Assembly: GCA_043758185.1 (NCBI GenBank)
Contig: JAYVNZ010000006.1
Location: 1 to 49,636, forward strand
Direction of reading: 5' to 3'
DNA from: Gemmatimonadaceae bacterium
Lineage (GTDB): Bacteria; Gemmatimonadota; Gemmatimonadetes; Gemmatimonadales; Gemmatimonadaceae
DNA length: 49,636 nucleotides
The position numbers were made by a program, and so were the translations under genes. The notes beneath the pieces were generated by a model. That model worked only from the letters and a program-made list of their open reading frames with translations, did no database searches and was not told the origin of the DNA. Positions 1 to 49,636 of the stretch are shown piece after piece; the stretch's first letter is position 1, and the number at the start of each line of letters is the position of its first letter.

Positions 1-876
1 GCCCTGTTCCTCGTGAGCCCTGTGTGCGCCAGCTACTGCCGGTTCTGCACGCGGCGCCGCAAGGTGGGCGATCCGGAGAAGATCTCGCTCAAGGAGTACG
101 AGTCTGCGTTCCAGTACCTGGCCGAGCACACCGAAATCCGGGACGTCATCCTGTCCGGCGGCGACCCGATGATGCTGAGCGACCAGCGGCTGGAGTACAT
201 CTTCCAGCGCCTCCGCGCCATTCCGCACATCGAGATCATCCGCATCGGCAGTCGCATCACGTCCCACCTTCCGGAGCGGGTGACCCCGGAGTTCTGCGAG
301 ATGGTGCAGAAGTACCACCCCATCTACATGAACACGCACTTCAACCACCCCAGCGAACTCACCCCAGCGGCCGTGGCGGCTCTGGACCGGCTGAGCCGGG
401 CGGGCATCTCGCTCGGATGCCAGACCGTGTTGCTGAAGGGAGTCAACGACGACCCGCACGTGATGATGAAGCTGATGCACGAGTTGCTCAAGGCTCGCGT
501 GCGACCGTATTACATCTATATGGCCGACCAGGTCGCCGGCGGGGAGCACTTCCGCACCACGGTCCAGAAAGGCCTCGAGATCATCCAGGCGTTGCGTGGA
601 TGGACGTCCGGCCTGGCCGTGCCGCAGTTCGTCATCGACGCGCCGGGCGGTGGGGGCAAGGTGCCACTGCTTCCCGAATACGTGGAAGAGATCAACGACG
701 ACGAAGTCGTGTTCCGCAACTACGAAGGCAAGCGGTTCACCTACAAGCAGCCCCGGCAGCCAATACCGGAGGTCATGCCTGGTATCGCGGCCACGCATGA
801 CGTGGTGCCCATCGAGGCCGGGAAGGCGGCCAAGAAGAAGCGCGTCGCTCGCAACAGGAAAAGCGCCAACGGGTGA
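1..876 (+). CDS. KamA-family radical SAM aminomutase (lysine 2,3-aminomutase-like), 5' end outside the window
   Basis: Frame 1 is open from base 1. The radical-SAM cluster motif CASYCRFCTRR (CxxxCxxC) lies at the very start, followed by SGGDP and a KamA-type C-terminal region. Stop is TGA at 874-876. The track start at 13 is only the first in-window start codon. Confidence 0.85.
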   Translation, partial: ALFLVSPVCASYCRFCTRRRKVGDPEKISLKEYESAFQYLAEHTEIRDVILSGGDPMMLSDQRLEYIFQRLRAIPHIEIIRIGSRITSHLPERVTPEFCEMVQKYHPIYMNTHFNHPSELTPAAVAALDRLSRAGISLGCQTVLLKGVNDDPHVMMKLMHELLKARVRPYYIYMADQVAGGEHFRTTVQKGLEIIQALRGWTSGLAVPQFVIDAPGGGGKVPLLPEYVEEINDDEVVFRNYEGKRFTYKQPRQPIPEVMPGIAATHDVVPIEAGKAAKKKRVARNRKSANG

Positions 877-888
877 TGCCGCCTCACG

Positions 889-1734
889 TCAGCGTTCCGC
901 CAGCCGACGCTCCACCTCGCCCAGCGCCTCGGCAGTAATGGGATAGGTGTGCTCGGCAGCGGGATACCGACCGGCACGCACGTCCTCCGCCCAGTGCGCC
1001 ACTGCGCCGCCGAGATCCGTGCGCGCTGAGGCATACTGGCGGACAAAGCGCGCCTGGCGCCCCTCGCTGAACCCGAGCAGGTCATGATAGACCAGCACCT
1101 GCCCGCCAGTCTCGCCGCCCGCCCCGATGCCGATCACCGGGATGCCGACACGCCGCGTGATGATGCCCGTCACCGCAGCCGGCACCGCCTCCACGATGAG
1201 CGCTCGACAACCCGCAGCGGCCAGGTCGTCGGCATCCGACACGATGCCCAACGCCTGCTCCGGGTCGCGGCCGCGCGCGCGATAGCCTTCGCGCGTGCGC
1301 ACGGACTGGGGCAGCAATCCAACATGCCCGAACACCGGGACGCCTGCCGCAATGATGGCGCGCACACGGGGAATCATGTCGCCGCCTCCCTCCAGCTTCA
1401 CCGCATCACAGCCGGCTTCACGTACGAAACGCAGTGCCGAGCCCACCGCGAGGGAGTCACTCTCCTCGTAGCTGCCGTAGGGCAGGTCGCCGATCACCGG
1501 AATGCCCGTCACCGCGCGCCGCACCGCGCGCGTGAGCATGAGCAATTCCTCAATGGTGATCTCGCGCGTTGACGCATGCCCCAGCACCGTCATCGCCGCC
1601 GAGTCACCTACGAGGATGACGTCCACGCCGCCGGCCATGGCGATGCGCGCCGACGGATAGTCGTATGCGGTGAGCATCACGATCGGTTGCGTGCGCGCGT
1701 AGAGGGCATCCAGCTGATCGAGCACTTCACTCAT
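889..1734 (-). CDS. panB: 3-methyl-2-oxobutanoate hydroxymethyltransferase (ketopantoate hydroxymethyltransferase)
   Basis: 281 aa. The N-terminus has MLTAYDYPSARI...VDVILVGDSAAMTVLGH, typical of PanB. The ATG at 1734 overlaps the panC stop (ATGA). Confidence 0.95.
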   Translation of the reverse strand: MSEVLDQLDALYARTQPIVMLTAYDYPSARIAMAGGVDVILVGDSAAMTVLGHASTREITIEELLMLTRAVRRAVTGIPVIGDLPYGSYEESDSLAVGSALRFVREAGCDAVKLEGGGDMIPRVRAIIAAGVPVFGHVGLLPQSVRTREGYRARGRDPEQALGIVSDADDLAAAGCRALIVEAVPAAVTGIITRRVGIPVIGIGAGGETGGQVLVYHDLLGFSEGRQARFVRQYASARTDLGGAVAHWAEDVRAGRYPAAEHTYPITAEALGEVERRLAER

Positions 1735-2588
1735 GGTACGTCCCCGCCGTTGATCAGCACGTTGTCGATCAGTCGCACGCCGCCCACGCGTGCCGCGATC
1801 GCAACGAGCGTGGTGTTCGTGAACGATGTCACCGGCAGGAGTGTCGCCGCGTCCACAGCGGCAAAATATTCCGGCGCAATCCCGGCCGCGGCGAGGATGC
1901 TCGATCCGGCGCGGAGGGCCGCATCGGCGCTCGTGCCATCACTCGCGGCTGCGCGCTCCACCGCAAAGAGTGCCTCCGAGAGCGTGGCTGCCTGACGTCG
2001 CGCCCCGGGATCGAGCAAGGCATTGCGGCTGGACATCGCGAGGCCGTCCGACTCCCGCACCGTGGGGCGGATCTCGATGCGCACGGGCATGTCCAGGTCA
2101 CGCACGAGACGCTGGATGATCAATGCCTGCTGCGCATCCTTCTGCCCGAAGAACGCCACATCGGGTTGCACCATGTTGAGCAGCTTGGTGACCACGGTGG
2201 CCACGCCGCGAAAATGCTGTGTGCCGCGCGCCACACCCTCGAGCGGAGCGGACAGGCCAGCCACCTCCACGGTCGTCGCAAAACCATCGGGATATACCTC
2301 GTCCACCGGCGGCGCAAACAGCACCTGCACATCGACGGACTCCAGCAGCTGCGCGTCCCGACGTTCGTCCCGTGGATACCGCTCCAGGTCCGCGGACTCC
2401 GTGAATTGCGCGGGATTCACGAACAGGGATGCAACCACGCATTCGCATTCTTCGCGCGCATGCCGCATCAATGCAAGGTGCCCGTCGTGCAGCGCGCCCA
2501 TGGTCGGCACGAGCGCAATTTGCTCGCCCCGTTCCCTGGCGGCGTGGACCAGCTCACGGAGCGCGCCCACCCGCCGTACGGTGATCAC
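1731..2588 (-). CDS. panC: pantoate--beta-alanine ligase
   Basis: Contains the PanC HIGH-type signature ALVPTMGALHDGHLALM. I place the start at GTG 2588, which overlaps the upstream stop as GTGA. The track start at 2648 would run into the upstream gene. Confidence 0.9.
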   Translation of the reverse strand: MITVRRVGALRELVHAARERGEQIALVPTMGALHDGHLALMRHAREECECVVASLFVNPAQFTESADLERYPRDERRDAQLLESVDVQVLFAPPVDEVYPDGFATTVEVAGLSAPLEGVARGTQHFRGVATVVTKLLNMVQPDVAFFGQKDAQQALIIQRLVRDLDMPVRIEIRPTVRESDGLAMSSRNALLDPGARRQAATLSEALFAVERAAASDGTSADAALRAGSSILAAAGIAPEYFAAVDAATLLPVTSFTNTTLVAIAARVGGVRLIDNVLINGGDVP

Positions 2589-3358
2589 GACGTCACCCCT
2601 CGTGGGCCAACGGCAAGCGACCGCGTTTCGGCAACGAGACAATCCCACAGCGCCACCATGTCGGGTGCGGCAGCAGCCACGGCCGCGCGTTGGCGATCCA
2701 CCGTTTCCTCGTCACGCCGCGCAATCGGGCCCGTGAGCGCATCGCGGCCGCCGAGGGCTGCCCAATGCTCGACTGTTGCGCGCACGAGCGGCACGAGCGC
2801 CGCGCGATCAAGGCCGACCTGTGCCGCGAGACGTTCTGCGCTGGCCTCCAGGGTGACCAGATAATTGGACGCCATCGTGGCGGCCGCGTGATAAAGTGCC
2901 CGCTGACCCGCGGCGATGACTTTCGGGATCATCTCCAGGCGCGCGGCAAGGGCGAAGGCAACACCGGTCGCCCTGTCGGTGCTGCCCTCGATGACGCAGG
3001 TCGCGCCCGAAAAGCGGGCACCGGCACCAACCACGCTGAGCAGCGGATGCATGGCAAACCGCTCGTGCGGGGCGAGCAGCGCGAGGTCGGCAGAGGCGCT
3101 CACATGTCCAATGAGCGCACCGGCGGCGATGGCTGCGCTGGCCCTCGCAATCTCTCGGTCCGGCACGCAGAGCATCACAACGGCCGCGCCGGCTGCATCC
3201 GCGCCCCGGGCCAACGGCCCCCGCACGGCGACGCCAGCGGCACGCAACGCCGAGCACAGTGCCCTGCCCATCCGTCCATCACCGACAATGTCACACCAGC
3301 CAGGCGGCAGGTCGCCCACGGGTGTCGTCGCACCGCCGTCGTCTGGCAGTATCATCAT
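2585..3358 (-). CDS. Rossmann-fold NAD(P)-binding protein with DUF2520-type C-terminal domain (putative oxidoreductase)
   Basis: Has a dinucleotide-binding N-terminus (IVGDGRMGRALCSAL..VMLCVPD). The C-terminal block is ...ALYHAAATMASNYLVTL...LTGPIARRD. Start chosen at the ATG pair 3358/3355; the track start at 3415 adds an implausible leader. Confidence 0.75.
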   Translation of the reverse strand: MMILPDDGGATTPVGDLPPGWCDIVGDGRMGRALCSALRAAGVAVRGPLARGADAAGAAVVMLCVPDREIARASAAIAAGALIGHVSASADLALLAPHERFAMHPLLSVVGAGARFSGATCVIEGSTDRATGVAFALAARLEMIPKVIAAGQRALYHAAATMASNYLVTLEASAERLAAQVGLDRAALVPLVRATVEHWAALGGRDALTGPIARRDEETVDRQRAAVAAAAPDMVALWDCLVAETRSLAVGPRGVTS

Positions 3359-3453
3359 CGAGCCGATTGACTGGGGTGAGCACACCGTCGCGTAAGCCGA
3401 AATGTAGCGGTACACGGGTGCGGTCGCCCCACCATGCGGCGATCGGCAGTGCC

Positions 3454-5562
3454 TCAGTGCGTGCCCACCTCCGACTGCGTGCGTGCAGCCTCGGCAACCA
3501 CGCGCTGTGCCGCTTCAGTCGGCATTTCTTCATACCCGCGGAAGTGGCGGTGAAAGCTCGCACGACCATGCGTCATCGATTGCAGCGCACTGGCATAGAG
3601 GTGCAATTCGGATTGCGGCACAACGGCGCGCACACGCGTCCCCTGGACGTCGTCCTGCGCCTCGGTTCCAAGGATGTGGCCTCGTCGCGCGGACAGGTCA
3701 CCGAGCACATCGCCCAGCGAGGATTCTGGTGTGAGGATCTCCACTTCATCCAGCGGTTCCAGCAGCACGGGCTTGCACCGCGGCGCCACCGACTTGAACG
3801 CCTGGATACCAGCCATCTTGAACGACATCTCGTTCGAATCCACGGTGTGGTACGAGCCGTCGAACAGCTCCACCCGGAAGTCCACGAGGGGAAATCCCGC
3901 GAGCACGCCACGCTCCGCCGCCTCGTTGATGCCGCGCTCCACTGCGGGAATGAACTTGCTCGGAATCGCACCGCCCACGATGCGATCGTCAAACTGGATG
4001 CCGTCGCCACGCGGCGTGGGCATGATCCGCACCCAGCAGTCACCGAACTGTCCGCGCCCGCCCGACTGCTTCTTGTGCTTGCCCTGTCCTTCCGCGCGCA
4101 TCCGGATCGTTTCGCGATACGCGATGCGAGGCTTGGACAACTCGGCCGTCACGCCGAATTTGCGCTTCAACTTTGCCAGCGCCACCTCGAGATGCCGCTC
4201 GCCCATCCCGGACACCAGCGTCTCATGTGTCTCCGCGTTCCAGTGCGTCTCGAACGTGGGATCCTCATCGTGCAGCCGGTGCAGCCCGAGCTGCAACTTT
4301 TCCTCCTCCGTACGATTGACCGGATGGATCGCGAGTTCCACGAGTGGTTCTGGAAAGGCAATCTGTGGCAGGCGTACGGGATGTGCGCGCGTGGACAGCG
4401 TGTCGTTCGTGTGGGTATTCCGCAGCTTTGCCACGCAGCCGATGTCGCCGGCGTGCAATCGTGCCACCTCGAGGCGGTCGCGCCCCTGTGTCACGGCCAG
4501 GTGATTGAGCTTCTCCGGGGCGTCACGCGTGACGTTGTACAGCTCGTCGCCGCTCCTCACGGAACCGGACAGCACGCGAAAGAGGCTCACGTCTCCCACG
4601 TGCGGCTCACTCTGCGTCTTGAAGACGAGTGCGGAAAACGGCGCATCGTCATTCGCGTGGATCTCCACCGTGCGGTCTCCCTCGGCGCCGGTGAAAGCGT
4701 GCAATTCCTCCATCTCCCAGGCGTTGGGCATCAGCTCGACGATGGTTGTCAGCACAGCCCGGGTGCCATAGTTGAGCGTTGACGATGCGCAGAAGAGCGG
4801 AAACAGGTCGCCTCGCTTCATCGCGTCCTTCATGGCTGCGATCGCCTCGTCGCGAGAGATCTCTTCGCCGTTGAGGTACCGCTCGAGCAGCGTGTCATCG
4901 GTGGCGGCAATGGTCTCGATCAGCTCCGCGTAGTAGCGGTCGAACTGGGGCTGCACCTCGGGCGGCACGTCAGTCTCCTCGTACGCGCCGCTCCGGGCTC
5001 CTCGTGCATAGACGTGCGCCTTCCTGTCGAACAGGTTCACCACCCCGTGGAAGTCCGCGCCCTCTCCCACGGGGACCTCCACCGGAATGACCTTCGGCGT
5101 AAGCCGCTGGCGAATCTGCTGGTAGATCGCGTCGAAGTCGGCGTGCTCCTTGTCCATCATGGTGACGATGAACATCACCGGATGCCGACGCGCCACTGCC
5201 TCGCGGAACATGCGCTCCGTTCCCACCTCCACGCCGGACGTTGCCCCAATCACGCAGAGCGCGCCGTCGGCAGCCGCGAGCCCCGCCAGCGCATCGCCCT
5301 GAAAGTCCAGGAACCCCGGCGTATCGAGGAGGTTGATCTTGTTCTCCATCCACTCGGCGTATGCGCAGCCAAGGTTTATGGAGTAGGCGCGCTCCAGCTC
5401 CTCGGGCGCCGTGTCGGTGAGCGCGGTGCCATCGGCAACGCTGCCATGCCGCTTACTCGTGCCGGACACGAAGGCCAGCGCATCGACCAGGCTGGTCTTG
5501 CCGCTGCCTCCGTGTCCAACCACCGCGATGTTGCGGATTTCGGATCCCTGATACTCTCGCAT
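3454..5562 (-). CDS. elongation factor G-like GTPase paralogue (not in a str operon context)
   Basis: 703 aa from ATG 5562 (MREYQGSEIRNIAVVGHGGSGKTS...), with EF-G domains II-V recognisable throughout. The 90 codons upstream in the track ORF are Arg-rich and were rejected. Motif deviations are described in the findings. Confidence 0.9.
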   Translation of the reverse strand: MREYQGSEIRNIAVVGHGGSGKTSLVDALAFVSGTSKRHGSVADGTALTDTAPEELERAYSINLGCAYAEWMENKINLLDTPGFLDFQGDALAGLAAADGALCVIGATSGVEVGTERMFREAVARRHPVMFIVTMMDKEHADFDAIYQQIRQRLTPKVIPVEVPVGEGADFHGVVNLFDRKAHVYARGARSGAYEETDVPPEVQPQFDRYYAELIETIAATDDTLLERYLNGEEISRDEAIAAMKDAMKRGDLFPLFCASSTLNYGTRAVLTTIVELMPNAWEMEELHAFTGAEGDRTVEIHANDDAPFSALVFKTQSEPHVGDVSLFRVLSGSVRSGDELYNVTRDAPEKLNHLAVTQGRDRLEVARLHAGDIGCVAKLRNTHTNDTLSTRAHPVRLPQIAFPEPLVELAIHPVNRTEEEKLQLGLHRLHDEDPTFETHWNAETHETLVSGMGERHLEVALAKLKRKFGVTAELSKPRIAYRETIRMRAEGQGKHKKQSGGRGQFGDCWVRIMPTPRGDGIQFDDRIVGGAIPSKFIPAVERGINEAAERGVLAGFPLVDFRVELFDGSYHTVDSNEMSFKMAGIQAFKSVAPRCKPVLLEPLDEVEILTPESSLGDVLGDLSARRGHILGTEAQDDVQGTRVRAVVPQSELHLYASALQSMTHGRASFHRHFRGYEEMPTEAAQRVVAEAARTQSEVGTH

Positions 5563-5830
5563 TCGTGAACCTCGCTCTGCCAGGAGAGGATACCGATGCG
5601 TGGGAGGATGTCTGGCGTCACGCGACCCGCGTCGTCGACGGCGTGATCGTCGGTGAACACGCGCTCGTCCCCCTTTGGCCGGGGCGGCGGTCTGCGGATG
5701 AAGGACGTCGGCATGTCGGTCCCACCTTTCTTGCGGACGTGCAAAGAGATGGAGAGGGCACCGCGACGTGTCAAGCAGGCACGCCCGCTCGCGACAAATG
5801 GTGGCAGGATCCGAGCGCTCCCATCCGGGC

Positions 5831-5870
5831 ACAAAAGGGAAACGGCCCGCGCACCATGTGCGCGGGCCGT
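5831..5870 (-). terminator. rho-independent terminator downstream of the 5907-6452 gene
   Basis: Perfect 13-bp GC-rich inverted repeat ACGGCCCGCGCAC/GTGCGCGGGCCGT (5842-5870) with a 3-nt loop. On the minus strand it is followed by TTCCCTTTTGT. Confidence 0.6.
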
Positions 5871-5906
5871 CCCGGAAACCATATCTCTGACGTTGAACGG
5901 ATCGTT

Positions 5907-6452
5907 TCAGTCCCCCTCATTATCGAAGGCCAATCCATCCGCCTCGCGAAGCCGGTCCAGCAGCGACTCGAGTGGAGCGAACACCGGGGCAGCCAGGACA
6001 AATACGGGGCCGAGCGACACCGTGATGGCCCGGCGTGCCCCTTCCGGCCAGTCCGGCATGGAGAGTCCCGCCACCAGCCTGCTGATGAGCTGACCGCACT
6101 CGCCCAGCAACAGCGCGGCCGTCCCGTTCAGGATGTCAAGCGAGATTTCCAGGTCGTGCGACACAAGTTGACCCGTGCCTACGTCTCGCCACGCGGCGTC
6201 GCCGATGGCACCACGTTCCGCCCACACGCCGAGGTGGCGAATGGCGTCCAGATTATCGTGCCCTTCACCCGTACGGTGCGACTCGACCGCCGCCGCAAGC
6301 GCCAGCGCGAGCGACTCGGCGTTCGGCACGCCGTACAGGGTCACGATATCACGCACCGGTCGCTCTGACGAGGTCGACGACGGCAACGTGTTCACATGCG
6401 CGAGCACCGGTGAATGATCGGGGCTCTCCTCGAGCATCACGAGGACATCCAT
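5907..6452 (-). CDS. hypothetical acidic protein (181 aa), no family recognised
   Basis: ATG at 6452 is preceded by a G-run (GGGGGGG) 3 nt upstream. Third codon positions are strongly G/C-biased by hand inspection and the amino-acid composition is balanced. The competing plus-strand ORF 5565-6368 is Arg-rich. Confidence 0.6.
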   Translation of the reverse strand: MDVLVMLEESPDHSPVLAHVNTLPSSTSSERPVRDIVTLYGVPNAESLALALAAAVESHRTGEGHDNLDAIRHLGVWAERGAIGDAAWRDVGTGQLVSHDLEISLDILNGTAALLLGECGQLISRLVAGLSMPDWPEGARRAITVSLGPVFVLAAPVFAPLESLLDRLREADGLAFDNEGD

Positions 6453-6631
6453 ACCCCCCCCTGAAAAAGTCCTGCGTCAACGTACGTCCATCTCCACGAC
6501 GACCATGAGGATCCTGATGTTTCACCGGCATGAGCCGCATCAGGATCGATCACGATGGATCCACCAACATTCCGCTCCGAGCGTCACGACTGCGCGACGC
6601 CCAGGTCCCGGCTGTGGAACGATGCGAACGT

Positions 6632-7144
6632 CTAGTCCGCGAGCTCGGGCGAGGCGGTCACGGTGGGCAAAAGGGCATATCGCATACCTGCCGCGATGGC
6701 CAATGCCCCTCCTCCGTAAAGCACCCGCAGTTCGCCCAGTGTGAGAAGTGCGGCGAGGCCGCCTGGGCTCCGGGCAACGATGTGGACGTGCGCGAGGTAG
6801 CCGAGCAGCATGACCGCGCCTGTCGCCACCGTGCGAAAAATGGTTCGACGTGTCGATGAGAGTTCAGCGATGGCGAACCCCGCCAGCGCGCTCAGTGCAA
6901 GCACCACCGCACACCCCACCACCGTCACATCGAACTGAAATCCCCAGACATCATCTGCACGGGCCCCGAGAACGACATGCGCGGCGGCGTTCAGGGCGCG
7001 CCATGCCGTGCCGGATCGCCGTCCAATTCCAAGCAGGATGCCGAGCGAGGAGGCGGCTCCAAGCCCGGTGGCTCCCAGAACCATGGGGAGCCGGCGCTGC
7101 GGCAAGGGTCGCGAGAGAGCACTGAGCAGCGGATTATCGGTCAC
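6632..7144 (-). CDS. hypothetical integral membrane protein (about 4 TM segments)
   Basis: Has hydrophobic stretches (LGATGLGAASSLGILLGI, VVGCAVVLALSALAGFAI, GAVMLLGYLAHV, GGGALAIAAGM). The track start is GTG 7144; an internal ATG (Met21) is an alternative. Confidence 0.55.
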   Translation of the reverse strand: MTDNPLLSALSRPLPQRRLPMVLGATGLGAASSLGILLGIGRRSGTAWRALNAAAHVVLGARADDVWGFQFDVTVVGCAVVLALSALAGFAIAELSSTRRTIFRTVATGAVMLLGYLAHVHIVARSPGGLAALLTLGELRVLYGGGALAIAAGMRYALLPTVTASPELAD

Positions 7145-7192
7145 GCGCGCAATGAGTGACGCCGGCAGCCGAAATGGAAGGGGCTCAATGCA

Positions 7193-7221
7193 AACGCGCC
7201 CGCCATGAAGGCGGGCGCGTT
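7193..7221 (-). terminator. hairpin downstream of the lipoprotein gene (candidate intrinsic terminator)
   Basis: 12-bp perfect stem AACGCGCCCGCC/GGCGGGCGCGTT with a 5-nt loop, 28 nt after the stop at 7249. Only a weak T-tract (TTTGCATTG) follows on the minus strand. Confidence 0.5.
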
Positions 7222-7248
7222 GGCAAGGAGGAGAAACGACTGCGGCTG

Positions 7249-7917
7249 CTAGAGGGGCGCCGGATAACAGCCGCTCTCGACGGCCGGATCGCAGGAGCGG
7301 CCCGAGGACGCGATGAAGCCCGTGAAGTGCTTGATCCGGCGCATTGCGATGCCGCTGTTCGCGTCGACGTACGTGCGGAGCGTTGCATCACCAGCGGCGT
7401 CATTCACGCCGCTCGCGCCAATCGCAGGCGTCCACAGAATCGAGTACTTCGACAAGTCCGTGGCGCCGATAGCGCTCGGCGTATACATGTAGATGTACAC
7501 CCACTCCCTGGAGTCACTCGACGGAACGAACCGCAGCGAAGGGGAAAAATCCACCCACGTGCCCAGCTTCGCCGTGCGAATCGTCGCATGAATCCGCAGC
7601 GCGCCCTTCAACGCAACGCAGGGTGCGTCCCATGTGCCCGGACCATAACTGCTTACCGAGGGATCGCAAATGCTGCGCGCCGGAAAGACAACCGCGTGGT
7701 TGCCAAGAAGGAACACGCCGCCGTTGGGTGTGACGGTGAAATCGACGTCGTCTGCGTCCAGGCCGCCCTTGCTGAGCTGCGGGGCGACGGCCGGTGCGAG
7801 CGCCATGGACGCTGGAGCCGATGAGCTACCCAGCGGAGCCGAAACGGTTTCCTGGCAACCCGCAGCAGCCATCATCGTGACCAGCGTGCTCACGGTCTTC
7901 CAATTGAAACTACGCAT
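7249..7917 (-). CDS. hypothetical lipoprotein (222 aa)
   Basis: The N-terminus MRSFNWKTVSTLVTMMAAAGC fits a signal peptide plus lipobox Cys. The mature part looks beta-rich and matches no family I recognise. Confidence 0.65.
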   Translation of the reverse strand: MRSFNWKTVSTLVTMMAAAGCQETVSAPLGSSSAPASMALAPAVAPQLSKGGLDADDVDFTVTPNGGVFLLGNHAVVFPARSICDPSVSSYGPGTWDAPCVALKGALRIHATIRTAKLGTWVDFSPSLRFVPSSDSREWVYIYMYTPSAIGATDLSKYSILWTPAIGASGVNDAAGDATLRTYVDANSGIAMRRIKHFTGFIASSGRSCDPAVESGCYPAPL

Positions 7918-8042
7918 CGAATTTTTACGGGACGAGGCAGGTGCAGGTACGCTGATCGCCTACATCGGAGGCCAGCCGCAAACCATACAGGAGTCGTTGG
8001 CGGACGCACATCTGCCGCCCCGCGTGTCCCGCTGGTAGGTGG

Positions 8043-8070
8043 AGTATAGCTGTTAAATCCAATCGGTCAA
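8043..8070 (-). promoter_or_regulatory. near-consensus sigma70-type promoter for the lipoprotein gene
   Basis: The minus strand reads TTGACC (8070-8065), a 16-nt spacer, then TATACT (8048-8043). It lies in a locally AT-rich patch just after the STAND gene stop, leaving a 5' UTR of about 120 nt. Confidence 0.45.
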
Positions 8071-8077
8071 TAGGGGA

Positions 8078-11000
8078 TTAACCGTCAAGTAACAGTACAT
8101 CGAACCGTTTCCTCATTTTTGGGGTGCTGAGCACCTCTCTATGGAGGGCATACTTGTCTACAGCGGACTGAACCATTTGGGGGGCATGGGGCCGCAACGC
8201 CAGTCCAAATTCTGCTATCAGCCACGCCGCCCCGGAAATGTCGGTGTCGTGGGCTGCATTGATTGCGAACTCCAGGAGGGCGATGGCCTCATCGAGCTTC
8301 CCGTCGCGTATCAGTAGATGCAGCCTGAGGGCGAATATCAGTTCGCTGCCGGGGAACCATTCCCCCAGGCCCTCACTCAGGGTCACGCCCTTGTCCAGGG
8401 CAGCCCGGGCGCCTGCAATGTCGTCGAGCTCGAACTGGCAGAGCCCGAACCCGCCATAGGCACACGCCTGCAGGGGGACCTGGTCGATACGCTCCGCAAG
8501 GTCGACCACCAGTGAATAGGTGTCCGCCGCTTCACGCGGTAGATCGTGCTCCCGCTGCAAGTCGGCCAGGTTGTACGTCGCGTACAACTGCTCCTCGCTG
8601 TTCTGCACCATCGACATGAGCCGGAGGGCCTCGGAGAACGCGCGAAGTGCACCCTCATAGTTGCCGATGCGGCCAGCGAGGACGCCGAGATTCAGCTCCG
8701 CTCGTCCCCACGACTCGATGATGCCGGCAGTCCTTGCCTGCTCTACGGCTATCGTCAGGACGCGCCACGCCTCGTCGGAGTTGTTGTAGTACATCTCGAG
8801 CACGCCGATGTTGTTCAGCCCCCTCACGCGCCGGAACGCGTCGCCGAGTGACGTTGCAATGTCGAGGGCATGTGCGAACAACTCGCGGGCGCGCGTGGGG
8901 TTCTCGAACTGGATGGTCACGGCCAATCGGTTGCAGGCATCCGCCAGCAGAAGCACGTCGTCACCCTGTTCCGCGATGGCCACCGCTTCTTCCGCCGTCC
9001 GTTGCGCCGCGCCAAGGTCGCCGAGGCGCCAATGCATCTGGGCGATGTGGAGCAGCACGGCGCCGCGTTCCATGTGCTGGCCAGCCGCGCTGGCCTCGGA
9101 CTCCAGCGCAAGAAGTTCCGTGAGCGTCTCCTGCGCCGCCAGGCCACGCTTCATGCGCACCACTGCGCGCGTTCGCTTGAGGCCGAGTGCCTGCACCTTG
9201 TCACCCTGCGTGGCGTACCACGCCAGGGCCTGGTCGCATAGCGCCTCTGCATCCTCGTACCGGCCGTCCACTTCCGCGAGGGACGCCATGCGCACTCGCA
9301 CCTGCGCAAGCGCTGCGTCGTCGGGCGCATTTCTCTCTGCAGCGGCAAGCAGGCTGGCGACCGCGCCAGTCTCGTGCAGGGCAAGGGCAGCCTCCGCCGC
9401 GCGGAGGGCGTGCGTATGGGCTTCCCGGCGCAGGTTCGCGAGTTCGAAGTGGCGCGCAATCTCTGCCGACGACTGTTGCTGCTGCGCGACAAGCGCATGG
9501 GCGATGCGGCTATGGAGTTCCACTCGTCGCGCCGGCAACAGTTGCGCTCGCGCCACGCGAGCAATCTCGTCATGCGCTACGACGTACCCTGCGCGCTCAC
9601 GATCGAACGTCGGCATGAGCAGCCCTCGCTTCAGCAGGTGCTCGAGACCCTGACGCCCGTCCGGCGCCGCGGTGGCGCTCTGGAACAGGAAGGACTCCTC
9701 GCACTCCCGCCCAATGGCCGCTGCCGCTTCCAGCACCTCGCGAGCCGGCGAGGGCAGCCGTGCAAGCCGGCGTGCCAGGAGTTCGTCAAGATTCGTGGGG
9801 CTCGGCAGCTCGCTCACTGGACTCCACTGCCACTCGCCGTCGTGCGCCGCCAGATGGCCACTTTCCTCCAGGTCGCGCAGGAGGTGCGTGAGCACGAGAG
9901 GGTTCCCTTCCGAATGCCTGTACGCATAGGCCAGGAGATCGCGACCGAGGTCGCCCGTCCCCAGCGCTGCCTCGAGCCAGCGTTTCGCGTCATCCCGCGT
10001 GAGGTGCGTCAGCAGGATCTCCGAATACCGGGCGCGCGTGGCCAGCCGGCTCCATCGATCCGGTGACTCGTCAACCGATTCCGTCTGGAAGGTGAGCGCA
10101 AGCACAATACGCTCGCTCTCGAGCTGCGTGGCCAGGTACTCCAGCGCATCCCAGGAGGCCGCATCGGCCCACTGCAGGTTCTCCAGCAGCAGGACGAGCG
10201 GACGCTGTTGCGCGGCAAGGCGGAGAAAGTCTCCAAGCTCCTCGAGGAGCAGCGTCTTGCTGCCACCGCGCGCGGGATCGCCTGTCGCGCGCTCCAGCGT
10301 GGGATCAAGCGCCGGCAGCTCGCGCCACAGGCGCGTGCTCTTCACCGGCAAGCGGCGCACGGCGCGAAGCACCTCGCTCCAGAGGGTATAGGGCGCGGCG
10401 AATTGCTGCTCGCGGCACGTGGCCGATACGAGGGATCCGCCGCGGAGCCGCACTTCGGGCGCGAGGGTGCGCACCAGTGCGCTCTTGCCGACGCCGCGCG
10501 CTCCAATGATCGCTACAACGCGCCCTTCACCTCGCACCATGTCGTCCAGGTGGTCCGTCAGCTGCGCCAGCGGCTCCGTGCGACCCACGAACCGGCTGAG
10601 ATCCAGGTCATCGCTGCGGTGGGTGAACGCCTGCGCCGTTCCATCGACGCCTGCTGACAACCGCGCGTGACGAGCCGCAACCAGCAGTGCAGCAAAGGTG
10701 GTCCCATGCTCTGGTGAGGTGGCGATGCCCAGCGAAAGGGTGACGCGGTAGGTGCTGCCGACACCGCCGAGGGTGAACACGTGCGACCGCACGGCGGCGA
10801 GGAGACGATCCGTTACGGCGCGCGCAGACTGCGCAGACCCGTCGAGGAGCAGGATGAGCCCGTCCTCGACGCTCGCGACGGCGTCCACGCCGCGAAGGTT
10901 CCGCCGCACGAATACGGCGAGCTCGCGCAGGAGGGCGGACGCGCGGATGTCGCCGACGTCGCGACGGACGGCATCGATGCCTTCCACGAGGGAGGAGCAC

Positions 11001-11212
11001 ACCACGACACGCCCCGCTGCGGCCGCAGTGCCGGCCAGGATGGCCAGCTCTTCGAGCGAAACCTGTCGTGCGAAATCGTCGGCGGAGATAATCGGGCTGG
11101 TCAACGGCGGAGACGGTTGGCGGCGGCGCCACGCATCCGGAATGGGAGCGGCGCTTCGTCGCGCTTCGTACCGTAGGCCTTGGCCCACCCACTCCGCAAG
11201 ACGCCGCGCCAA
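8078..11212 (-). CDS. multidomain signalling NTPase: degenerate GGDEF-like domain + AAA_16 (STAND-type) P-loop ATPase + TPR repeats
   Basis: Walker A is GARGVGKSALV. The Walker B region LVLLLENLQWAD is the AAA_16-style hhhhDDhhWaD block. The N-terminal 170 aa follow the GGDEF block order (RGVDAVASVEDGLILLL, VTLSLGIAT, LLVAARHARLSAG) but GG[DE]EF is replaced by VEDGL. The C-terminal 550 aa or so are TPR-like helical repeats. The track start is TTG 11212, with GTG 11188 as an alternative. Confidence 0.85.
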   Translation of the reverse strand: MARRLAEWVGQGLRYEARRSAAPIPDAWRRRQPSPPLTSPIISADDFARQVSLEELAILAGTAAAAGRVVVCSSLVEGIDAVRRDVGDIRASALLRELAVFVRRNLRGVDAVASVEDGLILLLDGSAQSARAVTDRLLAAVRSHVFTLGGVGSTYRVTLSLGIATSPEHGTTFAALLVAARHARLSAGVDGTAQAFTHRSDDLDLSRFVGRTEPLAQLTDHLDDMVRGEGRVVAIIGARGVGKSALVRTLAPEVRLRGGSLVSATCREQQFAAPYTLWSEVLRAVRRLPVKSTRLWRELPALDPTLERATGDPARGGSKTLLLEELGDFLRLAAQQRPLVLLLENLQWADAASWDALEYLATQLESERIVLALTFQTESVDESPDRWSRLATRARYSEILLTHLTRDDAKRWLEAALGTGDLGRDLLAYAYRHSEGNPLVLTHLLRDLEESGHLAAHDGEWQWSPVSELPSPTNLDELLARRLARLPSPAREVLEAAAAIGRECEESFLFQSATAAPDGRQGLEHLLKRGLLMPTFDRERAGYVVAHDEIARVARAQLLPARRVELHSRIAHALVAQQQQSSAEIARHFELANLRREAHTHALRAAEAALALHETGAVASLLAAAERNAPDDAALAQVRVRMASLAEVDGRYEDAEALCDQALAWYATQGDKVQALGLKRTRAVVRMKRGLAAQETLTELLALESEASAAGQHMERGAVLLHIAQMHWRLGDLGAAQRTAEEAVAIAEQGDDVLLLADACNRLAVTIQFENPTRARELFAHALDIATSLGDAFRRVRGLNNIGVLEMYYNNSDEAWRVLTIAVEQARTAGIIESWGRAELNLGVLAGRIGNYEGALRAFSEALRLMSMVQNSEEQLYATYNLADLQREHDLPREAADTYSLVVDLAERIDQVPLQACAYGGFGLCQFELDDIAGARAALDKGVTLSEGLGEWFPGSELIFALRLHLLIRDGKLDEAIALLEFAINAAHDTDISGAAWLIAEFGLALRPHAPQMVQSAVDKYALHREVLSTPKMRKRFDVLLLDG

Positions 11213-11289
11213 CTTCGTGCCGCCGCCGCCTTAACCATCGTGCGGGTTTACCGTCTACCTGGCTGAACACCACTCGAGGATGCAGCAGC

Positions 11290-13143
11290 ATGCCCATCCC
11301 GCACCGCAACCAGGTCCCGACCCTCCTCCTCGCCATCGCGGCCGGGTGCTCGTCCACCGCGACACGCGCCGCGCCGTCAGGAAAGATGCCAGACCCCCTG
11401 GTGGTGGTATCACCCTCGGAACCGCGCGAGCAGACGGCCGATCAGCAGGTGCAGCAGGTCCTGAATCGCCTGGCGTTCGGGCCGCGGCCCGGAGACGTCG
11501 CCCAGGTCCGCGCGATGGGGGTGGACCAGTGGATGGCCCGTCAACTTGCCCCTGATCGCATTGACGATGGCGTAGCGGATCGAATCATGGCCTCGTATGC
11601 AATCCTCGCGCGGCCGACGTCCGAGCTCGTGGCCATGTACGACACGGGTCAACTCGCCATCCGCCAGCGGCAGAAGCAGCTGGCACGACAGGGCGATAGC
11701 AGCGACAAGAAGGACATGCGCGCGGAAATCCTGAAGTCCAACCCGCAACTGCGCGAACAGCTGCGACAGAACCAGCGGATGCTTGGCGACCTGCAGTCCG
11801 CCAGGCTGGCGCGTGCCGTGACGAGCAACCGGCAGCTGGCAGAGGTCATGACCGACTTCTGGGAAAACCACTTCAACGTGTACGCCGGCAAAGGTCTGGA
11901 TCGCATTTTTCTGCCAGCGTACGACCGCGACGTGATCCGCCCACACGCGCTGGGCCACTTTCGCGACCTGCTTGGCGCCGTCGCAATGAGTCCAGCCATG
12001 ATGTTCTATCTGGATCAATGGCAGAGCGCCGCGGATTCGATGCACCTTACACTGGCTGTGCGTGGCCGACGGATATTGCCAGCGACACGCGGAAAGCGCG
12101 GTCTGAATGAGAACTACGCGCGCGAATTGATGGAACTGCACACGCTGGGCGTTGATGGCGGATATACCCAGCAGGACATCGTCGAGGTGGCCCGGGCATT
12201 GACCGGATGGACCATGAACCCCCGCCTCTCGGCGGAGTTCGTCTTTCGCCCGGAGATGCACGATGCGGGGCAGAAGGTGGTGCTGGGGCACGTGCTGCCA
12301 GCGGGCCGCGGCATCGCGGACGGCGAGGCGGTGCTCGACATCGTGGCGCGTCATCCTGCCACAGCGCATTTCATTGCGCGCAAGCTGGCGACACGATTCG
12401 TGAGCGATACTCCTTCCATTGCGCTGGTTGACCGCGCCGCAGAGACCTTTCTCCGCACCGATGGCGACATTCGCGAGGTGGTGCGGACAATCGTCACGAG
12501 TCCCGAATTCTTCAGCCGGGCTGCGTACCGCAGCAAGGTGAAGAGTCCGTTCGAGCTTGTTGCGTCGGCGCTGCGTGCGATGGGGGCCCAGCCGGATACC
12601 TCCATGCGATCCGCCCAGATCGTCGGCTTTCTCGGCGCGCCGATGTTCGGGCACCAGGCGCCGAATGGCTGGCCCGAGACGGGCGCGTCGTGGATGAACA
12701 GCGGCGCCATCCTCAACCGCATCAACTTCGGCCTCGCCCTCGCCGGCGATCACTTTCCGGGAGCGACATTGGCGCAATGGAGCGAGACGGAACGGCTGCA
12801 GAGCGAACCGCGCGATCAGCAGGTCGACGCCGTGATCCTCGCGTTCCTCGGTGGCCCGGCATCGCCCGATACGCGGGCCATCCTGTCCGGCGGGGAAAAC
12901 CCGCTGGTGGCGAAACTCGCCGCCACGCAAGTGTCGGACAGCACCATGGGAGCAGTCATGCCAGGAACGGCGTCCGCTCCAATGGGTGGCGGTGACGCTT
13001 CGATGCGGTGGGACATCGGCCCGGCAAGGAACGGTGGCCGTCGCCCCGCGATTGCCCGGACGATGGGAAGCCAGGTGCAATTGCATGGACTCGCGCAGGT
13101 CGTGGGGTTGGCGATTGGCGCACCCGAATTCCAGCGTCGCTGA
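11290..13143 (+). CDS. DUF1800 family protein, probable lipoprotein
   Basis: Carries the hallmark FWENHFNV motif. The N-terminus MPIPHRNQVPTLLLAIAAGC fits a signal peptide plus Cys. Confidence 0.9.
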   Translation: MPIPHRNQVPTLLLAIAAGCSSTATRAAPSGKMPDPLVVVSPSEPREQTADQQVQQVLNRLAFGPRPGDVAQVRAMGVDQWMARQLAPDRIDDGVADRIMASYAILARPTSELVAMYDTGQLAIRQRQKQLARQGDSSDKKDMRAEILKSNPQLREQLRQNQRMLGDLQSARLARAVTSNRQLAEVMTDFWENHFNVYAGKGLDRIFLPAYDRDVIRPHALGHFRDLLGAVAMSPAMMFYLDQWQSAADSMHLTLAVRGRRILPATRGKRGLNENYARELMELHTLGVDGGYTQQDIVEVARALTGWTMNPRLSAEFVFRPEMHDAGQKVVLGHVLPAGRGIADGEAVLDIVARHPATAHFIARKLATRFVSDTPSIALVDRAAETFLRTDGDIREVVRTIVTSPEFFSRAAYRSKVKSPFELVASALRAMGAQPDTSMRSAQIVGFLGAPMFGHQAPNGWPETGASWMNSGAILNRINFGLALAGDHFPGATLAQWSETERLQSEPRDQQVDAVILAFLGGPASPDTRAILSGGENPLVAKLAATQVSDSTMGAVMPGTASAPMGGGDASMRWDIGPARNGGRRPAIARTMGSQVQLHGLAQVVGLAIGAPEFQRR

Positions 13144-13170
13144 CGCTTCATCAAGGAGAAGGAGCAGCAC

Positions 13171-14451
13171 ATGGACCGCAGAGTCTTCATGAAGTCGGGC
13201 GCGATGGCCATGGTGACCATGGGCCTGAGCCCGAGTTTCCTCCGCCGCACAGCGTATGGTGCGGACCTGGCGAGTGGTGCCGCACTCCGGGGCGCCTCGC
13301 GTGGCAAGACGTTGATCTGCCTGTTCCAGCGCGGAGCGGCGGACGCGCTGAATGTCGTGGTGCCGCATGGCGAGGCGGCGTACTATCGCCTCCGTCCCAA
13401 CATTGCCATTCCGCGACCCTCGACGACCACTGGTGCGGCCGGGGCGATCGACCTCGATGGATTCTTCGGGCTGCATCCGTCGCTGGCGCCGATGAAGCCG
13501 TTGTGGGACCAGGGAATCCTTGCCCCGGTTCACGCGGTGGGTAGTCCGAGCGCGACGCGGTCGCACTTCGATGCGCAGGACTACATGGAATCGGGTACGC
13601 CAGACAACAAGGGAACGCGTGATGGCTGGCTGAACCGGTACCTGGCGGTCAAGGGCACCTGCGAGGCCGGTTGCGCCCAGCATGCGAAGGAATCGCCGTT
13701 CCGCGCCGTTGCGATGACGCAGCAGACGCCCCGCATGCTGGAGGGGCCTGCACCGACCATTGCGATGAACTCGCTCGACGAGTTCAGCGTGCGCGCAGCC
13801 GGACCCGCGGCCGACCGCCTCGAGGCCCTGTATCGCACCGGCACCGCCGACGTGGTGCATGCCGCCGGGGGCGAGATGTTCGAAGCCGTGAAGATCCTGA
13901 AGGCAGCCAATCCGCAGAAGTACACACCGCAGAACAACGCGAGCTACCCGGCATCACAGTTCGGGGTGCGACTCAGGCAGATCGCGCAGCTCATCAAGTC
14001 CGATGTGGGCCTCGAGGTTGCCTTTGCGGATGTGGGCGGATGGGACACCCACGTGAACCAGGGTGCGTCCACTGGGCAACTGGCCGGTCGCCTGGACGAC
14101 TTCGCGCGCTCCATCGCCGCACTCGTTGCCGACCTCGGCGACCGTATGGCCGACGTGACGATCATGACGATGTCGGAGTTCGGGCGCACCGTTCGCGAGA
14201 ACGGCAATGGCGGAACGGATCATGGGCACGCCAGTGCCTTGTTCGTGATTGGCGGAGACGTGAAGGGCAGGAAGGTCTACGGCAAGTGGCCTGGCCTGGA
14301 GCCCGAACAACTATATGAAGGCCGCGACCTGGCACTGACCACGGACTTCCGGTCCGTGTTCTCCGAGGTCGCGGCGAAGCACCTCGGCGCAATGAAGCTC
14401 GAGACGGTGTTTCCGGGGTTCGACGGAAGCGGGGAAATTGGTATCCTGTGA
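13171..14451 (+). CDS. DUF1501 family protein (sulfatase/alkaline-phosphatase-like fold), Tat-exported
   Basis: Has a twin-arginine signal (MDRRVFMKSGAMAMV) and the family block MSEFGRTVRENGNGGTDHGHA. A strong SD (AAGGAGAAGGAG) lies upstream of ATG 13171. Confidence 0.9.
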   Translation: MDRRVFMKSGAMAMVTMGLSPSFLRRTAYGADLASGAALRGASRGKTLICLFQRGAADALNVVVPHGEAAYYRLRPNIAIPRPSTTTGAAGAIDLDGFFGLHPSLAPMKPLWDQGILAPVHAVGSPSATRSHFDAQDYMESGTPDNKGTRDGWLNRYLAVKGTCEAGCAQHAKESPFRAVAMTQQTPRMLEGPAPTIAMNSLDEFSVRAAGPAADRLEALYRTGTADVVHAAGGEMFEAVKILKAANPQKYTPQNNASYPASQFGVRLRQIAQLIKSDVGLEVAFADVGGWDTHVNQGASTGQLAGRLDDFARSIAALVADLGDRMADVTIMTMSEFGRTVRENGNGGTDHGHASALFVIGGDVKGRKVYGKWPGLEPEQLYEGRDLALTTDFRSVFSEVAAKHLGAMKLETVFPGFDGSGEIGIL

Positions 14452-14456
14452 CCAAG

Positions 14457-14484
14457 GCGCACCGCTCGTGTTGGAGCGGTGTGC
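14457..14484. terminator. hairpin between convergent genes (possible bidirectional terminator)
   Basis: GCGCACCGCTC-gtgttg-GAGCGGTGTGC: 11-bp arms with one mismatch in the outer 3 bp (inner 8 bp perfect) and a 6-nt loop. It sits between the DUF1501 stop (14451) and the PBP1A stop (14494). There is no T-tract. Confidence 0.35.
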
Positions 14485-14493
14485 GTGGCGCGG

Positions 14494-16671
14494 TCAGAAG
14501 CGGAAGATCTTCCGCAACACCTTCCCGATTCCATCCACACCTTTGCGTATGGGTTCGGGTACCGGGAACGACTGCGGCTCATCGAACACGGGATCGCTTA
14601 TTGGTTCCGTGTGGATGTTGCAGACCTCCATGGGTTCTGTGCCCGGCTTGAAGAACTCGCGTTTGCGTTCCGGACACCACTGGCCAGCCAGCATGCCGTT
14701 GATGGGATCGATCAGGCGCATGATCATGCCTGGTGGCGGAGCCCATGCGTCGGAGGAGACCGGCGGCTCGCGCCACCCATTCAAATAGAAGTCGGCCCAT
14801 GCCGGCGCGGCGAGATGTCCGCCGGACGCGTGCGGCGCGATGGGTCGCGGCGTGTCGTACCCGAACCACACGCCAGCTACCAGAGTCGGCGTATAGCCCA
14901 CGAACCAGACGTCGGTGGCGTTGTTCGTCGTTCCCGTCTTTCCCGCAACGGGGCCCTTGACGCCCATGTCGCGAATGGTCTTCGCGGTACCGCCATCAAC
15001 GACGCCACGTAGCATGGAGGTGATCTGGTACGCCTCGCGCGCATCCATCACGGTGTCTCCCGCTGCGATCTCGGCGCTCCAGAGCAGCGTTCCGTCGGCG
15101 GCCTCGATGCGACGTACCAACCGGGGATGGACCTTGATGCCGCCGTTGGCGAAGGGAGCATACGCTGCCACGAGTTCCAGTGGCGTGACTTCGATGGCAC
15201 CGAGGGCCATGGCCGGATAGTTGGGCAATGGGCTGGAGATGCCATTGCGGCGCGCTGCGAGAATCACGTTCGGAATGCCAACCGTCTGGCTCACGCGAAC
15301 GGCTGACGCATTGGACGAGACGGCGAGGGCCTTTGCGAACGTGATGGTGCCCAGGTAGCTATCGTCGTAGTTGGAGGGCCGCCACACGCTGCGACCCTGC
15401 GTCACCTCCACCGGTTCATCATCGACGAGCGTGGCGGGGGTCATACCCGCCTTCAATGCTGCCGCGTAGACGAAGGGCTTGAAGGCGGAGCCAGGCTGGC
15501 GCCGTGCGTTGAACGCGCGATTGAATCCACGCTTGCTGCGCCGCCCACCCACAAGCGCACGGATGTCACCCGACCGCGGATCGAGCGCGATGAGCGCGCC
15601 CTGTGCGGCCTCCTTCACGCGGCTGCCAGCGTACTGCGTTTCGCGGGTGACCAGGGTGGTCTGGCGCAGCACGGCGCGATCCGCGGCGCGTTGGGCGGTC
15701 AGGTCGAGCGTGGTGTAGACGGTGACGTCACCGTCCTTGAGCGCATCGGGACGGATGGAATCGATGAGCGCACGGATCGCGTCGAGCGCCAGGGGTTCGT
15801 TGCCGGTGTCCGGGCGCCATTCATCTTCAGCGATCCGCAGCGGTGCGCTCTCGTCGCGCTGAGCCTGGGCCGCGGAGATATAGCCATTCTCCGACATCAG
15901 CGAGAGCACGAGGTTGCGGCGCCGGAGCGCGCGTTCAGGATGATCGCGCGGCGTGTATGCGCTTGGTCCCTTGGGAAGTGCGGCCAGCATGGCGCCCTCG
16001 CTCACGGTGAGCTTGTCGACGCTCTTGCCAAAGAGGTCGCGGCTCGCCGCCTCGACGCCGTACATGCCATTGCCCAGGTAGATGAGGTTGAGGTAGAGCT
16101 CGAGGATCTGGTCTTTCGTGAGCTCGCTCTCGATGAGCCGAGTGAGACGGAGTTCGATGACCTTGCGGCGCAGGGTCCGTCCGTAGCGCTTGTTGACCAG
16201 GAAGGAATTGCGCGCAACCTGCATGGTGATGGTGCTGAACCCTTCGCGCACGCCCAGGTGGCGCACGTTGGCCAGGGTTGCGCGGAACACGCCGCGCCAA
16301 TCGAGCCCGTTGTGCTGATAGAAGCGCCGGTCTTCCGTAGAGAGGAACGCTTCGCGCACGTGCAGCGGGATGGCGTCGAGTGGCACGTTGACTCGGCGAA
16401 CGAGCGCGACGCGTCCCAGGAAGTTGTCGCTGCGATCCACGATGCGGCCCCCTTCGCCCGGGCGGAAGCCACGGATGCCGCTGCGGGTGGGGCATCCTTC
16501 GAATCCACAGGTGCCGAGCCACGCGTCGAATGCGAGCAGGCCGAGGCAGAGAATGGCGAGGGCGCCGATGGAGCGCCACCGGCGCCGGAGCCATCGCGAA
16601 GCAGGCTCGTCGTTTGGGCGAAGCCGGTCACGGAAGCGCGCCAGTCGCGAGCGGAGTTGCAGAGAGGGCAC
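14494..16671 (-). CDS. mrcA: penicillin-binding protein 1A (bifunctional glycosyltransferase/transpeptidase)
   Basis: GT51 motifs are present (EDRRFYQHNGLDW, RKVIELRLTRLIE). Transpeptidase motifs are SAFKPFVY (SxxK), SSN and KTGTT. An N-terminal TM anchor is present and the start is GTG. Confidence 0.93.
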   Translation of the reverse strand: MPSLQLRSRLARFRDRLRPNDEPASRWLRRRWRSIGALAILCLGLLAFDAWLGTCGFEGCPTRSGIRGFRPGEGGRIVDRSDNFLGRVALVRRVNVPLDAIPLHVREAFLSTEDRRFYQHNGLDWRGVFRATLANVRHLGVREGFSTITMQVARNSFLVNKRYGRTLRRKVIELRLTRLIESELTKDQILELYLNLIYLGNGMYGVEAASRDLFGKSVDKLTVSEGAMLAALPKGPSAYTPRDHPERALRRRNLVLSLMSENGYISAAQAQRDESAPLRIAEDEWRPDTGNEPLALDAIRALIDSIRPDALKDGDVTVYTTLDLTAQRAADRAVLRQTTLVTRETQYAGSRVKEAAQGALIALDPRSGDIRALVGGRRSKRGFNRAFNARRQPGSAFKPFVYAAALKAGMTPATLVDDEPVEVTQGRSVWRPSNYDDSYLGTITFAKALAVSSNASAVRVSQTVGIPNVILAARRNGISSPLPNYPAMALGAIEVTPLELVAAYAPFANGGIKVHPRLVRRIEAADGTLLWSAEIAAGDTVMDAREAYQITSMLRGVVDGGTAKTIRDMGVKGPVAGKTGTTNNATDVWFVGYTPTLVAGVWFGYDTPRPIAPHASGGHLAAPAWADFYLNGWREPPVSSDAWAPPPGMIMRLIDPINGMLAGQWCPERKREFFKPGTEPMEVCNIHTEPISDPVFDEPQSFPVPEPIRKGVDGIGKVLRKIFRF

Positions 16672-16776
16672 CGTGTTGTGGGGATGGTAGGTTCAATCCA
16701 GTGGTACGGCAGGTGCGAAGCAGGAATCCAGCCGTGACCGCTGGTTTCTCATTCCTATTGACCCCGAAGGCCCGAA

Positions 16777-17796
16777 ATGGATCGCCGACTGCTCGCTGTC
16801 TCAATGCTGTTCGCCGCTGTTGCCTGCTCGAAGGGTGATGCGGCTCGTCCATCACCCTCTGGCTCAACGCGTGATTCCGCGGGTGGCTCCGTTGCGATTG
16901 TGCCGGTGGCGGCCGTGCCGGGAAGCGAGGGCACGCCATCGGCCCCAGCGTCCGCCGCGGCCAACCTGCAAGGGCGGATTCCGGTGCTCGAGTACCACGT
17001 GATTGGGGGCGAGAAGAATACCTTGTATACGCGCACGGCCGCGAGCTATCGCGCCGATCTGGAGGAAGCGTACAAGCGTGGTTTTCGTCCGATCACGATT
17101 GCGCAGATGCTGGACAAGGACTTTCGCGACGTGCCCGCAGGAATGTCGCCGGTGGTGTTCGTGTTCGACGACGCGTCGGACTCGCAGTTCCGGTATCTCG
17201 AGCAGAACGGCAAGCTCGAGATCGATCCCACGAGTGCCGTGGGCATCTGGCAGGACTTTGCGAAGTCGCATGCCGGCTGGAAGAATCGCGGCGTGTTCTG
17301 CATGCTGAACGGCGGTGCGGCTGGCCACAACTTCTTTGGTGATGGCCCGAAGTACGGCGGACAGAAGAAGGAGTGGCGGTTCCAGAAGGTGAAGTGGCTG
17401 GCGGACCAGGGGTTCGAGCTGTGCGATCACACGCTGTGGCATGCGATGCTGAACAAGTATCCGGATGCAGTGGTGCAGGAGCAGATCGCGCGCAACCAGA
17501 TGGGCATCGACAGTGCGGTGCCGGGCTACAAGATTCGCACGCTTGCGTTGCCGTATGGATTGTGGCCGAAGAACCGTCCGCTGGCGTGGCAGGGCAGCTG
17601 GACCGATCCGAAGACCAAGGTGGTGCACAACTACAAGTTCGACGCGGTGCTGGAGGTGGCTGGGGGGCCGGCGTTGAGTCCCTACGATGGGAAGTTCAAC
17701 CCGAAGAGTATCAACAGGATCGAGGCGATTGGCGATGACATTCGTCGTCAGCTTTCGCGACTGGATTCGACGAAGACGCGGTTTGTGGCGAAATAA
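16777..17796 (+). CDS. polysaccharide deacetylase-like lipoprotein
   Basis: The signal peptide MDRRLLAVSMLFAAVAC ends at a lipobox Cys. NodB-like blocks are present (VLEYHVIG, VVFVFDDASDSQF, CDHTLWH). It is transcribed divergently from PBP1A. Confidence 0.7.
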   Translation: MDRRLLAVSMLFAAVACSKGDAARPSPSGSTRDSAGGSVAIVPVAAVPGSEGTPSAPASAAANLQGRIPVLEYHVIGGEKNTLYTRTAASYRADLEEAYKRGFRPITIAQMLDKDFRDVPAGMSPVVFVFDDASDSQFRYLEQNGKLEIDPTSAVGIWQDFAKSHAGWKNRGVFCMLNGGAAGHNFFGDGPKYGGQKKEWRFQKVKWLADQGFELCDHTLWHAMLNKYPDAVVQEQIARNQMGIDSAVPGYKIRTLALPYGLWPKNRPLAWQGSWTDPKTKVVHNYKFDAVLEVAGGPALSPYDGKFNPKSINRIEAIGDDIRRQLSRLDSTKTRFVAK

Positions 17797-17824
17797 ACAA
17801 CGTTGCATGATCAGTTGTCTAAAG

Positions 17825-17856
17825 CGCCGCACAACGCGAGAGTTGTGCGGCGTTTT
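17825..17856 (+). terminator. rho-independent terminator after the deacetylase gene
   Basis: 11-bp perfect stem CGCCGCACAAC/GTTGTGCGGCG with a 6-nt loop, followed directly by TTTT. It lies 29 nt after the TAA at 17794-17796. Confidence 0.8.
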
Positions 17857-18051
17857 GCGAATCATGCCGTGATGCGTGTGACGCGGCTCACTGCATTTGC
17901 ATGCGGCGCCCGCTCGTAAAATGTTGATAACGTCACAAAACCCCGGTGTTTCTGTCGCAAAAACCCCCTTGCTACAATGCGCACGTGTATCAATCCTTCT
18001 AAACATCAATTTGCAGTCTCACGTGCCGAAACTGCGCGACGGAGAATACTG

Positions 18052-19293
18052 GTGTCTGATTCATTGGAACGTGTGCGCCACCTGCCGTTCTTCACTGAGC
18101 TTGCATCGCTCGAGGAGGATGATCCCTCGTGGCGTGTAGTGAGTGCGGGCCTGGTGTTGCTTCGCCTCGTGGATGCGTGGATCGAGGATGGCGCTGCTGT
18201 GGTCGCCGCTGATGGATGGGGTGTGCGCTCGGTGGAGGCGTGCCTCGAGGAGATGCCGGCGGGCATGCCTGCGCGCGCAATTCTCAGGAGTATGCTCACC
18301 ACGCTCGTTGCGGCGCGGAATGGCGACATGCATACGGTGGCGCCTCGCCTGATGGCCTACGCACGCACTCTCGACCTCGATGCGAAGTGGGCGCTGGCGG
18401 CAGACGTGTATGACACGGTGCTCGCGCATGTACATCCGGATGAGGAGAGCGAGGTGGTCGTCACAGCGCTGCTACGTCGGGGGCATTGCGTGCGCGAGCT
18501 TGGCGACCTGGCGGGCGCAACGGAGTCATTCAACACGGCAGCAGAGCTGGCACATCGCAGCGGCGACATGATCGGAACGCTTCGTGCGCGGATTGGCGAA
18601 GCGAGGATCGTGGTGGCGCGGGGAAATCTGCCCGCCGCCGATGTCATCCTCGAAGAGACCGCGCTCCGCGCCACCGAACACCAGCTTCTGGAAGTGCGTT
18701 CGATGGCGACGCATGATCGTGCGTCAATCGCGTACACGCGCGGGCAATACGACCGCGCGATCCGCTTCGCCTATGAGGCGTTGCACGACAGTGTGAATGA
18801 GATAGAGCGGGATCGTATCCTTGGCGCTCTCGCGGCTTCATTTTCCATGCTCGGCGTGAAATCGGCCGCGCGCGACGCGCACCTCATCCTCGCGGCGACG
18901 GCCCGCGACCAGTTTCAACGCTGGGCCGCGACGATCAACTTGATGGAGTTGGCAGCGGAGGATGTCGTCGAGGTGCAGTTCGGGCGGTATCGCAAGGAAC
19001 TGGAAGCGGCGGACCTGCCACCATTCCTGCGCACGCAGTTTGAACTGCACGTAGGCAGAGGGTTTCAGCTCTTTGGCCGTTTCGGCGAAGCACAGGCGTG
19101 GCTCAACCGCGCCCTCGGAAGCGCGACGTCACATTCCTTCAACCAGTTGATATTCGCCACCGAGACGGCCCTCGCGCAGAACGCAGCCCCACGCCAGCCC
19201 AGGGTACTGACGACTGCGTTCGACATTCCCCGTGACGTGAGGCTCATCGCCACGGAGTTGAGGGAAATGCGGAGGCTGACCGAAGCGATCTAA
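18052..19293 (+). CDS. hypothetical TPR-like helical repeat protein
   Basis: Helical repeat composition with TPR-like segments (e.g. RRGHCVRELGDLAGATESFNTAAELA, YTRGQYDRAIRFAYEAL). Start placed at GTG 18052, 7 nt after GGAG. The track start at 17977 lies in AT-rich, non-coding-looking sequence. Confidence 0.6.
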   Translation: MSDSLERVRHLPFFTELASLEEDDPSWRVVSAGLVLLRLVDAWIEDGAAVVAADGWGVRSVEACLEEMPAGMPARAILRSMLTTLVAARNGDMHTVAPRLMAYARTLDLDAKWALAADVYDTVLAHVHPDEESEVVVTALLRRGHCVRELGDLAGATESFNTAAELAHRSGDMIGTLRARIGEARIVVARGNLPAADVILEETALRATEHQLLEVRSMATHDRASIAYTRGQYDRAIRFAYEALHDSVNEIERDRILGALAASFSMLGVKSAARDAHLILAATARDQFQRWAATINLMELAAEDVVEVQFGRYRKELEAADLPPFLRTQFELHVGRGFQLFGRFGEAQAWLNRALGSATSHSFNQLIFATETALAQNAAPRQPRVLTTAFDIPRDVRLIATELREMRRLTEAI

Positions 19294-19317
19294 CGCCGAG
19301 CCTCCAGATCCACGGTA

Positions 19318-19437
19318 TCAGCCGCTGGACGCGACCACAACACCATCATTCCGCGGCGCTGTCGGGGAGGTACCGCAGGCAGTCACAGCCAGCGAGGCAA
19401 TCGCGACAACAATGAGGGAGATCTGGCGACGGGACAT
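19318..19437 (-). CDS. candidate 39-aa micro-lipoprotein (below the track length cutoff)
   Basis: My hand translation gives MSRRQISLIVVAIASLAVTACGTSPTAPRNDGVVVASSG*. GGAG lies 6 nt upstream of the ATG. The order is n-region, h-region, then a VTAC lipobox. GC3 is only moderate (27 of 39 by hand count). Confidence 0.3.
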   Translation of the reverse strand: MSRRQISLIVVAIASLAVTACGTSPTAPRNDGVVVASSG

Positions 19438-19504
19438 GATGCACTCCGAGGTGAGATGAACAGGGTCGTGCGACTTCACCCTTGAAGGCTAGGGTCGCGG
19501 AGAG

Positions 19505-20371
19505 TTGGGTAAACCCGCATTTTGTGACAGGAAACCGGGTTTTTGTGCCAATTCCTTCCGCCGGCTCAACTTGCACGTCGTCGCATTCCTTCCTCGTAAC
19601 CTGCTCGCCCATCTTCGCGTGGTGCTGGGGGATGTGCATTCCCTCGGTGTAGCGACGGGTCCGGCAGAAATGCATTCTCTGTTGCGTAGCGAGACTGTCG
19701 ACCTGATCATTGTGGATCCGGCTCAGCAGGATGGGCAGTACGCGGAGGATGTCGAATCGATCATCGCGAGTCATCCCACGCTGCCGGTGATCGTGTACAC
19801 CGCGCTGGCTCCGAACGCGATGCGGATGGTGGTGCAACTTGCGCGGCTCGGTGTGCACAACGTGGTATTGAACCGGTTCGACGATGAACCGCGGCGCTTT
19901 CTGGAACTGATCGAACGGGTCCCGGCGCATCCACTGGCCGAGTTGATGTTGCAGGAACTGGCGACGCCACTCCGGCTGTTGCCAGTGGTTGTGGCCCGTG
20001 CCATCGAGCAGTTGTTCCGCTCACCGGCCCGGGTGAAGAACAGCCAGGAGCTGGCACGGTTGGCGGGCATGGCGTCCCGATCGCTCTACCGGCACATGCT
20101 GCCAGCAGGGCTCCAGCCGCGTCACCTCATTGTCTGCGCTCGGCTCTTACGTGCCTACACGCTGCTGCGCGCGCCAGGCAGCAGGTTGAAGGAAATCAGC
20201 AGCAAGCTTGGCTACGCCGACCCGGATACGCTGAGCAAACTTGTAACGGAATGGACTGGACTCGCGCCAAAGGATATCCGGACCGGGGTAGCGCCGGAGC
20301 TGTTCGTTCGACTGCTGGCGGACCATCTGCGTCGCGTCAAGACGGGCGAGGATGTGACGGAACCTGAATGA
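19505..20371 (+). CDS. AraC-family HTH regulator with N-terminal receiver-like (probably pseudo-receiver) domain
   Basis: The C-terminus has two AraC HTH units (SQELARLAGMASRSLYRHM..., LKEISSKLGYADPDTLSKLVTEWTGLAPKDIR). The N-terminus has the receiver-like strand pattern (VDLIIVDP, LPVIVYTA) but lacks the DD acidic pocket and the conserved Lys. The track start is TTG. Confidence 0.75.
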   Translation: MGKPAFCDRKPGFCANSFRRLNLHVVAFLPRNLLAHLRVVLGDVHSLGVATGPAEMHSLLRSETVDLIIVDPAQQDGQYAEDVESIIASHPTLPVIVYTALAPNAMRMVVQLARLGVHNVVLNRFDDEPRRFLELIERVPAHPLAELMLQELATPLRLLPVVVARAIEQLFRSPARVKNSQELARLAGMASRSLYRHMLPAGLQPRHLIVCARLLRAYTLLRAPGSRLKEISSKLGYADPDTLSKLVTEWTGLAPKDIRTGVAPELFVRLLADHLRRVKTGEDVTEPE

Positions 20372-20433
20372 GGTCGTATCGATGGAGCAGCATCCGCTTG
20401 AACACCGAGAGCATGACCGAGACCGAGGACGTG

Positions 20434-20844
20434 ATGTATCCTGAGCCCGCCCGCGTGCTCGTCGTGGATGACGAACCGGCAATCTGCCGGGCGCTCACGA
20501 TTGCGCTGACGCGCGCCGGCTTCGAGGTCACGGCTGCGCATTCCGGTGACGCGGCGCTCGCCATCCTCGCGTCGCAGCACGTGGACGTGATGGTCATCGA
20601 CCTGCGCATTCCCGACACGCGCGGCGACGTGGTGTTCGAACTGGCCGCGGCCACCCAACCGCAGCTGCGCCACCAGACCCTGTTCATGACCGGTGACATC
20701 TCGGAGCGTGCTTACAAGCTGATCCTGTCGTGCAAATGCCCGTCGATCCGGAAACCGTTCGAGCTCAAGGAACTGATCGGTGCCGTCACGGCGCTGGCGC
20801 CTCATCGCGGTCGAGAACGCGATGCACGTGGCCAGAGCGCCTAG
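20434..20844 (+). CDS. single-domain response regulator (receiver only)
   Basis: Has VLVVDDEP, VMVIDLRIPD (phospho-acceptor Asp), FMTGD and IRKPF. ATG 20434 follows GAGGAC. Alternative starts are 20413 and 20368, the latter overlapping the AraC stop as ATGA. Confidence 0.85.
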   Translation: MYPEPARVLVVDDEPAICRALTIALTRAGFEVTAAHSGDAALAILASQHVDVMVIDLRIPDTRGDVVFELAAATQPQLRHQTLFMTGDISERAYKLILSCKCPSIRKPFELKELIGAVTALAPHRGRERDARGQSA

Positions 20845-20862
20845 CCGCGCCACGCGCTCACG

Positions 20863-21456
20863 CTACAGCGACCACCCCTTGAGCTTCGCGATCGTTTCCT
20901 CGAGTGCCCGGCGCTCTTCGTCGCGGCTCGCTTCGGCCCACAGCCCTTCGTAAGTACGCACCGCGAGATCGAGCGCGAGTGGATCATGCTCGGCGCCAGC
21001 AACGCTGGCTGCGTTGTCAGCGAGGGCAGCACGGGCAAGCTGGTCTGCCGGGAACTGCTCGGCCACCTGCTGCCAGCGTTCCATGCGCGTGCGGGGATTC
21101 GATTCGCTCAACGACCACAGGTGCCAGGCTCCTCGGTTGGCAGCGTCGGCCGCGAGGGCACGCGACGCCAGGGTGCCAACCATGTCGGCACCGCGCCCCG
21201 TGAGCCAGTAGGCGTTGGCCAGGATGACCATGGCCTGCGCATTGGAGGGCTGTGCCGCTACGATTCTTTCGTAGGCGGGAATCACGACCTCGGGCAGGTC
21301 GTGGAAGGGGGCTGCCGCAGCCGCGAGGGCGACGGGGTCCGCTGCGGTGGAAAGCGCCTTCATGCGGTCGAGCAATGACGCGATGTCGCCGTCTTGCCGG
21401 TATACCTGCACTGCGGCCGAGACCGCGGCGTTCACGTCGGCTGGGGGGGAGAACAT
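20863..21456 (-). CDS. hypothetical helical (TPR-like) protein, 197 aa
   Basis: Balanced Ala/Leu-rich helical composition (e.g. QAMVILANAYWLTGRGADMV). The competing ORFs here are Arg-rich. GTG 21435 is an alternative start. Confidence 0.55.
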   Translation of the reverse strand: MFSPPADVNAAVSAAVQVYRQDGDIASLLDRMKALSTAADPVALAAAAAPFHDLPEVVIPAYERIVAAQPSNAQAMVILANAYWLTGRGADMVGTLASRALAADAANRGAWHLWSLSESNPRTRMERWQQVAEQFPADQLARAALADNAASVAGAEHDPLALDLAVRTYEGLWAEASRDEERRALEETIAKLKGWSL

Positions 21457-21916
21457 GGGTGAAAGTTACTCGGGTTTGCCGGGTGGCGGGCCTCCGCCGC
21501 GAACGGCCGCGCCCGTCGCAGTCTCGGAACCGCACACTGCCTTGGCGCGCGAGCTGATTGGGCGGCTGGTTCCCACTGCGGACGCTGACAAGCTGGTGCG
21601 CGCGTTGCTCGCGGAGCGGGAGCAGGGAGGCACCGCGCCCGCAGCGCCCGCGCAGTACAACAGCGACGAAGAAGTGGCGGTGCGCGAGTTGGCACGCGTG
21701 CGCGGACAGTTCGCCCTTGGCGAGAGTGCGCGCACCCTGCAGCATGCGTTCAACAATCCGCTCACGGCGCTGCTGGCGGAGGCACAGTTGCTGGAGGGTG
21801 AGATGATGAGCGATGAGCATCGGGCGGCGTTGGCCCGCATGCTGGAGTTGACGCGCCGCCTCGTGACGGTGTCGCGACGGCTGGAACAAGCGTCATCCAG
21901 TCCTCGGGCGGGGTGA
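21455..21916 (+). CDS. stand-alone HisKA/DHp-domain protein (no ATPase domain)
   Basis: Has an H-box (LQHAFNNPLTALLAEAQLLEGE) followed by a second helix (HRAALARMLELTRRLVTVSRRLEQ), then a stop. The N-terminal 60 aa are Pro/Ala-rich. GGGGGAG lies 4 nt upstream of ATG 21455. Confidence 0.6.
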   Translation: MGESYSGLPGGGPPPRTAAPVAVSEPHTALARELIGRLVPTADADKLVRALLAEREQGGTAPAAPAQYNSDEEVAVRELARVRGQFALGESARTLQHAFNNPLTALLAEAQLLEGEMMSDEHRAALARMLELTRRLVTVSRRLEQASSSPRAG

Positions 21917-22336
21917 GCGACAGGATTGAAAGCGAAGGGGCTTTTGGCGGGGTGGGTTGCGCGAATCGGGTTGAGTGGCGATACTCGTTGCGTCTGGTGG
22001 CTCCGACGGTGTTCGCGTCCGGCCCCGCCGACGTAACGACCTGCGGCAATCCCGGTGGCCCCGTGAGCAACGGGTGCACGAGGCGAGATCAGGGCCGCGC
22101 CCTGACAGGAATGTCGTCTGGCCCCGCGTGAGAGTTCCGCGCCGGCAGACGGATGAGGCACAGCACCGAATCGCATCACGGAGTCCGTCACATTCTTGTG
22201 TTCCGTCGTGGCACTCGCCATACGGCTTCCTCATGTGGCCAGTACCCTCGCGATGATGCGAACGCAGTACCGCTCCAGCAGGACGTGGTCACGCCATGCG
22301 TGATCGCGCGCATTCACCCTGACCGACAACCGCTGC
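21917..22336 (+). promoter_or_regulatory. long untranslated region upstream of rho (promoter plus leader)
   Basis: 420 nt with no convincing ORF in any frame and visibly lower GC than the flanking genes. Long rho leaders used for autoregulation are known in other bacteria. Confidence 0.35.
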
Positions 22337-23884
22337 ATGAACGAACGCCGGCGTCCTCCACGTCGCGGCCGCGCAACCCGCCCGAAGAACGACCCTGCCG
22401 CCGAGAATGGCGGTGAGGACAATCCGTATCGCGAAGCGTCCCTTGGGCCGGATGACGGCGCGGAGCCGAGCGGGCCCGAGGCCAGCCAAGGCGCCCCGGT
22501 GGAGCGCGTGGTGCGCGAACCGGACAGCGCTCCGGTTGGAGATGTGCCTGCAGCGGCTGGCGAGGACAGCGGCGGTACGATGCCGGCGCCGCCGGATCGC
22601 ACTCGGCCGGAGAACGGGGTGGGTGGCGGCCATCCGCGGGAGAGAGAAGGCCAGAACGGGCGGCGAGGTCGGCGCAATCGTGGTCGTGGTCGGCGCGAGC
22701 CGGGTCAGGCATCTCCGGAGCGGGTGGCGGGTGTACCACAGCCCTCCGCGCCCGTGGTACTGGTGCCCACGGGTGAGACGACCGGCTGGTTCGACCCGTC
22801 GCGCGATGGCGGGTTCATTCGGCGCGCGCTGGGGAGCTACCTGGCTGATGCGAGTGATGCATACGTGCCACCGCACCTGGTGCGACAGTTTGCGCTTCGC
22901 AAGAGCGATGAAGTCACGGGCACCACGGGGCGTGACCCCCGGGGTCGCAACGCGCTGATCGAGATCACGCAGATCAACGCGGGGGATCCTGCGGACGCTG
23001 CTCGGCGTCCCGAATTCAATACGCTCATCGCGACGTACCCGGAGCGGAAGCTCTTCCTGGAGACCGGCCGGCCGGCGAAGGGCGGTGCGGAACTGATCCG
23101 GCGCGCCATCGACCTCATTGCGCCAATCGGCTATGGGCAGCGTGCACTGATCGTGGCGCCGGCGCGTGCTGGCAAGACGACATTGCTCCATGCGATCACT
23201 GAGGGCATCGCGATCAATCATCCGGCCGCGAGCCTGTTGATCCTGCTGGTGGACGAGCGTCCGGAGGAAGTGAGCGAGGCCATCTCGTGGGGGGTGGGCG
23301 AAGTCATTGCATCGAGCTTCGACCAACCGGCGGCGCGCCATGTGGAGGTCACCGAGATGGTGCTGGAGCGTGCGCGGCGGCTGGTGGAGACGGGTCGTGA
23401 CGTGGTGATCGTGCTCGACTCGTTGACGCGCATGGCGCGCGCGCACAATACGGCGGAGCGCGGGACGGGGCGCACGATGTCGGGCGGACTGGATGCGCAG
23501 GCGATGGCGAAGCCCAAGGCGTTCTTCGGGTCGGCGCGCGCGGTGGCGCCGTCGTCGGGTGGCGGCTCGTTGACGATCATCGCGACGGCGCTCGTGGAGA
23601 CCGGCTCGCGGATGGACGACATCATCTTCGAGGAGTTCAAGGGCACGGGCAACTGCGAGATCAAGCTGGATCGTTCGCTGGCGGAGAAGCGGATCTATCC
23701 AGCCATTGACATCGCGACGAGTGGGACGCGGCGAGAGGAGAAGCTGTTTCGCGCCGACCAGCTGGATCACGTGTACACGCTGCGCCGCGGGCTGGGGCAG
23801 ATGCCGCCGCAGTCGGGTATGGAGTGGCTGATCAAGCGCATTGGGAACACCACCAACAACGATGCGTTGCTGACGGGGTTGTGA
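22337..23884 (+). CDS. rho: transcription termination factor Rho with extended Arg/Gly/Pro-rich N-terminal region
   Basis: Has the OB/CSD-like RNA-binding block (GFIRR...YVPPHLVRQFALRKSDEVTG), Walker A (APARAGKTTLL), LLVDERPEEV and the C-terminal RecA-type domain. Confidence 0.95.
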   Translation: MNERRRPPRRGRATRPKNDPAAENGGEDNPYREASLGPDDGAEPSGPEASQGAPVERVVREPDSAPVGDVPAAAGEDSGGTMPAPPDRTRPENGVGGGHPREREGQNGRRGRRNRGRGRREPGQASPERVAGVPQPSAPVVLVPTGETTGWFDPSRDGGFIRRALGSYLADASDAYVPPHLVRQFALRKSDEVTGTTGRDPRGRNALIEITQINAGDPADAARRPEFNTLIATYPERKLFLETGRPAKGGAELIRRAIDLIAPIGYGQRALIVAPARAGKTTLLHAITEGIAINHPAASLLILLVDERPEEVSEAISWGVGEVIASSFDQPAARHVEVTEMVLERARRLVETGRDVVIVLDSLTRMARAHNTAERGTGRTMSGGLDAQAMAKPKAFFGSARAVAPSSGGGSLTIIATALVETGSRMDDIIFEEFKGTGNCEIKLDRSLAEKRIYPAIDIATSGTRREEKLFRADQLDHVYTLRRGLGQMPPQSGMEWLIKRIGNTTNNDALLTGL

Positions 23885-23987
<103 letters not shown>

Positions 23988-24025
23988 CAAGGGGTGAGGT
24001 TTGAGGGGTAAGGGGTGAGGGAACG
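23988..24025 (+). repeat. GGGGTRAG-type G-run block
   Basis: CAAGGGGTGAGGTTTGAGGGGTAAGGGGTGAGGGAACG has four G runs of at least 3 nt, separated by loops of 10, 3 and 3 nt. Confidence 0.8.
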
Positions 24026-24082
24026 AGCTTGGGCAAAGGGGTTTCGCGACAGGGCCCACCCTTTGCTATAGATTGGCCCATC

Positions 24083-26386
24083 ATGCACCTGTCCTGCCGT
24101 CTGGGGCGTCTGGCGCTCGCGCTCGTGGCGAGCGCCTTTGCTACGCCTTCCCTTGCCGCCCAGCTGCCCCGTCACGACGTCGCGCCGGCGCCAGAAGTGG
24201 CGTCCGTGCAGTTCGATGGGGCCACGAAGGCGATCGACCTCGTGGAGCTCCAATCCAACATCTACACCGAGCCGACGCGGTGCCGGAGCTTCGCGCTCGC
24301 GTTGTTCTGCCGATTCACGCGGTATCGGGGATTCGAGGAGCGGCACTACCTGAATCGCCAGGAGCTCAAGCGCGACGTCCTCCGCATTCGCGTGTTCTAC
24401 TTTCGCGAGGGGTACCGCGAGGCACAGGTGGACACGACGGTCACGCAGGTGAACGACAAGCAGGTTGCCGTTCGGTTCCACATCGTGGAGGGCCTGCCGA
24501 CGGTCGTCTCGGGGGTCACCATCGCGTACGACTCGGCGATGTTCACGCCGAAGAAGGTGAAGCAGCTCAACCTCGTGGAGACGGGCCGGCCGCTCGACCT
24601 GTTCGAGCTGGATTCCACGCGAATCCAGTTCCAGAACGCGCTGTGGGATGAGGGGTATGCCGACGCCCTGGTCGATACGTCCACGGTGGTGGACCAACCT
24701 GCGCACACGGCGCGTGTGCAGATTCGCCTCGTTCCCAACCACCTCACCACGGTGGGGGAAATTGCGATCCAGGGCACGAACCAGGTTGCACCCGCGACGG
24801 TACTCAACTCCCTGAGCTTTCGTCGCGGTGACCTGTTCCGCCGGTCGGCGATGATCGAGAGCCAGCGCAACCTCTACGAGTCGAACCTGTTCAAGCTGGC
24901 GGCGCTCGACGTGCCGGAGACGTTCGACAGTGCGAAGACGGTGAACGTGCTGGTGCGCGAGGCGCCGCTGCACGAAGCGCGAATCGGCGGCGGATTCAAC
25001 ACGGTGGATTTCCTCCAGACGGAAGGCCGCTTCACGCATTACAACCTGCTTGGTGGTGCCCGGCGCCTGGACATTTCCGCCAGCGTTGGCAACCTGCTTG
25101 CCAGCAGCCTGAACGGAAAAGGGCTGTTCCATCGGCAGCTCGATGACACCACGATCACCGGCAACGGTGGCGACTTCCTGCAGCCAACTTACCAGGCGAG
25201 CATCGAGTTGAAGCAGCCGGCGTGGCTGCAGCGTCCGCGCAATGCGCTCGCGGTGGGCGCATTCGCGCAGCGCCGAGCGGTGCCGTCGGTGGTGATAGAC
25301 CGCGGGTATGGTGGCAACCTGACGTATACGCGGACGCTCGCGATTCGCGCGCCGGCCAGCCTGTCGTATCGCTTCGAGGTGACGCGTGTGGAGGCGGGAG
25401 GCCCGTACTTCTGCGTGAACTTCGGCGTGTGCGACACGACGTCGATTGCGGCGCTGCGCTCGCACCAGCGACTGTCGCCAGTCACGGGGCAGCTCCAGGT
25501 GGATCGCTCCGACCAGCCGCTGAACCCCATGCGCGGATACACGGCGCGTGCGGAGCTCGAGCACGCGTCCTCGTTCACGGTGTCCGACTACCGCTACAAC
25601 CGCGCGTACGCCGAAGGGGCGTTGTATTCGCGCATGGGCGGGAAGAACTCCGTGTTGTCAGCGCACCTGAAGATCGGATTCGTGCGGCCGCTGAGCGGGT
25701 CCGGCATGTCGAACACGTCCGTGCTGCACCCGCGCAAGCGCTTTTATGCCGGCGGATCGCAGTCCGTTCGTGGCTACGGCGAGAACCAGCTGGGGCCGCG
25801 TATCCTGACGTTGCCGCATGGGTTCCTGGCGCATGCCACGACCGCGAACGGCGCGCCGTGCGACGTGAATTCCGATGCCGTGCGCTTCTGCGACCCGAAC
25901 ACGGCGCGCGACACGACGGCGAAGGATGGCGTGTTCGGCGCCGTGGGCGACGACAAGTTCACGCCGCGTCCGCTGGGTGGGACGTCGTTGCTTGAGGGAA
26001 GCATCGAGTATCGCTTTCCGCTCGGCTTCCTGCAGGACCTGAGTGGTGCGGTGTTCCTGGACGGCGCGGCCGTGGGTGAGCGCATCCTGGATCCGTTGGG
26101 GTCCGGCGTGCGCACGCTCGCTGACCTCGTGCGCGGGACGGGCGCCATCACACCGGGCTTCGGTGTGCGGTACCTGACGTCGGTGGGACCGATTCGCGTG
26201 GACGTGGGGTTCAATCCCTCTCGTGCGGAGAAGCTCGCGGTGGTGACGGAGGTGGTGCGCAATGGCAAGCTGGAGATCGTCCCGCTGGAGATCCCGAAGC
26301 TGTACTCGGCGACGGGAACGTCGACTGGCATCGGGGCGATCCTGAATCGGTTCACGTTGCACCTGTCGATTGGCCAGGCCTACTGA
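24083..26386 (+). CDS. Omp85-family outer membrane protein (POTRA repeats + D15 surface-antigen barrel), TamA-like partner of TamB
   Basis: Signal peptide MHLSCRLGRLALALVASAFATPSLAAQ. POTRA-like N-terminal repeats are followed by a C-terminal barrel ending ...LHLSIGQAY. The stop overlaps the tamB ATG (TGATG at 26384-26388). Confidence 0.9.
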   Translation: MHLSCRLGRLALALVASAFATPSLAAQLPRHDVAPAPEVASVQFDGATKAIDLVELQSNIYTEPTRCRSFALALFCRFTRYRGFEERHYLNRQELKRDVLRIRVFYFREGYREAQVDTTVTQVNDKQVAVRFHIVEGLPTVVSGVTIAYDSAMFTPKKVKQLNLVETGRPLDLFELDSTRIQFQNALWDEGYADALVDTSTVVDQPAHTARVQIRLVPNHLTTVGEIAIQGTNQVAPATVLNSLSFRRGDLFRRSAMIESQRNLYESNLFKLAALDVPETFDSAKTVNVLVREAPLHEARIGGGFNTVDFLQTEGRFTHYNLLGGARRLDISASVGNLLASSLNGKGLFHRQLDDTTITGNGGDFLQPTYQASIELKQPAWLQRPRNALAVGAFAQRRAVPSVVIDRGYGGNLTYTRTLAIRAPASLSYRFEVTRVEAGGPYFCVNFGVCDTTSIAALRSHQRLSPVTGQLQVDRSDQPLNPMRGYTARAELEHASSFTVSDYRYNRAYAEGALYSRMGGKNSVLSAHLKIGFVRPLSGSGMSNTSVLHPRKRFYAGGSQSVRGYGENQLGPRILTLPHGFLAHATTANGAPCDVNSDAVRFCDPNTARDTTAKDGVFGAVGDDKFTPRPLGGTSLLEGSIEYRFPLGFLQDLSGAVFLDGAAVGERILDPLGSGVRTLADLVRGTGAITPGFGVRYLTSVGPIRVDVGFNPSRAEKLAVVTEVVRNGKLEIVPLEIPKLYSATGTSTGIGAILNRFTLHLSIGQAY

Positions 26387-29300
26387 TGCTGCGCCGCCTG
26401 TTCCGCCTGCTCGTGGTGCTCAGCGTGGTGGCGATCCTGGGGGTCGTTGCCGTGTGGTTGCTCACGAACACGGACTTCGGGCGGGAGCGTTCGCGGCGAT
26501 TCGTGGTGGACCTGTTGAACGCACAGACGCACGGCATCGTGAAGGTCGATGCGATGCACGGAAACCTGCTGAGTGGGGCGACGCTGGTGCGCGTGTCGAT
26601 CACGGACAGCGCGGGCCACCCGTTCCTCAAGGCGGATTCGATTTCGCTGCAGTACGTGCTGCGGAGCTTCCTCTCGCAGCGGCTCGACTTCGACAACGTG
26701 ATCGTGTATCACCCGGATGTCGTGGTGGCACGGCTGCCGGGCAAGGAGTGGAACTACCGCATCCTGTGGCCCTCGTCGCCACCGCGAGCGCCAGGCGACA
26801 CGCTGCCCGGATGGGGATCGACGGTGCGCCTCACGAACATGACGGTGGTGAATGGCTTCGTCACCGTACGGTCGCTCTGGGCACCGCGGGAGGGCGTGTC
26901 GGCACGGGTGCGGGACAGCATCATCGCCGATGCATTGGGCGCGGGATCCCGCCTGTACATCAACAAGGCGGCAGGCGGCTACCAGAAAGTCGTCACGCTG
27001 GAGCGTGTGAACGCCAAGGTGCCCTTCGTGCGATGGGCCGATCCCGCATTCAAGTACCGCTACGTCCAGGTTGCGGCGCTGACCATGGATGCGTTTCCCT
27101 TCCGCCCGCCCGCTGCGCACGTGACGGCGCTCACGGGAAATTTTTCCTTCAGCGACGACTCGCTGTGGTGGAAGGGTGCGAACGCCCGACTTCCCCGCTC
27201 GGCGATGAAGGGCGATGGAGTGTACAATCTCAACAACGGCGACATGCGGCTCACGCTGGCGGCAACGCCGGCCGCATTCGCGGATTTTCACTGGTTGTAT
27301 CCGCACTTCCCCACGTCGGGAGGTGGCAACCTGGGCATGACGGTGCAGTGGAAGGGGGTGACGCAGGATTACGTGATTCGAAGCGCCGACCTCCGCACGG
27401 GTCCATCGCACTTCACCGGCGACCTCGGCGTCACGGTGACGGATACGGTGTTCTTCCATGATGCGAACGTGCGCTTCACCGGCGTCACGACGAAGCAGAT
27501 CGAGGACGCGGCGCCCGGGATCCACTCACCGCGGCAGGGAGTGCTGTCTGGGCGCGCAAATTTCAGCGGCACGCCGAAGCGCATGACGCTCGATGCGGAC
27601 ATCACCTTCGCCACGGCGACGCGGGGCACCAACCGTGTCGCGGCGATCGGCGTCGTGGGCTTCACGCCCACCAAGCCCGTTGTCGTGAGCGCGCGTGACC
27701 TGCACGTGCGCGTTGCTCCCCTGCAGATCGACATCGTGAAGCTGCTGTTCCCCACCCTGCCCATTGGTGGCACGCTGAGCGGCACGGCGACGCTGAACGG
27801 GTCTGGGGCGCAACAACTCGTGGCGAGCGACCTGGACATCGTCCACCAGGATGGGCGCAATATTTCGCACGCCGTTGGGCGCGCGTCGGTGCACACGATC
27901 GGCAGGCAGACGATGGACCTGGATGTGGAGGCGCGGCCGATTGCGCTTGCGGAGTTGACGAAGTTTGCGCCGACGCTGCTGTTGAAGGGACTGGCGCATG
28001 GCTCCGTGCATGCGCACGGCCCCATCGACGCGATGAAAGTCGACACGCGACTGTCACTTCCCGGCGGGGGCCAGTTCGGGCTCACTGGTACGGTGGATTT
28101 CCTGTCCAAGGAGCTTGGCTACGATGTCCTGGCCGACGCCACGCGGCTCGACCTGAGCTGGGTGATGCTGTTCGGGCCGGTGACCTCGCTCAACCTGGCT
28201 GGGCGAGCGCGCGGGCGCGGGTTCAAACCGGCCACGATGTACTCGGACCTGGAGTTCACGTTTGGTGCCTCGTCCATCGACACGATTGGCGTGGATTCGG
28301 CGTTCGTGCGCGCGCGGCTCGCCAATGGCGTGGCGAACATCGAGCGCGCGCATCTCCAGGGCTCGGGCACGAAGATCGACCTGGCCGGCCAGCTGGGTCT
28401 CGACTCGTTGCATGCAGGCGCGCTGACATACGCCGTGGTGGTGGATTCGTTGTCGAAGTTCGCGCGGTTCATTCCGGGCGCCACCTCGCCGACGCCGGAT
28501 ACGCTCATCGTGAAGCCGCGACCGCGGATTGCGTACGAAGCGCTGCGGCGCGCGCGCGCGGATTCGGCGAAGGTGGCCAGGGAAACGGAGGTGCAGCGTG
28601 CGATCGCCGACCTTCCACCTCCGCAGCTGAAGCTGCCCACCGACATTCCGCGCGCCATCCCGAAGGGACTGCTGGCAGGCAGGCTGAAGGCAAACGGCAC
28701 CATCAAGGGGTCACTTGACCGCTTCTCGCTCGAAGGTAGCGTTACTGGCGACAGCGTGGTGGTGCAGGGCAATTCGGTGCGCCGATTCAACGCGACTTAC
28801 AGCTGGCTCGATGCGCGCACGAAGAAGTCGACAGTGAATGCATCACTGCGCGCCGATACGGTGAGCGCGTTCGGCTTTGCATTCGACAGCCTGGCGGGTG
28901 ACCTCAGTTACCTCGCGCCAAATGGTACGCTCGACTTTCGCGTACGCCAGGGCACGCAGCGCGATTATGGGCTGAACGGCGACTTCACGGTCGACAAGGC
29001 GCGCAACGAGCTGCGGTTGAGGGACATTGCCCTGCGCTTCGACAGCACGACGTGGAGGACCACGCATCCGGCGATCGTCCGGTTTGGCGCAGCAGGTGTT
29101 GAAGTCGTGAACCTGGAGCTGCGCGACGGCCCAACGCGTCGCATCTATGCAAACGGGCTGCTGCCCTCGAAGGGCACGGCGAACTTCGACCTGCAGGTCA
29201 CGGACTTTGCCGTGGAGAACGTGGCCGAGTTGCTCCAGAGCGACCTGGCGGTGACGGGTCGGTTGAACCTGGATGCGCACGTCACGGGCACCGCGGAAGA

Positions 29301-30996
29301 TCCGCGCGTTGCGGGCAAGCTCGACTTCGTGAAGGGCACATACAACGAAACGCCGGTGCCCGAGTTGCACGGCACGTTTGCCTACGCCAACAGGCAGTTG
29401 ACCACGGATGCGTCCGCGATGGACTCCACGGGCAAGGTGCTCGCGAGTGTGAAGGGCACGATTCCCATTGACCTGGCGTTGTCCGGCGTGACCGGATCGC
29501 GGCTGCTCGACCTGCCGCTGAGCGTCACGCTTGCGTCGGACAGCCTGCCGATCGGCCTCATTCCGCAGTTCACCGGCGCGGTCACCGACGTGAAGGGCCG
29601 AGTGATTGGGAACGTCTCCGTCGCGGGGACGTTGAAGAAGCCGGCGTTGAAGGGAGACCTGACGCTGAGCGAGGTGCAATTCCGCCTGGCGGCTACGGGC
29701 GCAGTGCTGGAGCACGTGAATGGCCGTGTGCGGATGACGGGCGACAGCGTGTACGTCGATTCCATTGCGGGCATTGCCAATGGACCGGTGCGCCTGTCCG
29801 GCACGGTCGCCGTCGGCAACTGGCGCACGCCGACGTTCGACCTGTCTTTCACTGCACGCGATGCGCAGCTCATCAGCAACGCGAGCGGCGAGTTGCACAC
29901 GGATGCGGACCTGCATATTGGTGGCGGGCTCACCGGCCCCACGGTGACGGGGGCGGTCACAGTGCAGCACGGCGTGCTGTACATCCCCGAGTCACGCGGC
30001 AAGAAGATCATTGGCGCGGGCGATCCGTCGCTGTTCAGCGTGATCGACACGTCGCTGGCGATCCAGCGGGACCTGTTTCCGGCGCAGTCCGCATTGTTCA
30101 AGAACCTGAAGGTGGACGTGGACTTCAACGTCCTGCGCAACACATGGGTGCGTTCGCGCGATGCGAACGTGGAGGTGTTCACGGACGGGCCGTTGAAGAT
30201 GAACGTGGTGGGTGATGCATTGTCGCTCACGGGAGCCATCGATGCGGACCGTGGGGAATACACCTTCCTTGCCAAGCGTTTCCAGATCAAGCGCGGATCG
30301 GCGATGTTCATCGGCACGCCCGACCTGAATCCCACCGTGCAGATCACGGCCGAGTATCAGGTGAAGCAGGCGGCTGGCACGGCAACGAACATCCGTGTGC
30401 TGGTGGGTGGCACGGTGTTGCGGCCGCGTATTTCGCTCGAGAGTGATGCGCAGCCGCCGTTGTCGCAGAGTGACTTGTTGAGCTACCTCGCGTTCGGTGA
30501 ACGGTCCACGTCGCTGCTGCAGTTCAACCAGACGTCGCTGTCGCCGACGGGGGGCAACCTTCTGAACGTGGCCGGTTCGCGGCTGGCCGGCATTGCGGTG
30601 GGTGTTGCCCTGGATGAGTTGAAGGGCAGTGCTGCGCGGTCGCTGGGGCTCGACGTCTTCAACGTGACGCCGGGCGACATTCCTGTGCTGAATGGCCAGG
30701 GTGGGCTGGACCAGTTCTTCAAGGGCACGGAGATCGAGGCTGGCCGGTACATCAATCCGCGCACGTTTGCGTCGTTGATCTTCACGCCGGGTGCGCTCAC
30801 CTGCAAGACGGGTCATGCGCAGAATAGTTCGTGCGCCCCTCCCGGAGCGACGATCACGCATCGCACTGCGCGCGGGTTGCGCCTGGATGTGAGTTACAGC
30901 CCGCGCTATTTCCTGGATCCGCCAACGCTTGCCGGGCAGACGTTTACGGGTGGCGGGCAGTTCGGGGCGTTCCTCATTCGCGAGTGGCGGTTCTAA
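26386..30996 (+). CDS. tamB: translocation and assembly module protein TamB (DUF490 C-terminus)
   Basis: 1536 aa with an N-terminal membrane anchor (LFRLLVVLSVVAILGVVAVWLL) and a long beta-rich body. The C-terminal DUF490-like block is (...GRYINPRTFASLIF...) and the protein ends ...LIREWRF. Confidence 0.9.
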   Translation: MLRRLFRLLVVLSVVAILGVVAVWLLTNTDFGRERSRRFVVDLLNAQTHGIVKVDAMHGNLLSGATLVRVSITDSAGHPFLKADSISLQYVLRSFLSQRLDFDNVIVYHPDVVVARLPGKEWNYRILWPSSPPRAPGDTLPGWGSTVRLTNMTVVNGFVTVRSLWAPREGVSARVRDSIIADALGAGSRLYINKAAGGYQKVVTLERVNAKVPFVRWADPAFKYRYVQVAALTMDAFPFRPPAAHVTALTGNFSFSDDSLWWKGANARLPRSAMKGDGVYNLNNGDMRLTLAATPAAFADFHWLYPHFPTSGGGNLGMTVQWKGVTQDYVIRSADLRTGPSHFTGDLGVTVTDTVFFHDANVRFTGVTTKQIEDAAPGIHSPRQGVLSGRANFSGTPKRMTLDADITFATATRGTNRVAAIGVVGFTPTKPVVVSARDLHVRVAPLQIDIVKLLFPTLPIGGTLSGTATLNGSGAQQLVASDLDIVHQDGRNISHAVGRASVHTIGRQTMDLDVEARPIALAELTKFAPTLLLKGLAHGSVHAHGPIDAMKVDTRLSLPGGGQFGLTGTVDFLSKELGYDVLADATRLDLSWVMLFGPVTSLNLAGRARGRGFKPATMYSDLEFTFGASSIDTIGVDSAFVRARLANGVANIERAHLQGSGTKIDLAGQLGLDSLHAGALTYAVVVDSLSKFARFIPGATSPTPDTLIVKPRPRIAYEALRRARADSAKVARETEVQRAIADLPPPQLKLPTDIPRAIPKGLLAGRLKANGTIKGSLDRFSLEGSVTGDSVVVQGNSVRRFNATYSWLDARTKKSTVNASLRADTVSAFGFAFDSLAGDLSYLAPNGTLDFRVRQGTQRDYGLNGDFTVDKARNELRLRDIALRFDSTTWRTTHPAIVRFGAAGVEVVNLELRDGPTRRIYANGLLPSKGTANFDLQVTDFAVENVAELLQSDLAVTGRLNLDAHVTGTAEDPRVAGKLDFVKGTYNETPVPELHGTFAYANRQLTTDASAMDSTGKVLASVKGTIPIDLALSGVTGSRLLDLPLSVTLASDSLPIGLIPQFTGAVTDVKGRVIGNVSVAGTLKKPALKGDLTLSEVQFRLAATGAVLEHVNGRVRMTGDSVYVDSIAGIANGPVRLSGTVAVGNWRTPTFDLSFTARDAQLISNASGELHTDADLHIGGGLTGPTVTGAVTVQHGVLYIPESRGKKIIGAGDPSLFSVIDTSLAIQRDLFPAQSALFKNLKVDVDFNVLRNTWVRSRDANVEVFTDGPLKMNVVGDALSLTGAIDADRGEYTFLAKRFQIKRGSAMFIGTPDLNPTVQITAEYQVKQAAGTATNIRVLVGGTVLRPRISLESDAQPPLSQSDLLSYLAFGERSTSLLQFNQTSLSPTGGNLLNVAGSRLAGIAVGVALDELKGSAARSLGLDVFNVTPGDIPVLNGQGGLDQFFKGTEIEAGRYINPRTFASLIFTPGALTCKTGHAQNSSCAPPGATITHRTARGLRLDVSYSPRYFLDPPTLAGQTFTGGGQFGAFLIREWRF

Positions 30997-31000
30997 GAGC

Positions 31001-31063
31001 GGGAGACGGGGGACAGCTCGCTCGCTGACGCTCGCTGGACGGGGGACGGGGGATGGGGGACAG
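31001..31063 (+). repeat. G-rich post-stop element, copy after tamB
   Basis: Sequence is GGGAGACGGGGGACAGCTCGCTCGCTGACGCTCGCTGGACGGGGGACGGGGGATGGGGGACAG. It starts 5 nt after the TAA at 30994-30996. Confidence 0.9.
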
Positions 31064-31248
31064 AAAAAGGGACGCGTTCGTCACCGGAAGTGGACGAGGT
31101 GACAGCTGTCCTCTATCGACGTCACCCAACTAACTCCTTGATGTGCATCGCGTTGCCGACGCGTGGTGCGCATCGCGACGACTGGTATCGCGCATGCTTT
31201 GAGGACTGAGTGCCGCGCAACCCTGCGCGCGTTCATCCCGGAGATCCC

Positions 31249-31911
31249 ATGCGTCTCACTTCGCTCGTAATGGCCGGCATCATCGCCGCCGCACTGTTCG
31301 TTGCACCAGACATTGCATTGGCGCAGTCGCGCGCGAATGGGTCGCGAGCAACGACCGATGCCGCAACGCTGTTCGATGTCACGCCGTATGCGGGCTACAT
31401 GGTGTTCGGCAGCTATCTCTCCGGACCGCTCGGCACGTCGTTGACGAATGCGCCGGCGCCCATCTATGGCGTGCAACTCGGGATGAAGATTGCGCCCAGT
31501 ATCTCCGTCATCGGCAACCTTGCCACGGCGAGCAGCGACATCCAGGCGGGCATTCCATTCCTGGGCGGGGTGTCCGTGGCGCGAAGCACAATGCTGCTGT
31601 ACGACGCCGGGCTCCAGCTCGACATCCCGGTCACATCGGCGTATGGCGCGTCATTTTCCCCGTTCCTGCAGGCAGGAGCTGGCGCGATGCGGTACGACAT
31701 CACGCAGTCCTTCATCTCCACGACCGCGACGAATCTCGCCGGGAACGTAGGCGTCGGGGCGGACGTCGCTGTGGGGCGTGGCGTGGGCATGCGGGTGATG
31801 GCGAGGGATTACATCGGCAAGTTCGACGTGCAGCAGGCGACGTCGTTCGACATCTCGAGCAATACGACGCAGAGCTTTGCGTTCAGCGCGGGGATGCGGT
31901 TTTCGTTCTAA
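31249..31911 (+). CDS. small outer-membrane beta-barrel protein (OmpW/OmpA-barrel-like)
   Basis: Signal peptide MRLTSLVMAGIIAAALFVAPDIALAQ. Alternating beta-strand pattern with a C-terminal ...AGMRFSF beta-signal. GGAG lies 7 nt before ATG 31249. Confidence 0.8.
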   Translation: MRLTSLVMAGIIAAALFVAPDIALAQSRANGSRATTDAATLFDVTPYAGYMVFGSYLSGPLGTSLTNAPAPIYGVQLGMKIAPSISVIGNLATASSDIQAGIPFLGGVSVARSTMLLYDAGLQLDIPVTSAYGASFSPFLQAGAGAMRYDITQSFISTTATNLAGNVGVGADVAVGRGVGMRVMARDYIGKFDVQQATSFDISSNTTQSFAFSAGMRFSF

Positions 31912-31912
31912 T

Positions 31913-31964
31913 GGCGGGGGACGGCTCGCTCGCGTTCGCTCGCTGGACAGGGGACGGGGGACAG
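31913..31964 (+). repeat. G-rich post-stop element, copy after the OMP gene
   Basis: Sequence is GGCGGGGGACGGCTCGCTCGCGTTCGCTCGCTGGACAGGGGACGGGGGACAG. It starts 2 nt after the TAA at 31909-31911. Confidence 0.9.
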
Positions 31965-31972
31965 GACGAGTA

Positions 31973-32503
31973 TCAGTGGCCTGTGCGTTCTACCGTCTTG
32001 CCGCCGAAGTTTTCCGTTGTGACGTTCTTGTTGACCTGGAGCGAGCGTACATAGCTCACGAGCATCCAGATCTGATCCGGCGAAATGAGGCTGCCCCACG
32101 CGGGCATTCCCTCGGGGCGACCCTGGTAGATGGACTCGAATACCTCTGCTGGTTCGCCGCCAAAGTGCCATCGGCCATCGGCGAGACTGGGGCCCATGGC
32201 GCCGCTGCCGTCGGCACCGTGGCAGTCGATGCAGTTGTAGGCGACGAACAGCTTGGCGCCGGTGGCAATCGCTGCCGCGTCGCCTTCGTGCGGGTTGGTG
32301 AGCGGCATGCCGACAAAGGGCTTCACCATCCCGGGCTGGATATGCTCGGCGTGGGAGACGAACCGGGCGGCGAGGTCCTGCTGTGCGGTCGTCGCCTGGA
32401 TGCGTGGCGGCGTTCGGGGCTCTGCGGCGCGTGAGTCGCGGCAGGCCTGGAGCGGAATGCTGAGCGCAATCGCCCATGTGGTGATCAACGCGGCTCGATT
32501 CAC
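31973..32503 (-). CDS. mono-haem c-type cytochrome, probable lipoprotein (electron acceptor candidate for the adjacent PQQ dehydrogenase)
   Basis: Has the haem motif CIDCHG plus a distal Met region (GRPEGMPAWG). The N-terminus is MNRAALITTWAIALSIPLQAC. GTG 32503 is preceded by GGAGG. Confidence 0.85.
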   Translation of the reverse strand: MNRAALITTWAIALSIPLQACRDSRAAEPRTPPRIQATTAQQDLAARFVSHAEHIQPGMVKPFVGMPLTNPHEGDAAAIATGAKLFVAYNCIDCHGADGSGAMGPSLADGRWHFGGEPAEVFESIYQGRPEGMPAWGSLISPDQIWMLVSYVRSLQVNKNVTTENFGGKTVERTGH

Positions 32504-32641
32504 AGGACCTCCGTTGGGAGTCAGCAGTTGTTCGTTGGAACGCGAATCCGGCGAATCTCAACAACATCTACGCGAATTGCTCCATTGTGCGAACGGCGGA
32601 CGTCGCGGCACGAGCGCGATCCATTCGGTGCACGAGTCGCG

Positions 32642-32716
32642 CCGTCCCCCGTCCAGTGAGCACCAGCGAGCGGGCCGTCAGCCGTCCAGCGAGCGAAGCG
32701 AGCGGGCTGTCCCCCC
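32642..32716 (-). repeat. G-rich post-stop element, copy after the PQQ dehydrogenase (inverted relative to the other copies)
   Basis: The minus strand reads (TA)GGGGGGACAGCCCGCTCGCTTCGCTCGCTGGACGGCTGACGGCCCGCTCGCTGGTGCTCACTGGACGGGGGACGG. The first G of the element is the last base of the TAG stop. Confidence 0.9.
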
Positions 32717-34539
32717 TATAGTGAGAACACGAACAACATCCCGCCCCAGCTCGTCCAGCGCGCGATGTCGGGCAGCGTGGAGCCCCGTTCACGCACATCG
32801 TACGGCAGGTTGGCTGCCACATCGCCGGCGATGAGCAAGCCCATGTCACCGCCGATGCCGGCATAAATCGCGACATACTGCTTGCCATCGGGGCCGAGGT
32901 AGGCGATTGGGTTTCCGACAACGCCCGATCCGAGCTTGAACTTCCAGAGCACCTTCCCCGTGCGGGCGTCAGCAGCCTTGAACCATCCGTCGAGCGTGCC
33001 GTAGAATACGACGTCGCCCTTGGTGGCGAGCGCGCCACCCCAGACGGGATACGGCTCCTTGATGCCCCAGACTTTTTTCCCCGTTGTGGCGTCCCACGCG
33101 ATGAATTCACCGCGGTAGCCGCCCGGTCCGGCGACTTCGGGCGCATTGCCGCCGATGTATGGCGTGCCGGGAATGTACGACACCTCGCGCGCCTCGAAGT
33201 CCATGCAGAGGTTGTTGGTGGGAACGTAGAAGAGGCCCGTTGCCGGCGAGAATGCTGCGGGCTGCTGGTTCTTTCCGCCCTCCAGGCTGGGACAGATGAA
33301 CGACACCTTCTTGCCCTGGAACGGCACCTTCTCGGCGTTCAGCGTGGGACGTCCGGTGGCCAGGTCGATTCCGCTGGCCCAGTTCGTCGGTACGTACGGC
33401 TTGGCGAGAATGACCTCACCGGTCGCGCGATCCATGGTGTAGGCGAAGCCGTTGCGATCGAAATGGACGAGCGCCTTGCGTGTCTTGCCGGCGATGGGCA
33501 GGTCGGCGAGGATGTTCTCGTTGACGGCGTCGTAGTCCCACACGTCGTGCGGCGTGGGCTGGAAGGCCCAGACCATCTCGCCGGTGTCGGCATCCCGCGC
33601 GATGATGGCGGCGCTCCACTTGTTGTCGCCGGGCCGCTGCTTGCCGTTCCATGGGCCCGGGTTCGATGTCCCGTGATAGACGAGGTTGAGCTCGGGATCG
33701 TAGGAGAGCCAGCCCCAGACGGTGGCCCCGCCCTGCTGCCAGGTGTTGGATGGCCAGCTGGTGGCGCCCTGGTTGGCGCTCGTGTCGGACTTGCCGTAGA
33801 AGGGCTTGAACCGCTTGCCGACCTTGATGTCGGCATCGGGTCCGATGTTGTAGGCGCGCCAGAGCTCCTTGCCGGATGTGGCATCGATGGCGGCAATCCA
33901 GCCGCGCACGCCCATTTCGCCACCGCTCGATCCAACGATGACCTTTCCCTTCACGACGAGCGGCGCCATGGTCATGGTCTCGCCCTTGGCGAGGTTGCCC
34001 ATCTGCGTCCGCCAGAGCAGTGCGCCTGTTGCGACATCGACGGCGACGGTATGTCCGTCGAGCAGGTTGTAGAAGATCTTTCCATCGGCGTACGCAGCGC
34101 CGCGATTGACGACGTCGCAGCACGCGAGCCCGACGGCCGTTTGTGAATTCTCCGGACGCACCTTCCACTTGAGTGGCTGGCCTTCGGTTGCGAGGTCGAG
34201 CGCGTACGACACGTTGGGATAGGGCGTCACGACGTACATCGTGTTGCCCACCACGAGTGGCTGGCCTTCGTGACCGCGCAGCACGCCGGTGGAGAAGGTC
34301 CAGGCGGCGTGCAGGTTCTTGACGTTGTCGGGGGTGATCTGCGCGAGTTCACTGTATCGCGACGATGCGTAGTCGCCCGCGGGGACGTTCCATTCGCCGG
34401 CAGGTCCCGTGCGTGGCGCGGCGATGCGCGTGCCCGACACGGTCGTGGCACTGGCACCGGCGGAATCCGTGGCCGGCGACGGCGCGCGGCCGCAGCCAAT
34501 GACAAGCAGTCCAGCAATGGTCAGGCAGGTGCAGCGCAT
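32716..34539 (-). CDS. PQQ-dependent methanol/ethanol-family dehydrogenase (XoxF/ExaF-like), probable lipoprotein
   Basis: Has AWTFSTGVLRGHEGQPLVVGNTMYV, the vicinal Cys pair in LACCDVVNRG, GGEMGVRGW, RPGDNKWS and TPHDVWDYDAVNE. ATG 34539 follows GAGG. The N-terminus is MRCTCLTIAGLLVIGC. Confidence 0.92.
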   Translation of the reverse strand: MRCTCLTIAGLLVIGCGRAPSPATDSAGASATTVSGTRIAAPRTGPAGEWNVPAGDYASSRYSELAQITPDNVKNLHAAWTFSTGVLRGHEGQPLVVGNTMYVVTPYPNVSYALDLATEGQPLKWKVRPENSQTAVGLACCDVVNRGAAYADGKIFYNLLDGHTVAVDVATGALLWRTQMGNLAKGETMTMAPLVVKGKVIVGSSGGEMGVRGWIAAIDATSGKELWRAYNIGPDADIKVGKRFKPFYGKSDTSANQGATSWPSNTWQQGGATVWGWLSYDPELNLVYHGTSNPGPWNGKQRPGDNKWSAAIIARDADTGEMVWAFQPTPHDVWDYDAVNENILADLPIAGKTRKALVHFDRNGFAYTMDRATGEVILAKPYVPTNWASGIDLATGRPTLNAEKVPFQGKKVSFICPSLEGGKNQQPAAFSPATGLFYVPTNNLCMDFEAREVSYIPGTPYIGGNAPEVAGPGGYRGEFIAWDATTGKKVWGIKEPYPVWGGALATKGDVVFYGTLDGWFKAADARTGKVLWKFKLGSGVVGNPIAYLGPDGKQYVAIYAGIGGDMGLLIAGDVAANLPYDVRERGSTLPDIARWTSWGGMLFVFSL

Positions 34540-34574
34540 CGGTCCTCGGTCCACTTGGTAAGGGGCCACCGACA

Positions 34575-35032
34575 TCATGCCTTGCGCGATGTCGCTTGTG
34601 ATCGCTCGTGCATTGCGATGTAGTCGTCCACCGGAAGAGACGCGATGGATGCGGCAATGGCATCGAGCGCCAGGTCACCGGCATGCTTGAAGCGCACGCA
34701 CCCCTTGCCAATATCCAACCGCTTTCCTGCCCTGGCGAACGCCTCCTGGAGGCGCTCCGCTCCGTTGGCATCCAAGTACACCCCACGAGGTGCAGCGCGT
34801 TGTATTGCGTCTGTGCGGCAAGGCCCACGTAACCCAGCGGCTGGCCGTTGTATGTTTTCGGATAACGGCTCAGCGGCACGGGGTAGTAGACCATGCCGCA
34901 GGCCATTCCCTCGACGTACCCCGCCGGAAGGCTGGCGACGATGACGTCGCGCACACGGGCGATCTCGGCGCGGTTTGCGTCCGGCAACTCCCACAGGTAT
35001 TCATCGACTGTTGTTGCAGTGCTCTTTGGCAT
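34575..35032 (-). pseudogene. DUF1801-family gene interrupted by a 1-nt frameshift at a G/C run
   Basis: The N-terminal half is in one frame (MPKSTATTVDEYLWELPDANRAEIARVRDVIVASLPAGYVEGMACGMVYYPVPLSRYPKTYNGQPLGYVGLAAQTQYNALHLVG). The C-terminal half is in the -1 frame (VYLDANGAERLQEAFARAGKRLDIGKGCVRFKHAGDLALDAIAASIASLPVDDYIAMHE). The two frames join at the CCCC run at 34781-34784. Confidence 0.65.
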
Positions 35033-35053
35033 GCGCGTTCCAGTGTGATGCTG

Positions 35054-35461
35054 TTACCGCTTCCCCGCAGGCACCAGGTAGTCCTGTGACGCAATGCACT
35101 GCCAGCGGCCATCCAGCTTGACCCAGCTGTCCGTGTAGCGATACCTGTTGATGAATGGACCGCTCGCTCCCGACCCCTTCATCACGAGTATGCCGATCAC
35201 GACGGCTGCGTGGTCGTACACAAGCGCGCGCATGCGCTCATTGGATGCATGGCGCACGGTGTCGGTACCGGTGGTGAACGACTTGATCCCGGCTTCGCGC
35301 TCCATGACCCCCGTCTCATCCGAGTAGACCCACTTCGGCGCGGTCATGCGATGGAGGACGGCGGGGTCTCGCTTTACAACGGCCTGCGCCCACTCATTCT
35401 CGAGGCGGAACAGTTCGCGTTCGGCAGACTTGTTGGCTGTACCCTGCTGGGCCGTAGCCAT
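35054..35461 (-). CDS. DUF4440/SnoaL-like (NTF2-fold) protein; start uncertain
   Basis: Contains ELFRLENEWAQAVVKRDPAVLHRM...RYRYTDSWVKLDGRWQCIASQ. The conservative start is ATG 35461. The frame stays open upstream through a signal-peptide-like segment to ATG 35605. Confidence 0.75.
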   Translation of the reverse strand: MATAQQGTANKSAERELFRLENEWAQAVVKRDPAVLHRMTAPKWVYSDETGVMEREAGIKSFTTGTDTVRHASNERMRALVYDHAAVVIGILVMKGSGASGPFINRYRYTDSWVKLDGRWQCIASQDYLVPAGKR

Positions 35462-35492
35462 GTGCGGAGCAGACAGGAGCAGAACCAGCCAA

Positions 35493-35603
35493 AGCAGGTC
35501 CTTCGCTGCGCTCAGGACGACACGCGGGCGTTCATCCGAGAGCAGCTCCTGCGCCGCGCTCAGGACGACATTCGTGTGCTTCGCGGCGTGGAGGACGACG
35601 CGC
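35493..35603 (-). repeat. three diverged tandem units of the GTCGTCCTGAGCG-AGCGAAGGAC element
   Basis: Plus-strand units are AGCAGGTCCTTCGCTGCGCTCAGGACGACACG (35493-35524), AGCAGCTCCTGCGCCGCGCTCAGGACGACATTCG (35541-35574) and the degenerate GTGCTTCGCGGCGTGGAGGACGACGCGC (35575-35603). Confidence 0.85.
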
Positions 35604-35627
35604 ATTCGCTCCACACCCATGGAAGTC

Positions 35628-36140
35628 CTACTCGCCGAAATGCGGCTCATACGTTCCCTCCGAATCGTCCTGGAGGTGCAGGCGCTCGATGGTTCGCGCG
35701 CAGGTGTTCCAGCGGAGGATGGCATCGTCGTTCCCCGGCTTTCTCAGCTGCTCCGCACGCTCGAACGATGCCATGGCCGTGCGGAACAATCGCTCCGCAA
35801 TGGCATCGGCGTGCATGGCACCATGGGCCAGCTTTGTATGACCAAGCCGCTCATCGATGATGCCTGCGTAGTAGTGCTGCTGGTATTCGTCGGTAAGGCG
35901 GCCGCGTACCGCATGCGCGCGCTTCACCAGGTCGCTCGCCTCCGCACCGAACTGGTCGGTGAGCGACAGCAGGTACATCACGAGCACGGGTTGGTTGGCC
36001 GGATCGACCTCCAGTATGTCACGACAGATGCTTTCCGTTGCCCACGACTGGTTCAGCAGGCGATAGCGCTCGGCCTTCTGGATGGCGCGCGGAATGGCGT
36101 CGGCCGAGATGGTCTTGAGTTGCTGGATCGTTCTCTCCAT
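35628..36140 (-). CDS. hypothetical helical protein (170 aa) co-oriented directly downstream of sdhB
   Basis: ATG 36140 is preceded by GGAGG and lies 15 nt after the sdhB stop. Composition is balanced. No family recognised. Confidence 0.65.
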   Translation of the reverse strand: MERTIQQLKTISADAIPRAIQKAERYRLLNQSWATESICRDILEVDPANQPVLVMYLLSLTDQFGAEASDLVKRAHAVRGRLTDEYQQHYYAGIIDERLGHTKLAHGAMHADAIAERLFRTAMASFERAEQLRKPGNDDAILRWNTCARTIERLHLQDDSEGTYEPHFGE

Positions 36141-36155
36141 GATGCGCCTCCTGGC

Positions 36156-36995
36156 TCAGGCCTTTCGCGGACCGCGCACGAGCCGCACGAGCGCGCGGAG
36201 CGGATCGAAGTGCTGATCGACGACGCGCTCCTTGAGCGGAATGATCGCGTTGTCCGTGATGGTGATGTGCTCGGGACAGACCGTGGTGCAGCACTTGGTG
36301 ATGTTGCAATAGCCGATCCCGAAGTCCTCCTTCAGGGCGGTGGTGCGGTCCGCGATGTCGAGCGGGTGCATCTCGAGCGCCGCCGCATACACCAGGTAGC
36401 GCGGCCCGATGAACTCCTCGTGCTTGTGATGATCGCGGAGCACGTGGCAGACGTCCTGGCACAGGAAGCACTCGATGCACTTCCGGAATTCCTGCACGCG
36501 ATCGACGTCGCGCTGGTCGATGCGCCACGTACCATCGGGCGCATCGGGGGGTCGCGGCTTGAAGCGCGCGATGCGCGGCTTCACGCGAAAATTCCAGGAG
36601 ACGTCCGTCACGAGGTCGCGGACATGCGGGAACGCGCGCATGGGTTCGACGGTCACGGGTTCATTGGCCGGCAGGTCCTCCAGCCGAGTCATGCACATCA
36701 ACTTCGGCTTGCCGTTGATCTCGGCGGAACATGATCCGCACTTGCCTGCCTTGCAGTTCCAGCGCACGGCGAGGTCGTTGGCCTGGTCTGCCTGGATCTT
36801 GTGCACCGCGTCCAGCACGACCATGCCGTCGTTCGTCTCCGTGGTGTAGTCCTGGAATGCGCCGGTGCCGTCCGCTCCGCGCCAGATGCTGAACGTGCGC
36901 GCGCTGTGGCCCACTGCGGCATCCTGCGCGGACTGCGCCGCCGTATACGCATCCACGGCGCGGCCGCCAACATGGGATTCGAGCGGAGCGGTCAC
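36156..36995 (-). CDS. sdhB: succinate dehydrogenase/fumarate reductase iron-sulfur subunit
   Basis: Cys clusters are present: CKAGKCGSCSAEING..C, CIECFLCQDVC and CNITKCCTTVCP. The GTG start overlaps the sdhA stop (GTGA). Confidence 0.93.
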   Translation of the reverse strand: MTAPLESHVGGRAVDAYTAAQSAQDAAVGHSARTFSIWRGADGTGAFQDYTTETNDGMVVLDAVHKIQADQANDLAVRWNCKAGKCGSCSAEINGKPKLMCMTRLEDLPANEPVTVEPMRAFPHVRDLVTDVSWNFRVKPRIARFKPRPPDAPDGTWRIDQRDVDRVQEFRKCIECFLCQDVCHVLRDHHKHEEFIGPRYLVYAAALEMHPLDIADRTTALKEDFGIGYCNITKCCTTVCPEHITITDNAIIPLKERVVDQHFDPLRALVRLVRGPRKA

Positions 36996-38809
36996 GATTG
37001 CATCTCCTGGATGATGGCCTGGAGGTCGGCTGGCATGGGTGGAATCATCGCGCGCTCGAGCTGCATGCCGCCGTCGGCGCCCAGTCGCGTGACGTGATTG
37101 AACGTCGCAAATGTGGGATCCTTGTCCGGATAGTCATCGCGGAAATGGCCGCCGCGGCTCTCCTTGCGGGCGAGGGCGGAGCGCGCGATGGCTTCGGAGA
37201 TGATGAGCAGGTGTCGGAGGTCGAGCGCCGTGTGCCACCCCGGATTGTACTCGCGGTTGCCTGGTACGCCGACCTTGTCCGCCCGCTCCTTGAGCACCGC
37301 AATCTCGGAGAGCGCGCGCTCCATTTCGTCCTCGACACGCACGATGCCCACGTAATTCTGCATGGTGGTCTGCAACGACTCCTGTACCTGATAGGGGCCT
37401 TCCCCACCGCTGCCGCGCTCGAATGGCGCGAGGGCGCGCCGCGCGGACTCCTCGATCTGGGCGTCGTCGAGTGCGGAAGCAGCCTGGTCGCGCGCAAATG
37501 CCGCCGCGTACTGGCCAGCGCGCTTGCCGAAGACAAGGAGGTCGGACAGCGAGTTGCCGCCGAGCCTGTTGGCGCCGTGCAGGCCAGCCGCGCACTCGCC
37601 GCAGGCGAACAGCCCGGGGACCGTGGACATCTGGCTGTCGCCGTCCACGCGGATGCCGCCCATCACATAGTGCGTGGTGGGCCCGATCTCCATGGGCTCC
37701 TTCGTGATATCGATGCCGGCCAGCTGCATGAACTGGTGGTACATGCTCGGCAATTTCTTCTTGATGTGCTCGGACGCGTTGGGAAGTTTTTCCTTGATCC
37801 ACGAGATATCGAGGAACACGCCTCCGTGCGGCGAGCCGCGGCCTTCCTTCACCTCGCGCACGATCATGCGGGCCACATGGTCGCGCGTGAGGAGTTCCGG
37901 AGGGCGACGCGCATCCTTGTCGCCCTGCGTGTAGCGCCAGCCTTCCTCCTCGTTGTCGGCCGTCTGCGGCTTGTAGTTGTCGGGAATGTTGTCGAACATG
38001 AATCGCTTGCCGTCGCGGTTCCGCAGGACGCCCCCTTCACCGCGCACGCCTTCCGTCACAAGGATGCCACGCACGCTCGGCGGCCAGATCATGCCGGTGG
38101 GATGGAACTGCACGAACTCCATGTCCTGGAGTTCGGCACCGGCGAGGTAGGCGAGGGCCTGTCCGTCGCCCGTGTATTCCCAACTGTTGCTGGTGATGTT
38201 GTAGGCGCGGCCGATGCCGCCGGTGGCCATGACGACAGCCTTGGCGCGGAAGACCTTGAAGCGACCACGTTCGCGATCGTAGGCGAACGCACCGGCAATA
38301 CGGTCGCCGTCACGCAGCAGCGTGAGCACCGTGCACTCCATGTGCACGTCCATGCCTTCGTGGATACCATGATCCTGGAGGGTACGGATCATCTCGAGCC
38401 CCGTACGATCGCCAACGTGCGCGAGGCGCGGGTATCGATGACCGCCGAAGTTTCGCTGCAGGATGCGACCGTCGGGCGTGCGATCGAACAGCGCGCCCCA
38501 CGCTTCCAGTTCATTGACGCGTGCTGGCGCCTCCTGTGCATGGAGCTGTGCCATGCGCCAGTTGTTGACGTACTGTCCGCCGCGCATGGTGTCTGCGAAA
38601 TGGACGCGCCAGCTGTCGCGATCGTCCACGTTGCCCATTGCCGCTGCCACGCCGCCCTCGGCCATGACCGTGTGGGCCTTGCCGAGCAACGACTTGCAGA
38701 CGACGCCGACGGAGACACCGGTGGATGCCGCCTCGATGGCTGCGCGCAGGCCGGCGCCGCCCGCGCCGATGATGAGGACGTCGTGGTCTACGGTCTGGTA
38801 GTCAGTCAT
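36992..38809 (-). CDS. sdhA: succinate dehydrogenase/fumarate reductase flavoprotein subunit
   Basis: FAD-binding N-terminus (HDVLIIGAGGAGLRAAIEA), SLLGKAHTVMAEGG, HPTG and the C-terminal helical domain. 605 aa. Confidence 0.95.
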   Translation of the reverse strand: MTDYQTVDHDVLIIGAGGAGLRAAIEAASTGVSVGVVCKSLLGKAHTVMAEGGVAAAMGNVDDRDSWRVHFADTMRGGQYVNNWRMAQLHAQEAPARVNELEAWGALFDRTPDGRILQRNFGGHRYPRLAHVGDRTGLEMIRTLQDHGIHEGMDVHMECTVLTLLRDGDRIAGAFAYDRERGRFKVFRAKAVVMATGGIGRAYNITSNSWEYTGDGQALAYLAGAELQDMEFVQFHPTGMIWPPSVRGILVTEGVRGEGGVLRNRDGKRFMFDNIPDNYKPQTADNEEEGWRYTQGDKDARRPPELLTRDHVARMIVREVKEGRGSPHGGVFLDISWIKEKLPNASEHIKKKLPSMYHQFMQLAGIDITKEPMEIGPTTHYVMGGIRVDGDSQMSTVPGLFACGECAAGLHGANRLGGNSLSDLLVFGKRAGQYAAAFARDQAASALDDAQIEESARRALAPFERGSGGEGPYQVQESLQTTMQNYVGIVRVEDEMERALSEIAVLKERADKVGVPGNREYNPGWHTALDLRHLLIISEAIARSALARKESRGGHFRDDYPDKDPTFATFNHVTRLGADGGMQLERAMIPPMPADLQAIIQEMQS

Positions 38810-38831
38810 GGGTGCAGCCTGGGCGGGAAAA

Positions 38832-38910
38832 AGCAGGTCCTTCGCTTTGATGGAAGAGAGCAGGTCTTTCGCTTCGCTCAGGACGACAAGTGCTTCGCTC
38901 AGGACGACAA
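38832..38910 (-). repeat. GTCGTCCTGAGCG-AGCGAAGGAC element, 2.5 units, between sdhC and sdhA
   Basis: Plus strand reads AGCAGGTCCTTCGCTTTGATGGAAGAG AGCAGGTCTTTCGCTTCGCTCAGGACGACAAG TGCTTCGCTCAGGACGACAA. It lies 4 nt after the sdhC stop and 22 nt before the sdhA ATG. Confidence 0.9.
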
Positions 38911-38914
38911 GGCG

Positions 38915-39706
38915 TCATAGAATCCTCAAGTCGTGCCAGATGCCCATGGAGCAAAGGCGCACGTAGATGTCGGTAAAGGCAACCCAGAACAGGCTGGCCC
39001 ATGCCCAGTTCATGTGGCCGCGGTTGAGGCAGCTCACGCAGTCGTACGCCTTGCGGCGCACGGGGCGGCCGGCGAAGCGATCGAGGTAGCCGCCAACGAG
39101 GTGTCGCAGGGAATGACACCCGAGCGTGTAGCCACTCAGCAGGCACACGTTGATCGTGAGCACGAGTGAACCGACGCCAATGCCGAAGTGCTTCACCCCA
39201 CTCGCGTCAGCGAACGCGTAACCGCGAATGGCATCGAGGGCGAGGATGAACAGGAACAGCACTGCGGCGTAGAGGAAATAGCGGTGCACGTTCTGCAGGA
39301 TGAGCGGCAGGTGTCGCTCGCCGAGGTAGCTGTTGCGTGGCTCGCCTACGGAGCAGCCGGGCGGGTCGGCCCAGAACGCCTTGTAGTAGGTGCCGCGATA
39401 GTAGTAGCAGGTGAAGCGGAAGCCGGCGGGAAATGGCAAGATGAGCAGCGCCGGCGAGATGGGGGGCACGAACCACGGCGCCTTCGAGAACAGCGCGTGC
39501 GGCGAGGTTCCGACGATGAGCGGCGAGTAGAATGGCGAGAGGTACGGCCCGAATTCGAAGTGCGCGTTCTGGAACGCGGCCCACGTAGCGTAGGCGAGGA
39601 ACGAGCTGAGGATGACAAACGCGCCCACCTGCGGCACCCACCACGCATCGCGCCGCATCGTTTCGCCGAACTTTCGCCGTGTGAGCTGAACGACTTGCTG
39701 ACCCAT
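38915..39706 (-). CDS. sdhC: membrane anchor (cytochrome b-type) subunit of succinate dehydrogenase/fumarate reductase
   Basis: Polytopic membrane protein with conserved His residues, positioned first in the sdh gene order. The call rests mainly on context plus hydrophobicity. Start is ATG 39706, with GTG 39760 as an alternative. Confidence 0.7.
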   Translation of the reverse strand: MGQQVVQLTRRKFGETMRRDAWWVPQVGAFVILSSFLAYATWAAFQNAHFEFGPYLSPFYSPLIVGTSPHALFSKAPWFVPPISPALLILPFPAGFRFTCYYYRGTYYKAFWADPPGCSVGEPRNSYLGERHLPLILQNVHRYFLYAAVLFLFILALDAIRGYAFADASGVKHFGIGVGSLVLTINVCLLSGYTLGCHSLRHLVGGYLDRFAGRPVRRKAYDCVSCLNRGHMNWAWASLFWVAFTDIYVRLCSMGIWHDLRIL

Positions 39707-39777
39707 CGCGCGCGTCCCCGGAATTAGAGTGGCGCTAAGGTACGGGCGGCGCTGGGGCACGGGAAGAGCAACGAGGG

Positions 39778-39808
39778 AGCAGGTCCTTCGCTGCGCTCAG
39801 GACGACAG
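39778..39808 (-). repeat. GTCGTCCTGAGCG-AGCGAAGGAC element, single unit
   Basis: Plus strand reads AGCAGGTCCTTCGCTGCGCTCAGGACGACAG. It abuts the esterase stop (39811-39813) and lies upstream of sdhC. Confidence 0.9.
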
Positions 39809-39810
39809 GG

Positions 39811-41433
39811 TCACGGCACGGGGCGCAGGTATGGGGTCAGCGGGTTCGATGGGCCAAGCGAACGCAGCCCCTCGACAATCGACCTGGCATTCAGCTCAGC
39901 GCCGGCTGCACTCGAATGCAGGTTGGCGTCACCGAAGAGCGAGTCGACCGTTGCCATCGGCATCGTATCCATCTTCGACGACGCGATCTCCGTGAGATTC
40001 ACGAACGGTACGTGCTCGGCGCGCGCCGTCTCGTGCGCCCAGTCGGCGAAGCTGTTCCTGTTGCGGACAATCTTCCCGTCCTTCCAGAACTTGCGGGGCG
40101 TGAGCGAATTGATGATCGGTATTGCCCCCTTCGCGCGTACTTCGTTCACGAACTTCCGAATGTACCCGCCGAAGCTGTAGACCACCTCGCCCTTCTGCTT
40201 CGTGAGCAGGTTGTCGATGATTACGGAATCCGCGCCGATCCCGGGCAGCACACCCCGCGCCCGTGAGGTGTCGTTCACCGGGCTCGCGTCGTTGTGGCCG
40301 AACTCCAGCATCACGAGGTCGCCAGGCTTGAGCAGCGTGAGGACCTTGCTCCAATAGCCCTGAGTGATGAACGTGCGGGCGCTCAGTCCGCCGACGGCGC
40401 GATTGACGACGTTGATCTTCGTGGTGTCGAAGTACGGCGCGATGAAGTCGCCCCAGCCCCACTGGTTGCCCGCACCATCGCCACGACCGTTGCGCACCGT
40501 GGAATTGCCAACGAGATACAGCGTGGGCAGGTCGCGATTGGCTGGCCAGCCGAGTCCAAGACCCACCAGTTGATCGGCCGGCACCGTCGCGCCCTTTGCC
40601 GAGAGCCAGGCGCGCACCGGGCTCGGTCGCAGGGCCTTCAGCCCCGACACCACCGTTCTCGCGTGGACGTCTGCGCCGATGGCGTTGAAGTGCGTGTGGT
40701 CCTGCTCGTAGATCGACTTCACCCTGTCCTCGCCCATCGCCTGGAAGCGATCGGCCACGAGATTGGTGAGGTCGATGAACTGCACGCCGGCCGACTTGGC
40801 GATCTGCTGCGACCACAGGCTGTATCGCCCGGACCCGCGCTCGATCTGCCCGTTTGCCCAGATGTTGCGCACAGAGAGCGAGAGCACGATGGGCGTGGCA
40901 CCCTTCGCCTTCGTGTCGGCGATCATCTTCCGCATGTACCAGCCGAAGGAATGCACGACTTCATGCCGCTTCGTCAGCAGGTTGTCGATCGCGATGGAAT
41001 CGTCGCCCAGTCCGGGAATGGAGCCACGGGCGCGCGAGGTGTCGTTGATCGCGCCGGCATCGTTGTGGCCGAACTCGATGAGGACCACGTCGCCTGGCTT
41101 GAGGTCGGTGACGATCCTGTCCCACAAGCCTTCGGTGATGAAGGTGCGGCTGCTACGACCGCCGCGCGCTCGATTGGCGACGTTCACCTTCGTGGTGTCG
41201 AAGTAGTCCGCGAAGGGCACGCCCCATCCCTGCTGTCGTGCTCCCGCCCCGCGTGCCGCGGTGGAATTGCCGGCGATGAAGATGGAAGGGAGTGCCGGGT
41301 TGAGCGCGGAGGCGGGCGGCGCGGATCCCGCGGGGACGCCCCGCGAAGTTGGTGGTGTCGCGCAGGCGAGCGTGCCGGCGAGTGCCGCGAGCACAGCGGC
41401 GAACATCGAATGGCGTGCCTTCAAGCTGCCCAT
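39811..41433 (-). CDS. tandem-duplicated SGNH/GDSL hydrolase (rhamnogalacturonan acetylesterase-like), lipoprotein
   Basis: Two homologous halves are present (IFIAGNSTAARGAG...GHNDAG...DHTHFN and LYLVGNSTVRNGRG...GHNDAS...DANLHS). The N-terminus is MGSLKARHSMFAAVLAALAGTLAC. Confidence 0.85.
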   Translation of the reverse strand: MGSLKARHSMFAAVLAALAGTLACATPPTSRGVPAGSAPPASALNPALPSIFIAGNSTAARGAGARQQGWGVPFADYFDTTKVNVANRARGGRSSRTFITEGLWDRIVTDLKPGDVVLIEFGHNDAGAINDTSRARGSIPGLGDDSIAIDNLLTKRHEVVHSFGWYMRKMIADTKAKGATPIVLSLSVRNIWANGQIERGSGRYSLWSQQIAKSAGVQFIDLTNLVADRFQAMGEDRVKSIYEQDHTHFNAIGADVHARTVVSGLKALRPSPVRAWLSAKGATVPADQLVGLGLGWPANRDLPTLYLVGNSTVRNGRGDGAGNQWGWGDFIAPYFDTTKINVVNRAVGGLSARTFITQGYWSKVLTLLKPGDLVMLEFGHNDASPVNDTSRARGVLPGIGADSVIIDNLLTKQKGEVVYSFGGYIRKFVNEVRAKGAIPIINSLTPRKFWKDGKIVRNRNSFADWAHETARAEHVPFVNLTEIASSKMDTMPMATVDSLFGDANLHSSAAGAELNARSIVEGLRSLGPSNPLTPYLRPVP

Positions 41434-41452
41434 TCCGTCGAACACCCAGACA

Positions 41453-42208
41453 TCACGGATCCACCCCGATCTCCGCATACGTCTTCGCTACCCAGGCCTG
41501 GACGCCCTTCCGCGTGTAGACGTCCGGCTTCCGCGACTCGATCACCCCCGCAATCACCTCGGCCACTTCTTCGGCACTCTGCGAATCGGGAAACGATCGC
41601 GAATCGGGGCCACCATGCCGCGCATTGTTGCCGAAGTCCGTGCGCACGACACCCGGCGATACGATCGAGAACTGGATGCCGGGATGCGTCTCCTGGACCT
41701 CCATCCGGAAGTTCGCCGTCAGCGCATTCAGGAAATGCTTCGACGCACTGTACGCCGAGCGGATGAGCACCATCGGCATTCGCCCGAGCATCGATGAGAT
41801 GTTGATGACATGCCCAGACCCACGGGACTTGAAGTGCGGCAACACCTCCTGCATTCCATAGAGTGCGGACTTCACGTTCACCCGCATCACCTCGTCGATG
41901 TCGTCCTCCGTCAGATGGCTCGGCAAGGTGGTGATGCCCTGCCCCACGTTGTTGACCCAGACGTCGATGTGGCCGAACCGTGCGATGGCCTGCGCAACCA
42001 CGGCGCGCACGGACTCCCGGCTCGTCACGTCTGCCACGATCGGGAGTGCCTGCGCACCGCAGTGCGCGGCGACCTCGCGTAGCGCAGCCTCCCGCCGTGC
42101 CACGAGCACAAGTGAAGCGCCGCGCGACGCCAACAGCGCGGCGACCGCTGCGCCGATACCGCCGCTGGCGCCCGTAATGACAACCACGGTGTCCTTCATG
42201 TCGCTCAT
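41453..42208 (-). CDS. short-chain dehydrogenase/reductase (SDR)
   Basis: Has VVVITGASGGIGAAVA (TGxxxGxG), NNVG and YSASK (YxxxK). The ATG overlaps the upstream peptidase stop (ATGA). Confidence 0.9.
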   Translation of the reverse strand: MSDMKDTVVVITGASGGIGAAVAALLASRGASLVLVARREAALREVAAHCGAQALPIVADVTSRESVRAVVAQAIARFGHIDVWVNNVGQGITTLPSHLTEDDIDEVMRVNVKSALYGMQEVLPHFKSRGSGHVINISSMLGRMPMVLIRSAYSASKHFLNALTANFRMEVQETHPGIQFSIVSPGVVRTDFGNNARHGGPDSRSFPDSQSAEEVAEVIAGVIESRKPDVYTRKGVQAWVAKTYAEIGVDP

Positions 42209-44268
42209 GGCGTGACGGGTGCGAGGTACCTGTGCATCCAGCCGAACACCTCACGGTGCCAGCGACGGCTGTCGAGCGCGTTGAGGACCCAGTGGCCCTC
42301 GTTCTCGAACACGAGGCCTTCGGACGGCACGCCATTGCGGCGGAGAGCCGTGAAGAGCTGGAGGCCCTGGTCCACCGGGACGCGATAATCCAGCTCGTTG
42401 GTGATGACGAGCGTCGGCGTGCGGATCTTGTCGGCGGACAGGTGCGGAGAGCAACGCGCGAAGTTCTTCCGTGCCCGGGCCGTCCACGGCGCGCCGCCGA
42501 ACTCCCAATCGGAGAACCACAACTCCTCGGTGGCGAGCGACATCGACTCCAGGTTGAAGACGCCGTCGTGGGTCACCGCGGCCTTGAAGCGATTCGTGTG
42601 GCCGATGAGCCAGTTCACGGCGTAGCCGCCGTAACTCGCGCCGGCGACACCCATGCGCGATGCGTCAACGTTCGGCGATCTGGCTACCGCGTCGAAGACC
42701 GCGTCGTAGTCCGTCATCACCTTGCCGCACCAATCCTGCGAGATCTCGTCCACGAACTTCTGGCCGAAGCCAGTGGATCCGCGCGGGTTTGGTGCTGCGA
42801 CAATCCAGCCCTGCGCTGCCCAGAGCGACGGATTCCATCGGTTCGACCAGCTATCGGCCCAGTCGCCCTGTGGGCCACCGTGCAGCATGAAAACCACCGG
42901 ATATTTTTTCGACGCGTCGAAACCGGGCGGCGTGAGCAGCCAGTACTGCACGGTCGCGCCGGCGGCGCCGCGCACCGTCATGCTCCTCGGCTTCGGGAGG
43001 TCGACCGCCGCAAGCCATCCCGCGTTCTCGTTGGAAAGCTGCCGCGTGGTGCCATCGGCATTCACGCGATAGATATCCGCCGGCGCCACGAGCGACGACT
43101 TCGCGAACACGGCGTAGCCGTTGCCCGGCTGGAATGCACCCACCGCCCCGCCCTGCACGGCACGTACCGGCACGCCGCCCGACGTGGGCACCGTGTAGAG
43201 GTTCTGCGTGCCGTTGTTCGCGGCGGTGAACCAGATGGTGCGGCCGTCTGGCGAGAAATGAAAGTCGTCGACGGAGAGGTCTGGTGCCGTAAAGATCGTT
43301 CGCTTCGCGCCCGACGTCCTGTCGTATGCGTCGAGATACCAGCGGTCCGCCTCGAAGCCGGCGCGCCGCTGTGCGCGCACGACGAGCCAGCGGCCGTCGG
43401 GCGAGTACGTGGGCTGCATGTCTGCGGCGAGGTTGGCCGTGACTTTCGTCGCGGCACCGCCTGTCACCGGAACAGTCCACACCTCGTGATTGGTGGTCCA
43501 CATCTCCGAGTCCTTCGCGCCGCCACGCTTGGACACGAAGGCGAGTTCGCGACTGTCGGCCGAGAATGCGATCGCGCCGTCCTCGTAGTTGTGTGGAGGC
43601 GAGTCGAAGTCGCCGGGCGTGACGTCGCGCGTGTCGCCCGACGCGATGTCCGTGACGAAGACGTGATGCCGCACCGATTCCCACCAGTCGGACCAGTGGC
43701 GGAAGGGCAACCGCGTGAGCGTATGCACCTTCACCGGGTCCTTCTCTGCCGAATCGCTCATGCGTGCGTTGCACGTCTCGTCGGCGCATGCGGGGTAAAC
43801 GTCGGAGACGAATGCCGCGCGGCGCCCGTCGGGCGAGATGACGAGCGGGCCCTGTGCTCCGGCTGCCAGGTGCGTGATCGCCCTGACGTTGCCGCCATCG
43901 GCATCGGCGACGTAGACCTGTGTCGCGCCGTCGCGGGACGACATGAATGCAACGCCACCATTCGGCAGGAATCGCGGCGTATCGTCGGCCTTCGGCCCGC
44001 CGAGGAAGAGGTGCGGCGATGCCGAGCCGTCGGACGGCACCGTCCAGATGTCGGCATTGCGCCGTCCGGATGCCGGGTCGGTTGTCGTGCGGGTGAAGAG
44101 CACGCGCCGGCCGTCGGGGGAGAGTTGCGGATCACCCACGCGCACGGCTGCAAGGAGGTTCTCGACGGTCATCGGGCGCTTTGCTTGCGCGCCGACGACC
44201 GTAGGGGGCACGAGCACGGCGCCAACAGCAAGAAACCGGACGGCCGAGCGGAGAACGGTGCGTGTCAT
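42205..44268 (-). CDS. S9-family serine peptidase (beta-propeller + alpha/beta-hydrolase; acylaminoacyl/dipeptidyl peptidase-like)
   Basis: Has a signal peptide, TolB-like propeller repeats (SPDGRR..., FSPDGR...), the nucleophile motif GASYGGY, and the C-terminal ELDYRVP and NEGHW. Confidence 0.9.
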   Translation of the reverse strand: MTRTVLRSAVRFLAVGAVLVPPTVVGAQAKRPMTVENLLAAVRVGDPQLSPDGRRVLFTRTTTDPASGRRNADIWTVPSDGSASPHLFLGGPKADDTPRFLPNGGVAFMSSRDGATQVYVADADGGNVRAITHLAAGAQGPLVISPDGRRAAFVSDVYPACADETCNARMSDSAEKDPVKVHTLTRLPFRHWSDWWESVRHHVFVTDIASGDTRDVTPGDFDSPPHNYEDGAIAFSADSRELAFVSKRGGAKDSEMWTTNHEVWTVPVTGGAATKVTANLAADMQPTYSPDGRWLVVRAQRRAGFEADRWYLDAYDRTSGAKRTIFTAPDLSVDDFHFSPDGRTIWFTAANNGTQNLYTVPTSGGVPVRAVQGGAVGAFQPGNGYAVFAKSSLVAPADIYRVNADGTTRQLSNENAGWLAAVDLPKPRSMTVRGAAGATVQYWLLTPPGFDASKKYPVVFMLHGGPQGDWADSWSNRWNPSLWAAQGWIVAAPNPRGSTGFGQKFVDEISQDWCGKVMTDYDAVFDAVARSPNVDASRMGVAGASYGGYAVNWLIGHTNRFKAAVTHDGVFNLESMSLATEELWFSDWEFGGAPWTARARKNFARCSPHLSADKIRTPTLVITNELDYRVPVDQGLQLFTALRRNGVPSEGLVFENEGHWVLNALDSRRWHREVFGWMHRYLAPVTP

Positions 44269-44509
44269 AGGCGTGGGGTTGGCGGGGAGTGAAAGCTAAC
44301 GCGGAGCAATGCTCATGGTGCCGCTCGGCGCCTGGACCCGACTCCGTGGCCGGGAAGACTTGATGTCTCGGCGCCCCGCATGTCGATTCTCTTCGAGCGA
44401 CATCTCGACAGTAAGGTGGGCTCAATGTCCGGACATCCTGGCTCTCTGATGACCGCCGACTGTCGTCGCCATTCTGTCGTTTCCGACAACCGCGAGTTCG
44501 ACGTCCGAG

Positions 44510-46561
44510 ATGCCGACTTCTGATCGCCCCCTCCTCGCTGCTCTCGCCCAGATGGCCGAGGGGGTGATCGTCGCCGACGCGGATGGAAATCTGGTGTTCG
44601 TGAACGCTGCTGCCTCGCGCATGCACGGCGTCGAGACGCTTGGCGTCGGTGTCGAAGGGTATGCCGACGCGTTCCACCTCCTGACGGAGGACGGGAGGCC
44701 ATACCCGAGCAGCGAGCTTCCGCTGGCGCGCGCCGTACTTCGCGGCGAGACCGTGATCGACGAACGCTGGCGCATCCGCCACACCGATGGTCGCGAGATT
44801 CTGGCCCTCGGCAGCGCGCGACCGGTATTCGACGAGGCGGGCATCCAGATCGCCTCGGTGCTCACCATGCGCGACGACAGTGGCCGCGATGTGCAGGCCC
44901 GGCTCCAGCAAGAACGCAACATCCTTGAACGCCAGCTGCACGACGCGTTTGCACAATCGCCAAGGAGCACCGTCGTATACGATGCGAGTGGGAAGCCGCT
45001 GGCGGTGAATCGTGCCTTCGAGCGACTGTGGGGCGCGGGGCTTTCAGATGTGCCGGCAGGTTATTCGGTGCTCACCGATCCACAGCTTGCCGCGTCCGGA
45101 GCGACGCCGGCATTGCACCGGGTGTTCGGTCTGGATGGCACCAGAACAGAGGACGGAGCCGGCGCGCCCGTCACTTTTCCCGCGTTGCGCTACGACATGT
45201 CCGATTCCGCAGGCAAGGGGCGCACGCTCTGGACCCGGGCGCACGCGTATCCCGTTCGTGATGCGAGCGGTGAGATCGAGCGCGTGATCCTTGCCCACGA
45301 GGACGTCACTGCCAGCCGTGAAGCCGAGTTCGCGCGCGAGCGCACAACGGGCCTTCAATCGCTCACCGCGGCATTATCGCAGGCATCGACCATCAACGAG
45401 GTGGCCGAGGCCATCGTCGCGCACGCGGCATCGATACTTGGGGGCATCGGCATTGTCGTTGCGAGACCGTCGCCGGATGGCGAGTACCTGGAGCTCGTGT
45501 GCGCGTCCGACATGCCGGACGATTTGCGCGCGGTCTGGCAGCGTTTTCCGATCTCGGCGGAGGTGCCACTGGCGGACGTCGCGCGGACGCATGAGCCGCT
45601 CTACATCGAGTCGCAGGCGCAGCTGCAGGCGCAGTACCCCCACCTGGTGGAGTGGTTCGATGCAGCGGGACATCAGGCCACTGTCGTGTTGCCTTTGCTG
45701 TCGAGTGACCGGCTTCAGGGCGTCATGGGCGCCGCGTTCGGGACGTCGCAGCGGTTCAACGAGGACTATCACGCGATGGCCGTTACCCTCGCCCGCCTGT
45801 GCGCGCAGGCCTTCGAGCGCGCGCGGCTCTTCGAGTCGGAGCGACTCGCGCGCGAATCCGCGGAGACCGCGAACCGCGCGAAGAGCGAGTTCCTGGCAGT
45901 GATGTCGCACGAGTTGCGAACGCCGCTGAATGCCATTGGCGGCTATGCAGAGCTCATCGAACTCGGCATCCGCGGCCCGGTGAGCGAGGACATGCGCAAG
46001 GACCTGCAACGGATCCAGATGAGCCAGCGTCACCTGCTCGGCCTCGTGAACGGCGTACTGAACTACAGCCGCGTGGAGGCGGGCGCGGTCACGTACGACC
46101 TGCGGGAGATCGAGCTGGACGAGGTGCTCGCGAGCTGCGAGGCACTGGTTTCGCCGCAGATCCGCAACAAGAGGCTGACGCTACAGTACGTCCAGCCGGA
46201 CGAGTCGCTTGTGGTGAGGGCGGATGGGGAGAAGCTGCAGCAGGTACTGCTCAACCTGCTGACGAATGCAATCAAGTTCACGGAGCCGGGTGGCAGCATC
46301 GAGCTGTCGTGTGTGCGCGCCGGCAATGAGGTCCGCGTCTGTGTGGCGGACACGGGGCGGGGGATCGCCCTGGATCAGTTGTCGCGGGTGTTCGAGCCGT
46401 TCGTGCAGGTCGACGCGCGGCTCACACGCACTCAGGAAGGGGTTGGCCTGGGGTTGGCGATCAGCCGGGATCTCGCACGCGGGATGGGTGGAGACCTGAC
46501 GGCGGAGAGCGCGTTGGGCGAGGGAAGCAGATTCACCCTGAACCTCCCGGTTGCCCATTGA
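44510..46561 (+). CDS. sensor histidine kinase (PAS-PAS-GAF-HisKA-HATPase), no adjacent response regulator
   Basis: Has the H-box SHELRTPLNAI, the N-box LLNLLTNAIKFT, and G-boxes DTGRGI and GVGLGLAISR. The sensor region has two PAS-like segments and a GAF-like segment and no TM helix. Confidence 0.92.
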   Translation: MPTSDRPLLAALAQMAEGVIVADADGNLVFVNAAASRMHGVETLGVGVEGYADAFHLLTEDGRPYPSSELPLARAVLRGETVIDERWRIRHTDGREILALGSARPVFDEAGIQIASVLTMRDDSGRDVQARLQQERNILERQLHDAFAQSPRSTVVYDASGKPLAVNRAFERLWGAGLSDVPAGYSVLTDPQLAASGATPALHRVFGLDGTRTEDGAGAPVTFPALRYDMSDSAGKGRTLWTRAHAYPVRDASGEIERVILAHEDVTASREAEFARERTTGLQSLTAALSQASTINEVAEAIVAHAASILGGIGIVVARPSPDGEYLELVCASDMPDDLRAVWQRFPISAEVPLADVARTHEPLYIESQAQLQAQYPHLVEWFDAAGHQATVVLPLLSSDRLQGVMGAAFGTSQRFNEDYHAMAVTLARLCAQAFERARLFESERLARESAETANRAKSEFLAVMSHELRTPLNAIGGYAELIELGIRGPVSEDMRKDLQRIQMSQRHLLGLVNGVLNYSRVEAGAVTYDLREIELDEVLASCEALVSPQIRNKRLTLQYVQPDESLVVRADGEKLQQVLLNLLTNAIKFTEPGGSIELSCVRAGNEVRVCVADTGRGIALDQLSRVFEPFVQVDARLTRTQEGVGLGLAISRDLARGMGGDLTAESALGEGSRFTLNLPVAH

Positions 46562-46666
46562 TGTGTGAGGGGAGACTACGAAACAGGGCGATTGGTTTGT
46601 ATTACAAAGTACTTGTCGAAACGAAGACAGGAGCGGGGATTCCTCGTTCACCCACCGGACTCCGCC

Positions 46667-47092
46667 ATGTTGAAGACTCTCACATCGCTTTCGTCATCCA
46701 TGAATGTGCTCGGCGGCGCCGTGCTCGTCGTCACCTTCGTCGGAAACGCGCTCACAGACCCGTTACGCCATGTCCCGATCGTCGTGCTCGTCATCGGTTC
46801 ATCGATGATGATCCAGGGACTCTATTGCCTGGGATACACGCTCGGCTGGTGGGAAGCGTGGGGAGAGCTTCCGTCGGGCGCGCTGCTGGCAGGCCAACTC
46901 ATCTCGGCGTGCGCCGGCGTGGCGCTCCTCATCTACGGAGTCATCTATAGCGACCGCTCCTCGCGCGGCGATTTCGAGCCGGCGCCCTTGCTCGCGGGGT
47001 TGATGATTCTCGTCAATGCGTTGCTCGCGCTGCTGCTGCTTGCGTCCAGCGGAACCCTCATGCCCAGGCGGCGCGCGCGTGCAGGAACCTGA
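46667..47092 (+). CDS. hypothetical small membrane protein (4 TM)
   Basis: Hydrophobic segments start from ATG 46667 (MLKTLTSLSSSMNVLGGAVLVV...). The upstream part of the track ORF lies in AT-rich sequence. Confidence 0.55.
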   Translation: MLKTLTSLSSSMNVLGGAVLVVTFVGNALTDPLRHVPIVVLVIGSSMMIQGLYCLGYTLGWWEAWGELPSGALLAGQLISACAGVALLIYGVIYSDRSSRGDFEPAPLLAGLMILVNALLALLLLASSGTLMPRRRARAGT

Positions 47093-47205
47093 TCACTTCG
47101 AAGGTCGACTCCGACGCCCTCGCCGCCCGGCTCCAGGACCGCCGGACGGTGAATCGGTTCATGCTGTGACGCGTTGGCCGACATCAAGCGCCGGCCCACC
47201 AGCAC

Positions 47206-48153
47206 TCACGTCGTAGCGGCCCGCTCTGCTCGCACGTGGCACAGCCAGTTGTGCCGGTCTTCACTCTTGCCGTGCACGAGATCCATGAACGTGCGCTGGA
47301 GCACCTTGGTCACCTCGCCCGTGCGACCGATGCCGACCTTGATCTTGTCGACGCTGCGCACTGGCGTGACTTCGGACGCGGTGCCGGTAAGGAAGATCTC
47401 GTCTGCGGTGTACAGCACGTCCCGCTGGAGCGGCTGCTCGTGCACCTCCATTCCCGCATCGCGCGCGATGGTGATGATGCTGTCGCGCGTTATGCCGGGG
47501 AGCAACGTGCCGTTGGCCGGCGTGGTATAGATCGCGCCCTTCTGCACGACGAACACGTTCTGGCCTGACCCTTCGCTGATCATGCCATCCGGGCCGAGCG
47601 CAATGGCTTCGTCGTAGCCGTTGGCCAGGGCTTCCATCTTGATGAGCTGCCCGCCGAGGTAATTGCCCGCCACCTTGGCCATGGACGGCGTGGTGTTGGG
47701 CGCCATGCGATGCCAGCTGGAGACGCAGGCGTCGGCACCGTTCTCCATTGCATGGTCGCCGAGGTACGCGCCCCAGGGCCAGCAGGGGATGAAGACTTCC
47801 ACCGGGCTGTCGAAGGGCACCATGCCGGCGGCGCCGTACCCGCGCAGCACCATGGGGCGCACGTAGCACGAATCGAGGCCGTTCTTCTCGACCAGTTCGC
47901 AGGTTGCGGCCACGATCTCGTCAACGGAGTACGGCACATCCATGCGATAGATCTTGCACGAATTCATCATGCGCTGGAGGTGATCCTCCAGCCGGAAGAT
48001 GGCGGGCCCGCGCGGGGTGGCGTAGCAGCGGATGCCTTCGAACACGGACGACCCGAACTGCATGGAATGCGAGAGCACATGGACGTTCGCGTCCTGCCAC
48101 GGGATGAACTCTCCGTCGCGCCAGATCCACTCGGTGGGTTGCAGCTTGGCCAT
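47206..48153 (-). CDS. ilvE: branched-chain amino acid aminotransferase (class IV)
   Basis: The N-terminus is MAKLQPTEWIWRDGEFIPWQDANVHVLSHSMQFGSSVFEGIRCY, with class IV aminotransferase blocks throughout. ATG 48153 lies 7 nt after GGAG; the track start is a TTG two codons upstream. Confidence 0.93.
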   Translation of the reverse strand: MAKLQPTEWIWRDGEFIPWQDANVHVLSHSMQFGSSVFEGIRCYATPRGPAIFRLEDHLQRMMNSCKIYRMDVPYSVDEIVAATCELVEKNGLDSCYVRPMVLRGYGAAGMVPFDSPVEVFIPCWPWGAYLGDHAMENGADACVSSWHRMAPNTTPSMAKVAGNYLGGQLIKMEALANGYDEAIALGPDGMISEGSGQNVFVVQKGAIYTTPANGTLLPGITRDSIITIARDAGMEVHEQPLQRDVLYTADEIFLTGTASEVTPVRSVDKIKVGIGRTGEVTKVLQRTFMDLVHGKSEDRHNWLCHVRAERAATT

Positions 48154-48191
48154 CGTCAATCTCCGTTGATTTCAATAAAAAACAAACAAAA

Positions 48192-48220
48192 ACAGGTCCT
48201 TCGCTTCACTCAGGACGACA
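48192..48220 (-). repeat. GTCGTCCTGAGCG-AGCGAAGGAC element, single unit, overlapping the M20 peptidase stop codon
   Basis: Plus strand reads ACAGGTCCTTCGCTTCACTCAGGACGACA. On the minus strand it is followed by CTGTTTTTGTTTGTTTTTTATTG (48168-48193). Confidence 0.9.
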
Positions 48221-49595
48221 CCAGGGACAGCTCGTCCCACAGCGTGGCGACTGCTCGCATGCCGGTGGTGAAATTGTCCATGCTCATCCATTCGTCCGGC
48301 GCATGCGCATTCTCGCCGGGCAGCCCGAAACCTACAAGAAGCACCGGGGCGCCGAGTATCCGCTCGAAATCCCCGACCACCGGGATGGAACCGCCCTCGC
48401 CGGTGATGACCGGCTCCCTGCCGAAGGCCGCACGCAGTGCGCGGCGTGCAGCGTCGAACAGCGGACCGGTGAGCTCCGCGCGCCATGGTCGGCCACCGTG
48501 CAGGTGCGTGACGTTTACCGTCACGCCAGACGGCGCGACACGTGCCACGTGGGCCTTCATGAGCGACTCGATTACAGCGGGATCCTGGCCGGGCACCAGT
48601 CGGCAGCTCACCTTGGCCATGGCCCTGGCCGGTAACACGGTCTTGGCACCCTCCCCCGTGTAGCCGCTGAGCAGGCCGTTCACCTCGCAGGTGGGACGCG
48701 TCCACAGCTGCTCGAGAATGGAATACCCCTCCTCACCGCCGAGTGCCACCGAGCCGGTCTCGGCACGGAAGTGCTCTGCGTCGAAGGGGAGGGCTTTCAT
48801 CTGCTCACGGACGTGTGCCGGCCATTCGGCCACGGCATCGTAGAAGCCTGGGATGGTGACGCGCCCGCTGGGATCGTGGAACGTGGCCAGCACACGCGCG
48901 AGGGCCATGGCCGGATTGACGACGGCGCCGCCGTAGCTGCCCGAGTGGAGGTCCTGCGCGGGGCCTTGTACGTCGAGCTGGAAGTAGGCGAGCCCCCGGA
49001 GTGACGACAGGATGCTGGGCAGGCCGGGCGCAAACATGGCCGAGTCGGAGATCACCACCGCGTCGCAGGCAAGCTCGCTCGCGTGCGCCTCGATGAACGG
49101 AGCCAGGTGCGCGCTACCCACCTCCTCTTCACCTTCGGCAAGGACGATCACGTTCACCGGCAGCCGGCCGCGCGCCGCGAGATGGGCCTCGAGGGCCTTG
49201 ATGTGCAGGAACAACTGTCCCTTGTCGTCCACGGACCCGCGGGCATACACGCGGCCGTTGCGGATGGTGGGTTCGAAGGGCGGCGAGGTCCAGAGGTCGA
49301 GCGGCTCGGCGGGCTGGACGTCGTAATGTCCGTAGACAAGCACGGTGGGCGCGCCCGGGGGGGCGCCGCGCCACTCGCCAACAACCACTGGATGGCCCGC
49401 CGTGGCGTGCACCGTGGCGGAGAGACCGGCGGCTCGCAGGGAGTCGGCGGTCCACTCGGCAGCGCGGATCGTGTCCGCGTCGTGCTCGGAGCGCGCGCTC
49501 ACGCTGGGAATCCGGAGGAATGCAAAGAGCTCGTCGCGGATTCGTGCGTCGTGGGCGGTGAGCCAGGCGTGGAGATCAGGCGGAACTGAGGTCAT
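48210..49595 (-). CDS. M20-family metallodipeptidase
   Basis: Has HYDVQPAEPLDLWTSPPFEP...GRVYARGSVDDKGQ, the metal-ligand blocks (EGEEEVGS) and a dimerisation-domain insert. 461 aa. Confidence 0.9.
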   Translation of the reverse strand: MTSVPPDLHAWLTAHDARIRDELFAFLRIPSVSARSEHDADTIRAAEWTADSLRAAGLSATVHATAGHPVVVGEWRGAPPGAPTVLVYGHYDVQPAEPLDLWTSPPFEPTIRNGRVYARGSVDDKGQLFLHIKALEAHLAARGRLPVNVIVLAEGEEEVGSAHLAPFIEAHASELACDAVVISDSAMFAPGLPSILSSLRGLAYFQLDVQGPAQDLHSGSYGGAVVNPAMALARVLATFHDPSGRVTIPGFYDAVAEWPAHVREQMKALPFDAEHFRAETGSVALGGEEGYSILEQLWTRPTCEVNGLLSGYTGEGAKTVLPARAMAKVSCRLVPGQDPAVIESLMKAHVARVAPSGVTVNVTHLHGGRPWRAELTGPLFDAARRALRAAFGREPVITGEGGSIPVVGDFERILGAPVLLVGFGLPGENAHAPDEWMSMDNFTTGMRAVATLWDELSLVSS

Positions 49596-49636
49596 CCGTG
49601 CGAAACGAAAAGGGTGGAAGGTGCGTATCGAACTGG

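Follow-up and report, generated by a model that had tools for sequence, protein, structure and literature searches.

G-rich pause or termination elements that act through a G-quadruplex or R-loop include the mitochondrial CSB II and the MAZ pause sites (G5AG5) that follow poly(A) signals. Cyanobacteria reportedly carry heptanucleotide tandem repeats named STRR, said to have been described by Mazel et al. in J Bacteriol in 1990, of which STRR1 has the unit CCCCAGT (complement ACTGGGG). MIRU (mycobacterial interspersed repetitive units; Supply et al. 1997) are intergenic repeat units of 40-100 bp used for VNTR typing; they can be transcribed with the neighbouring genes, occur at filled and empty orthologous sites, and vary in number between strains (summarised in PMC3184786). 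REP-type repeats are mostly located 3′ of ORFs, in spacers that are unidirectional or convergent, and in many cases they contact the stop codon; their superfamilies are tagged by GTAG or CGTC, and the CGTC families have a stem of 8-9 bp and a loop of 4-5 nt (PMC3733652).

Here we analysed a stretch of 49,636 nucleotides from a Gemmatimonadaceae bacterium (the window), in which G-rich tracts follow the stop codons of four genes (Table 1). We consider, with a probability of about 0.6, that the elements are a short, non-palindromic dispersed intergenic repeat of a Gemmatimonadales subgroup, MIRU/REP-like in kind. The coordinates and stop-codon distances given for all four tracts in the initial annotation were confirmed.

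Table 1. Genes and repeat tracts at the four sites (coordinates of the window; TRF, Tandem Repeats Finder)
Feature	Coordinates	Strand	Details
rho gene	22337..23884	+	Stop 23882-23884; Pfam Rho_RNA_bind and ATP-synt_ab
G-rich heptad tract, GGGGGAC-like x3	23885..23910	+	Begins at the first base past the rho stop
Heptanucleotide microsatellites	23910..24021	+	(GTCAGCG)x11 at 23910-23986; (AGGGGTG)x4.6 at 23990-24021 (TRF)
tamB gene	26386..30996	+	Stop 30994-30996; TamB_N/TamB Pfam matches on the identical contig L120; upstream of copy 1
Copy 1, post-tamB	31001..31063	+	Core starts at 31001; one 45-nt unit 31005-31049, then GGGGGAC-type heptads 31037-31063; nhmmer E=7.3e-13
Outer-membrane beta-barrel (OMP) gene	31249..31911	+	Stop 31909-31911; Pfam OMP_b-brl; exact protein already on record; direct copies on both sides
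Copy 2, post-OMP	31913..31966	+	One unit 31914-31957 plus heptads; nhmmer E=3.1e-11
Cytochrome c gene	31973..32503	-	Pfam Cytochrome_CBB3 and Cytochrom_C; inverted copies on both sides
Copy 3, post-PQQ dehydrogenase	32642..32716	-	Runs from 32716 down to 32642; two overlapping head-to-tail units, 32716-32675 and 32683-32642, period ~33 nt (TRF: period 33, 2.5 copies); nhmmer E=1.6e-9 and 3.5e-8
PQQ-dependent dehydrogenase gene	32716..34578	-	TAG stop 32716-32718; Pfam PQQ and PQQ_2; upstream of copy 3

The sites after tamB, OMP and the PQQ dehydrogenase share, far beyond chance, a unit of about 45 nt with the form GGGGGACGG-CTCGCTCGCT-NNN-CGCTCGCT-GGACGGGGGACGG, which can also be written GGAC-GGGGGACGG / CTCGCTCGCT-NNN-CGCTCGCT / GGACGGGGGACGG. 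The tamB copy showed 89% identity with the OMP copy across 47 nt and was 84% complementary to the PQQ copy across 45 nt. Compared with shuffles, the 33-nt composite GGGGGACRGCYCGCTCGC-N2-3-CGCTCGCTGGAC was observed three times with 0.00 expected; the 12-mer CGCTCGCTGGAC was also observed three times in the window (0.03 expected). Through nhmmer with a profile of the unit, we found matches in the window at these three sites only (E 7e-13 to 3.5e-8), the PQQ site being resolved into two units. Each locus contains one to three units, arranged head to tail and surrounded by (GGGGGAC)n heptad tracts, and a 10-nt CGCTCGCTGA period was also detected among the repeats by Tandem Repeats Finder. The units are limited to the first ~45-75 nt of spacers of 212-252 nt, and copy 2 fills the 61-nt convergent spacer up to the cytochrome c stop. 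The unit contains no conserved ORF, and the single ATG-initiated ORF of the tamB copy is not kept in the relatives L185 or L186. The window copies are identical in two independent Logan assemblies, so the elements are not assembly artefacts.

Four copies of one family had been proposed. Three of them stand, with profile E values of at most 3.5e-8; the tract after rho does not, since it lacks the CGCT module and gave no match to the unit profile even at E<1. The rho tract is related to the family through the GGGGGAC-type heptad only. At the same place after rho, L185 carries GGGGACGGGGGACGG, and the heptad tract is absent there in L184, L189, L191, L193, L195 and L196.

In close syntenic relatives, the unit was found in the same three spacers, directly past the stop codon, and its number and sequence differ from one relative to another as in a VNTR: the tamB, OMP and PQQ spacers of L184, L185, L186, L187 and L062 contain 0-3 units with differing linkers. 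At the OMP site, L186 and L185 have G-heptads only. At the tamB site, L189 contains a pure (GGGGGAC)x9 with no unit, and in L187 the G-rich GGGTTGGGTGGTGGGTGG follows the stop in place of the unit. The tamB and OMP copies of L184 are each other's best match (0.83), as in partial concerted evolution. No unit exists at any of the sites in L191, L193, L195 and L196, of which the OMP identity is 69-77%; in L193, GGGGACAGG immediately past the tamB stop is a possible seed. Alignment A1 revealed copy 1 as an insertion between the tamB stop and a conserved OMP-leader motif. Because the spacers of more distant relatives are empty at these positions or contain GC hairpins or another hairpin repeat, the unit is a young and dispensable insertion. 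The outgroups contain GC-rich hairpins at the rho and OMP sites where the element sits, a position that would fit a terminator having been functionally replaced.

Beyond the gene cluster of the window, the unit was also found at five loci, and the 45-nt composite recurs with 80-90% identity at unrelated loci and genomes (L106, L042, L181 and L159). It lies in the divergent spacer between amidohydrolase and AIM24 genes in the Gemmatimonadales MAG JBBRZK01 (L106, E=1.7e-11), in front of an acyl-CoA dehydrogenase gene in a Gemmatimonadaceae MAG (L042, E=1e-8), at an rplM/IVP locus (L181, E=1.3e-10) and at a TetR locus (L159), where an inverted pair of units folds into a long hairpin (z=-3.8). One unit is read as an N-terminal extension of a TetR gene. 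When the genome collection was scanned with the 18-mer GGGGGACRGCYCGCTCGC, about 115 of the 119 loci among the matches listed were chance coding matches, and among the same listed matches L042, L062 and L106 are real units. The chance 18-mer matches were GDGPLA-type codons in Streptomyces, Micromonospora and others. A gapped pattern gave 62 loci in the metagenome scan, nearly all of them chance coding matches; only L159 and L181 are real. Of the others, L163 resembles a chance match of low GC, and the status of L155, L133 and L137 is doubtful. Viral contigs scanned with two unit patterns gave no match.

When about 180 kb of Gemmatimonadota sequence chosen without regard to the motif was examined, units appeared in the rho-tamAB-OMP-cytc-PQQ cluster only. 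Such a confinement is unusually local for a dispersed repeat and counts against our main reading. So do the starts of the three window sites and of L159R, a fourth independent site, which all lie 0-11 nt past a stop in sense polarity, and the location of the rho and OMP elements where outgroups have GC-rich hairpins. No transposase or RAYT was detected by Pfam among the 29 window genes, and the copies showed neither terminal inverted repeats nor a clear target-site duplication; flanking GGGGACGG direct repeats are present and could equally be slippage substrates.

The initial annotation had described the elements as always G-rich on the sense strand and always placed after stops, and had argued from this for an RNA-level role such as 3′-end formation. 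A profile search and a tabulation of orientation, which it had itself proposed, were run on the window and on related contigs. The unit is indeed post-stop and sense at the three window sites and in close relatives, and the polarity in the window matches the upstream gene; the description as a real repeat family of this placement, not random simple sequence, therefore holds for the source genome and its close relatives. However, the PQQ copy is G-rich only to a slight degree (G/C 1.23; C/G at the 19th percentile over 78 nt), and the orientation of the OMP copy is ambiguous: the tamB/OMP and PQQ/cytochrome c spacers are unidirectional, whereas the OMP/cytochrome c spacer is convergent, and this copy also lies ~8 nt from the cytochrome c stop and is C-rich on the cytochrome c sense strand.

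At independent loci the contexts are mixed. The unit was found in divergent spacers at L106 and L181a, abutting or overlapping start codons in antisense at L042 and L159L, and antisense after a stop at L181b. Its orientation agrees with transcription of the flanking gene at all three sites of the window and also at L159R, a further independent site that is post-stop and sense, and differs at L181b, L042 and L159L. Since the unit at other loci is divergent, start-abutting in antisense or antisense post-stop, "always after stops, always sense" is not a rule of the family. The three sites are orthologous across close relatives and their shared orientation is for this reason inherited, so that the orientation evidence is only three independent events, one of them in the convergent spacer and ambiguous. 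The adjacency to stops is largely forced, because conserved regulatory sequence follows downstream and leaves the unit little room past the stop codon; where relatives lack the unit, this gap is only 0-40 nt (alignment A1). With the rule also broken at independent loci, and with outgroups lacking the element, the step from consistent placement to 3′-end function is not supported. A genome-wide G>C bias past stop codons was ruled out as an explanation, as the window's other genes have no such trend (mean G-C = -1.0, sd 6.1, n=28), and a GC-skew or replication-strand account gave no answer, the skew profile merely tracking gene orientation.

We detected no Watson-Crick structure in the copies on either strand (folding z -1.1 to +1.9), with a canonical terminator in the same window as control (z=-4.1). 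A hairpin or intrinsic terminator was absent from all four sites by terminator scan and by RNA folding, as originally noted, and terminator-like matches were not enriched (8 found, 8.7 expected). Canonical G4 motifs (four runs of G>=3, loops <=7 nt) were found nowhere in the window. Across relatives, 2 of 19 copies contain one and 4 of 19 do so with loops up to 12 nt; this lack of conservation rules out the G-quadruplex as a family property. Rfam, suggested as a place to look for the motif, gave no match to it at gathering or permissive thresholds: the whole window had none at the gathering threshold, and between 23700 and 32900 the sole match at E<=1 was spurious, to a snoRNA inside tamB. Homology of the unit to a second hairpin repeat ("D3") was also rejected, since the unit profile matched no D3 copy. 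Both contain CGCT-N-CGCT followed by GGAC, an observation kept as a lead only.

Several other explanations were weighed. The elements might be putative RNA-level 3′ boundaries, in which a G-rich, C-poor start of the 3′ UTR would block Rho loading and/or 3′-to-5′ exonucleases, partly via RNA G-quadruplexes or R-loop-prone RNA, and would define or stabilise the 3′ end of the upstream mRNA. The four window tracts begin 0-11 nt past stops in sense polarity, the rho and tamB tracts, read as sense RNA, fall in the lowest 0.2% of the C/G ratio in the window, a G-rich tract is kept at the tamB stop where the unit is replaced (L187 and L189), the rho and OMP elements stand where outgroups have hairpins, and L159R repeats the arrangement. 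Nevertheless, we consider this unlikely, because G hardly exceeds C in the PQQ copies (G/C 1.07-1.4), the G4 motif is rare, secondary structure is absent, no G>C trend follows the stops of the other window genes, outgroups with the same genes lack the element, and elsewhere the unit sits at 5′ ends, in divergent spacers or antisense after a stop. Even less probable is that in-place slippage from short seeds, for example the GGGGAC of the OMP-leader motif, produced all elements without copying between loci. The heptads of period 7 (GGGGGAC, GTCAGCG, AGGGGTG) together with the 10-nt period, the pure heptads at the tamB site of L189, the possible seed in L193 and the copy number differing among relatives all point in this direction, but independent slippage cannot yield a specific 45-nt composite at unrelated loci and genomes. 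Purely local expansion may apply to the rho tract and the heptad component only.

The opposite strand offers candidate functions of its own, which we rate as improbable as local expansion. The C-rich, unstructured antisense strand might be a Rho loading (rut) site that halts antisense or convergent transcription, or direct repeats of GGAC and GCTCGCT, phased at 10- and 20-nt spacing, might form an array bound by a DNA- or RNA-binding protein. For an insulator, the rho and tamB tracts, read as antisense RNA, are in the window's top 0.2% of C/G and have essentially no structure (MFE -11 kcal/mol, z +0.25), but C/G is less exceptional in the copies at OMP and PQQ (98th and 80th percentile). For an array, there is the 10-nt periodicity, and the GGAC/GTCC motif recurs in the unit family, the second hairpin repeat family and the OMP leader. 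The polarity relative to genes, varying across loci, argues against both. It is equally doubtful that these ideas combine into one structure-free, strand-asymmetric boundary element, of which the sense RNA would be Rho-refractory, with G4/R-loop pausing in some copies, and the antisense C-rich rut would stop incoming transcription, the element having replaced the outgroup GC-hairpin terminators after rho and OMP. This would be a directional, hairpin-less terminator or insulator carried by a repeat family. If it were true, with transcript boundaries set in a direction-dependent way, it would bear on how transcription ends in high-GC bacteria with few canonical terminators, although it is not the reading favoured by the data so far.

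Returning to the dispersed repeat, we infer that units are copied to new intergenic sites. Units might pass from one spacer to another nearby by recombination or gene conversion, or move by transposition in trans, and later expansion and contraction would be due to replication slippage and unequal recombination across GGACGG direct repeats. Copies would persist only where they are harmless; in compact spacers, the harmless room would be the few bases from the stop codon to the next promoter or leader, and the pattern "immediately after the stop" would thus result. The sense polarity at the three window sites would be inherited by descent, possibly together with a selective filter: the G-rich orientation would be tolerated in transcribed 3′ regions because a C-rich unstructured RNA past the stop would offer Rho a place to load. 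The data can be explained without a dedicated RNA function.

A literature search by name and by sequence strings returned no earlier description of the repeat. It is an undescribed non-palindromic interspersed repeat family for Gemmatimonadales, in a poorly studied, mostly uncultured soil phylum, and a second, hairpin repeat family accompanies it in this order. The units inflate ORF calls and mark hypervariable spacers that can break assemblies, and their copy-number variation between close relatives could serve for strain markers.

Compared with the described systems, CSB II and the MAZ sites resemble the elements in having G5 runs on the non-template (sense) strand just past the gene end; however, they are eukaryotic or organellar and experimentally supported, whereas the elements here are known from sequence and have the four-run G4 in 2 of 19 copies. 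The likeness to STRR consists of tandem, strand-asymmetric 7-nt intergenic units, here GGGGGAC, GTCAGCG and AGGGGTG, although the sequences and the phylum are different and the comparison covers the heptad component only, not the 45-nt CGCT-containing unit.

REP repeats are imperfect palindromes of 20-40 nt with a stem-loop, unlike the unit, which has no self-complementarity and no RAYT or other transposase near it among the 29 window genes. The unit is similar to REP in being extragenic and, in the window and its close relatives, located 3′ of ORFs in spacers of the unidirectional or convergent type (in other contigs also divergent ones), and in occurring singly, in tandem or as an inverted pair, as at L159. 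It touches the stop codon at the PQQ site, and its reverse strand begins with CGTCC, reminiscent of the CGTC tag, though neither the tag definition nor the stem and loop sizes of the CGTC families are applicable to a unit without a stem.

With MIRU, which belong to another phylum, there is no sequence relationship. The small ORFs of MIRU overlap the flanking stop and start codons and ~40-50 exist per genome, whereas the unit has no conserved ORF, covers its spacers partially and was seen at only few loci. The likeness lies in the arrangement: 45-nt units stand head to tail, one to three per site, in intergenic spacers, where they could be transcribed together with adjacent genes; orthologous sites occur both filled and empty, and the number of units at the same locus differs among the window, L184-L187, L062 and L189.

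The window, at about 65% GC, is unremarkable chromosomal DNA from a Gemmatimonadales-like bacterium. Through Pfam and the gene table of the identical contig L120, we identified panB, panC, an EF-G-family gene, a class A PBP gene, rho, a TamA-like Omp85 gene, tamB, a small beta-barrel OMP gene, and genes for cytochrome c, PQQ dehydrogenase (PQQ-DH) and succinate-dehydrogenase-like proteins, with no transposase among the window genes by Pfam. The initial annotation had described four copies of a G-rich element following stop codons, and its coordinates were correct. Three of the tracts (tamB, OMP and PQQ) are true copies of a real family, clearly above chance by motif counts and profile E-values and not random simple sequence; the fourth, after rho, is a relative through its heptads only.

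The tamB and OMP copies showed 89% identity across 47 nt, and the tamB and PQQ copies were 84% complementary across 45 nt. The sequence CGCTCGCTGGAC occurred three times in the window (0.03 expected), as did the 33-nt composite GGGGGACRGCYCGCTCGC-N2-3-CGCTCGCTGGAC (0 expected). The profile search that the annotation had proposed was run on the window and related contigs, using a profile built on 15 units taken from this genome and its relatives; it matched exactly three places in the window (tamB, OMP and PQQ, E 7e-13 to 3.5e-8), with two overlapping units at the PQQ site, and gave no match at the rho tract even at E<1. The unit consensus, about 45 nt, is GGAC-GGGGGACGG / CTCGCTCGCT-NNN-CGCTCGCT / GGACGGGGGACGG. 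Identical copies were present in two independent Logan assemblies, so they are not assembly artefacts.

The rho tract, composed of three GGGGGAC-like heptads followed by (GTCAGCG)x11 and (AGGGGTG)x4.6, contains no CGCT module and has only the heptad component in common with the unit family. Its two microsatellites, located between rho and the TamA-like gene, were found in none of the relatives examined, and their style recalls cyanobacterial STRR heptamer arrays.

Features of the window and of related contigs (window positions unless a contig is named)
Feature	Position	Strand	Remark
rho tract	start 23885		0-11 nt past stop
Heptanucleotide microsatellites	23910-24021		(GTCAGCG)x11, (AGGGGTG)x4.6
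tamB tract	start 31001		0-11 nt past stop
Conserved spacer motif	31066-31100		A-GGGACGC-N3-TCGTCC-N8-GGAC; alignment columns ~128-165
OMP tract	start 31913		0-11 nt past stop
PQQ-DH tract	32716 down to 32642	minus	0-11 nt past stop
Inverted OMP and PQQ copies	31912-31972 with 32640-32716		
Intrinsic terminator	5833-5906	minus	z=-4.1
Intrinsic terminator	7180-7215		
D3 copies	35483-35528, 35531-35576, 38849-38911, 39768-39813		
D3 copy	48181-48226		
Gene ending within a D3 copy	48210-49634		TGA stop lies in a D3 copy
Gap with D3 half-units	38810-38914		105 nt
Gap matching the D3 half-unit gap	L184 18885-18891		7 nt
tamB-OMP spacer insertion	L184 8770-9900; L187 4920-5560		also in L188
Unit within ORF	L159 437-600	antisense	TetR-family ORF

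A terminator scan gave no match at any of the four tract sites, in agreement with the earlier remark that canonical terminators are missing there. RNA folding of the copies on both strands never beat shuffled sequence (z -1.1 to +1.9), the minus-strand terminator in the table serving as control. Canonical intrinsic terminators with a GC hairpin and T-tract exist elsewhere in the window, and therefore the organism does use hairpin terminators. The suggested Rfam check matched the tracts to no family at gathering or permissive thresholds. G>C bias after stops was absent for the window's other genes. No canonical G-quadruplex motif was found anywhere in the window, and in this and related genomes only 2 of 19 copies carried one (4 of 19 when loops as long as 12 nt were allowed); the PQQ copies were barely G-rich (G/C 1.07 to 1.4). 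Therefore, the family is defined by its CGCT/GGAC motif, not by G-richness or G-quadruplex potential.

Syntenic loci were retrieved via homologues of the OMP protein, with L062 added from a pattern scan. In L184, L185, L186 and L187/L188 (OMP identity 85-91%), the unit existed at the same three spacers, starting at the stop codon or a few bases off with unchanged polarity. Its make-up differed among these contigs, with one or two units and differing 3-nt linkers; the OMP site of L185 and L186 held heptads only, and the tamB site of L187 held another G-rich string, GGGTTGGGTGGTGGGTGG, together with a 0.7-kb insertion. The tamB and OMP copies of L184 were closer to each other (0.83) than to their own orthologues, which indicates some concerted evolution. 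Farther away, L189 carried pure (GGGGGAC)x9 after tamB, and L189 and L062 carried arrays of a different hairpin repeat, of opposite CGCT polarity, after PQQ-DH. GC hairpins stood where the window has G-rich tracts, after rho in the outgroups L189, L191 and L195 and after the OMP gene in L062 and L189. L191, L193, L195 and L196 (OMP identity 69-77%) had no G-rich element at any site.

Alignment of the tamB-OMP spacers showed a kept backbone of stop codon, GGGACGC-N-TCGTCC-N-GGAC motif and further conserved blocks, with the repeat inserted exactly between the tamB stop and the motif; genomes lacking the repeat have only about 0-40 nt there. Taken together, the syntenic loci and this alignment indicate that the element is young and dispensable, that the orientation common to close relatives is inherited, not independently evolved, and that the position right after the stop is largely the sole site sparing conserved sequence. 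The motif itself, which precedes the OMP start by about 150 nt, has GGACG/CGTCC/GGAC segments permitting alternative hairpins and accompanies the OMP gene even in L194, where the neighbour is not tamB; it probably serves that gene as a leader or regulatory element. The homologous insertions of L184 and L187 in this spacer (about 0.7-1.0 kb, apparently non-coding) have CCGGTCAGTTGA-type motifs in common; they gave no Rfam match, and a 335-aa ORF called on the insertion had no Pfam domain.

Pattern scans also found the unit at unrelated loci among the matches listed, whose flanking genes were confirmed with Pfam. L106, from the MAG that also holds L189, has a unit between divergently oriented amidohydrolase and AIM24 genes, and in L042 (a Gemmatimonadaceae MAG) an antisense unit ends 3 nt from an acyl-CoA dehydrogenase start codon. 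L159 has two sense units from the first base past the upstream ORF's stop and an antisense unit read into the N-terminal extension (MATRKRRPPSSARSARAVPSERAVPSEH...) of a TetR-family ORF, the inverted pair forming a long hairpin (z=-3.8); the antisense copy illustrates how the repeat can inflate ORF calls or become part of them. L181 carries a unit next to the start of a 23S-IVP gene, in a divergent spacer, and a second, antisense, 15 nt past that gene's stop and 146 nt upstream of rplM. Among the matches listed, the independent loci comprised four after a stop in sense (tamB, OMP, PQQ and L159R), one after a stop in antisense, to which the window OMP copy adds (the cytochrome c stop is about 8 nt away), and four at 5' ends or in divergent spacers. 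This sample, small and picked by pattern, is enough to show that lying always after stops and always in sense is not a family property: the positions claimed for the window tracts stand, but the orientation is weaker than stated and fails at unrelated loci. In related sequence chosen without regard to the motif (about 180 kb), the unit occurred only in the rho-tamAB-OMP-cytc-PQQ cluster.

A second repeat family in the window, D3 (CAGGTCCTTCGCTGCGCTCAGGACGACA), has a weak hairpin of 5 bp (GTCCT/AGGAC) whose loop is of the CGCT type. Its five copies are all oriented alike, and at least three of the four sites lie 0-3 nt past stops of minus-strand genes, the pair at 35483/35531 being tens of nt downstream of its gene's stop. 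On the gene-sense strand D3 reads GTCGTCCTGAGCG..., its CGCT polarity opposite to that of the G-rich unit, and the unit profile gave no link between the two. D3 fills the OMP-cytc or cytc-PQQ spacers in L184, L185, L195 and L196; L062 and L189 carry variant arrays (GATCCCTCGCTCACGCTCGGGATGAC), and IMG/VR has four exact matches. Two 21-nt half-units (GCTTCGCTCAGGACGACAAGT x2) lie in the intercistronic gap separating the succinate-dehydrogenase-like flavoprotein gene from its upstream neighbour; since the matching L184 gap is so much shorter, they appear to be a recent insertion inside a probable operon.

The RNA-level role proposed by the annotation is unlikely; the family is real and not random sequence, but the evidence offered for RNA function fails. 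In its favour, the tamB stop remains followed by G-rich sequence despite several replacements of the sequence there, and the tracts after rho and the OMP gene occupy the place of outgroup GC hairpins. The inverted OMP and PQQ copies could also pair across the cytochrome c cistron on a PQQ-cytc transcript (computed duplex -93 kcal/mol, versus -50 +/- 6 for shuffles), which would loop out the whole cistron; this arrangement exists only in the window and L187, and not in L184, L185 or L186. At the window sites, chance together with descent may account for the sense polarity (three events, one ambiguous). On their antisense strands, the rho and tamB tracts rank within the window's highest 0.2% for C/G ratio, and from this we infer that the polarity may additionally stem from a filter that disfavours C-rich, unstructured sequence able to load Rho immediately past a stop codon.

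Because a 45-nt unit with 80-90% identity occurs at unrelated loci in several genomes, we infer a dispersed repeat family that must be copied between loci; the unit has no terminal inverted repeats. Independent slippage as the unit's origin is ruled out by this identity. At each locus the unit behaves as a VNTR set in a heptad microsatellite, and slippage and unequal recombination have obvious substrates in the flanking GGGGACGG/GGACGG direct repeats. Among known kinds, the closest are MIRUs, intergenic tandem units of 40-100 bp, variable in number and transcribed together with the adjacent genes (PMC3184786), and REPs, which mostly lie 3' of ORFs where the spacer is unidirectional or convergent and whose ends often touch the stop codon (PMC3733652). 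The unit belongs to neither kind: it has neither the REP palindrome, nor the overlapping ORFs of MIRUs, nor sequence similarity to either. The family is an addition to the known class of short interspersed intergenic repeats.

Follow-up and report, generated by a model that had tools for sequence, protein, structure and literature searches.

Chenal et al. (Chenal 2025, PMC11893778) describe the Ssn family (cd10448) as single-domain GIY-YIG nucleases of about 94 aa, the genes for which are typically flanked by "Ssn-related motifs" (SRM). According to these authors, SsnA binds the NTS hairpin CGTCATTCCCGCGMAVGCGGGAATCYRG as ssDNA only and on one strand only, binding depends critically on the C after the palindrome, and the three bases 5' of the palindrome matter for cleavage, which takes place a few nucleotides upstream; they also report that Nm SsnA does not bind RNA (PMC11893778). 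Cleavage has been demonstrated only for the Neisseria and Wolbachia proteins, each on its own motifs. A further group of short hairpins, the CGTC-tagged REPs, was defined by Di Nocera, De Gregorio and Rocco (Di Nocera 2013, PMC3733652). Their tag is often TGTC, their 8- to 9-nt stem begins with A-T and T-A pairs, and a short unpaired tail follows. They occur as singles and head-to-head dimers, are never associated with RAYTs, and form a superfamily that includes Rickettsia RPE-4/-6 and Neisseria dRS3, the latter in the CGTC-1 group (Di Nocera 2013, PMC3733652). Here, we analyzed a 49,636-nucleotide stretch of a Gemmatimonadaceae contig (JAYVNZ010000006.1), referred to as the window, and conclude with a probability of about 0.82 that a short repeat in it is a member of this CGTC-tagged REP and SRM (NTS-like) class, that its partner is an Ssn ssDNA nuclease, and that its copies are recent insertions.

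The original prediction, made from the window alone, placed the repeat at four loci, which was confirmed by a consensus scan, shuffles, and a covariance model. The 30-nt consensus TGTCGTCCTGAGCGMAGCGAAGGACCTGCT with up to three mismatches has five matches in the window, all on the minus strand (35493-35522, 35541-35570, 38859-38888, 39778-39807, and 48191-48220), and had matches in 0 of 100 dinucleotide shuffles. The covariance model R1, which was derived from the cross-phylum units described below and run on both strands with filters off, recovered the same five matches (42.6, 42.6, 38.0, 37.0, and 17.4 bits) and nothing credible beyond them, the next match having an E value of 0.48. In total, the four loci of the window, all on the minus strand, hold five full units and three that are partial or degenerate. 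A GTCG rather than a GTCW head is present in four of the five matched units and in both remaining 5' heads.

Three of the loci lie at gene ends. The M20 peptidase gene (48210-49595, minus strand) is followed by a class IV aminotransferase gene (about 47206-48153, minus strand), and the full unit at 48191..48220 (minus strand; R1 38.0 bits at 48195-48219), after which a T-rich tract begins, encloses and supplies the peptidase stop codon TGA at 48212-48210. The full unit at 39778..39808 (minus strand; R1 42.6 bits at 39782-39806) begins 4 nt past the stop (39813-39811) of a GDSL lipase gene (39811-41478, minus strand) and lies 71 nt ahead of the sdhC ATG (39706). The lipase gene itself contains an internal 268-nt direct repeat (40197-40464 and 40968-41235, 73% identical), which corresponds to its two GDSL domains. 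The third locus, at 38832-38910, occupies the 105-nt spacer (38810..38914, minus strand) between the sdhC stop (38917-38915) and the sdhA ATG (38809) in the operon of sdhC (38915-39706), sdhA (36992-38809), and sdhB (36156-36995), all on the minus strand. In the sense direction, it comprises a 5' partial unit ttgtcgtcctgagcgaagc (38892..38910, minus strand), which begins 4 nt past the sdhC stop and ends within the hairpin loop, the dinucleotide "ac," a full unit (38859..38889, minus strand; one mismatch; R1 37.0 bits at 38863-38887), a spacer of 11-12 nt, and a 3' partial unit agcgaaggacctgcttttt (38828..38846, minus strand) followed by TTTTT. Both partial units were read directly. The stem of the full unit is damaged, AGGAC having become AAGAC, which gives a C.A mismatch.

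The fourth locus is a three-unit array downstream of a 170-aa ORF (35628-36140, minus strand), where it reads in frame in the 5' region of a DUF4440 gene (35054-35650, minus strand). Its last unit, TGTCGTCCTGAGCGCAGCGAAGGACCTGCT (35493..35522, minus strand), has no mismatches (R1 42.6 bits at 35497-35521); TGTCGTCCTGAGCGCGGCGCAGGAGCTGCT (35541..35570, minus strand) is degenerate, with three mismatches (R1 17.4 bits, E = 0.057); and cgtcgtcctccacgccgcgaagcacacgaa (35571..35600, minus strand), read directly and not detected by R1, is strongly decayed, having lost its stems while keeping the head and GCGAAGC. Since the units, like the genes that flank them, all lie on the minus strand, the description of sense copies was accurate, and the positions given relative to the stops and starts of sdhC, sdhA, the GDSL lipase, and the M20 peptidase proved correct on the sequence. 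The proposed location between co-directional genes applies to the sdhC/sdhA, GDSL, and M20 loci, but not to the array at 35.5 kb, which is not simply intergenic.

The unit reads tGTC(G/A)-TCCT-GA-GC-GNA-GC-GA-AGGA-(C/T)-CT in sense and consists of a 5' head tGTC, a hairpin, a conserved C directly 3' of the palindrome, and a CT tail. It had been described as a 5-bp inverted repeat around an 11-nt loop; the stem is as stated, but the loop is structured, with the 5-bp outer stem continuing into a tandem G.A/A.G pair, two G-C pairs, and a GNA triloop. The apex GCGNAGC with its free middle base, common to all units, is that of the d(GCGNAGC) mini-hairpins of the DNA-structure literature, in which a GNA triloop is closed by a sheared G.A pair. 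These mini-hairpins are a structural motif and not a genetic element, and we infer their relevance to the units.

The pairing is supported by covariation. When the search was anchored on the head, the center, and the 3' C and the outer stem was left free, the outer-stem pairs ATCCT/AGGAT (177), ATTCT/AGAAT (36), ATGCT/AGCAT (12), and GTCCT/AGGAC (11) were found, along with rarer ones including ATTCC/GGAAT (9), ACCCT/AGGGT (6), and ACCCC/GGGGT (6). Likewise, when the search was anchored on the outer stem and the center was left free, the center GA-GC-GNA-GC-GA was accompanied by the compensated variants GA-AC-GNA-GT-GA and GA-CC-GAA-GG-GA, in which the inner GC/GC is replaced by AC/GT or CC/GG, and all four bases were seen at the N of the loop. 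Across 77 distinct units, 95.4% of cells were paired, compared with 84% in shuffles and 20-50% in slid registers; both-sided changes occurred at all seven base pairs (7/7), and the observed covariation was equaled in 0 of 500 shuffles. The hairpin is under selection. While the minimum-energy fold of the intact units in ViennaRNA is the canonical hairpin, both as DNA and as RNA (-7.7 to -9.1 kcal/mol as RNA), its stability is no greater than that of shuffles for either molecule (z about 0), so that folding energy alone is no evidence. In the sdh-spacer copy, with its damaged stem, the minimum-energy fold differs from the canonical hairpin.

To describe the spread of the repeat, the core TCCTGAGCGNAGCGAAGGA, with 18 specified bases, was scanned in one genome per species and was found in at least 119 stretches. 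The carriers include Acidobacteriota, Gemmatimonadota, Chloroflexota, Verrucomicrobiota, Planctomycetota, Bacteroidota (several Hymenobacter isolates), Ignavibacteriota-like Melioribacteraceae, Omnitrophota, Patescibacteria, Nitrospirota, Bdellovibrionota, WOR-3, Bacillota, and Pseudomonadota, and IMG/VR viral contigs are also among the matches listed. The 25-nt motif thus extends over at least 13 bacterial phyla and into viral contigs. Although their bases were unspecified in the search, the positions -5 to -1 are T, G, T, C, and A in 225-278 of 318 copies (71-87%), and position +2 is C in 282 of 318 (89%). Because these unspecified flanks are conserved, the cross-phylum matches are homologous and not due to chance, and with a near-identical motif in so many phyla, this subfamily may be the most widespread SRM type. 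Many copies pair up as inverted doublets separated by a variable spacer; others stand alone, and some are preceded by tandem 5' half-units. When genes were called crudely as longest ORFs, 31 sense and 16 antisense single copies were counted between co-directional genes, the window's own five included, a count too weak to yield an orientation rule. With inverted doublets also common, the sense orientation was not upheld for the family as a whole.

The gene associated with the repeat in other genomes encodes a GIY-YIG nuclease. In a Chloroflexota MAG (L092), a 96-aa ORF with a single GIY-YIG domain (Pfam PF01541) lies between two inverted copies, and in Hymenobacter glaciei (L061), a homologue of the L092 protein is encoded exactly between two copies. 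This family of proteins of about 95 aa comprises at least 7,997 clusters at E values up to 1e-5, and its members are about 70-75% identical across phyla. In 80 metagenomic loci centered on homologues of the gene, the core (up to three mismatches) lies within 250 nt of the gene in 43 and on both sides of it in 19. By tally, about 80 core matches fall in the ~41 kb of flank versus 17 in the other ~218 kb, and the copies upstream of the gene divide into about 31 in sense and 9 in antisense. With up to four mismatches, a tGTCA-stem-GAGCGNAGCGA-stem'-TCT unit with a covarying stem is found in most of the 80 loci. Conversely, the gene was found only twice in ~2 Mb of motif-centered loci, and it is absent from the 49.6-kb window; few genes among many motif copies should be expected for a dispersed repeat with few master genes.

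The link to SsnA came from a tblastn search with the L092 protein against a plasmid collection, which matched a chromosome-sized gonococcal record (L324, NZ_CP119140.1). There, a 94-aa ORF with Y6, Y17, and E64 has nine perfect NTS copies within 1 kb on either side, and the L092 protein is 47% identical to it end to end. These three residues are the ones mutated by Chenal et al. (PMC11893778). Given the identity, the residues, and the NTS flanks, the motif-associated nuclease is an SsnA homologue by those authors' criterion. In other genomes, the repeats therefore flank single-domain Ssn-type GIY-YIG genes, as judged by identity to gonococcal SsnA, and the element is placed in the CGTC-tagged REP/SRM class because its motif flanks the gene for a protein 47% identical to the NTS-surrounded SsnA. 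The gonococcal record itself, 2.17 Mb of Neisseria gonorrhoeae filed as a "plasmid," is evidently a chromosome and almost unannotated. A search of the PDB retrieved no Ssn structure, the only match being a weak one to the UPF0213 protein 1zg2. As a separate observation from a single case, a Planktothrix agardhii plasmid (L325, NZ_LR882964.1) carries an Ssn homologue at 18847-19131 that shares 66% identity with the L092 protein; its neighbors are an MmeI-type restriction-modification gene on one side and DISARM drmA on the other, a defence-island context.

Comparing the unit with the NTS, the two share a common layout, in which an oriented hairpin has a GTC-containing head 5' and a conserved C directly 3'. 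The NTS reads CGTC-ATTCCCGC-GMA-GCGGGAAT-CYRG and the unit tGTC-ATCCTGAGC-GNA-GCGAAGGAT-CTs, so that each has a YGTC head, an A/T, a palindromic hairpin with a GMA or GNA apex, a C after the palindrome, and a pyrimidine-rich tail. Similarly, both are mostly intergenic and clustered, and both flank a single-domain GIY-YIG gene of about 95 aa, often on both sides. However, the arms of the unit are longer and contain the tandem G.A internal loop, the window copies close with G-C (GTCG...GGACC) instead of A-T, and the host belongs to the Gemmatimonadota, with no known link to competence, where cleavage would be proposed by analogy. The published SRM string, HGTCWYN(0-2)YYVSBRHN(0-5)WNVSBRGN(0-2)RNCYNB, matches NTS controls but no unit of the window or of the cross-phylum consensus, and it has 0 matches beside the 80 Ssn-like genes. 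It fails on this subfamily because of the longer arm with the GA.AG internal loop; the string is an operational pattern, hand-built from 29 genomes, and not a definition of the class.

The unit also agrees with the CGTC-tagged REPs in its TGTC or CGTC tag, 9-nt arms, and short tail, in its occurrence as singles and head-to-head dimers with no associated RAYT, and in the first stem pairs, which are A-T and T-A in most copies, with G-C in the window. In contrast, the tail is CT(c/g) where CCA is usual, the stems described for those REPs are fully paired, and the 2013 survey found its REPs in five phyla, with Gemmatimonadota and Acidobacteriota carriers not listed. The suggestion of a REP/BIME-type dispersed hairpin element at gene boundaries is thus borne out by the hairpin, the singles and doublets, and the gene-end sites. 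Literature searches by exact sequence or peptide found no papers.

Two other repeat families are present in the window. The first, a G-rich family of the form CCCCCGTCCAGCGAGCG-N3-GCGAGCGAGCTGTCCCCC, occurs at 31007-31053 (minus strand), 31915-31961 (minus strand), and 32643-32715 (plus strand). Like the SRM unit, it has a CGTC head and a GAGCG...GCGA center, and part of its core (32690-32702) is touched by R1; neither a hairpin nor homology could be clearly established for it. It is plausible that this family is another CGTC-type repeat akin to the SRM unit, as had been suspected. The second is a tandem array of about 12 copies of the heptamer GGTCAGC, with GATCAGC variants, at 23896-24026 (plus strand), flanked by G-rich GGGGAC/GGGGTGAG motifs.

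SdhC homologues assign the window to the Gemmatimonadota. We then compared the loci with those of four syntenic relatives (SdhC 81-92% identical). The sdhC-sdhA spacer is 7-9 nt in the relatives versus 105 nt here, a gain of about 95 nt, and no copy of the motif was found in about 65 kb of the four relatives. The short spacer and the absence of copies imply that all four loci are lineage-specific insertions. At the sdhC/sdhA junction, the 5' and 3' half-units joined together make one intact unit, and both contain the AAGC that borders, on each side, the 44-nt segment bearing the full unit; judging from this arrangement, the locus looks as though one copy had inserted itself within the loop of an older one. 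The M20 peptidase ends in ...WDELSLVSS* here versus ...WDELGASP* in one relative (L320), the last four codons being different. The DUF4440 gene retains its ancestral start, MSR(T/I)S (MSRIS here), with an ATG at 35650 that overlaps the stop of the upstream gene, as in relatives. Its three-unit array reads in frame as ...VVLHAAKHTNVVLSAAQELLSDERPRVVLSAAKDL... directly before the hydrophobic core of the signal peptide, and the ORF is 198 aa long versus 159-161 aa in relatives, the extra ~38 aa being repeat-encoded.

Rearranged copies also occur elsewhere. Tandem arrays of 5' half-units, cut in or at the hairpin loop and followed by one full unit, are present in L194 (a viral contig, 1020-1200, minus strand), L325 (the Planktothrix plasmid, 1300-1410, plus strand), L036, L052, and L071; examples are tttgtcatcctgagcgcagc repeated eight times with a 20-nt period and ctgtgctgtcattctgagttctc repeated three times with a 23-nt period. 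Only clear tandem arrays are cited, as a count of orphan half-units is confounded by variants with other inner hairpins. The truncation point of the L194 and L325 half-units is that of the window unit at 38892..38910, which points to breakage or template switching that recurs at the apex of the hairpin. It is conceivable, at less than even odds, that the tGTCAT...GAGCGNAGCGA...ATCT hairpin and the Ssn protein of about 95 aa form an active, horizontally spreading mobile unit, a GIY-YIG counterpart of REPIN/RAYT, with the hairpins as non-autonomous copies. If so, the insertion sites of this unit would include gene ends, the loops of copies already present, and even coding sequence, with the frame kept, and arrays of 5' half-units cut in the hairpin loop would be left behind. 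We know of no GIY-YIG enzyme that acts as a transposase.

The repeat could instead be a selected intercistronic RNA element that stabilizes, processes, or attenuates mRNA and so sets the expression of sdhC relative to sdhA/B, and of the other gene pairs. Such a role would agree with the sense orientation of all window copies relative to co-directional genes, the RNA hairpin as the minimum-energy fold of intact units, the weak excess of sense copies elsewhere, and the observation that REPs lie mostly downstream of coding regions and are plausibly transcribed (Di Nocera 2013, PMC3733652). However, relatives with the same operon and a spacer of 7-9 nt have no element, so that the sdh operon works without it, and the copy in this operon has a broken stem and a noncanonical fold. 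The family as a whole occurs in both orientations and in inverted doublets, fold energies do not exceed those of shuffles, and Nm SsnA does not bind RNA (PMC11893778). Moreover, the units have no terminator-like geometry, and Rfam gave no match at the gathering threshold in the whole window and only noise at E values up to 10 in 35300-40000. We consider an RNA-level function unlikely, and the intercistronic role originally proposed for the sdh operon was not supported, given the relatives, the broken stem, and the lack of an intrinsic terminator. Side effects on expression are possible, for example a loss of translational coupling between sdhC and sdhA.

Far less probable is a classical REP/REPIN mobilized by a RAYT, the partner first suggested. 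The GTAG-type REP, BIME, and REPIN-RAYT systems of E. coli and Pseudomonas do resemble the present units, being short extragenic palindromes with a conserved 5' tetranucleotide as oriented tag that occur as singles, inverted doublets, and mosaics; their ssDNA hairpin is likewise recognized by a small dedicated enzyme whose gene it flanks, and their presence differs between relatives. However, the head of the unit is (T/C)GTC(A/G) and not GTAG, and the gene between the copies, across genomes, encodes the SsnA homologue of about 95 aa, a hydrolytic GIY-YIG nuclease, and not a Y1 transposase of the HUH type with a covalent intermediate. No RAYT gene is flanked by CGTC repeats (Di Nocera 2013, PMC3733652). 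That the copies are Rho-independent terminators or attenuators sharing sequence by chance is scarcely tenable: although T-runs follow two of them (CTGCTTTTT at 38836-38828 and CTGTTTTTGTTTGTTTTTT after the 48195-48219 unit), the T-run begins 3-4 nt past the stem, the apparent loop is 11 nt, a scan for intrinsic terminators, which have a G+C-rich stem with a 3- to 8-nt loop and an immediate T-run, flags 0 units, an essential operon harbors one of the copies and an ORF one of the arrays, and conservation of a 25-nt sequence across phyla is not a trait of terminators. A resemblance to the hammerhead ribozyme (CUGA...GAA) was dropped on inspection, as core positions are missing.

For the preferred reading, an Ssn-associated repeat of the CGTC-tagged REP/SRM class, the most likely mechanism, by analogy with the Neisseria homologue, is as follows. 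The hairpin would form when the sense strand (here minus) turns single-stranded, as may happen during replication, repair, or the entry of transforming or conjugative DNA. The small single-domain Ssn GIY-YIG nuclease would bind the hairpin together with the flanking C and cut a few nucleotides upstream, and, as in Neisseria, it would be inactive on the complementary strand, duplex DNA, and RNA. Cutting would influence how incoming or replicating ssDNA recombines and perhaps also how the repeat itself spreads. The nuclease gene is typically flanked by the motif, in the manner of an insertion sequence, and the pair has spread over many phyla. The window copies were inserted recently and in this lineage specifically, at gene boundaries, and owe their co-transcription solely to their positions. 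The copies in the sdh operon are most likely a tolerated by-product of the spread of the repeat and not a selected regulatory device.

Overall, the original interpretation was right about a REP-like class and wrong about the RAYT partner and the proposed function. The class is already known; what is added is a subfamily that escapes the SRM string, its recent insertion, and tolerated insertions in coding sequence. Ssn-associated repeat counts are probably underestimates, because the SRM pattern misses a large cross-phylum subfamily. In annotation, the repeat yields spurious ORFs and odd protein termini, as foreseen for its chance translations: VVLSAAKDL is in frame in the DUF4440 ORF, HPERSEGS-type tails are another example, and some database Ssn proteins end in the translated repeat, with C-terminal tails such as DPSLRSG. 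The copies missing from relatives, the nested sdh junction, and the recurring half-unit arrays provide evidence of mobility for repeats whose continuing movement has so far only been hypothesized in the literature. Insertion has been tolerated within an essential operon, at the 5' end of one gene, where the signal peptide is encoded, and at the end of another, whose stop codon the repeat now supplies. A repeat that litters soil and sediment phyla, among them Acidobacteriota, Gemmatimonadota, Chloroflexota, Bacteroidota, and Planctomycetota, thereby gains a name and a likely partner enzyme.
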